DNA from: Azolla caroliniana
Taxonomy: Eukaryota; Plantae; Polypodiophyta
Length of the DNA: 64,000 nucleotides
Assembly (NCBI GenBank): GCA_043228905.1
Contig: JBHGNT010000006.1
Location: 6,634,001 to 6,698,000 of the forward strand
Reading direction: 5' to 3'
The number at the start of each line of letters is the position of its first letter. Within the stretch, counting starts at the first letter, position 1. The translations under genes and the position numbers were made by a program. Shown here piece after piece: positions 1 through 64,000 of this stretch. The notes under the pieces were generated by a model, which ran no database searches, was not told where the DNA came from, and saw only the letters and a list, made by a program, of their open reading frames with translations.

Positions 1-271
1 TGACATGTGTGAGACTCTTCATGAAGTTATAATGGCTGTAATTCTTAATTACTATTTGTATAATGCCACAGGTTTATTGCATCTCTCACTTCTCCTCGAA
101 TTGATTTTGTATTACTTCTAATTATTTTTTCAAATGCTTAGGACACAAAATTCTTGTTTCAAACTCAGATGCTTTTACCAGTACTCATTATTTTGTAGAC
201 TTATATTTATTCGCATATCTATTTTCTGGGCAATGTCCTGATGGAGCTGATGAAGATTCAATTTATTACAG

Positions 272-3234
272 GTCTATGATAGAAGAGAGATGTCCACTGC
301 AGTAGATGAACTACACAAACTTGTTGTGAATTTCCTGAAGGAAACTAGTAAACGAATTGATGAAGATATGTCTGTTTTGCATAATGAAGACGAGATAAGC
401 ACTGCTATTGATAGCATATTTCCAAGAACAGGATTTCTTTGTTGGATGAATCTGTCAGATGTTGAAAAAGCCACACAAATGCTCGAGCTCTCTAATATTG
501 TGCCTGGTATCCGTGCATATAATAGGTGTGTAACTGTAGCCATATTTTAAAAGCATAGCTATTGTTTATTACTGTTATCCTATCATGGGGTTTTATTATG
601 ATTGCTCAAATTTCTTGTCTGAGCTAAGAACTTCGCTCTTCAGATTGAAAGGGAAAAGCCATACTGTCTGCCAGGATATCTTTCATATTTTTGACAATGA
701 AGTCCAAAGTCTAAAGAATACAGTGGAAGATGAGTTTAAAAATATCACCGAAAGATCAGTTTCATATGCAAAATTTCTTACGTCACATATTGATAATTTG
801 GGCACTCATCATGTGTTGATTCAGCGGCTGCGTGATGAACTCAATTATGACTTACAGTTATCCTCATTCTTCCAAGATATCCGTACTGTCATAATGGAGA
901 TGCATCTTAAAATGGAAAAACTATCTGAAAAATTCTGCGAACAACTGGAAATCCTTGAAGCCACAATTGGTTCACAAACATGTGTTCCCAATGAGTTTGT
1001 ATGCATTTTATTAGAAGAAAAAGAAAGTAGTAATGGAAATGAACTTGTCCATTTGCCACTAGAACCCTTTCTCCACTCCTATGGTATGTCTTAAGAATTT
1101 GTGTGGTTTCTGATTTAGGTCTTTCCAGAGTTCCAAAGTGTTGGTTTGTTGCAAAGAAGTGCATCAAAAGAGCTAAGGAGATTAAGGGTTCAAACGGAAA
1201 TAGTACAAGAACTATGTACATTATCGAAAAAACCAGCATTTGAGAGAACTCCAGTTGGTTTAGCTAGCATCACAACAGATTGTGGCTTTTCAAAACTGGA
1301 AATAATTGTGGATAACTGTGGCTTTTTACCACCTAATATGTATACAACTAATGCTGCTCAGGTAATTATTGGAAAATCACTGTGTGCAAGAGCATGAAAT
1401 TTAATGTTGCCTCTTGATGTGGTTCTTAGTCATCCCTGTAGTTCCATCTCCTCCCATTTATCTACATTTTATCTTTATCCTATGAAATGTGTTAGGGAAA
1501 AACTCCACATTATTTAGGGAATACAGTTATTTCCCCATACATCCCCCAAAATTTGTTGCTGTTTCCCAGATCGACCTTAGCCTCCTCTTTAGAGAGAAAA
1601 AGTGGTTGAATAAACTCCCCAAAACCCATATTTTCCTTCATTTCCCCAAATTATTCTGGTCAACTGTCCCCAGCAACAGCTCCCATTTATCTACATTTTA
1701 TCTTTATCCTATGAAATGTGTTAGGGAAAAACTCCACATTATTTAGGGAATACAGTTATTTCCCCATACATCCCCCAAAATTTGTTGCTGTTTCCCAGAT
1801 CGACCTTAGCCTCCTCTCTAGAGAGAAAAAGTGGTTGAATCGAGATATAATTGCTCAAATAGCTCTTAAAACTGTTGCTGGGGACAGTTGACCAGAATAA
1901 TTTGGGGAAATGAAGGAAAATATGGGGTTTGGGGAGTTTATTCCCAATTATTTTGTGGCCTAATTTTCTGCAGTGTTATGTCACATTGTTTTTTACTCAT
2001 CTGAATAGAGTTTAATTATTTTTCTAAATAGGTTGGATCAAACTGTAATGATGTTCCAAGGGAAAGAAACAATTTCACTACAAATGCTATTGTCGTAAAA
2101 GATCTAGGGATGGAAGGCGTAAGACTTCAACTAAATGGATATTGCCTAATAACTATTCTGAAGAAAGGCGGGCTTCTTTTATATGGAGATCCCAAGGCAG
2201 GAATAGCTCAAGTTGGAGAGAATAGTTTTTTGTTTGCTAATACAGATTGTTTGAATGAGTATGCTAGCTGTTTAGTTTCGAATGTAAAATATGTTGGGAA
2301 AAACTCTATATACCCCTGAGTTCTTTATTTGCTAAAATGCCATGGTGTTTTCTTTAGTTTCTCAAATTCCCTTGGTCAAACCCCTCTCTAGCTATTATAT
2401 AGTATTTATGAACTGTCATATGCTTACATCAGTCTTTCTCTGTTTTTCTTGGGGTGTCCAGAGTCAATTTGACAAATAACAAAAACTTAAGGACATTTGT
2501 GGGAATATAAGAAATTGGGGTATATATGAGTTTCTCCCAATTAACTTTGCTTCTCTGTATGGACCTGAGTTGAACCTATTTGTGTAAAGTTTATGCTTGC
2601 AGGTTTGTAAAAGCACCTAATGAATTGTGGGCCGCGCTAGAGACAATTGTAACTATGAGGCCTCAATTAATTAACATTCTTGGTCTCCAAAGAGAACCAA
2701 AGTTCATGCCACTTGGGATACCAAATGTAATTTAAACAACTACAATAATTTAGTCTCTTAAGTCTAGAATGATTAACAGTGTAGTACAGTTTGCCTTTAA
2801 GACTGTTATATCCATGCATCATATCCTTTTCTGTAATTCTATAGAACACAGTAATTTGTTTCTTTTATATTTTGTATTGCAAGAGAGTGTGTATGATTCC
2901 CACTTGAACTAGTTCTACCCTCTACTGAACTGTGCAAGTTCTATTCATTATGCTTGTTAGTTGCTTTTTAAAGAGAAGTATATTTTATATCTTTTTGTGA
3001 TTAAGGGAAGTTTATTACCATTAGTAATGTTGGTAAACTAATGTCGGTAAACAGTAAAAGAATGTCCAAAATTATAATTCTCAAAGATGAGTGACTTATT
3101 TAAAAACTTGTTTTTATTATTATACAGATCTTGGAACTTGTCAACAAACATCCACTGAAACAGGAGTTCTCAACTCAAACTGCATTGCACATTCAACCTG
3201 CACATGTGTTTGATGAAGAAACTTTCTTTAAAAG
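272..3234 (+). CDS. CFAP206: Cilia- and flagella-associated protein 206-like (partial, multi-exon)
   Basis: Phase-compatible GT-AG exons at 272-525, 644-998, 1119-1361, 2032-2258, 2603-2726 and 3128-3234 splice into one open frame. The product has CFAP206-like blocks in order: AIDSIFP..ELSNIVPGIRAYNR, VPNEF|VFPEF, LQLNGYCLITILKKGGLLLYGDPKAG, FVKAPNEL..PQLINILGLQ and STQTALH. The 5' end and last exon(s) were not located. Confidence 0.75.
1451..1942. repeat. Intronic direct duplication with an inserted inverted segment
   Basis: 1451-1611 matches 1680-1840 (161 bp, 1 mismatch). 1609-1679 is the reverse complement of 1872-1942 (71 bp, 1 mismatch). Confidence 0.95.
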
Positions 3235-5499
3235 GTACGTAGAAAAACATCTATTTGTCGTGTATAAAACTGTAGAGCCTATTTTATTGGATCGTCAAAC
3301 ATGCAGTTTCATGGTCACTTTTCTTTTCTTTAAAATTTCTCAGTATTGTCATGCTATTTTCTTTAAAAATTTTACTTCAATTGTCATGCTAGTTTCTAAT
3401 TGGGCAAATTTTAGTTTAGCTCATCCATTATGGTTAGTACTATAAATGTCCATTGGAAGCTGTCATCCCAAAACTCTGGACAACCACAATAGATACCAAA
3501 ACTTGCTAACATATCCGAAATACTGTTAATTACAAATTCGATCAATTTATACATGCAATAAGGTTATGCTTGCTATAGAAGAACATTACATTGTCTTACA
3601 ATAATTGAAAGCTTATCCTTTTGTGAAAAGCAATGGAAAATTGCTTGTTACAGAGACTTGTATAATGAAAACCAAAGGCTCATCGTTTTTTGTTGTATGA
3701 GGTGGAAAATATTCTTTAATGAGTTCATTTCAGCCAGTCAAATAGTGCATGTGCTTCATCATCCGCTACTTCCATGTTGGAAAGCTGACATGCCCTTTCA
3801 TGCCATGATAAGAGAGATGAGCTAGATTGACTTGGAGTCTCCATTGTCATCATCACTTGCCATGTTATGTCCCCTGTAACTTATATCCTATTACTTGTGG
3901 TCTCCATTGCCATCAGCATTCGTCTGCTTGATCTATGGTGTCTCCTTGGCATGTTGTCAGTGGAAGTACGGAACTGTGGAAGAAATCAATGATGTGCAAG
4001 TGTTGTGGCATCCTGCATGCCAATATAACGTTTTGGCCAAAGTGTTGTGAGTATAATGAGCAACATTTGGCCAAAGTGTTGTGAGTATATTGATGATATA
4101 TCGACCCAGAGTGCTTCATCTCAAGAAAAAACTCCAATAATCTTTCTATCTCTAAAATGAATAGGCTTAGTCTACAGACGGTGACCAACATGACCTCTGA
4201 GATTAAAAGGTCTTGCATTCAATGCTCTAGGTTCTGCTGTGGCATCTGCAAGTGTTAATAAAAACTTGGTTCACAACTTGGATATAGCCTTACTACTTGG
4301 AGAGAGAGAGTGGATATCATATTTCATCTATTGTAGTTTATACTTTCGTAATTAGTACATTACTATTTGAGAGAGAGAAAGAGAGAGCATTTTCTATGTA
4401 GAGCCCTACAACTTTCAAGTAAGAGAACCCATAGTACTCAAACAATTTCAAGTCACTTTCATAGAGACGCATTTTCACAGGTGTGCTTCTTATGAGCTCA
4501 TGTCGTAGCATCTATTTATGTTCTCATGCAAGGTAATGTAATGGTATGTCAATTGATATTTTTAGGTTTGGTTACCTCGAGATAAATCTACACAAAGTTT
4601 GTTTGCCAAAGGAACTACTATGCCAAAGAAGCTAAAGCTCTTTGAAAATCTTAGGGGACCACCTCACTTCAAGTTCAAGGTTTTGGACATCATTCTAGAT
4701 GTTTAGTGTATGTGGATCCACAAGGAAACTTTTTTGTGTTTGCTAGCACAATAACAAGGTAAAAATAAAACCTTAAGAAATTCCACGAAATAGGTTCAAA
4801 GTTTAATACTTCCAATCGATTTACTCCACAAATGTACACTAATTGCTGGGACTATTTTGTAGTTTAGCATTATAGGAGGGATGTGAATGATTTCCATTTA
4901 GACCTATGTTTGTGATTGTTTTGTTTTGTAGCGAAGGATCAAATGTCCATATCATAGCCAAGGATTGGCATTCAAGTTTACCTTGTATCATGGAAAGGCA
5001 CTTTAATATATACAACTTTTTTAGACAACGATATGTGTAAGCTTAGACACATTCAAAAACAAATGATTGGGGATAAATGCATTACCCTTATTTTTCCTAA
5101 TGTAAAATCCACCACCATCTCTTTGCACAAAACCCTCACAATTTAAATGTGCTCAATTTTGGAGAATTGAAAGGGGAAACATGTTGAGAATTATGGTGCC
5201 ATATCTCTTATGGACTTTTCTATGTGTTATCAGAACTTATATTATCTATCAAATGCAAGAAGGGTAATGTGTTGTGGTTCTCTTGCATATATGCCCCCTT
5301 TGCAATTGGAGATGTGTATGGGGCTTTACAAATTTGACTCTTCAAAAGATCGGAGATTTTCATTGCATGAAGGCTGAAATGCTCAAATGGATAGAAAGGG
5401 AACATGGCATGGACAAGTGATATGTTTAATCATGCTTTGCTACATGGCATCTCCTAAATTATACGTTGAATCAAACTTTTACATGAAGATGGAGATATA

Positions 5500-7200
5500 A
5501 ATAATTATCTAACAATTAAGGTTGGCTCACGTATGATAAAACTCTTTGGATGTATAATGGAATCAAAGGTAAGTGCATGGGTCCGGAAATTGGTAAAGAG
5601 GGCTTACACACAAGTTGGCTTTCGAAAGCACCATACTACCACCCTTACAGTATTAATGGAAGAAAGTTGTTTTAGAGGTAAGGGTTTATAATGTTGTTTT
5701 ATAGACTTAAAGAAAGCTTTTGATGTGGTACTTCCTTAGTATCTTTGGAGGGGCATTGAAGAAATTTAGGGGCCAAATGTTTGTGTGCTTGCAATTTCTT
5801 GAATCTATGAGAAATTATATACATTTTAGATTTTTTTAATGGCATAATTAGTGTTGAGTAAGGGTCAATAGGTACTATTTCTCACCAAGTCCATTTAGTC
5901 TACACATTGATGAATTAGAACATGTGTGTCAAGTTTGTTAAGGAAGAAGACATTGAAGAAGTTGCCATTAGGAATGTTGTTATCATGTTTTATTATATGC
6001 AAGATATTATGGTGTTTTTTGCAAATACTTTAGAAGATGAACAAAAACATACGAGGGCATTGGAAGAGTTTCACGTATATACAAAGTTAAATGTCAATGA
6101 CTTTAAAGATAATGATAATGCTTGTGAAGAGCCAAAATAAGGATAAACCATGCATTATGTTTAATAATGAGTCACTTGATATTGTGGAAAGCTTTAAATA
6201 CAGTGGCATTGAAGTTCTCTCAAATTTAGAATGGATATAGTGTTTGTCACTTAGAGGTATGAAAGAGATCGTGCATTTGAGGACACTGGTTTGTGGATAA
6301 ATAGAGCAAACACATAATGCATTTAAATGTTGGGTCTTTAGGAAATACCTTTTTGGTACTTGATATCAACGCCTCTCTATAGTGTGGCAACATTCCTAAT
6401 TTCGCCTAGAAAGAGTTTGAAAAGTTTAGAAGTGTTTCTCTAAGTTAAGAAACAAATTCTATACAACCTCCTACATCTTGAGATGAGATCACTTCCCATT
6501 AAGATCATGATCATGGAAAGTGTTGTTGAGTTTATGCTTAAGGTTCAAAAAGTCCCTCACAATGACTTCCTAGAATCTCATGAGAAGTAAGAAAAAGATC
6601 TAAAAGACACATAAAAGCAAATGTTTGTGTTATGATTAAAAGCAAGATATGAAAAAATGGTTTGGAAGAAGCAATACAATAGATTTGCTTCATGATGCAT
6701 CAATAGATTTCTTTGTGAACAAGGTCATTTGTAACGCTAATGTATCGTGAGATGGGGGGAAATGTGGTGATTCATACTTCACACATTATACTACATATGT
6801 TGCAATTAACTATAAAACCATATTCTTTGTTGAACGAGGAATATGTGAACATCGATATGTGGTAGAGCCCATCACATTATTTCCCATCCGAACCATTGCT
6901 TCCATATAAATAAGTTCACAAAGGCGTTGGGAGTCGGGACATAGGTGATGAGACTAGTTGATTATGCAAACTTTGCTATAATCAAGTTCAAAATTTTAGG
7001 TATCACACTTCCATACAATGCTCTAGCTTTGATCACATTTGATTATGGTTTCCCCACACCGTCAAACCAAACCAATCCCTGTAGAAATTTCTCACATTTA
7101 CAATGTGCATTCTCAATTGCAACATTCATTAGTAAAGTTCTTGGACATCAAGAGTTTGTCTCTCTCTGCTTCAATGTATGAATACCCCTTCTTAGGAAGG
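5500..7200 (+). mobile_element. Degenerate non-LTR retrotransposon (LINE) reverse transcriptase remnant
   Basis: 5692-5730 translates CCFIDLKKAFDVV, the LINE RT DxxKAFD motif. It is preceded by a QVGFRK-like block and followed by a decayed YADD region (ORF 5922-6140). Many stops and frameshifts; boundaries approximate. Confidence 0.7.
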
Positions 7201-7829
7201 AGACCCATATCAAGAACACATGTATACTCTGGTCCCATAGGTCAAAATTGGCCTCTTTATGGACGATTCCAATTCTAATTTTAATTCTCTCTCTCTTACA
7301 CACACACAATCCAACTTAATTTATTCCATTGGATAGAATTGTATCTTTTGGTTATTTACATCAATTGTTATTCACAAAGGATGTTATGAAATGCTCACTC
7401 TTGTGATCTACAATTGTATCCTAATTTAGTTATTTCCATCAATTTGCCATTCACATAAAAAGGGATGCTATGAAATGTTCACTCTTTGTGATCTATTGGG
7501 CGGTGCCCATTATGTATACTGATATTGTACAACCAAGAATGTGTATATGATGGTTTGCACAAATGATTCTTCTATGTTTGTATATCATTAACCTTTTTTA
7601 AGATCATGCTTCATATTACTTCACATTACTTAAGGAGATAGAGCCAAGAATTGCATGATTGTCTGAGAGATTGCTTAAAGAAGAAGAATTAATTGAAATA
7701 GAGTCAATTGAAGATTGTATGGTTATATGACATCATATAGTCCATAAATCCCATAAGTTTATCCAATTGAGAAATTCGATTAATTGTTAGGTGAATCTAG
7801 GAACAAGATAAAATGTCCAAAAGCTCTTT

Positions 7830-7880
7830 CCTAAATGAAGTAACCTACCAACAAGGAGTTGATCACACTTTTGCTTCTAA
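7830..7880 (+). mobile_element. Possible Copia RT remnant
   Basis: From 7849 it reads QQGVDHTFAS, resembling the Copia QxxGIDYxETFAP motif. Very short and decayed. Confidence 0.3.
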
Positions 7881-8942
7881 ACTACAAAATTGAATAGAGT
7901 TTTAATGTGGATGGTCTTTGTTGCAATTCATTATGGAATGATCAATCGACTCCACTCCATCCAATATTGGAGAAACATCATGAGTATAAATTCTCATTGA
8001 ATCCGCCCAAAATATATATTGATCTGGGTGAGGCACAATGTAGGTAATATACTATCTAAAGTATGGATGTAGAGCAAGACCATTTGGATCCCGAATTAGA
8101 AAAGAGTGGGTTTGGTGGCATTATCGACAAAAGGTTTGGGGATCAAATAGTGGATTACTTGGCACATGTTTGGGCTTGTAAGGATCCCTTGTCTTTACTT
8201 TAGGCTTTTTTTGTGTGTGTATATCTTTCGTTTATGTTGTGTGCGCTCATGAGGTTCTGTGTTAATGTGTACATAAATCTTAGTTTTTAAACACTTGTAG
8301 TTGTAAATCTGTGTGTGACTTTGTGTTTATGTGAGCATTTTTTTATATATTAGTAGATGTCATGAGTGAAAACAATGTACAATGTGTGAGCCAACAATTC
8401 ATTGGGTAGTTGAAAGTTTGAAATGTCCAACCCCAATTGGATTTGGTGTCTTTATTGCACTTATGGGTGTGAGATTAGCATTAGACACCCTTATTATGAC
8501 GTGGTGGGCCCATAGGTAGAAAATGGATAAAAAGGGGGTTTATCTACAATTATTAAAAAATATAAATATTTGAAAAGATAAATGTAATAAATAAAAATGG
8601 TTAGTTTTGTGGTTAAGGTTATTGATTAAACATAAGATGTATAAAGTCTGAGTCTCTCTTATTGTTTATTAAAGAAATATTATTTTTCTTCGGTAATTTC
8701 TTCTTTACCATCATCATCATCTCCTTCTTCTTATTCTTCTACTCAAGTGTAGCATCGTTTAGTACCTTGATTCCTATGTTTGCGTCGACTTCGCTTGTTC
8801 ACGTCGACTCCTTCATTAGCATTGAATTCATCGCTCGCCTTAACTCCTTTGTTCGTGGCATTGCATATGTTTGCATCATTTACTACGTTTATGTTATCAC
8901 CATGCAAGGAGAACAATGAACCGGTTTAGGTTCCCCGTGGTT

Positions 8943-9472
8943 CCGCTCGAGTAGCAAACATACACGCGTTTTTATGCGACACTGCATAGACATTGCCATA
9001 TTGCCTAGTAGCTAGGTCATTTTCTCTTTGTGAAGTTCCACATTAGCTCACCACTTCACTCTTTGCTTATTGCATTGAGTGATTCCTCGTTGTTGAGATT
9101 GATTTGGTTTGCTTTGGTCCCGCTCGAGTAGCAAACAAACACGCGTTTTTATGTGACCCTGCATAGACATTGCCATCTTGCCTGGTAGCTAGCTCATTTT
9201 CTCTTTGCGAAGTTCCACATTAGCTCACCACTTCACTCTTTGCTTGTTGCATTGAGTGGTTCCTCATTGTTGATCTTGATTTGGTTTGCTTTGGTCCCGC
9301 TTGAGTAGCAAACATACACGCATTTTTATGCGACACTGCATAGACATTGCCATCTTGCCTGATAGCTAGCTCATTTTCTCTTTGCGAAGTTCCACATTAG
9401 CTCACCACTTCACTCTTTGGTTGTTGCATTGAGTGATTCCTCGTTGTTGATCTTGATTTGGTTTGCTTTGGT
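8943..9472. repeat. Tandem repeat, 3 x 177 bp
   Basis: The unit ccgc(t/c)..gagtagcaaac..ttggtttgctttggt starts at 8943, 9120 and 9297, with few substitutions. Confidence 0.95.
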
Positions 9473-11085
9473 TCTCCACTCTACCTCGCCACCTAGATGT
9501 GAATTTCTTCATAATGTTTGGCTAAATTGCATCCAATGTTGTCAAATGAACAAACCATACAACTCTTCGGCTTGAGCATGCCCACACTTAACTTATTAGG
9601 AGAACCAACCAAGGATTACATAGAAATCTAAATACTAATGGTATTGGAAGTATTGCACGAGTTCTAGGAGTGTGATTGTCCCCTGAAGAACAAGTGGCCT
9701 TGCCCTGTAGGGCACTTTTACATTCAACACCTAGCTCCCCAATAAGACTTTCTCAACACAACCTATGTGGTAGAAGCAACTACTCTAGATCGGGTATGCC
9801 AACCAAAAGAATTAACCCACCTCTTGACTTTGTTTAGCTTCTCACAATAACTATTAGAGGAAGCTTCATTTGGTTCCCCGTAGAGAGTAGGCAAGGCTAA
9901 GGTTGCCTCCACACACAACCCTGTCCACGATTGGGTCCCCTCGAAGTCACTACCTCTATTCACACTATCGAAGGGGGCCCCTCTAGCAAATCACCTGCAT
10001 TTCCCCCATAAATGAAGATTAAACATGCACCCATCACCAATGACATGGGTAATTTGTACACTCAACTAACTTCAAATGATAGATAGGCGCTCCTAATGAC
10101 ACCATCCAGTGTACCACAAAGTTCTAAGCTATTGCTCCAACGAATGTTCCAAATCACCCTTGACCTACATGAAATCATTTTGGCCTTGGGTAAGTCATCC
10201 ACAAACCCCATGCCATAACAACTTGTCCATGCATACACGTTGAGGACAAACCTTGGATTTTCTGAGGTTGACTTTTAACCTAGCTACAATTCTATATGTA
10301 TGCAAAGTGTCCCCAATGATCCACATATTGTGTTGTATAGGCCCCAATTGAGAAATTGAATGCATGTAAACCTAGGAAAAGACCAACTTGAACAAATTTA
10401 TGTTTAGTGTAAAGGCATGCAAGAGTGCACTTAGTGGATATAACTTTGTCTTATTGATTATAATAATGTCCATACATCTATGAAATATTTATCAAGAATG
10501 TATGCCATTGAGTTGTCTTGGTATGTCCAATGGATGGCCTTCAACATTTCCTGTCGAAAGTCCCGACTCCCAATCACATAATTGTCGATTGTATAAGGTC
10601 CCATTTCATGGTGTCAAAGAGACATTTCTATATAAATTTGCATAGTCAATATAATCTTGATATGTGTATCTTGCATAATCCAATCCAAGCATTTGCAAAC
10701 ATTCTTAGTGATATGTATATGAAGCGTCGATAAATCTCTATCAGATCATTCACATGGACTCCTTTCCATGGTGGTTCCTTGATTCTACTTGGCTTTAGCA
10801 TTTTGGCCACTAGCTTGTAAAACGAGAGGCGTCATGTTGGGCATTACAAAAAACGAATATATGAACATGATGGGCGTAGTGAGGATTTGTGATCATGCGA
10901 GCTTGTTTGTTAAGTATGATGGTTAACCTCATAACCAGCTTAATTTAGCGTCTTAATCTTAGTTTTTCCTTAAATCAGCAAAGAGAAAGAGGTAATACAC
11001 AATTAATTATGAAGGAGAGGATTGGATCGGATGGATTAGGATAGGATTTCTTTATTTTTTGAAACAATTTGCGGGAAAACAATGA

Positions 11086-11635
11086 ATGTTTCCTCATTCA
11101 TTCAATTCCCCTGTTTCTTCAATCCTCCCTTTCTTCTCTGTTTCTTCTTCTTCTTCTTCTTCTTACTTAATTCCTCTGTTTCTTCATCTTCATTTCGTTC
11201 CTCTGTTTTTCTTCATCCTCCTCCTTATTAATTCCTCTGTCTCTTGTTCTTCTTCTTCTTCTTTTGCTTCCTCTGTTTCTTCTTCTTCTTCTTCTTCTTA
11301 CTTCTGGCTTCCTCTGTTTCTTCTTCTTACTTCCTCTGTTTTCTTCTTCTTCTTGTTTCTTGCTTCCTCTGCTTATTAATTACTGGCACTCCTCCTCCTC
11401 CTCCTTCCTAATTCCTCTTTTCTTATTCTTGTTATTAATTCCTCTGTTTCTTCTGCTTCTTCCTAATTCCTCTGTTTCTTCTTCTTGTTCTTCTTAATTC
11501 CTCAATTTCTTCTTCTTCTTCGTTCATTTCATTCTCCCGTCTCTTTTTTCATTCAGTTTTATTCCTCTGTTTCTTCTTTTTCTTCTTCGTTCATTTCATT
11601 CTTCTGTCGCTTCTTCTTATTTTTTCATTCTTCTC
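11086..11635. repeat. Pyrimidine-rich low-complexity minisatellite upstream of WAP
   Basis: Recurrent ttcctctgtttc(ttc)n units. The overlapping S/F/L-rich ORFs are artefacts of this repeat. Confidence 0.85.
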
Positions 11636-11767
11636 CTAAAGATACTCATGGAGGAGCTTCCTTTCTTCCTTCCTTTTCCGCAGAGAAGCCTCGACACCCC
11701 TGCATACTCTGTGAACTCACTCTTGGCATAGAAGAAGGGTCGAATCCTACAAATCCTGTGAAAAAAC

Positions 11768-14700
11768 ATGTCTGATTATCACGAAGACACGGATGAGACT
11801 ACTAACTTTATCGAGAGCATGGATATAGCGTCTCTAACTGGAATTGAGAGCATCATCGAGACTTTACAGGAGCCATTTGAGGATATGGAAAGAAGAATCT
11901 TGATCTCGAGCATGGTCCAGGATGCAGTCTGTAGAGGCTTCCTTAAGGCTATGGAAGAAGATTTCTCTGCTCAGCTTTCGGAGAAAGACGCAGTAATAAG
12001 GCTTCTGGAAGGAAGGATGGAAGAGAAAGACAAGGAGATCTCGAACCTCACCAAGGGTTTAAAAGCCACAGGAAACTGGGCAGAAGGAAATGACAATCTT
12101 TCTTCATTCGGTCAATTTAATTCAGTTTCTGTTGAATCTTTGGAACTGAAGTTGCGAGAAAGAGAAGAAGAGATTTCAAAGAAAAATATGGAGCTGGAGT
12201 GTTTGGCTTCTCGTATCACACAAACTTCTTCTGTTCTCAACTATGAGTGTGAACGAGCTTTGCTTCTAGAAAATCAATTAAATTCTTTGAAAGAACATAG
12301 GAGAAAGAAAAGCCAGGAAATCTTCTCGCTTTTGCACTGTGAGAGCAAAAGGGATGCACTTCTTGAGATGCAATCAACAACGCAAGAAATGGAGCAAGAA
12401 ATGCGAACGACATATCTAAAACAACATATAGAGCTTGAGAATATAGTTGTGGATGAAACCATTGCTACTCATGTGAAAGAGTTAGACTGGAAAGCTGATG
12501 TAGAATCGTTGGTCATTGGGGTTCTTCTAGAAGGTTGGTACCGACAAGTAACCAAGTTACTACAGACCTTGCAAGTTGGATTGACACAGAAAGATCAAAG
12601 AATACTCTACTGCGAGAAGATGTTGATCACTCTCAAACAGACTATAGAACTTCTACAGAATGATACAATTGATAGGGCTGGAGGTTCGCGGATGGATTAT
12701 TCTAGTAGACCAATATCAACGGATGTGAACGACTACAGTAGACTATCTGGAATGAAGAAAGAAGAGGAAAGCCTAGAGTTAGAACTAAAAGAAATCATGA
12801 ATGATGAGCTACAATATGCACCAGAGTTTGACACTCTTCTGGAAGCACTCATCAGAAGCATCAATAACATTCAAGACACCCAAAAACTTGAAATTGAGCA
12901 GCAATTTGCAAGAGAGAAGCTTCAGCATGAGTTGGAGCTTGATATCATCTCAGTAGTTTTTGCACAGGAATTCCATGATGCACTCCATATAGGAGATTCA
13001 ACAAAACACTTGTATAGTAATGATGACAGGGGTGAGAAGACCATCTCTAACAACTTTGAAGATCTGGAGGCGCAGCTTGAATCTTTCCTAGAACTGGAAG
13101 CTAGTAAACTAGAGATGATAAAATCTGGATGTTCTACATCTATTGCTAGGTGTGAATTCAAGCTGGAAACGTTGATGGAAAACCTAGCACATCAGGTTAA
13201 TGAGATGAGGACAAAGATTTCTTTTGTACAAGAGGCTGTCAAGCAGCAGGAATGGAAACACATGGTCGAGCAGGATATTCTCATAACCATTATTGGGGAT
13301 ACGGTTTCAGAGATGAACAGGAAACTGTATATAAAGGATACTTTTGTCTCAACAGAACTTGCAGAAGAGGAGATATTTGGCAAGAATCTAGATTCTCCAT
13401 TGTTAATTCGGAACAAGGATAAACTTATATGTTTATTGAAAGATAATATAGATGAGCTAAGGAAGGAAAAGGCAATCATAGAACAAAAGCTGGATGGAAG
13501 AACAGAGGAGCTCTATAGTTTGAAGAGGCAGTTTTGGAAAGAAAGAGAATTTTGGGTTTCCAGATTATCACCGCCACTGATAAAAGAGTTTGAAGCCCAA
13601 GTTGAAGATCTACCAAAGCATTCATCAGGTCTCTTGGATTTAGAGGAGGAGTATATGAATCTGGAAAGGATTCGATATGATTCTCTTGTAGCTGAGCTGA
13701 GGAAAGAGTGGCTTGCCGAGAAGGAAGGTCTGCTTCAGGCAATGGTAGAAAAAGAAGCTGAAATAGGAAGAATAAAAATGCAACTCATTGAGAACGACAC
13801 AAACAGTGCCACAGTCACTGCTGCAAACCTTTTTGCACGCATGGCTGACCTAAGTGTTCAGGTAGATACCCTGTCTAATGAAAAAATGAAGAAAGACTTC
13901 GATTTTACCAAGCGAGAGAAAGAGTGGCATGAGGAAAAAAGATCCATTCAAGGAGAGGTTGATCAATTATTAAAACAACAACAGAGCTATGCTGCTAGAG
14001 AACATAAATTATTAGATAAAATTGCTGAACTCGAGAATGAAGTAAAAAGCTTACAGTTCACAATGCTAGATCAGCAGTCCCTCGTGAAATTCAAAGAAGA
14101 ATGGGATGCAGAGAGGGAATATTTGCTGAGAAAGGTTTTGGATGGAGAAGATATGATGTCAAGGTTAGCTTTACTTTCTCAAAGGGAGGAGGCCAGTGTA
14201 AAACAAATCAATCAACTGGTGAGTGAAAGAGATCAATTGAGAGCAGAGCAACAGCAGATGGAGACAATTCTTGCGTCTTTTACAGAAGAGAGAGCAGTTG
14301 CTAATGCTCAGGTGATCAAGGAAAGAACAGAGGAAGAACAAAAGAGGAAGTTATTGGAATCAGAATTGACAGAAGTAAAACTTGAATTACAAAAATTACA
14401 AGGTCTAAATGCTGAATGCACAGACAACAGAGCTCACTTTAACTCAGAGATAATTTCTGAAGAGCAGATTAATGTTATATCATTGCAAGCATTACATGAA
14501 TTAAGACAGAAGGTTATTCATACAATCGAAGCAAAATCTGATAGGTACAGAAAATCCAATATGCTACCCACCGTAACAAACAAGACATTTATTTACCTGT
14601 AGAAGTTTATCTGGATTTTCTGTTGTTTGCTTTTAATAGGTATGAGACATATATATGAACTGGGTATTCTCGGATTGAACCAGAGAACTCGCCCATGAAG

Positions 14701-16184
14701 TTAATATTTGCATGTACAATACTGCATGCTTCTTTCCTGTGAATGAAAAGCCGAGTCTTTTAACTCAGACAGTTTTGCCCTAAGCTTTTATGCTTGCTGT
14801 CCCGAAGATATGTTGTTATGTTAGCTTCACTATTTTAAAAAGCATTTGATGTTTTCAATTGTATCTGCATTAATTAACAGCCACAGTCAAGTTTTGTTTA
14901 GTCAGTAGAATGTTCTTAGATCCATCCATTATAAATATAAATTACTTTATGTTTCATTCTGTGTCTAGATCCACTTGAAGTTACCAATCATAACAAAATG
15001 GTGTTTCCATGGAGTACAAATGTTCTTGATTTCTTCTTGTCTTGTCTTTTAGTATTTTCCATCATGAACATAAGAACTAATCCCTCTTGTTTTGCAAGCC
15101 TCTTCCAATCTAGGGCGTCCTCCAACCCCATCATAGAGTTTGCCTTATAGTTGGTCTGTGATTGGCTGCATTGCTTATTCAGGATTACTTTGAAGACTGT
15201 TTTCTCTAAATGCTGCATTTCAGCTCTGTTTTTTAGTTAGTTTTGACTTGCAGAGTATTATTGTTTTGGGAAATGATTTGCTTTGATCATCCCGCATTTA
15301 TCGGAGACCATTTACTTGCTTTTTATAGAGCTAATAATGTTTCATTGATGACACTTTCTGGTTGTTTGCAGATTGGAAAGCATTGATGCTATATGCCAGA
15401 TAGTCAAGGGAAACTTGAAATCATTCTCTTGCAAGGAAGCACAATACAAACAGAAACTTGCCAAGGAACTCTATAATTTACAAAAGGCTGAGACAGAGGT
15501 CCGACAACATTTGCTGCTCATATTCCAATATTATATTTAGGAATTATTATATATTGTAGAGTTGTCATTAAAATGTTGTAATAATATATGGCTCATTTCC
15601 ATGGTTATGTCTAGATGGAGTAAGTTCCACCGTTTTACCCAACTATTGTATGATTATTTTGCAGGTGGATTTGCTTGCAGATGAAGTTGAATCTCTTCTG
15701 GTAATTCTTGAAGAAGTACAAATGGTTTTTGATCTTTATGCACCGATTCTTCAACATTATCCGAAGGTGACTTTTATGCACCAAATGAAGTGGCTCGTAA
15801 TTTTATTTTTAGTTTAAATTTTTTTATGAATGCATAGTAACTTACCCACCATTTCTCTTCATGATCAAGTATACAGTGTGATTCATATCTTAATTTTTAC
15901 TTCATGTATAACAGAGACATTAGGGTAGTTCATATAGTACTATATGCATATAAAGCATTAGTTTGGGCATCAGTTATATGAGTTTATGTGCGTTCTAGAT
16001 TTTTTTAAACAGTTTTTCCAATCTAAGCTTCCTTTCGAAATTACTGGAAAATTCAGGGAATATGCTCATATTTTTGTATATGTTGAACTCATTTTGATTA
16101 AATTCGTAATGGCAGATGGCAGAGATTGCAGCAATAGTAAAAAAGGAAGTTCAGCTTCGTATCGATCCCAAATATGGAGCATAG
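11768..16184 (+). CDS. WAP: WPP domain-associated protein-like coiled-coil protein (~1024 aa)
   Basis: Exons 11768-14544, 15372-15498, 15665-15766 and 16116-16184 (GT-AG, phases match). The N-terminal block MERRILISSMVQDAVCRGFLKAMEED and C-terminal YKQKL..LQKAETEVDLLADEVESLL..YAPILQHYP match the plant WAP family. The middle is heptad-rich. Confidence 0.85.
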
Positions 16185-18110
16185 GTCATTCCTGCTCGAG
16201 GGTTTCGAAATTTTGTACATTTTTTCTTTTTGTTGTCTGCACTAAACAAATTCCAGAGGAAGCAGAATCTGGTGTTTCACATATTGCTTCATTTATGAGG
16301 AGTTTCCACATGATCCTTCATATACTCCTCCATCAGCATAATACCATCCGTGTTATTTGTTCTTATATGTTCTTGATTACAACATCTAAAGAAACCCGAG
16401 ATTTGAAGACATTGGTGTCCTTAATGTAAAATGTAGATAATGCTATTTTTTTTGGTATTCGGACCCTTCATGTCCATTTTGAGTTTGTGGAAGACATCAT
16501 GTTGTGTGGTTATAAGGTAAACCAATGGTTGACCAAGGGTTATGATGAAATATCTCAAGAATGACGATTTAAAGGATGTTATTGAAGAAAAATAATGCTT
16601 TTGGAAGGTGAACGGGAAAAGAGCTAAGCTCCAACGGGTTGTTATGTCTACTATCCTTATTTCTTGCTAATGTTAATGGTAATGATATGAATCATAGTAT
16701 GAACCATATGTACCATACGTGCACGGTACCATTCGTGAATGTCTCAATCATTTGAGTATGGTGAACACCCTCGAAGTATGGTAAATACCATACTTTTGGA
16801 TTAACTATTTATTATGAGGTAAATAAACCAAAAAAAGCAAAAAAAACACAAGAATGTTTGAATAACATTCACGTTCGTTTTCCAACGTAGGAAAATGAAT
16901 GTTATGCTAGACGAACACGAATTTTACGTACTATGATATGAATGGTTTGGTGTAAAGGAGCTGTGTTGTCATCGACCATCCTTTGATTGGAAGAGCAATA
17001 GTATGAATTCGATTTCGTAGAAGTGTCTCGAATTGCTTGCCTAAAAGTTTTTTAGCCCAACATAAACCCCATAGAAGCTCAGATCGTTGTTGCTTCCTTC
17101 CACCTGTTCATTCTTGCAATAACTTCGTCAAGACCCTCCACCCTTGGGCATTGGAATACATAATCTCTTTAAGTGGCAATTGAGTCATTGCGATTTCCAA
17201 TGTTTTGTAGCAATAAGCTGAAATATTCTTTTTATATTATGGTGAGTTACAAAGTTTTAGGTAGTAATAATGTTGGATTTCAATTAACCACCACTTAAGC
17301 GTATACCTAATTGAACCCAAATCTAGTATGAGAAAATTGTGATGGTGCCACTCTTACAATTTGTTCTACAAGAGGATATATGTATCGAGTACTTCAACCT
17401 ATAATCTATAGGCCGATCAACAACCCAAACCTTTGGGCTTGAAGATTGTGGCATTGGACGAAGCTGATTTAAAAACATCCATCAAAGATGGATGTATTAG
17501 ACTTGGGGATTTTTTCACCCAAAATGAAGTCTACCGAAATGACTTGTCCATTGGAACTTCTACGAACTAAAAGAATTGAAAATGGTTTGTCGGTCGCTAC
17601 ACAAGTTCATCAACTGAAACTTTATTCTCGTACGGAAATGTATTACTTTAGAGAAGCAAAGTTCCAAAGGTTGACCTAAATGTGCCGAACAATACGGGAG
17701 ACACCATTACTTTTATTTGTTCTATATTTCTTTAAAGGAAAAGTTTGGCTGTTACAAAATTTAAAGAGCAGGCTCATTACACATGTGTGGTATAGAGATA
17801 TTGTGTCCATGTAAGAAGAGTCGGGGAAATGCTATTACGATTGACTTCTCTAATAATTATAACATCCACGCTATAAGTTGTTGAATGAAAATACATCTTA
17901 CCTTATGGATAACCATATCCCGTTATCAATACTATCCAAACAATGGTTGAAGGAGTGGGCAACATTAGGAGCCCAATGCATAACCTTGTTGATGATGTTC
18001 TTGTTTCTGAGTCCAACCATGGGTTGAATGAAGGAGTGGCGGCCATCCCAAGATGGATGGGCACATATTGTTCTCTTGTCTATGGACAATGTTTTGGTTC
18101 ACATGGGGTT

Positions 18111-18523
18111 AAACAATCGGCAACGGTTCAGTTAGGTTTGAGGGGGTCAAAACTAAACCGAACCGAACCGAACCACGAAACCATTAAACTGAACCGTTAA
18201 AAATGTCCAAATCGTTAAAACTACGGTTTCATGGTTCGGTTTCAGTTTTTAACTTAGCCAAAGTTCAAAATTTTAAGATGTTCCTAAAATGTGAGAATAA
18301 GGTCTAAAAATGAAAAGATTGTTTAAAAACAATTTTTAAAAATTTCACATGTATTTTTTTTAAAACTTTTAAAAATAAAATAAAAATAAAAATTAAAAAA
18401 CTGTTTAAACCGCAGGGCAGGTTCTAACTATTGAAACCGAACCGAACCCGTTGAACCTAGCCGAACCGTTTAAATCGTTAAGCCTTGGTTTCACAGTTCA
18501 AACCGAACCGTTGCCGATTGTTA
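18111..18523. mobile_element. Non-autonomous hAT-type element (MITE), copy 1
   Basis: TIRs aaacaatcggcaacggttc / gaaccgttgccgattgtta. 8-bp TSD atggggtt (18103-18110) / acggggtt (18524-18531). Subterminal AACCG/CGGTT repeats and an AT-rich core. Confidence 0.85.
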
Positions 18524-18896
18524 ACGGGGTTGCCTACAACTTACAAGTTACAAGTATGAAATCCCAATTCATTGGCTTGTATGAAGCAACCAATACTATT
18601 AATTAATGTCTTAAGGGTGTTAAATACCATTAATTCTTGACTCTTCCTTGCCATCTAGGAAATGGCAATACTCTGTTCCCGTCATGGAGAGAGAGAGAGA
18701 GATCGAGATCCTCTTATTCTTCTGTGTCAGAATGGTTCCTCGGTTTCCCTTCATCATGTATATAAATCACCTATTCATGGATGGGACATTCTAAAGGTTC
18801 TGATGTAATCAGGAATCACGAAAAGGCTGAAGCAATTTGATGCAAGAAAGTAGGCGCCACTGATGAAATCAAGCACCCGTCGCAATCTATTTGTAC

Positions 18897-20882
18897 ATGT
18901 TTACATCATGTGATAACATGAAAGGGCTTGATAAGAGGCTCACCCTGATGCTCAAGCAAGGCTCTCCTTTACCAGAGTGCCTCCTACAATCATTTTTAGA
19001 AGAAAGCTATGGTATAGAAGCTGCAAGACCTGTGCACTACACAATGTGCCTTTTCCAACCTCGCTTGACATTGCTTCCAAACTGCCTTATTCGGGTTTTT
19101 GCTTCTTCTAAGATGCTACTAGAGGCTAACCTTGTGTTTTGTCAGATTTCCAAACCGTCTGTTCATTCGTGGCAAGCAATCATCTCAGCTTATCACACAT
19201 GTGGTGAATATGTTTGGGCTCTCCATCTCTACCACCACATGGTGTTAGGTGGAGTATTGCCCAATAGATTCATTTTCTCGTGTGTGCTCAGAACTTGTGC
19301 AATTTCCGGAGAGTGGAAAGAAGGAATGCATATACATGAACATGTCATTAGAAGTGGATTGGATTCCGATGTCGTTGTGGGCAGCACTCTCCTTGATATG
19401 TATGCAAAGTGTTCAAATGTAGAGGATGCAAGACGAGTATTTGATAGATTAAGGAACCGAAATGTGGTATCTTGGAATGCATTGATATCAGGTTATGTTC
19501 TTAATGGGCTCGGCCACAATGCTCTTAAGCTTTTAAAGGAAGTGCCAGAGCCAAACAAGGTCACATACATTTGTTCATTGAAAGCATGCACTCAAACTGA
19601 AGACCTAATGCAAGGTAAAAGATTGCACCAACAAGTAATTTATAAAGGGCTCGAGTCCGATGTTATCATCGGTAATACACTTATTGATATGTATTCTAAA
19701 TGTGGCGAAGTTGATGGTGCATGTGCTATACTTCATAGCTTGCTGAATAGAAATGTGGTCTCATGGAGTGCACTCATTACAGCAGCTTCAGCACATCCAA
19801 CCACTTTTTCATGTATTTATCAACAAATGCAGCATGAGTGTGTGACCCCTGATAGAGTGGCAATGGTAGCATTTCTGAATGTTTGTCGACATACACGGGC
19901 CATTCGGCAGGGAGAGCTAATTCATAGACAAATCATCAAGAGAGGATTTGACACAGACTTGGTTGTAAGAGGAGCTTTAATTGATATGTATATGAAATGT
20001 GACAGGGTTGATGATGCTCAGGATGTGTTTGATGAGATTTCATCCCCTACTATTGTATTATGGGGAGAGATGATATCCGGATATAGCAAGCATGGAAAGG
20101 ATCATCATGCTCTTGAACTCTATAGCAAAATGCAGCATGCTGGCATTGCTCCAGACATGTTTCTATTCTCATGCCTTCTAAAGGCATGTGGACGCATAGG
20201 AGCATTAGAACAAGGAAAGATGTTGCAGGCTGAAATGATGAGAAATCAAATCAAGCCAGATGTGGCTATTGGTAATGCGATGATAAGCATGTATATGAGA
20301 TGTGGTGATCTTATTGAGGCCTGCAGGATTTTTAACGAGTTGCCATATAGGGATTCTACATCATGGGGTTTTATGATCTCGATTCATGCTCAGTATGGTG
20401 ATGGGAAGCTAGCAATCCAATGTTTTAATGACATGCAAAAACATGGTATAAAGCCAAATGAAATGGTATTTACTCGCTTGCTCTCTTCATGTAGTCGTAC
20501 TGGAGAAGGTAGAGAAGGTAAGTTCCAGCTCAATGCCATGAATGAAAGGCAATACCTTGGTCCTAGCAACAAACATTTCACATGCATGCTTGAGCTTCTG
20601 GGCAGTATCGGAGACCTTGAAGCTTCTAAAAATGTTCTTCAAACCATGCCTTTTACACCAAATATTATCAATTGGATGTCTGTGCTAACAGGGTGCAAAC
20701 GATATGGAAATACAGAATTAGGGCAGCACTGCATTCAGCAAATCAACCGGCTTGGTTCTCACTTGTCATTGGGAAATGTTCTCTTGCCAAATATGTACAG
20801 CAAATCTTGCCCATCAGATACCATGCTTAGAAATTACAGTGAAGCTGTCTTACAAATGCGACCAGTAGTTGATTGTGGGTGA
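18897..20882 (+). CDS. PLS-class pentatricopeptide repeat protein with degenerate E domain
   Basis: Intronless ORF (first ATG 18897) of P-L-S triplets (VVSWNALISGY, DMYAKC) with canonical 35-aa L motifs. E-like end (WMSVLTGCKRYGN); no DYW. Confidence 0.9.
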   Translation: MFTSCDNMKGLDKRLTLMLKQGSPLPECLLQSFLEESYGIEAARPVHYTMCLFQPRLTLLPNCLIRVFASSKMLLEANLVFCQISKPSVHSWQAIISAYHTCGEYVWALHLYHHMVLGGVLPNRFIFSCVLRTCAISGEWKEGMHIHEHVIRSGLDSDVVVGSTLLDMYAKCSNVEDARRVFDRLRNRNVVSWNALISGYVLNGLGHNALKLLKEVPEPNKVTYICSLKACTQTEDLMQGKRLHQQVIYKGLESDVIIGNTLIDMYSKCGEVDGACAILHSLLNRNVVSWSALITAASAHPTTFSCIYQQMQHECVTPDRVAMVAFLNVCRHTRAIRQGELIHRQIIKRGFDTDLVVRGALIDMYMKCDRVDDAQDVFDEISSPTIVLWGEMISGYSKHGKDHHALELYSKMQHAGIAPDMFLFSCLLKACGRIGALEQGKMLQAEMMRNQIKPDVAIGNAMISMYMRCGDLIEACRIFNELPYRDSTSWGFMISIHAQYGDGKLAIQCFNDMQKHGIKPNEMVFTRLLSSCSRTGEGREGKFQLNAMNERQYLGPSNKHFTCMLELLGSIGDLEASKNVLQTMPFTPNIINWMSVLTGCKRYGNTELGQHCIQQINRLGSHLSLGNVLLPNMYSKSCPSDTMLRNYSEAVLQMRPVVDCG

Positions 20883-22518
20883 TCATGTTCAATGATGTCT
20901 TTCTTGAACTATAAGAAAATATCATTGCCAAAAACAACTTATCTGGAGTTAGGAGACCATCACCATACAGAAGGAAAAGGACAATAACTTGTGTGGTCTA
21001 TGTTCTTACTGAGGCAGACATTTTTTTAATGACATATGATGCCTCCTAGTTCACACAGGATTAGATGGTCTCACTCCATGTTCATTGAAGGAAGGCTTGG
21101 GAGCCCCAATCACATGCCATTACATAGCATAAAATGAAATTTAATGTCAATGCAAGGCTAATACCTTGATCATTCCGAAAACACCATAGTTTCAAATGAA
21201 TTTGAAATTGAATGGCAATTCAAAGCTGATATTGAAATAAAATCAATACATTGATCATCTCCAAAACACATATACTTCAAATATATGCATACTGGGTCGA
21301 ACTGAGCTTGAGTTTGAAATGGAAATTACATATAAACTCAAGGCTAGTATAGAGATAAAGTCAGTAATTCGTAGTCCCCAAAACACATGAATTTTACATG
21401 GATGAATGCATACTCAGTTGAGCTCAGCTTGAGTGTGAAAATGATTTGGCTTAAATTTAATCAGCTAACATGAACCGTGCATCAGAAGTGATTATTTACC
21501 ATAACATGCTCAAAGAAAGTTTAGCGTTTCACTCTTAAGAGTTGATCAATAAACAAAAGTTATTTTGCAGACCATCTGTTTCGCAGCAAGTAGCATCAGC
21601 TGGAAACTGATGATGACATATGTAAATGGATTGTTGGGTTTGAAATGCATACATTGCTGTCTCCCAATTTCTTTATAAGAATAATAAATACTTTTACCTT
21701 ACCTTTAGTAAAGGTTTAAATAAATTGACCATTGTACATGGTTAATTCTAATCCAATAGATCAGTTCGTGCAAGAAGATATGCCACAGCTTCAGTTTATT
21801 CAAAAGAAATATTTGGAGAAGAGAAGGGAAGAGTTGATAACATTGTAGAACTTAAACACAATAAGGCAACCTATGTAGGTTAATGTACTCAAATAGTGAC
21901 CAAGGTCATAGCTTGATGCATTGACCAAATAAATAACTTCCAATCTTCTCTTTATCAATGATGATGCCGAATCATAGATAAATCTTTGAAATTGTGACAA
22001 TGATCAAATATTTGAGCCATCATCAATCATCACATATTCATAGGACATGAAATGTGCTGTCCGGAATTGTACTCCCGACAATAACCTTTCCCCTCTTTCA
22101 AAGAATTTAGTAAATGTACATACAGCTTCTCATGATGTTCTGATTTTATACTTCACACGAAGTGAGATGACGATATAACAGTCATGTGAGAGATTTCAAG
22201 ATTCATGTTTCTGCCAAAGTTACAAGAGAGCAATTTTCCAGTTTCCCCACCTGTTGTGTTTCCTTTTTGCCATTCCTTTGTTTGAGATCCCTTTCATCAT
22301 AGTAGGGAATCATTTTTGCCCCCTCTCTACCCCAGCTGACAATCACTTCCATGATCCAAAATTTTCGGAGTGCAGATGTGAGAAACTCTCTTCTTCTGAT
22401 GCAGTATTGGAAATATTTTTGGCTTTGAATGCATAAATCCTTAAATTGAGAGTGCTTTGGACGTTCGATAAAAAAGGATAAATAAAACATTTTAACTTGC
22501 AGAGTCCACATACTGTTA

Positions 22519-24495
22519 TTACCCTGCTTTGGCCACACTAGTATGTCTCTGTCTCATATCCTCGACCTTTTGTGCATCCTCTTGCATTCCAGCAGCTGCA
22601 AATATTTCAGCCATAAGAACATAAGCCGAAGCACATGTATTATCCATTTGTATTGACTGATCAAATGCCAATTTCCCAAGTTTGACATTCCCCCATTTCT
22701 TACAAGCACCTAGTATAGTGTGCCAAATCACCGGATAATCACAAGATGGCATCATCTTAATCACAGACATTGCTTGGTCAAAATGCCCCGCACATCCAAA
22801 GATCACTACCATGCTAATGTGGTGTTCTAACTTAGGGATAACATAATATTTTGTGGTCATATTCTCAAAAAGAACTTGGGCCTCATATAGTCGCCCTGAG
22901 TGACTGCATGCACTCAAAATGGATACAAATGTGACCTTGTCCGGAGAAAGGCCCTCGGTTTGCATCCATTGAAGACAATTTAGTGCTTCATGACACTGCC
23001 CTTGTTCAGCATACCCTGCGATTAGGGCATTCCAAGTGACCACATTTCTAATAGGAAGCTCTTTGAGTACTTTATGTGCTTTGGTAATCATGCCACATTT
23101 GGCATACATATCTACCAAAGTAGTGCCGAGGACAATATCTTTCTCCAACAAGCCTCTACTAACAATCTCGTCATGGATTTGCTTTCCTTTCACAAGAGCT
23201 CCTGTACCACCACATGCCTTCAAGATGGAAATGAAGGTGATTGCATCGGGGGACAGACCCTCATTTTTCATCCGTTCAAAACAGTTCAATGCGTCATGAC
23301 ATTGCCCATGTTGCACATACCCCCCAATTAGTGCATTCCAAGAGACTGCATTTCGACATGAAAGTTCTTGGAGCACTTGTTTTGCTTTTGCAAGCACACC
23401 ACATTTCGAGTACATATCCACCAGAGCAGTACCCAGCATAACATCTTTCTGGTGCATACCTCGAGTCACGATCTCTTTATGGAAAAGTTCCCCCTTGTCT
23501 AATTCTCTTGTACTTCCACATGCCTTCAAGATGCAAGCAAAGGTAACAATGTCAGGAGTGATGCCTTCGCTTAGCATCTGCTCGAAACAAATCAAAGCTT
23601 CACGAGCCTGCCCCTGATGGGCACATCCTGAGATTATTGCAGACCATGAGACTACATCTCGAACAGGAAGATCCAGAAGTGTTTCTCGTGCTTTTCCAAT
23701 CATGCCACATTTTGCATACATATCAACCAAAGCAGTGCCAAGCACAATATCTTTCTCCAATAAGCTCCTAGTTAGGATCTCATCATGAATTTGTCTCCCC
23801 TTCTCTATTGCCTTTACACTACCACACGCCTTCAAAATACAAATGAATGAGATGGTGTCTGGTGAGAGGCCTTCACTTACCATTCTTTCAAAGCAATCCA
23901 GAGCTTCGTGACCTTGCCCTTGTTCAGCATACCCTGATATTATCACATTCCAAGATACCACATCTCGAGTAGGAAGCTCTTCAAGCACTTTCCGAGCATT
24001 TTCAATCATACCACATTTAGCATACATATCCACAAAAGCATTACCAAGTGCAATGCTCTTTTTAAGCAAGCATCTACATGCAGTTTCTTTTTCTATATGT
24101 TTGCCAATATCGATAGCGCCGATTTTTCCACAAGCTTTCAAAATGCAAATGAAAGTGATTGCATCAGGAGAGATGCCCTCTCTTTGCATATTTTCAAAAC
24201 AACCCAATGCTTCATGAACTTTACCTTGTTGAGCGTATCCTGAGATCAACGCATTCCATAAAACTACATTTCGGATTGGAAGCTCTTCAAGCACTTCTCT
24301 CGCTTTCTTTAGCGCACCACATTTTGCATACATACTGATTAAAGCGCTGGCCAGGTAAGAACTCTTTTCAAGTAATCTCGTCTCTATAAGATCAGCATGC
24401 AATGCACTGCCATTGTAAATGTCTTTTTTCTTTGCATATGATTGAAGTAAGGACATAAAAGACAAAATTTTGTCTTGATCCTTACTCTGTCTCAT
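22519..24495 (-). CDS. PLS-E class PPR protein (658 aa)
   Basis: Five P-L-S units of ~102 aa, then P2-L2-S2-E (SACSHSG, WHTILGACKKWG, AYVLM). No DYW. Confidence 0.93.
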   Translation of the reverse strand: MRQSKDQDKILSFMSLLQSYAKKKDIYNGSALHADLIETRLLEKSSYLASALISMYAKCGALKKAREVLEELPIRNVVLWNALISGYAQQGKVHEALGCFENMQREGISPDAITFICILKACGKIGAIDIGKHIEKETACRCLLKKSIALGNAFVDMYAKCGMIENARKVLEELPTRDVVSWNVIISGYAEQGQGHEALDCFERMVSEGLSPDTISFICILKACGSVKAIEKGRQIHDEILTRSLLEKDIVLGTALVDMYAKCGMIGKARETLLDLPVRDVVSWSAIISGCAHQGQAREALICFEQMLSEGITPDIVTFACILKACGSTRELDKGELFHKEIVTRGMHQKDVMLGTALVDMYSKCGVLAKAKQVLQELSCRNAVSWNALIGGYVQHGQCHDALNCFERMKNEGLSPDAITFISILKACGGTGALVKGKQIHDEIVSRGLLEKDIVLGTTLVDMYAKCGMITKAHKVLKELPIRNVVTWNALIAGYAEQGQCHEALNCLQWMQTEGLSPDKVTFVSILSACSHSGRLYEAQVLFENMTTKYYVIPKLEHHISMVVIFGCAGHFDQAMSVIKMMPSCDYPVIWHTILGACKKWGNVKLGKLAFDQSIQMDNTCASAYVLMAEIFAAAGMQEDAQKVEDMRQRHTSVAKAG

Positions 24496-24554
24496 GATGC
24501 TTTTCTTAAGCTATTTCTTGAATGGATGCCATAATCGATTATCTCTTCAATTAT

Positions 24555-24635
24555 TTAATAAAATCTCTCATCAATCCATAAGGACTCATAATAAGAGATC
24601 ATGTGTGCGAAATCAGGTGATGTCGAGCTGTTGAA
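24555..24635 (-). pseudogene. Disabled OSB-type PDF motif fragment upstream of the PPR gene
   Basis: Reads FNSSTSPDFAHMISYYESLWIDERFY*, which aligns to YNSRSSPDFRHRITCEILWMDG of the 35085 gene. It is out of frame with ATG 24495 and ends in a stop. Confidence 0.7.
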
Positions 24636-26104
24636 TTAGAGCTCTCTCTCTCTCTCTCTCTCTGAAACAATCTATGAGAAAACTCAAAAATCTAAGGATC
24701 ACAAGATTTAATTCATTTTTTTTGCTAGTAAAACTGTAAAAGCTCAATGCCAAAAACAGCATAACTTCGGATGTGATTAAAAATGACCCAACAGAATGAA
24801 TGCAATATATATCGAAAACTTTTGCATTTATGGATTACAACTACAAAAGAGAAACATTTGTGTCCAACTTCATATATACAAGGAAAGACATCCGGCAAAG
24901 AAAAAAGGTTTTACATGTGGATCATATTTTGTTGGGTCGGAAAGAGAAGTGTCAATGGACCCTAAAGCAAATGATGAAATCGCTTGACATGCGAAAAGAT
25001 CCTTAACACATATATCCAATATTTCCAATTCGTGTAATGCAAATCGAAGAAAGGATGAAAAAGAAATCACCACAATTATTGTTGAAGAAATCCCAACGAA
25101 TGGTCAAATTTGTGCATGTTGTTCAACGATACAAATTTCCATATGTCATTACTTGTCTAATTGTTCCCGTTTGTGTTGTACTATGTTTTTCCCTTTCTTG
25201 AATACTCCATGGACATCCTTCCTTGTGTTCTTTTTCTTTTCCTTGAGGCAAGCCAATTTCGATCTTCAATACACGATTTTGAGATTGCAACTATAATTCT
25301 AGCTGAGAGTCGATGGAGAAATGTTTGATTGTGTCTATTTGGGGCCATAAGTAGATTATTTTTTTCCGTTCTTGGGGATTGCAACTCTAGTTCTAGTCAA
25401 GACTAGACGGGGAACATTAGATGGTGTCCACTTCGTATCATTGGTGCATCTTGGTAAAAACAAACAAAAATGGATGATCTTGGAGAGAAGGGAGCGTGGA
25501 AGAAATTAAGGGTCATTTCAGATGTATATGTTATGTTTGTCGAGAGAACTGATGAGTGATGAAATGTGGAATGTCAAAGCCTTAAGAAGGAAATCCGTTA
25601 CTTAAACACTTCATGATCCAAGGGAATGACTCCCATGGAATTATATACAAACATCAATGCATCAAACTCTTTCTAATCCTTATTAAGGCAACTACCCAAT
25701 CAGTACAAATTGAGCTATCGATTAGAACCCATTTCCCAAATTAGCTACATAATGCATGCTATGGATTTTAAAATACCACAGAAACCTTCACAAATCCAAA
25801 TAAGAATATTAATTGATGTCAAGGATTTGAAATTGCAAACGAAAACACCATTTGAGAAGAAAGCCATGGAGGCACCTCTACTCTGAGATTGTACAAGAAC
25901 ATCTAAATGAATTGCATCAGCACAAGCCATCCTCTACAAGGTACACACCACTACCCAACGTAGAAATGTGCCGCATAACCTAAATGGTTTACGATGTCGG
26001 TGGTTTCAGACGGCTTTTCAACTCTTCGATGCAAGGTCCAATGGTGCCAAAGCTTTGAAATTTTTGATATATCTATTACAAAAGAATTTTACATGGTCAT
26101 GAGC

Positions 26105-26143
<39 letters not shown>

Positions 26144-26144
26144 T

Positions 26145-29063
26145 TCAGTCTCTAGGATGCTTAGTTTTTCTTGAACGAGAGGCCTTAGAACCGCAACCCG
26201 GATGGCTTTGATCCTCGACATCATTTCCTTTAGTCCGGCATATATGAGACTTGAGCTTGCCTCCGAGAGTTCTAGGGTTCGGCATTTGCGAGGCTCGACC
26301 TTTCCTGAGCTTCTCGAGCTCCTCATGCATACCCGAGCACTCCCTCTCGAGTTTGTTAATACACCTTTTCATATGGTCCATGTCAACTTTCAAAGCTTGA
26401 TTGTCACGGAGAGCATTGGCCCATCCATCAGCCCTTAAAGCCACACCTTGCACAACTCCATCAGGCAAGGATTGATGAGGCAAAAAGGGGTGAGGATCAT
26501 CATCAATCATGAAGCAGCTTGCTATCACTGTCCGGAGTTGTAATTGTTCAAAGAAAAGAACTTGCACAATGATACGTAGCGGGAGGCGTTCATTCTGTGC
26601 CGCATGCGAACAAGCCTCAAGTGAAAGCTTCTGGCAATCCATTAATCGGCAAAGCCGCTCTTTTTCTTCCTCCCGCAACCATGGATGAGCCTTTACAGCA
26701 TAAAAGGAGACAATAAATCACTTGCAAATCACAAATTTCAGCATTGCACCCTATTCTCATACCATTTCAAGCATAAAAAAAATGTAATCCACATAAAAAA
26801 TAGCCTAGTATGATGCACAAAAAAACATGAATCTAAACTTATGAATCAATCTAATACATTTAACACAGCAAATCTTAAAAGAATAGACTGCCTCTTCGAG
26901 AGGGCATAAATTAGAGTATTATAGGAAACATACCTTCAAATATATGTCAATAGCCCGATAAAGCCCATCATGAGAAATTCTGGCATAATTTGGGAGAGCT
27001 TCAGCCAGATTTTGAAATTTTGATGCCTTTAGATTCACATCTGGAGCAACTTCCGCAAGATAGTTATCTATGAGCCTTGCTACTATCCTCATAGGAGTAA
27101 GTGAAGGCGAGTTAATGACATTCTCATCAATATCATCGTCATCATCATCATCACTCTCACTATCAAATGTCTGAGATGGTATATGTCCAGCCGATTGCTC
27201 AAAAAAGAGGAAATGATCGACAATTCTGCGAACACAGTCTATATCATATAAAATCTCGACATTGTAAGCTAGATTCGGAAACAACAAATCTTCCAAGCTA
27301 GCATGTTCAAGCTGCAAACCAATCCTCCTCTCTATATTGCTTCGGCAATCAGCACTTGCAGACAACAAGATAGCATTCTGAAGCAATTCAGAAAGAAACT
27401 TTATAGGAACAACAGCCTTTTGCATAGGTAAAAGGCTTTCTATGGTTTCCAAGATAACGGTCTGATCACCTTCGGATGGAACTGATGAAAGAGATAGCAA
27501 TCTAAGCTTACTCCCTCCTACTTCTTTGTTAATAGAATTTCGTTTGTGAAGGGCAGGAAGGTACCTCCTTGCAAAATGCATCAACGCACCGGCAATGTTC
27601 TCCGGCTTTATGCCCCGCTTTTGCATCGCAACTATGACTCTTTTGTAAAGAGGAAGGCTTAGCATTGCTATATCATCATACCACCAATCGCTACTTGCTC
27701 TCGAAGGTCTCGCGCCGGTGCTTATACCATTCCATAGGAAGCTTCCTTTGGGGCTTTGCATATAAGTGGTCGGCATTGGCCATCCGAGCAAGCTTGGGTC
27801 TGTGCAAGCATTGAGAGCTATGGCATCCACACAAGCGCCGACGATACCAAGTTTCTTTGCCTCGGAAAATACGAATGCACAACTCGATAATGCTCGAATG
27901 CATTCTTTCCAGTGTCTCAATACAACCTGGTTAAGAAACCCCTCAGTCCGGGCTATCAAATTCCCTTCTCCAAAGTCCTCAGACATCTCTAGATACTCAC
28001 CCACACATCTCAGTGGCACAACATTTGCTGCTGTCAGCTCTACCTTGACACCATAACAAAACTTCACCGCTAGTTCAAAGGTATCAGGACCTCCTGGAAT
28101 CCCAGAGAGATCAATATGAGGTATTTCTTCACCCCTATCCAAGCAAGCTTCGATAATGTGGGCAAGCTTCCTGCTCCGAGTAACTAGAGGGAACTGGATA
28201 ACAATAATGAACCATATTTCATTGCCTTAAACACCATGGAGAATTGTACAAAAAACAAGACTGCAAAGGAAGTGGATAAAAGCAATTTGGTGAGTTGAAG
28301 TAGAAACACTGACCTTGTGGAGATGAAAAGAGGCTTCTGAAATCTCTATTGTAACATCACTTTGAAGCCCAGCGGTATAGAACCTGAATCACTTCAACAG
28401 ATTAGTATAGTTTTCTTTTTGCTAAAGTTCCTCTGAACCATAATCTAAGGAATAATTCTCAACAAACCCAATGCCACCACAGCATCTATATATCGTCCAA
28501 ACACTTATTTGCGTCATTATGCAAACATTTACAGAACTTTTTATAACCTAAACCTTCAATGGTGTCACGATATGACAGACCTATTGTTGAACACACACAA
28601 GACGAAAATGGGGGGCTTCTCCATTGTCCAAGAAGATAAAGACACACAAGTTTTTGTTCTTAAAATAAACCCTTACAATTCTTTTATTATTAACAAATCT
28701 ACAATGTCATACGCAGAGAATCATAGGAACAAGAAGGAAAACAGAGCATGTGTTTTTGGAGAATTATTACATTTAGCAAGAAGAATGAGAACCTCTGGAG
28801 AGAGAGAGAGAGAGATGAAAAAAAACAGAGTATGTCTTGGAAATTCAAAATTCTACCAAAACAATTAAGTGCTCATTTTATCCGGGGAGCGAGGAAACAT
28901 TGAAAAACCATATCATGATTGGAATGTAAAACTTCTCCAATAAAATGAGGTGGGCTTTTTATCCACACACAGAGAGAGGAAGAGATTGAGAGAGAATCAC
29001 AAACCATGATCGTCCTTTGCGTTGAAATCTATCAGGTTTTGAGCCAAGCTTCTCGCAAGCCAT
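26145..29063 (-). CDS. BTB/POZ-NPH3 (NPH3/RPT2-like, NRL) family protein (~644 aa)
   Basis: Exons 29063-29005, 28383-28314, 28193-26934 and 26690-26145 with GT-AG and matching phases. Motifs [16 protein letters not shown]|[38 protein letters not shown]|AHP and [11 protein letters not shown], then a C-terminal coiled coil. Confidence 0.95.
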
Positions 29064-29598
29064 ATCAATTGGAGGAAGAAATCAGAAGCTGGTTTTCATT
29101 ATTTGAGGCAATTAAGGTGCCATGGAAGCTGAGAGAGAGAGAGAGAGAGAGAGGGAGTTAACTTTGAGTTAAAACTTAAAACATACAACATACCTGAGAT
29201 CCTGTAATATAATTTATAAATAAATAAAAGTTTTCTTTTCTATTATTTATTATTTATTTTTATTCTTTTTGTTTTATGCTATTTACTGGTGTTATTTTGA
29301 TTTATTTCCTCTGTAAGGAAAGGAGGGCTTTTTTTTTTGTCTTCCTCAAATAAAACAGGGGAGGCCAAAATACAAGAAACAAACAAAACAAAATAAAACT
29401 GTAATTTGTTTTTTATGTTTATTTTTTATTTTTTATCCTTGTGTGTGCTTTTAACACTCCTACCAAACTCCACTCAAACACACTCACACAAAAAGCAAAA
29501 GCAAAAGCAAAAGCAAATGCTTTTCTTTGTTTCTTTCTGCATAATCTGTACTAGTGCTGTTTTGCATGCATAGTATTCTCCATCTCTCTGCCATCAAA

Positions 29599-29727
29599 AC
29601 TACCCCTAACACACACTTACGTACATACATACATACTATACATACATACATGCATGACTACCCCTAACACACACTTACGTACATACATACATACTATACA
29701 TACATGCATGCATGCATGCATGCATGA
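29599..29727. repeat. 58-bp tandem duplication ending in a (CATG)n tract
   Basis: actacccctaacacacacttacgtacatac... occurs at 29599 and 29657, followed by a catgcatg run. Confidence 0.85.
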
Positions 29728-32700
29728 TACCACATGAGAGCTGCTGTTGAATTCTATTGGACAAACACAAGGCCAACACCATGATGATGACGATGATTCG
29801 AGACTTGGGTGAAACTATATCCTCTCACATTCAATGAAACGTCTCATCCAATCCATCCTTTGAGCTTGCAATCTAGAAGGGAACGGCACAATCCACATTC
29901 AAGTATACATTAGGCGGCATTTCTCATGATCTCCGATTGTTTCCTAAATGACAATGCGCCTTTGGCCTACTAGTAAAGAAAAAAATTAGATCGCAAATCA
30001 GTCTCTCGTGGACGTTAAAAAGATGTCTATCTATCTATGTGACATGTCAATAGCATGAGTAGTCCCTATGAGGCCTATTCAATAAGGGTAAAATATGTCC
30101 TCATCTTTAAACCTCGTTGTCTTACCATGGTTGGTGATAGGTCAAACGAGGGCATTACATGGTATGTGAGAGTGTTGCATGTGTATAATATTTGAATGTG
30201 GTGAAAAAGAAAGGGACTCTTGTGATAAAGTCGACAGGAAATTCACGTCCTATGAAAGTGAATGAATATTCACAAATTTGCGGGTGGTCAAGTGATTAAA
30301 TTTGAAGCTCAAAAGGTGATTGCTTGGTGAAGCTTTAGTTCCATTTCAACATATGTTCACCAGAGTGTTTTCCAATAAAACAATCACTATCGCCCCACAT
30401 ATTCGGAGCCTAATTATCTTCTTGACACCTCAACGATATTACACCCTTCCAAAGCTTGGTTGCACACCTTCTATGATCCAAGCCTAAATTCAAAACACAT
30501 TATGAGGACCCTCTTGCTCAACCAAATTATGGTTTTGAAACCCAATCATCGTTACACTTTATCACCATTTAGCTATTTGATTTTGATATTATTAAGGGTC
30601 ATAATGAGTTTGGACATAAGAGAGTGTGGCATTTAATAATTGTATAACATAAAACTACATCTATATGAGTTAGAAAGAAATTCTCTACTCTATAAATGGC
30701 AAATTTTGAAAGATGGTAAGAATAGGAGTTGATGTAGTGAAAGATATATCTATGTATGCTCAAATAAAACATTTAAACTCATCCTACTTTCTCCTTTTAA
30801 GAATAAATACCCAAGTATGCATTCACATGCCCAAGAGGAGCACCCTTGATTTAAACATTACCCATCACAACTATATTATATACTTGCATGACATTCCTAA
30901 TATTGTTGAAGGTACTCATAAACCATGACGAATTAAGCATTCATTGTAAGTGTAATCTTCTATCATGTATCCAAACCAATAAGTGCACACAAACAATGGT
31001 GGGACTCATTCCTTTCATGAGCAAGTGGTAGGCAAGCTTTTTGTATGAAGATGATGAGCTTATGAAAAGGATTGGTAATCTTTTAAATTTGTTCTTTTTT
31101 TTTCTGGATGATCTATCCATGACTATCGAAACCCATGCATGGCCCATCCACAACCATATATACCTTAATACACAATGTGCAACTATTATGAATTGAATAC
31201 GAATGATATCTAATAATGATTTACATTTAGAAAAGAATGGTTTAAGGGTGCTTGACCACAACCACAACCACCGAACAAAGGACACGAGATGAACATAAAA
31301 TACCGTTGGTGTCCCATACGACTAAATATTAACTTATGTACTTCCTTGGATATTTGTGTGAATGAACCCAAAAGTAGAGAATCGAGATATTTATCTCATT
31401 AATAGTCTCGACTCTCAACAATGTCTCAAGATGTCGTAATGAAGGGAGCTAGTTTATATATCCCAACACCTAAGATTCCCACACCACCAGATGTCATAAG
31501 TGATGATAAGTCCTTATGGGTTTGTTCCAATTCATGAGGATAACTAGTTTCTCAATTATCCTACCATTACATGAACTTCAGAATTGGTCCTTAAGATTAT
31601 GCCTATAACAACAACTATACAATTTGGGGAACTTGACTGACTTGAATAGTGTTGATGGCTAGTTTCTCAACATTGTTATGGATTCAATTTTGTATATGAA
31701 CTTGCATTCCCAACAAGTATGTATCTCATTCTATATGAAACCACTTAACAATACACACATGTCATACTACCTCTCGGTTAGATGCCCAAATGTTGCAATG
31801 AGCACCTATCTATGCTTGGCATCCTCCCTTGAAGATGACAAGGAAAATGAAATCAATGCCCTACAACACTTCCATCATGAGTCCTTAACCATGGCCTCTT
31901 TGTGCACACCTTGCACACATATGAAAAGAAAAGAGAAGAGCATTTTTTTTGTTAAAAAACGTAAAAGAAAAAGAGAAGAGCAAAAATAGAAAAAGCAAAA
32001 ATTCGCTCAAGACCTTTACATATTGAATTGCATACAAAACAATAATGGTTCTTTTAGTCGATGACCCTCCAACAAGGTGCCACAAGTTTATTCAACTTTA
32101 ATTATCTACTTGTTAGGTGGCCTAAATAGGATCCTTTTAACTTCCTAATGTTTCATAAAGCCTATGTTTCTTATCAATGTTATATGGGGGCTTGTTGCCG
32201 GTTTCACACTTGCCATGTAGCTAAGCAGTAATAAACGAAATGATTCCTCAATATTCTTTCAAGCATGCCATTGAGTGTTTTTAACTATTGTTATTGTAAC
32301 AGTAAATTAAACAATTATCAATATTTTATGAGGGTTTTAGGCTTTAGCACTTCATATTGTCTCTATATGTATTTGACCATGTGAATAATTTTCTAATCAT
32401 TTAGCAAGTTTGGCCCACATCTCCTTAAAAGCTATATGATTAATTTTCCCAATTTTGAAGTACAACAGACAATCAAAATTTTCACATACCAATGACCCCA
32501 CAAATTAATATTCCTCGTTGCACTCGAAACATAACTATGTTGTTGTTGTTGTATTTGTCCACACATGTTCATAGTAAATAAAAGGAACAAAATACACCTA
32601 ACAAAAATAGACCAAATAACAAATTATTAACAAAAACTTTGCAAAATAAAGTTTTTTTTTTTTCTTTTAACATACATATATGTACGTATGTATGTGTATG

Positions 32701-35084
32701 TGTATGTGTATATGTATATGTAAAATATAAGGAGTGTGTTTTCTAGTAAGAAAACAATTTCTTGTTTACCTTTTTAACGCAAAAGTTACCAAAATGAAGC
32801 TACTTTCCCATTAGTTAGGAAGGATTATTACAAAGAGACTGTACAAGGAGGCTTATACACAAATCGAGGAATCTCCCTCCAATCAAGTTCAAGAAAATGA
32901 GACTACTTACCTAGCCTTTCGGACTGACTACTTAATGTAAGTAGATACCTATAGCTAAAAATGGTGCCCTTCAGTGTTGGCTAGTACGAGCCAACTCCTT
33001 GGGCCTTTAACGAAGGGAGGGTGGCAGGCGAGTAGGAAACAGCTAGCGTGATGGGTTGGTAGTTCCACCTCGGGCCACTTCATCATTGCGTCACCATAGG
33101 CGTGTTTCGCCATTTTGGGTTTTCTCATTTATTTACATCACTAGTTATTTTTGTATTTCTTTGAAGCTTTTTTGTTTGTATCATCATCGTTTAATTCATG
33201 CACAAACACATTACATCCCACAAACATATCAAAAGGGTAATGGTGCTATTGAAAATAACATGATATTGTTTCATAGTCCCCTTCCGAGATAAAAGTATTG
33301 AAAGTGTCGTGTTGCTATTGCAAATAACATGGACAATATGGCCTCCTCCCCCTCTTTAAGAAGAGTGTTCACTTCACTTCAATGCATCTTAATGACCAAA
33401 ATTGAACCATCATGGAGGAGTGTGTAGTCAATCACAAAGTCACTTACGTGTTCCACTATTATCATAACTTCTAAAGGGAATATCTAGGGAAAGTGAATTA
33501 ATCAAATATATATGTGAGGATTTTGTGTATTTTAAGGAATTTATTGACGTTAATGACAAGGATGGATTTAGATTAAGGATTAATGTTAATGATATTAAGG
33601 AATATTGTTGCAATGGTGGGGCTTTTAGTGGTATGGTAATGATGAGTTTATATGAATAGTATGACAATGTTGATTTTTGTTAAGGGTATGATAATGATAA
33701 GAATCACGATTATGTTAGTGGTATGCTCCATGGACTCCAACAACAACCTTTATGCAAAAGATAATCTAAATAATTGATATATATCATAACAGTATAAATG
33801 TTCATGAGCACGTCAAAAATGTATAAAGAGTCTCTGACAAAAATGATATGATTAGGTACATCACAATTGCATTGAGAATGGTGGTGAATATATCATGGTT
33901 GTGTAAAGGGCATAGATGGTTAGAGATTTCATGGTTGCACATAGAATGGAAGGGTATAGATGGCCATGGGTATGTCATGGATGATGTCATGCACAAACAG
34001 AAGCAAAATTTTTAAAACTCTCCAATATTAGTCAAAGCTCATGGACCACTTGCTCACCAAACACACGTATGCTAATGTGGACACCTAAAAGTTATATTGC
34101 AAAATCATGACTATCAACACTCATTTTGAAGTTTTCCAAGTTTAGTTTAACTTGTTTCACATTGATGCTCATGAATCCTTGAACTTCTACCAAACAACTG
34201 AAGGTTTCATGATGATAATACTAGATGAAACATTCTATGATGATAATGTTGCTCCTTGATGACATGTTTGATCCATTTTAAGTTTCTTCATAATAAAAAC
34301 ATTCTCTGCTGCTTGACCATTTTTACGCCATCACAACTCTGTTATGTATGCTCACTTTGCGTAGTTGACATAGAGGTGTTTATAGGATCTTACAGTGTTC
34401 ATTGAGAACAATTTTCATTTTGTGAAATTTAACCAAATATGGCATTTCATGGAGAAATGGAATTGAGCTTTCTCTCAAGATACTCAAATACAAGGTTAGC
34501 AATACGTTTCACGAGGACTTCATGTTGAATGGTGTGCCATAGGTGGGTTGAGAGTTTCCTGAATTTCCTTCTTCCACAAGAACTATCATGAGGCCACACA
34601 TTTCTAAGCTTCCTATTTCCTCTCAGTTTGCACACATTTTTTCTTCAATGCGAAGATGAGCAAAAGTACCATCATCAAAGGGGGTTTTTGTAACATTCCT
34701 TGGTTCAAAGGAATCTCAATGCATTAGAATCTTACACCAACAGTTTCTCCGTTAAGATTGAATTTAGGAGCTTTGCGATCTGCCACATTTTGTAAAGTTT
34801 GTTACCTTGGCCACACTTTGACTAGGCAACTAGATCTCCTTCATGGCAAACCGCTTACCTTTCAATGCATGTATGCCTTCATAGAACTTACACCATTGTA
34901 CTGACAAGGCCGACATGGAATATCTTCTTTGAATTATACACCCCTTAATCCAAGACTGAACAATGTCCTCGAGAACCACAGCATATTGCCATGTCACAGA
35001 TATAGCTATAGAATTCCTCAAGACATTCTGCAGTGCAACTATTGTCTAATAGAACTGTTTGAACGAATGCCAACATTACAAGCT

Positions 35085-37446
35085 TCACATGTCTCCACTC
35101 CTGAGCACTGCAGCATATTGCAATCTAACCTTTTCAGCATCATCTTGCATCCCAACAGATATAAATATACTACTCATCAAGACATATGCTGCAGCACAAC
35201 TACTGTCTAATTGAACTGTTTGATCAAATGCAAATATCGCAAGCTTCACATTTCCCCACTCTCGACAAGCACGCAGGAGCGCAAGCCAAACTACTGGATA
35301 ATGTGAGCACGGCATTGCCCTAATCACCGAGAGTGCCTTATCAAAGTGCCCTGCATATCCAAAAGCAGCCACCATGCAAGTATGATGTTCTAGGTTTGGA
35401 ATAATACCATACGCCCTAGTCAAATTCTCAAAATATGTTTGGGCATCATCAAGTCGACCTGAGTAATTGCAAGCACTTATCACACACAAAAAGGTAACCG
35501 CATTTGGAGAAAGGCCCTCATTACGCATCCGTGTGAAACAATCCATTGCTCTATGACCTCTGCCTTGTTGTGCATACCCTCCAATTAGTGCATTCCAAGA
35601 GACTACATCTCGCATAGGAAGCTCTTCTAGGGCTTGTTGCGCTTTTGCAAGAGCGCCACACTTGGCATACATATCCACCAAGGCAGTCCCAACCACAACA
35701 TTCTTCTGTAAAAGACCTCGACTCACGATATCATCATGGATTTTTTCCCCTTTACTTATAGCTCCGGTGCTCGCACAAGCTCTCAATAAGCAAGAAAACG
35801 TGGTCTCATCTGGGGCGAGACCCTCTTGTTGCATCCATTCAAAACATTTCAATGCTTCATCACCTTGCCCATGCTGACTATACACTGAAATTAATGCATT
35901 CCAAGAAGCTACAACTCGAATGGGGAGCTGCTTTAGAACTTGCTTTGCTTTGGAAAGCATACCACATTTGGCATACATATCCACCAAAGCATTTCCAAGC
36001 ACGATGTGATTCTTCAATAAAACCCTATTCACAATCTCATCATGGATTTGCTTGCCCTTACTCACAGCACCCACACTCCCACAAGCTTTCAAGAGAGAAA
36101 TGAACGTGACAACATCTGGGGAGAATCCTTCACTTTGCATCTGTTCAAAGCAATTCAATGCCTCATGGCCTTGGCCCTGTTCGGCATACCCAGAAATTAG
36201 TGCAGACCAGGAGATAGCATTCCTGGCCGAAAGCTCTTCAAATGTTTTCTGTGCTTTGATAAGCTGTCCACATTTTGCATACATATCCACCAATGCAGTA
36301 CCAATCACATTATCATTCTCTAAGAAGCCCATATTCATTATCTCATCATGAATTTCCTCCCCTTTAACTACAGCCCCTACACTCCCACAAGCTTTCAAGA
36401 TGCAAATGAAAGTAACTCGATTTGGAAATACACCCTCACTTCGCATCCGCTCAAAACAATCCAATGCTTCATGAAACTGCCCTTGTTGGGCATATCCTGA
36501 AATCAAAGCATTCCAAGAGACTACGTTCCGACCCTGAAGCTCTTCAAGCACTTGTTGAGCTTGTGCAAGCATACCACATTTGGCATACATGTCTACCAAA
36601 GCTGTGCCGAGGACAATATCATTATCTAGAAATCCCCTATTCACAATCTCTTTATGAATTCGTTTACCTTCGACTATAGATCTTGAACTTCCACATGCTT
36701 TTAAGATACAAATGAATGTAACTGCATCAGGAGAGAGACCCTGCTTTTGCATTTTTTTGTAACAGATTAGAGCTTCTTGACCTTGTCCAGATTGAGCATA
36801 TCCCGATATTATTGCATTCCAAGAGATGAGGTCACAGACAGGAAGTTCGTCAAGCACTTGTTGTGCTTTTGAAAGAACGCCACATTTTGCATACATATTG
36901 ATCAAAGCACTAGCTAAATAAGGGCTCTTCTCAAGTAAACCTTTCTTCACAATATCAGCATGTAATTCAGTACCTTTGCAAAGATCCTTCCTTTGGGCAC
37001 AAACCTTGAGTAATGACGCAAAAGTAATACCTTCATTGTTGATTTCCTTGAGCTTTCGCTCTTCATGTGTAGAGAGGAATAAGTTTTCTCTTCTCTTCAG
37101 CTCTTCAAGAACCCAAGAAGGATTGTACCACCCATCCATCCACAAAATCTCACAAGTGATTCTATGTCGGAAGTCCGGGGACGATCTAGAATTATACTGC
37201 ATGAAAACAGCATAAATCATCTCTTTGTCACACCATACCATATCATCACATTCGTACCACACCGTACCATTGCATGAGATAACATTAATAACATACATAC
37301 ATACATGTATGCATGTATTGGTTAGCATAACCATACTTTACCTTGGAGCTCCTATTGTCATACCACAGTGAAGGATCCCCGAAGTAATCCTTCCATAAGA
37401 GACACATCCTTTCGGAGAATTCGCTTGATCTCCGCTGCCTCGCCAT
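35085..37446 (-). CDS. PLS-E PPR protein with N-terminal OSB-type PDF ssDNA-binding motif (~738 aa)
   Basis: Exon 1 is 37446-37342 (ccATGG start, upstream in-frame stop), then a phase-0 intron 37341-37197 (GTAAAG..TGCAG), then exon 2 37196-35085. Spliced N-terminus: MARQRRSSEFSERMCLLWKDYFGDPSLWYDNRSSK|YNSRSSPDFRHRITCEILWMDGWYNPSWVLEEL. Five P-L-S units and an E domain follow. The ORF-track start at 37334 lies in the intron. Confidence 0.88.
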
Positions 37447-50822: not shown

Positions 50823-52107
50823 CATGCTATGTATCTCTCTTTTGCTTCTTCTCATTGCAAGTTGTGTAAAACTATTTCTTTCCTTGGAATTAACTTGAAA
50901 TGGAAAGCATGAGGTCTTGGCAAGATAGAACATGTGTTTCGTTATTACATTGACCACACATATATGTATATCATACATGATCTATGAGTTCCGTTTTGAT
51001 TATTAGTCATTTTAATTTCATGAGAGCTAGGATAATAAAATAATAAGGCCATCACAATGTGCATTCCCATGAGTAAATCAAGGTTCTTTGTTCATTTACA
51101 TGGTGATTAGTTCTTTTCAATGGCAAATTTTGCAAAAGAATGGTGTTATGATTACACACATAAGCATATTAGAAGGAGTCAAGACAAGATTGGGGTTGTG
51201 TTATGTTGGACTTAGTATGGGATGCGCCCACAACCCACAATATTGATGTCAAGGCTGAAGACTAGTAATCACCATTAGATCAACAACGCAAGTGTGTATA
51301 GAATAGAAATGGTGACTCGTGAGTTGTGCACACATGGATTAACACTCTTGAGATCCATGTCCAAAGCATACACATCAATATGATGGCACACCAAAGGTAG
51401 TCCAACAACAATGGGCCCATTCTAGCCTTTAATCTACATAATAAATTGCATTATGTCTTATTTGTTTAATCTATTTGAAGAATGTAAACGGTTTACCCCA
51501 ACAATCTCTACGAAATGTCCGCTAAATTTGAAGACAAAAAGAGCACAAATGTTGTCATCCTCAAGACATATATAAGACGCACCTTCGAATAACATTTCAA
51601 ACTAAGCATTTCAAAACAATATGTAGATTTGTTGTAAGAGAGATGCATTTTGTAGAGCTAAAAAAATGTACACACGGGGCCGAAATCTCAGACTTTCTAG
51701 GCCCATGATTGGATCACAAATTTCTTTATACTGTAGATGACAAAATTCTAGGGATACATATTCACGTTGTATTCTCATATTTAGAAAAGGTCTAGTTCAT
51801 ATGAGATAGACTAAAAAAATCAAGTTGCACCATATCTCCCACGCATGCATCATACATATATAATACTAAGAGTAAGTTCTAACCACATGTTGTAAGGGGA
51901 GATTTTTGAATGCGGTCCCATTCGCGAGTCCTTGCTTGAGGAGAGTAGGCTATTTTGGCATCGACTTCAACAAAACTTGGACTTGTTCTATTAAATATAC
52001 AAAACCACTAAAGAGCACGTACACGCACACGCACATACACTTCCATGTATAAAATTGTTTTTCGTGACGCATTATAATTTATGGATATCACATGCACGAA
52101 CCCTCAA

Positions 52108-52434
52108 TTTGAGGTGAATACCTACAACGAATTGTTACAAATTCATAGTAATGTTCCAACGAAAAAAGCCTTAATATCTTTAAAGGGGTCTAAGGCTTGG
52201 TCGGTTCATCCATAGTTTGAGGTGAATACCTACAACAAATTGTTACAAATTCATAGTCATGTTCCAACAAAAAAAGCCTTAATATCTTTAAAGGGGTCTA
52301 AGGCTTGGTCGGCTCATCCATAGTTTGAGGTGAATACCTACAACGAATTGTTACAATTCCATAATCATGTTCCAACAAAAAAAAAGCCTTTAATATTTTT
52401 GGAGGGGTCTAAGGCTTGGTCGGCTCATCCATAG
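52108..52434. repeat. Tandem repeat, 3 x 108 bp
   Basis: tttgaggtgaatacctacaac..ggcttggtcgg(t/c)tcatccatag starts at 52108, 52216 and 52324. Confidence 0.95.
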
Positions 52435-52579
52435 TCTGGCAGCAGGCAATGGACACCACCTACTATCCTAAAGTCACATGTATATACATCTCCGAAGGAG
52501 GACATACGTTGGTCCCAACGTGCATATGCTTGTGAAGTACATACATGCAAAGATAACAATTTCAAGGTGGGACACGATG

Positions 52580-52975
<396 letters not shown>

Positions 52976-53534
52976 TATAGAAATATATACGCATACAAGA
53001 AAGCATTATTTGTCGTACGTTTGGGGGGGAGGGGGAGGGCGTTATCCATGGGCACGAAGAGCGGTTTTGGTTTTTTGCGGGGGAGAGAGCGGTTTCCGTC
53101 CGGTGGGTGGTATTGGGGTGGGTGGTTTTAGCGTTAGGAAAAGAGAGAGAGAGAGAGAGAGACGTGGGGAGGAATGTTTGAATGCACATTCTCTCTCTAG
53201 GAAGCTTCTGGACACTTCCCCTGCCTCCTGCCTTTCACCCCCCTGCCTCCTTCTCTCTCTCTCTCTCTCTCTCAGAACGGGTCCTTGACACGTCATCCTC
53301 TCCACGTCATCAACGTCCTTCTCTCATCTCTCTGATTCTTCTTCTTCTTTCTTCTTCTTCATCCTCTCTGTCTCAGAGCTCTCTGATTGATTCTGTGTTT
53401 CTCTTCATCTCTCTCTGTCTCTGTCTCTGTCTCTGTCTTTGATCCCTCCACCCGCTTCTTGCATCCACCTCTTCTTCGCTGTTCCTGGAGCGCCTCTGCA
53501 GAGATGCATTCGCTTCTCTGAGATAGATAGACAG

Positions 53535-53536
<2 letters not shown>

Positions 53537-53598
<62 letters not shown>
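53537..53598. repeat. (AG)31 microsatellite in the probable PI4K 5' leader
   Basis: Perfect AG run. Confidence 0.95.
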
Positions 53599-53601
<3 letters not shown>

Positions 53602-54177
53602 CTCTAGCTTTCTCAGAGCTGTCCGATTCCAACAAATCGAAGTTCGACATTGGCTCGACTCAACCAATTGTCACTTTGACGGTAACCAAATCCGATCAAA
53701 ATGGTAAAGCTGCGAGTATCTATAGAGTTTGCCCTGTAACAATAACCCGGAAGCCCTGAAACCCTAACCGTACACCTGAAACCCCATTATCTCTGCAATC
53801 AGAGTCAGAGAAAGTCAATTGAATGACTGGATTGATCGAGTGATTAGCAAAAATATCAGAGCAGTCAAGTTCGATCCGGGATAGAATTCGGACGGGCGGA
53901 TCTGTAGACCAAACGGGTCTGATCCAACTAATTAAACCCGTGAAGAAATCACATTCTTTCTAAGAGGCATTGAAAGACATCCATCCAAAAAATTGAAATT
54001 TGCTAACAAAGTTTTCAATCAATCAAATCCATTAGCTATTTCAAAGAACAGTCATTGGGAGTTTTCTGATTGCAGGGATCATTGGTCAGATCGGTTTATC
54101 AAATCGATCTGGTCTGATCCATTTTCACCTCTGTGTACATAAAAGCTCTTTCTTTCTCATAGAAAGTTCCAGGCACA

Positions 54178-56320
54178 ATGGCTGCATCAGGGATCCTTTT
54201 AAATCCTTCTCCTTTAGAAGATTTCGATGCAGTCGCAGCCCGGCACAATGCAATTTCATCGACCCTGAAGCCTATACAAGTGTTGATTGCGACTTTAGGG
54301 GAACAATCATCTATGGTTCCTCTAGAAGTATCAAAGTATGATACTGTAGCTTCCATCAAGATAAGAATTCAAGCTCACCGAGGATTCTTTACTGATCGGC
54401 AGAGACTTGTCTATGCGGGTAAGGAGCTCACGGAAGATGATAAGAAGCTTCGAGACTATGGAGTAAACAATGGTGATGTATTGCACTTGGTATTACGCAT
54501 GTCTGACCTTGTTTCTCTCACTATTAGAAGTGCTAATGGGAGCTCCTTTGTTTATAAAGTCATGCAAAAAGAGAATGTGAAAGAACTTGGTAAAATGCTT
54601 TCCTTAGATCAGGGGGAAGGATCATCCTTGTCCCTTAGCCTGCATGTGAATGCAATACTCAAAGGGGAGAATGTTGAGGACCTTACTGACATAAAGGAGG
54701 TTATTCTCAAAGGGGAGACTCTTCTATGCCTCAGAGTGATTAAGCCAAATGTGAGGTCAACTTCATTTGGCCGAGGTGAGGTGGAGCTTCTGGTTACCTC
54801 GAATATCAGTAGTAGTGTACTAAGCTTAGATAAGTTGCCTGATACTAGTCTGAAGGTAAGAAACTCAAATATTGATAATAATTTGGTTTTTGAAGATAGG
54901 TTGCCTGATACTATTTCAAAGGCAGATATCTTGTCTCAGAGAATAGCAAAGGTGGGGAAGTTATATGAATCTATCTCACTTGCGCAAAAAAAGGTCTCAA
55001 TAACGAGTAAAGAAGGGCATCATAGCTCAATTAGCCAGAAAGGAAGCTTATTCTGTCAACATCCTTCCTTCAAGAGCCATCCAAAGCTCTTAGTACCCAA
55101 GTATCCTATCTCGTTCGAGCTTTCTCCTCTTGTTCGAGAACTTGTAGACCATTGCAAGATGGGCTTGTATGCTGGATATTCTCCCAAGCTCACCCCGGAA
55201 GGTTCTGGAGGTGTTTATATGATGAAAGATGAGAGTGGTTTGCGCAATGTGGCAGTGTTTAAGCCTTTGGATGAAGAGCCCATGGCTGTAAATAATCCTC
55301 GGGGCTTCTTTCCATCCGATAGTGTAAAGAATGGAATTCTCAAAGAAGGGTTGAAGAAGGGAACAAGGAGTGGAGAGGGAGCCTTAAGAGAGGTAGGGGC
55401 TTATATACTCGATCATCCGATGTCAGGTCCTCGAGCGCGAACAAGGGAAGATGTGGCTAGGCGTGCAGTGGAAGGATTTGCTGGTGTTCCTCCAACTGTT
55501 ATGGCAAAATGCTATCATGAGGCATTTCATTATGCCTCTTTTGATGATCATGTGCACCTTAAGGCAGGGAAGATGGGTTCCCTTCAGAAGTTTGTTGATG
55601 CATTAAGTAGCTGTGAAGACATGGGATCCTCGAAGTTCTCGATGGCGGAGGTTCACAAGATCACAGTTCTTGATATGAGGCTAGCAAATACTGACCGAAA
55701 TGGAGGCAATATTCTTGTTTGTAAGGGATCCGATGGATTGTTGAAACTCGTTCCTATCGATCATGGCTATTGTTTACCGGAACAAGTAAGCATTTTATCT
55801 TGTTTCCATTGGATTCATATTATGATTTTTTTTTGTGAGGTTAGGTTCCATCTCAGCTTGTTTTCTTAATTTGCTAGAGATATTATTTGGACTTGCTTTT
55901 TCGTATCGTGGGTCATGATTGACAAAGCCTTGTTGTCTTGTGTAGTTTGAAGAATGCACGTTCGAATGGCTCTATTGGCCCCAAGCACAGAAACCTTATG
56001 GACCTTCTGCTGTGGAGTACATCAAATCCCTTAATGCCGATGAAGACATTGAACTCCTCCAGAGTTGTGGGTGGAATCTCCGGCCTCAATCGGCTCGTGT
56101 TCTGAGGATCTCCACAATGCTCCTCCAGAAAGGTGCTTTAGCTGGTTTAACACCATTTGAAATCGGCTCTATTATGTCCCGCGTTGAATCTCCGGATGTG
56201 AAGTCTCCTATCGAGCTCATTCTTGAAGAGGCTGAAGCCATGAATGTGAAAGAGAAAATCTTTCTCAATGTTGTCTCAGGCATGCTGGATAAGTATATTG
56301 CTTCTTTGAAGGAGCAGTGA
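54178..56320 (+). CDS. Type II phosphatidylinositol 4-kinase gamma with N-terminal ubiquitin-like domains (~660 aa)
   Basis: Exons 54178-55785 and 55946-56320 (phase-0 GT-AG intron). UBL domain (QRLVYAGKEL..LRDYGV..VLHLVLR). Kinase motifs EGSGGVY, AVFKPLDEEP, GEGALREVGAYILDH, NTDRNGGNIL and PIDHGYCLPEQ|FEECTFEWLYWPQA. Confidence 0.95.
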
Positions 56321-57003
56321 ATGCTCACAACAGAACTCTGTATAGGCTACCATAATAGTGTGTCCCGTAAATGGGGGTTTTCTCACTATTCATATTAATC
56401 CAAAGAGCTTTTGATGCTTTCTACCCCTTCATTATTATACAGAAGTAGGGGGGTACAACTTTCCATTGCTTCTAAGAAAGTTTAAAAGAATTGGATTGTG
56501 CATCAAGAGTTTAGAGAGATTTAGGTTCATTATTGACTTATCTATATCATTATATGACTATATCCTGATTCGTAACATAATCCACTTTTATAGGTCAGAC
56601 TTCCGACCAGTCGAAGTTTATCTGACCTCTTGGGTTATTACTATGGTTATCAGCGTATATATATTATATTTATGGAACTCATGCAAATAAGAAACTTGTC
56701 AAATTTAAAATCAGACTTGAATTTTTGTCTATAAGCAAACCCATTTGGGGCATGCATTTGAAGTGTTAAACTCATTGTGCAGCCTTTTTCACATGTACAA
56801 ATGATGTTTCTACTTTTAGGATTTAATATTGATTATGCAATCTTCTTACGGGTCATGCAGTTGATTTAGTTTTCATGTGCTGTAAAAACCCACATCCAAT
56901 AGAATGGAATCGGATGCTTAGAAAAGATAGATGGTTGACTTGGTTTTCAAATGCCCATGACACTGTTTGTTTTTGAGTCTGTAAAAGTGCTGGGGATTTT
57001 CAC

Positions 57004-57227
57004 TTGATCGAGAAAGAGTCACTTTGATTTGGGACACAAATGTTTAGGTAGCCTGAAAACTGAATGTAGGTACAGGGTCATCTTCAACAATGAATACATA
57101 TTTCTCTATGCATTGATCGAGAAATAGTCACTTTGATTTGGGACACAAATGTTTAGGTAGCCTGAAAACTGAATGTAGGTACAGGGTCATCTTCAACAAT
57201 GAATACATATTTCTCTATGCATTGATC
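57004..57227. repeat. Tandem duplication, 2 x 109 bp
   Basis: ttgatcgagaaa(g/t)agtcac..ctctatgca starts at 57004 and 57113, with 1 mismatch. Confidence 0.95.
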
Positions 57228-60200
57228 CAAATTGAGCAAATCTTTATGGTATGTGTAGATTTTCCTTCTTTTGTGATAATGTTTAGGTGACATTTGCATG
57301 TATTGTGTAGATTGTTTAAGTATAATGCTCAAGGCTTTGCCTACATTATTAGTGATAATAGGGAGATTGAAATGGACGGCACCTTCAGTTTTGTTTGCAC
57401 ATCTTATCTATGGAAGTCGTATAACCTCCCTAGTTTTTCATTGTGGGAGAGTGAGGGAAGCTCATCTAGGTGATTAGTAGAGTAAGTCGGTTGTTTGGGA
57501 GTCATTGAAGAATGTTCCTACCCATTCCCACCTCATGACGTTAGGGTAGGGAGAATTATGTTTTCTTAAGACATCGTGCGCTGGCACATCTGCTTTGGTG
57601 TTGCTATCGATGACTTAAGTCACACATGTGTGAAGCTTTTGGTAAGTTCTCAAGGCAAGCAAGCGTAATAACACAAAAGGAAGAGACTTGCGAGAAACAG
57701 GGCACTAAAGGCAACCCAGCATGACCAACAAAAGCTCAAATTGAATGGTTTGTCTCTCAAATCTCTCCTGTCTTTGGTAACTTTTTTCTTGATTTTGCAG
57801 TTTTAAAAATATCTTTATTTAATCTGTGTTTCATCATTTTATTTATTTTAACGTCTGTTAATTCCTAATCTTCCCCCCCCCCCCCCCTAAAGACTTTTGT
57901 CTTTATTGTGTTGATTTCCTCATGAACTTGACTAATCAAGCAATTAGGGAAACAATCACACCAATTGCCTAGAAAGTACACAAAGTACTTTTGGTTGTTT
58001 AAAAGACTTAGGATATTTTATGACCCTCTTGATTCGATGGTGGTTAGTACCATAAACCACCCATTTCCCCATTAAAAACTCCTCATCTATTGACCAATAC
58101 TTTTGTTGGCATTGGAACCTACCTCATGACAACAATCTCATGATATATTGGCTTAGAATGCATGAACACCCAAAAAATCTCACGATGGAAAACCTGGAAA
58201 CCATGATAGATATTGAGTCACAATAGTACACTTAAAACTCATGATAGACCACAACATCTGACGATTGAATTGTGAATTCACAAGACTCATGATAAGAGTA
58301 GAAATCTGAGCTCACAATAGACCAAATCTCATGATTGAATGGCAAATTCACTGGACATGGCAGTGTAGAACTTCAAGGTCGTGAATGAAGCATATCCCCC
58401 AGTCACATGATAAAACTTCAGGAACAAAAGAACTTTGAATGTCATGAAATAATCACAAAATGGATCGAACCTCTAATGCATGACACAGAGTAGCTCATGT
58501 TAGAATCCAAGTTTAATCAAACGATACAATCGTAAACTCATGAAGGTCCATGTCAATCACACAACCACCCATTAAATAAAGGAGAAAACCTTTACTTTTG
58601 AATGTCATGAAGCTTAAAACCTTCCTAGAATTTTCTAATTGCAAACCCTGCTTTTTGAATCATCCAGATCACTTGCAGCTATGACCTATTACACCATGAC
58701 AATCTAGATAAATAGATCCAAATCCAAACCTAGACCATCTGTAGAAGATGACCCAAAAAAAAGATTTTGCTAGTTGGTGATGTATTTCTGGGACAAACAA
58801 AATTAGACCTGAACCAAAGGCTGACAATGGCAGCACCTCAACCAGTTTAATCTGTAAACATGGCAGTTAATACTAACCTTCGCATCTTAGGGCACGACGG
58901 ATATGACATCTTACAAATATCTTAGGACCTGGAGCTAGAATATACAGTACCCACTCCACAGACTACTCTTCATGAACACTTATGCCTATCCCAGAGTTCT
59001 CAATAGTTCTTGAAATCTAATCTATATAGGTTCTCATGACGATAGGGACAAGAACAAGAGTTGTTGCATCCAATCCTACACTAAGAACATACACAAACAA
59101 AAAGACAACCCATTGATCCAGATAGCCACTCAAGCACAACCAATTTTGCGGCCAAATTGTCACTGCATGACCCCATGACGAGAAATTGTGGATAAAAATT
59201 GAATCTAAAACACTCGCCACCACAAGCACTGAGTCATATACATGGATTGTGTCCATATGCTGGCCGTAGTAGATGGAATGTACTCCATAGGCACAAAGTG
59301 TTGTGATGAAGACGAATCGACCATACCATGCTTCACCTCTAGTGTTCAACGTTGTGAATAGTTGTGGGAAGATCAGGAGGAAGTACACCTGATGTGACAC
59401 ATTAATTAGACCCAATATGAAAAGGTCTAATTAAGTCCAGCTTGTCAAAAGATATAAGAGTGGAGACAAGGATTTCCCAACCCTATCCCAAACCCATTGA
59501 AAGGGCCAATGCAATAAGCATGCCAAACAAGGTGAGACTGAAATCAAAGACTTATAGCCCAAGGACAAGGTGATTGACCAAAAGGGAGTAAACGTCCCAA
59601 AGCATTTCAAAACATACAATCAAGGCTGTGGAAGACCTATGAAAGAAGCTTGTGAAAGACACTAAAAATAAATGCCTTTTCAATGTTGACTTCAATCCCT
59701 CATACTTTGGAAAAAAACGGGAGTTGACTTCGTTAGAGCCATCACCCTAGCCTCGAGTCACAACCATTGATTATTGCATGGCGGAGCCAATGCCAAATCT
59801 TGTATGAAAAGTGCCTCTAGAGAAACCACCCACCCCACCGGCCACTCGTGTGGAGCCTGCACCATTGCCACTATTTTTGTTGAGATCGGCTAAGGGCATG
59901 GAATCTTGCAGGACTGATGTAATCGAGGTAAAAATATATAGCACCAAAAATGAATATGCTACAATTGATGGAAATTATTGGTATGTGCTAGATCATTTGT
60001 GGGATGAAGCTCCCATTATTATATTAAAGGACGTTTAATTGCCATTGCAGTTTTTCTTTGTACTATTTTCTCACAAAGTAGGTTAGGCATCACATGCCTA
60101 AACTATTAAATCTTCTAGTGTTTCAACTACTGCAACATGACATCTATTATGATATCATTACGGTCAAGTATTAAACACCAAAAATGCCTCCTTATTCACA

Positions 60201-60406
60201 ACAAACACAGAAGTTTTAGCTATAATATGATAAGGTGAGCAATTCAAGGATTTCATTTATCTTCTGACCTTTTATTGATCAGGAAACCAAAGTTAAACTT
60301 TATTAGATTGCGTATTTCTGAGACTTCAATGTTCATCAACATTTATAGTATCAATTATATGCTCTCATACTTGTTACTCTTATAAAGAGACTAGATTCAA
60401 AGAAAC

Positions 60407-63400
60407 CTAACTTTGAAAAGACTGAGAATTTATATTTATACAAGCAGACAATAAGTTAACATTTTTACTAGCATCTGCATCAAACAAAATACTTTTTCCT
60501 TGCTTCTTTTTGAAACTAACACATTTCAGTTTCATAGCTTCGACCTTTTCTGCATCTTTTTGCATCCCAGCAGCTATGTAGATAGTAGCCATAAGAACAT
60601 ATGGTGCAGCACAACTCCTATCTACTTGTACTGCTCGCTCAAAAGCCAATCTTGCAAGCTTCACATTTCCCCATTTTCTACAAGCCCCCAACAATGCAAG
60701 CCAAACTTCAATAAAGTCGAAAGATGACATTACCTCTATCACAGACATTGCTTTATTAAAGAGCCCAGCAAATGCAAACACCATAACCATACATGCCTGA
60801 TGCTCTAACCTTGGCATGATACTATACTTCTCGGTCATGCTTTGGAATAACATTTCTGCCTCATTATATAAGCCAGAATGACTACATGCACTTAGAACAC
60901 ATAGGAATGTGACCTCATCTGGAGTGAGACATTCACGTTGCATCTTGTCAAAACAGTTAAGTGCTTCTTGGCCTCGCCCTTCTTGGGCATACCCAGCAAT
61001 TAGTGCATTCCAAGTGACAACATTCCGGACTGGAAACTCTTTAAGCACTTGAGCAGCTTTCGTAATCATCCCGCATTTAGCATACATATCCACCAAAGCA
61101 TTTCCAAGCATAATATTCTTCACTAGCAAACCCCTCTTTACAATCTCCTCATGAATTTTTTCGCCTTTGTCTATCGCCCCTATGCTGCCACATGCCTTCA
61201 AGATGCAAATGAAAGTCACGGCATTTGCAGATATGCCCTCATTTTGCATCTTTTCATAGCATGTTAGTGCTTCATGGCCTTGCTCTTGTTGGGCATACCC
61301 TCCAATCAGAGAAGACCAAGAGACTTCATTTTGAATAGGAAGCTCTTCCATTACTTTCTGTGCTTTTACAAGAAAACCACATTTCACATACATATCCACT
61401 AAAGCATTTCCCAGCACAATTTCCTTCTCCAGCAGACCCCTACTCACAATCTCCGAATGAATTTCTTTGCCTTTGTCTACAGCTCCAATATTACCACATG
61501 CTTTCAAGATACAAATAAATGTGACTACATCTGGAGAGAGTCCCTCACTTTGCATCCATTCAAAACAGTTCAGTGCTTCACTACCTCTGTCATATTGGAC
61601 ATACCCTAAAATCAATGCATTCCATGAAATTACATCTCGAATATAAGTATATTCAAGTACTTCTAGCGCTTTTCCAAGGAAACCAGATTTGATGTACATA
61701 TCCATCAGGGCATTTCCAAGTAAACTATCTTTCTCCAACAAAAAACTAGTCACAATCATGCTCTGAATTTCTTTTCCTTTTTTTACCAATTCATTATTAC
61801 CACATGCCTTCAAGACACAAGTGAATGTGATTGTCTCTGGAGAAACAGCCTCACTTTGCATCCGCTGAAAGCAGTCTAATGCTTCATGATACTGCCCCTT
61901 TTGGGTGTAAGCTGAAATTAGTATATTCCATGAGACTCTGTCTCGAACGAGAAGCTCATTGAGAACCCCTTGTGCTTTTTCAAGCACACCACATTTGGCA
62001 TACATATCCATCAATGCATTCCCAAGTTTAATATCATTCTGCAGCAATCCTCTATTCTCAATTGCGTCATGAATTTGTTTGCCCTTGTTCACAGCTCCTG
62101 TCCTACCACAAGCCTTCAAGATGCAAATGAGGATCCCTGCATTTGAAGAAATACTGTCACCTTGCATCTGCTCGATAAAGTTCACTTCCTCATAGGCAGA
62201 TGAAGATACTATGTTTTGAATAGGAATCTCTCCAAGCACCTGTCGTGCTTTTTCAAGCTGACCACATTTCACATACATATCCACTATAGCAACACCAAGT
62301 AGCATATCCTGTTCAAGAAATCCACCACTCACAATCTTCTCATGAACTTGTATGCCCTTGGCTCTATCTCCTATATCACCACAAGCCTTCAAGATACAAT
62401 AGAAGGTGATTACATCTGGAGAGAATCCCTCACTTTGCATCTTTTCAAAACATGTTAATGCTTCACGAACTAGCCCATCTTGAACATATCCTGCAATCAG
62501 TGCAGACCACGAAATTATGTTTCGAACACGAAGCTTTCCAAACACTTCTTCTGCTTTAGCAAGCAAACCACATTTGGCATACATATCCACCAAAGCATAA
62601 CCAAGAAAATCATCCTGTGTGAGCAATCCCCTTGCCACAATCTCATCATGAAATTGCTTTCCCTTATGGACCTCTCTTGTGCTACCACAAGCCTTCAGGA
62701 TGCAAATGAAAGTGACTACATCAGGAAACAAACCTTCTTTTTGCATCTGTTCAAAACAATCCAGAGCTTCTCGACCTTGACCTAATTGCACATGCCCTGC
62801 AATTAGTGCATTCCAAGAAACTACATTTCTAATGGGAAGCTCTTCTAGTATTCTTCTTGCTCCTGCAAGCATGCCACATTGTGCATACATGTCTACCAAA
62901 GCATTCCCAAGTATGGTATCCTTCTGCAGCAAACCCCTGATGACAATCTCTGTATGGATTGCTGTACCCTTCTCTAAAGCTCTAGTGATTGTACAGGCCT
63001 TTAGGGTGCAAATGAAAGTGACCCCATCCGGAGAGATGCCCTCACTTTCCATCTGTTCAATACAGTTTAGTGCTTCATTAATGCGCCCCTTTTTGGCATA
63101 CCCTGTGAGTAATATATTCCAAGAAACTAAATCTCGAACTTCAAGCTCATCGAGCACTTGTCGTGCTGTTGTAAGCACACCACATTTGGCATACATATCC
63201 ACTAAGGCATTCCCAAGCATAGTATCTTTCAGTACCAAACCTCTACTTGCAATCTCATCATGAACTTGTCTGCCCTTATCAATAGCTTCTTCACTAGCGC
63301 AAGCCTTTAAGATGCAAATGAAAGTCACAACGTCTGGAGAAAGGCCCTCAATTTTCATTTGTTCAAAACAATTTGATGCTTTATGGCATTGTCCATGTTG

Positions 63401-64000
63401 GGCATACCCTGCAATTACAGCATTCCAGGAGGCAACATTTCGAACAAGAAGTCCTTCAAAAACCAACTGTGATTTTCCAAACATGCCACATTTGGCATAC
63501 ATATCCACCAAGGCAGTGCCAAGCACAATATCTGTCTCCAACAAGTAGCTACGCAGTTGTATAATCTCTTCATGAATGCTTTGTCCTTTTCCTATAGCTC
63601 CGACACTGCCACAAGCCTTCAAGAGATAAACGAAGGTGACTGCATCTGGGGAGAGTCCCTCATTCTGCATACATTCAAAACAATTCAGTACTTCATGATA
63701 TTCCCCATGTTGAGCATACCCTGCGATTAGTGCATTCCAGGAGATTAAGTCACGAACACTAAGGTTTTTGAGCACTTCTTTTGCTTGTACAAGATCTCCA
63801 CATCTGGCATACATATTAACCAAAGAAGTGCCAAGTATAGCATCCTTCTCCAAAATGCCCATCTTTGCAATCTTTGCATGAATTTGTTTGCCCTTGTCCA
63901 CAGCTCCTGTGATGCCACATGCTTTCAAGATGCAAGTAAAGGTGACAACATCGGGTGAACAGCCATTGCTCTGCATCCGTTGAAAACAGGTTAATGCTTC
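60407..64000 (-). CDS. Very long PLS-E class PPR protein (5' end outside window)
   Basis: The frame stays open to the window edge, with at least ten P-L-S units plus P2-L2-S2-E1-E2. It ends in a degenerate PG-box/E+ start (KKKQGKSILFDADASKNV); no DYW. Confidence 0.93.
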   Translation of the reverse strand, partial: EALTCFQRMQSNGCSPDVVTFTCILKACGITGAVDKGKQIHAKIAKMGILEKDAILGTSLVNMYARCGDLVQAKEVLKNLSVRDLISWNALIAGYAQHGEYHEVLNCFECMQNEGLSPDAVTFVYLLKACGSVGAIGKGQSIHEEIIQLRSYLLETDIVLGTALVDMYAKCGMFGKSQLVFEGLLVRNVASWNAVIAGYAQHGQCHKASNCFEQMKIEGLSPDVVTFICILKACASEEAIDKGRQVHDEIASRGLVLKDTMLGNALVDMYAKCGVLTTARQVLDELEVRDLVSWNILLTGYAKKGRINEALNCIEQMESEGISPDGVTFICTLKACTITRALEKGTAIHTEIVIRGLLQKDTILGNALVDMYAQCGMLAGARRILEELPIRNVVSWNALIAGHVQLGQGREALDCFEQMQKEGLFPDVVTFICILKACGSTREVHKGKQFHDEIVARGLLTQDDFLGYALVDMYAKCGLLAKAEEVFGKLRVRNIISWSALIAGYVQDGLVREALTCFEKMQSEGFSPDVITFYCILKACGDIGDRAKGIQVHEKIVSGGFLEQDMLLGVAIVDMYVKCGQLEKARQVLGEIPIQNIVSSSAYEEVNFIEQMQGDSISSNAGILICILKACGRTGAVNKGKQIHDAIENRGLLQNDIKLGNALMDMYAKCGVLEKAQGVLNELLVRDRVSWNILISAYTQKGQYHEALDCFQRMQSEAVSPETITFTCVLKACGNNELVKKGKEIQSMIVTSFLLEKDSLLGNALMDMYIKSGFLGKALEVLEYTYIRDVISWNALILGYVQYDRGSEALNCFEWMQSEGLSPDVVTFICILKACGNIGAVDKGKEIHSEIVSRGLLEKEIVLGNALVDMYVKCGFLVKAQKVMEELPIQNEVSWSSLIGGYAQQEQGHEALTCYEKMQNEGISANAVTFICILKACGSIGAIDKGEKIHEEIVKRGLLVKNIMLGNALVDMYAKCGMITKAAQVLKEFPVRNVVTWNALIAGYAQEGRGQEALNCFDKMQRECLTPDEVTFLCVLSACSHSGLYNEAEMLFQSMTEKYSIMPRLEHQACMVMVFAFAGLFNKAMSVIEVMSSFDFIEVWLALLGACRKWGNVKLARLAFERAVQVDRSCAAPYVLMATIYIAAGMQKDAEKVEAMKLKCVSFKKKQGKSILFDADASKNVNLLSACININSQSFQS

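What the first reader, a model, noticed from the sequence alone, without database searches (positions are those of the whole stretch)
35085..37446. PPR array fused to an OSB-type PDF single-stranded-DNA-binding motif
Seen: a hidden 105-nt first exon splices in phase 0 onto the PPR ORF. It gives LWKDYFGDPSLWYDNRSSK|YNSRSSPDFRHRITCEILWMDGWYNPSWVLEEL directly before five PLS units and an E domain. Known: this matches the PDF motif (W..FF..P..WWDNR..K.N.K.PDFKHK.T.E.LW....P.WV...L) of plant OSB organellar ssDNA-binding proteins. In OSBs it mediates ssDNA binding and normally follows an SSB-like domain; PLS-PPRs are sequence-specific RNA binders and editing factors. Inference: a protein coupling ssDNA binding to programmable RNA recognition without a DYW deaminase could act at transcription bubbles or R-loops, tether RNA processing to nucleoids, or take part in recombination surveillance. 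Only ~16 residues precede the motif, so targeting is unclear. I do not know of this architecture being described.
Basis: partly seen in the sequence, partly recalled or inferred. Interest (0 to 1): 0.92.

Follow-up and report, generated by a model that had tools for sequence, protein, structure and literature searches.

The report
PPR protein with OSB-type PDF domain
This fern gene is real and transcribed, and it joins a small DNA-binding motif known only from plant organelle DNA-maintenance proteins (OSBs) to an RNA-recognising PPR repeat array; the combination occurs from mosses to ferns but I found no paper describing it.

Summary
Exon 1 (37446-37342, minus strand) and exon 2 (37196-35085) are separated by a 145-nt GT-AG, phase-0 intron. 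In four public runs, assembled contigs break or join exactly at 37342/37196.

Each exon scores significantly on its own against a profile of OSB-only PDF motifs (24.4 and 27.6 bits). The two matches abut at the splice site. All 13 invariant or near-invariant PDF residues are kept.

The rest of the protein is a regular PLS-class PPR array (L-S, then five P-L-S triplets, E1 and E2), with canonical RNA-code residues and no DYW deaminase.

The architecture is not unique to this gene:
- PDF+PPR proteins occur in Adiantum, Pteridium, the lycophyte Diphasiastrum and Sphagnum mosses.
- The same phase-0 intron after DNRxxK is present in moss and lycophyte PDF-PPR genes and in an angiosperm OSB gene.

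This points to an old exon-level transfer from an OSB gene.

The PDF domain folds confidently, has no solved structural relative, and is modelled as joined to the PPR array by a low-confidence linker. Its function in a PPR protein is untested.

The literature I could search does not describe the fusion. The scan flagged the same architecture at four other places in this genome. I rate it a new variant of a known kind.

The parts
37447..37490 (-). 5' untranslated leader (minimum extent). It contains an in-frame TGA at 37461-37459 and an out-of-frame upstream ATG at 37454.
   Evidence: A contig of run X3 lies continuously on 37342-37490. No run gives any depth beyond 37504. Sequence.
37342..37446 (-). 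Exon 1 coding part, 35 residues: 16 N-terminal residues followed by the first half of the PDF motif.
   Evidence: Contigs start exactly at 37342 in runs X14 and X3.
37342..37398 (-). PDF motif, first half (LWKDYFGDPSLWYDNRSSK).
   Evidence: 24.4 bits, i-E 3e-6 against the OSB-only profile. 34.1 bits against the PPR-linked PDF profile.
37197..37341 (-). 145-nt GT-AG intron, phase 0, inside the PDF motif.
   Evidence: Sequence. Skipped exactly by the run X1 contig, and contigs of runs X2, X3 and X14 end at its borders. The same position and phase are found in the Rehmannia OSB gene, a Diphasiastrum PDF-PPR gene and a Sphagnum PDF-PPR gene.
37098..37196 (-). PDF motif, second half (YNSRSSPDFRHR...NPSWVLEEL).
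   Evidence: 27.6 bits, i-E 3e-7 against the OSB-only profile. 44.5 bits against the PPR-linked PDF profile.
37029..37097 (-). Linker of about 23 residues between the PDF motif and the first PPR motif.
   Evidence: Motif boundaries. The equivalent stretch in the Adiantum homologue P0316 is modelled at pLDDT 39.
35298..37028 (-). PLS-class PPR array: L-S, four P-L-S triplets, then P2-L2-S2 (17 motifs).
   Evidence: Pfam PPR_2 4.8e-93 and PPR 2.1e-86. Exact 102-residue period and canonical position-5/last-residue pairs.
35088..35297 (-). E1 and E2 motifs. The protein ends here without a DYW domain.
   Evidence: Pfam E_motif 27.5 bits against a cut-off of 27.3. No DYW or E+ match in the downstream reading-frame pieces.
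35085..35087 (-). Stop codon.
34600..35084 (-). 3' untranslated region (minimum extent). It includes an out-of-frame duplicated copy of the E1/E2 segment.
   Evidence: Contigs of all four runs continue to 34600-34700. Direct repeat 34979-35100 against 35138-35261.
24561..24629 (-). Decayed second half of a PDF motif upstream of the PPR paralogue at 22519-24495.
   Evidence: 15.4 bits, E 0.003 and 13.6 bits, E 0.007. A stop codon separates it from the PPR reading frame.
43656..43685 (+). Decayed first half of a PDF motif upstream of the PPR paralogue at 43713-46346.
   Evidence: 10.1 bits, E 0.12, which is weak. By eye it reads IWRDYFRNPS followed by a stop where the WY pair should be.

Best explanation
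Shown:
- This is an intact two-exon nuclear gene of a fern, and its spliced form is present in contigs of four public runs.
- It belongs to an old, so far undescribed subfamily of PLS-class PPR proteins that carry one OSB-type PDF domain at the N-terminus.

Inferred from the shared intron:
- The domain was probably acquired from an OSB gene at the exon level before mosses and vascular plants diverged. The phase-0 intron that splits the motif in OSB genes is still in place here.

Inferred function:
- The PPR array, with 17 motifs, canonical code residues and E1/E2, most likely acts as a sequence-specific recognition factor for an organellar RNA site.
- Because it lacks a DYW deaminase, any editing activity would have to come from another protein, as with E-class editing factors in flowering plants.
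- The PDF domain is a small independent fold joined by a flexible linker. I take it to be a binder of single-stranded nucleic acid that is not sequence-specific.
- My preferred reading (about 0.4) is that it holds the factor on single-stranded organellar DNA at transcribed nucleoids, so that nascent RNA is captured co-transcriptionally.
- Extra, unspecific grip on RNA 5' of the PPR footprint is nearly as likely (about 0.3) and is listed as a rival. The confidence given below is for the reading as a whole, with both functional options left open.
For: Gene structure and splicing:
- Searches give the exon and intron boundaries.
- Contigs of four runs from three organism labels respect or join 37342/37196, and none covers the upstream intergenic DNA.

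Homology of the motif:
- Both exons are significant against an OSB-only PDF profile and are collinear with it.
- A profile of PPR-linked PDFs finds 1100 representative proteins at E<=0.001.
- Of ten non-PPR top hits scanned, eight showed an SSB (PF00436) match (five above Pfam's cut-off), most with the PDF copies C-terminal to it.
- One hit is named 'Protein OSB2, chloroplastic' by its source, at E 4e-11.
- All 13 invariant or near-invariant residues of a 121-motif alignment are present in the window gene (one search compared).

Conservation of the fusion:
- PDF+PPR proteins occur in Adiantum capillus-veneris, A. nelumboides, Pteridium, Diphasiastrum and Sphagnum.
- Some of them carry a DYW domain (P0096; P0315).
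- Three ESM Atlas clusters of streptophyte PPR/DYW proteins (127, 57 and 63 members) contain the PDF fold at TM 0.82-0.88.

Shared intron:
- Rehmannia OSB gene...WWDNRKNK|gt..ag|RSPNYPDFKHK.
- Diphasiastrum PDF-PPR gene.
- Sphagnum PDF-PPR gene.

Fold and linker:
- The PDF motif alone is modelled at pLDDT 85.3 and pTM 0.69, as helix, three short strands, helix.
- In a full-length Adiantum PDF-PPR model, the PDF domain and the PPR array are separated by residues 80-89 at pLDDT 39.

RNA code and published biochemistry:
- The position-5/last-residue pairs are SD, ND, TN, NN, TN, SD, NV, ND, TD, NN.
- The reviews I read state that the PDF motif of AtOSB1 is sufficient for ssDNA binding (PMC6963530).
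- They also state that OSB1 and OSB2 prefer ssDNA over dsDNA and RNA (PMC4166229).
Against: - No binding, localisation or editing data exist for any PDF-PPR protein.
- The runs laid are labelled RNA only by guess. Their contigs are 96-99% identical to the window, not 100%, so they may come from alleles, close species or paralogues.
- Two neighbouring paralogues carry decayed PDF motifs, and two Adiantum relatives show partial motifs. The domain is therefore dispensable for at least some family members.
- Only 16 residues precede the motif here, and 12-28 in the Adiantum proteins, so organelle import is not evident. The Sphagnum and Diphasiastrum proteins do have long N-terminal extensions.
- An out-of-frame upstream ATG at 37454 may lower translation.
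- The E-motif score is barely above Pfam's cut-off.
Confidence: 0.6

Rival explanations
1. The PDF domain binds single-stranded RNA rather than DNA. It adds unspecific affinity, or keeps the RNA unfolded, just 5' of the PPR footprint. The protein would then be purely an RNA factor with no link to DNA.
For: - The domain sits at the N-terminus. By the established parallel binding mode of PPR proteins, that end faces the 5' side of the RNA target (general knowledge of the family).
- The linker is flexible in the model.
- In a tree of 121 motifs, 15 of 16 PPR-linked PDFs fall in one supported clade (95/93) apart from most OSB PDFs. An altered specificity is therefore possible.
Against: - The only published biochemistry, on OSB1 and OSB2, reports a preference for ssDNA over RNA (PMC4166229).
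- All residues that are nearly invariant in OSB PDFs are retained here. That gives no sign of a changed binding surface.
Confidence: 0.3
2. The PDF domain is a protein-protein contact or oligomerisation module. It could pair with OSB proteins or with other PDF-bearing PPRs, for example to recruit a DYW deaminase from another protein.
For: - OSB proteins carry from one to many PDF copies, up to 13 in one predicted protein.
- AtOSB2 is reported to be a tetramer (PMC6963530).
- The window protein lacks its own deaminase.
Against: - Nothing links the PDF motif itself to oligomerisation.
- PDF-PPR proteins that do carry their own DYW domain also exist, so recruiting a deaminase cannot be the general role.
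- I ran no complex prediction, because I had no candidate partner.
Confidence: 0.12
3. In this gene the PDF motif is an inherited relic on its way out. It is still intact by chance and contributes nothing, or the whole gene is a transcribed pseudogene.
For: - Two of the six PPR genes in the window have decayed PDF remnants.
- The 3' end carries a duplicated, out-of-frame E1/E2 segment.
- There is a one-residue insertion between K and PDF relative to the consensus.
- There is an upstream out-of-frame ATG.
Against: - The reading frame is open over 35 + 703 codons.
- All 13 conserved PDF residues and canonical PPR code pairs are present.
- Transcript contigs cover the gene in four runs.
- All paralogues end at about the same point after E2, so the short C-terminus is a family trait and not damage.
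- The motif has been kept in PPR proteins since the moss-fern split.
Confidence: 0.12
4. The contigs that skip the intron are not spliced RNA. They would be genomic DNA of intronless paralogues (retrocopies), so splicing of this locus has not been shown.
For: - The run type is a guess, and the contigs are 96-99% identical rather than identical.
- Intronless PDF-PPR genes do exist in Adiantum.
Against: - The runs are small (57-187 million letters).
- None gives any depth over the 700 bases upstream of the gene, yet all cover the 3' untranslated region. That pattern is expected for transcripts and not for whole-genome DNA of a fern.
- The splice sites are canonical and the intron position is ancestral.
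Confidence: 0.08

Closest known systems
[quoted passage not shown]
   Same: - The same ~50-residue PDF motif, with every nearly invariant residue.
- The same phase-0 intron inside the motif.
- The same predicted small fold: an ESM Atlas SSB-family cluster matches at TM 0.85.
   Different: - There is no SSB-like OB-fold domain.
- The motif is single and N-terminal, not one to many copies at the C-terminus.
- No long transit peptide is evident.
- The rest of the protein is an RNA-binding PPR array.
E-subclass PLS PPR proteins (RNA-editing site-recognition factors that lack DYW, such as CRR4-type factors of flowering plants)
   Same: - P-L-S triplets, P2-L2-S2, E1 and E2, with no deaminase of its own.
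- Canonical position-5/last-residue code pairs.
- The PPR array itself lies in a single exon.
   Different: - It carries an additional folded N-terminal domain (PDF), split by an intron.
- E2 is slightly truncated.
- The N-terminal presequence is very short.
Unannotated PDF-PPR proteins of Adiantum, Pteridium, Diphasiastrum and Sphagnum (for example P0042, P0093, P0316, P0276, P0307)
   Same: - N-terminal PDF domain, linker, then a PLS array.
- Short N-terminus, as in the Adiantum proteins.
- Intron position as in the Diphasiastrum and Sphagnum genes.
   Different: - At most 57% identical in the PPR part.
- Several relatives keep E+ or DYW domains, and some have two or three PDF copies.
- Two Adiantum genes have lost the intron.
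PPR proteins with other accessory domains (PPR-SMR, PRORP, PPR-DYW)
   Same: The same principle: a programmable RNA-binding array joined to a separate functional module.
   Different: Those modules are C-terminal and enzymatic (nuclease, deaminase). Here the module is N-terminal, non-enzymatic, and known as a DNA binder.

Membership tests
PDF motif (as defined for OSB proteins) | A ~50-residue motif with the signature W..FF..P..WWDNR..K..P..PDFKHK.T...LW.....P.WV...L | tested here: met
   The OSB-only profile gives 24.4 bits for exon 1 and 27.6 bits for exon 2, collinear. All 13 invariant or near-invariant columns of the 121-motif alignment are present. There is one extra residue between K and PDF.
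PDF motif (as defined for OSB proteins) | Binds single-stranded DNA | not testable with these tools
   Known only for AtOSB1 and AtOSB2, from the reviews read. No data exist for any PPR-linked copy.
OSB protein family | A central SSB-like OB-fold domain (Pfam PF00436) N-terminal to the PDF motif(s) | tested here: not met
   No Pfam hit in exon 1 or in the first 52 residues of exon 2. Only 16 residues precede the motif, with an in-frame stop upstream. Transcript contigs end near 37490.
OSB protein family | An N-terminal organellar transit peptide | tested here: inconclusive
   The 16 residues before the motif are rich in Arg and Ser. No targeting predictor was available.
PLS-class PPR, E subclass | Tandem P, L and S motifs in triplets | tested here: met
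   Pfam PPR families at 1e-51 to 5e-93. P motifs start at residues 123, 225, 327, 429 and 531, and S motifs at 92, 194, 296, 398 and 500.
PLS-class PPR, E subclass | C-terminal E1/E2 motifs | tested here: met
   Pfam E_motif 27.5 bits against a cut-off of 27.3 for the whole protein, so only marginally above threshold. By eye E2 ends about four residues early.
PPR-DYW editing enzymes | A C-terminal DYW cytidine deaminase domain (PF14432) | tested here: not met
   No DYW hit in the protein or in the downstream reading-frame pieces.
PDF-PPR subfamily (unnamed, proposed here) | A PDF domain N-terminal to a PLS array in one polypeptide | tested here: met
   for the window. for relatives.
PDF-PPR subfamily (unnamed, proposed here) | A phase-0 intron after DNRxxK, inherited from OSB genes | tested here: met
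   Window, Diphasiastrum and Sphagnum PDF-PPR genes, Rehmannia OSB gene. The intron is absent from two Adiantum genes.

The most novel reading that the evidence does not exclude
In non-seed land plants, a whole subfamily of RNA-editing-type PPR proteins is physically coupled to single-stranded organellar DNA through an OSB-derived PDF domain. Site recognition, and possibly editing, would then happen on the transcribing nucleoid. Alternatively, sequence-specific RNA recognition would be used to direct a DNA-binding module to R-loops and recombination intermediates. A further lead points to a deeper origin of the fold. Two clusters of hypothetical proteins from tailed phages resemble it at TM 0.63-0.68, and several parts of the plant organellar DNA machinery are known to be phage-like.
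Probability: 0.25. Interest if true: 0.8.

Novelty: new variant of a known kind. Interest (0 to 1): 0.62.

Why it matters
PPR editing factors are thought of as pure RNA binders whose extra domains sit at the C-terminus. OSB proteins are thought of as the only carriers of the PDF motif. A fusion of the two, conserved from mosses to ferns, has several consequences.

- It gives a concrete handle on where organellar RNA editing takes place, on the nucleoid or off it.
- It shows that the PDF motif is an independent, movable domain with its own exon structure.
- It adds a missing domain to annotation. Pfam has no model for the motif, so these proteins are labelled only as PPR or hypothetical.
- It shows that small 5' exons of fern PPR genes can be missed: the window's first PDF exon lies outside the long ORF, and one Adiantum model (P0012) starts inside the motif.
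- It may be useful for designer PPR proteins, if the domain proves to raise affinity or to direct localisation.

Tried and rejected
- Pfam finds nothing for exon 1, for the first 52 residues of exon 2, or for the N-termini of four PDF-PPR homologues. No Pfam model of the motif exists.
- The word-indexed protein search on residues 1-60 of exon 2 found nothing. That was a limit of the index and not true absence, as searches showed.
- The ESM Atlas feature search on the same stretch gave no usable hit.
- Solved structures: no sequence match, Foldseek best E 2.9, exhaustive VIA-align best Z 3.2. The weak WW-domain rows are not significant, and I do not claim a WW relationship.
- Zaegel et al. 2006 could not be read. 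What the original paper says about PDF motifs outside OSBs is therefore unchecked.
- Six full-text literature searches found no paper that combines the PDF motif or domain with PPR proteins. The 2026 survey of 182 OSB genes never mentions PPR.
- I looked for a missed first exon upstream of Adiantum P0012, whose annotated protein starts inside the motif. None was found within 5 kb, so this is inconclusive.
- Two gene look-ups failed because only the longest isoform is on record. I used longer isoforms instead.
- A DYW remnant downstream of the stop was considered and rejected.
- A hidden SSB-like exon upstream was considered and rejected, on the in-frame stop and the extent of the contigs.
- The tree of 121 motifs has only 68 columns. 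It is compatible with one origin of the PPR-linked PDFs but does not prove it: the label needs at least 6 changes, partly because short fragments could not be classified.
- No complex prediction was run.
All scores are per exon, and both structure models are of Adiantum homologues.
Full report
**1. What is in the sequence**

On the minus strand an ATG at 37446 opens a 35-codon exon. It ends ...AAG at 37342 and is followed by GT. After 145 AT-rich bases with a pyrimidine tract, an AG at 37198-37197 precedes TAT AAT TCT..., which lies in the frame of the long ORF 35085..37334. The junction is phase 0. Four codons upstream of the ATG there is an in-frame TGA (37461-37459), so the protein cannot start further upstream within this exon. 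An out-of-frame ATG at 37454 opens a 38-codon overlapping upstream ORF.

**2. Is it transcribed and spliced as proposed?**

I laid the contigs of four public runs (three coded organisms, four studies) on 34600-38200.
- In run X2 a contig ends exactly at 37196.
- In runs X14 and X3 contigs begin exactly at 37342, with a few unplaced letters beyond.
- In run X1 one contig passes from exon 2 to 37342 with 11 letters between. Those letters are exactly 37186-37196. This is the predicted junction plus a 3-nt in-frame deletion that removes one Ser.
- No run gives any depth between 37504 and 38200, while all of them run on past the stop codon to about 34600.

This is the pattern of transcripts and not of genomic DNA, although the run type is only guessed by the tool. 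The contigs are 96-99% identical to the window. They may therefore come from alleles, close species or very close paralogues. That caveat is carried as a rival explanation.

**3. Is the peptide a PDF motif?**

Pfam has no model for the motif. I therefore built profiles from sequences returned by the tools.

Among the 120 best PPR homologues of exon 2, all from ferns, lycophytes and a few other land plants and at most 57% identical, seven carried a textbook PDF signature ahead of their PPR array. A more sensitive scan raised this to about 13, counting partial and decayed copies.

A profile of six of these motifs (alignment A1) was searched exhaustively against 1.84 billion representative proteins. 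It found 1100 at E<=0.001.
- Most of the top 150 have one to thirteen motif copies C-terminal to a region of about 200 residues.
- Ten of the non-PPR ones were scanned against Pfam. Eight showed an SSB (PF00436) match, five of them above Pfam's cut-off and three only weakly, and in seven the SSB region lies ahead of the PDF copies. This is the OSB architecture described in the reviews.
- One hit is named 'Protein OSB2, chloroplastic' by its source.

I then built an OSB-only profile from 94 motifs, leaving out every PPR-linked copy and its clade. I scored the window's six-frame pieces exon by exon.
- Exon 1 scores 24.4 bits (i-E 3e-6), profile positions 5-25.
- Exon 2 scores 27.6 bits (i-E 3e-7), positions 25-58.
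- The two matches abut at the splice site.

With the PPR-linked profile the scores are 34.1 and 44.5 bits, and background is at most 5.6 bits. All 13 invariant or near-invariant residues of a 121-motif alignment are present. The only irregularity is one extra residue between K and PDF. The run X1 transcript lacks that residue.

**4. The PPR part**

Pfam PPR families match at 1e-51 to 5e-93, and the E motif just passes its cut-off. The array has an exact 102-residue period: L-S, four P-L-S triplets, P2-L2-S2, E1, E2.

The position-5/last-residue pairs of the S and P motifs are, in order, SD, ND, TN, NN, TN, SD, NV, ND, TD, NN. Nine of these ten pairs are combinations with a known nucleotide preference, which argues for a working RNA binder.

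There is no DYW domain in the protein or in fragments downstream. All PPR paralogues in the window end at the same point after E2, so this is a family trait. Directly after the stop lies a ~160-nt duplicated, out-of-frame copy of the E1/E2 segment.

**5. How old and how widespread is the fusion?**

Named PDF-PPR proteins come from these species:
- Adiantum capillus-veneris (several, one with DYW)
- A. nelumboides
- Pteridium aquilinum
- the lycophyte Diphasiastrum complanatum (several, some with two PDF copies and DYW)
- several Sphagnum species

A structure search of the ESM Atlas with the PDF model returned one streptophyte SSB-family cluster. It also returned three streptophyte PPR/DYW clusters of 127, 57 and 63 members, at TM 0.82-0.88. 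The seed-plant proteins I checked among the hits (Rehmannia, Vitis, Kingdonia, Striga) were not PPR proteins, and most carried an SSB-type match. I could not survey the full list of 1100, so absence from seed plants is not established.

The scan has flagged the same architecture at four other places in this genome. Two neighbouring paralogues in this window carry decayed remnants of the motif.

**6. The intron**

They do, in the one I could test.
- In the Rehmannia glutinosa OSB gene the exon ends ...WWDNRKNK followed by gt. The next exon begins after ...acag with RSPNYPDFKHK, in phase 0.
- The same position and phase are found in a Diphasiastrum PDF-PPR gene and a Sphagnum PDF-PPR gene.
- Two Adiantum PDF-PPR genes are intronless, which fits later intron loss.

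A shared phase-0 intron inside a short motif, in two otherwise unrelated protein families, is strong evidence of common descent. It indicates that the PPR-linked motif was acquired from an OSB gene, and not by convergence, before bryophytes and vascular plants diverged.

A tree of 121 motifs places 15 of 16 PPR-linked copies in one supported clade (95/93), together with short fragments and a few OSB copies. This is compatible with a single origin but does not prove one, given only 68 columns.

**7. Structure**

With the 121-motif alignment, AlphaFold2 models the motif of Adiantum P0042 as a compact unit at pLDDT 85.3 and pTM 0.69. It consists of a helix, three short strands and a helix.

No solved structure resembles it: Foldseek best E 2.9 and exhaustive VIA-align best Z 3.2.

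In a full-length model of Adiantum P0316 (PDF-PLS-E, 668 residues), the PDF unit has pLDDT 61-85 and the PPR superhelix is above 90. They are separated by residues 80-89 at pLDDT 39. I read this as a tethered, independent module. That is inference, because no inter-domain confidence values were reported.

**8. How it probably works**

Shown:
- the gene model
- homology of the motif to OSB PDF motifs
- the conserved fusion
- the shared intron
- an intact PPR code
- absence of a deaminase domain

Established elsewhere:
- The PDF motif of AtOSB1 suffices for ssDNA binding (PMC6963530).
- OSB1 and OSB2 prefer ssDNA to RNA (PMC4166229).
- E-class PLS proteins are site-recognition factors for organellar C-to-U editing that rely on a deaminase from another protein (general knowledge of the family).

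Inferred: the protein recognises one or a few organellar RNA sites through its 17 PPR motifs. The PDF module binds single-stranded nucleic acid without sequence preference.
- I favour anchoring to single-stranded DNA of transcribed nucleoids, so that nascent RNA is met co-transcriptionally (about 0.4).
- An extra grip on RNA 5' of the footprint is nearly as likely (about 0.3).
- A protein-contact role and a functionless relic share the rest.

The short N-terminus in this fern and in Adiantum leaves import unexplained. The moss and lycophyte proteins have long extensions.

**9. Novelty**

Both parts are well known. The combination is present in public proteomes but is annotated only as PPR or hypothetical. 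In about 8.4 million full texts, no paper holds 'PDF domain' together with 'pentatricopeptide'. The papers that hold 'PDF motif' together with PPR do not connect the two. A 2026 survey of 182 OSB genes in 59 species never mentions PPR. The founding paper (Zaegel et al. 2006) could not be read.

I rate this a new variant of a known kind. It is of solid interest to people working on plant organelle gene expression, but it is not a new category of system.

Noticed in passing
window 34979-35100 versus 35138-35261: A tandem direct duplication with a period of about 160 nt (83% and 71% identity). It repeats the E1/E2 coding segment. The second copy is out of frame, supplies the last few codons and the stop, and then forms the start of the 3' untranslated region.
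   Followed up: partly
window 37338-37454 (minus strand): An out-of-frame upstream ATG at 37454 opens a 38-codon ORF that overlaps the main start codon and all of exon 1. It may damp translation of the PDF-PPR protein.
   Followed up: no
window 18891-20882 (+), 22519-24495 (-), 35085-37196 (-), 40738-42546 (-), 43713-46346 (+), 60407-63976 (-): A cluster of six PLS-class PPR genes in 64 kb. Most stop shortly after the E motifs, and none shows a DYW-type ending by eye. Only one keeps an intact PDF motif, two have decayed remnants, and in three none was detected.
   Followed up: partly
ESM Atlas clusters, rows 5 and 7: Two clusters of hypothetical proteins from tailed phages (Uroviricota, 54 and 122 members, about 190 residues) resemble the PDF model at TM 0.68 and 0.63 over 58 residues. 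This is a possible lead to the origin of the fold. No identifiers were returned, so it could not be tested.
   Followed up: no
P0121 (Kingdonia uniflora, 1160 aa), P0165 (1526 aa), P0163 (Striga hermonthica, 1063 aa): Unusual PDF architectures among the hits. One protein has 13 PDF copies. One has three PDF copies ahead of a kinesin motor domain. One is an SSB+PDF protein annotated as 'Interactor of constitutive active ROPs 2'. Some of these may be gene-model fusions.
   Followed up: partly
window 37183-37185: The run X1 transcript contig lacks these three bases. That removes one Ser and restores the usual five-residue spacing between K and PDF. The window allele has six.
   Followed up: no
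L001 and L002 (Adiantum capillus-veneris): Two Adiantum PDF-PPR genes are single-exon. The window gene and the moss and lycophyte genes keep the intron inside the motif. This suggests intron loss, perhaps through retrocopies, within ferns.
   Followed up: partly
window 26145-28142 (-), 54178-55869 (+), 11768-14602 (+), 52425-53189: Judged by eye from the ORF translations only: NPH3/BTB-like ORFs, a ubiquitin-like plus PI3/4-kinase-like ORF, a 944-residue coiled-coil ORF, and a stretch rich in dinucleotide repeats.
   Followed up: no
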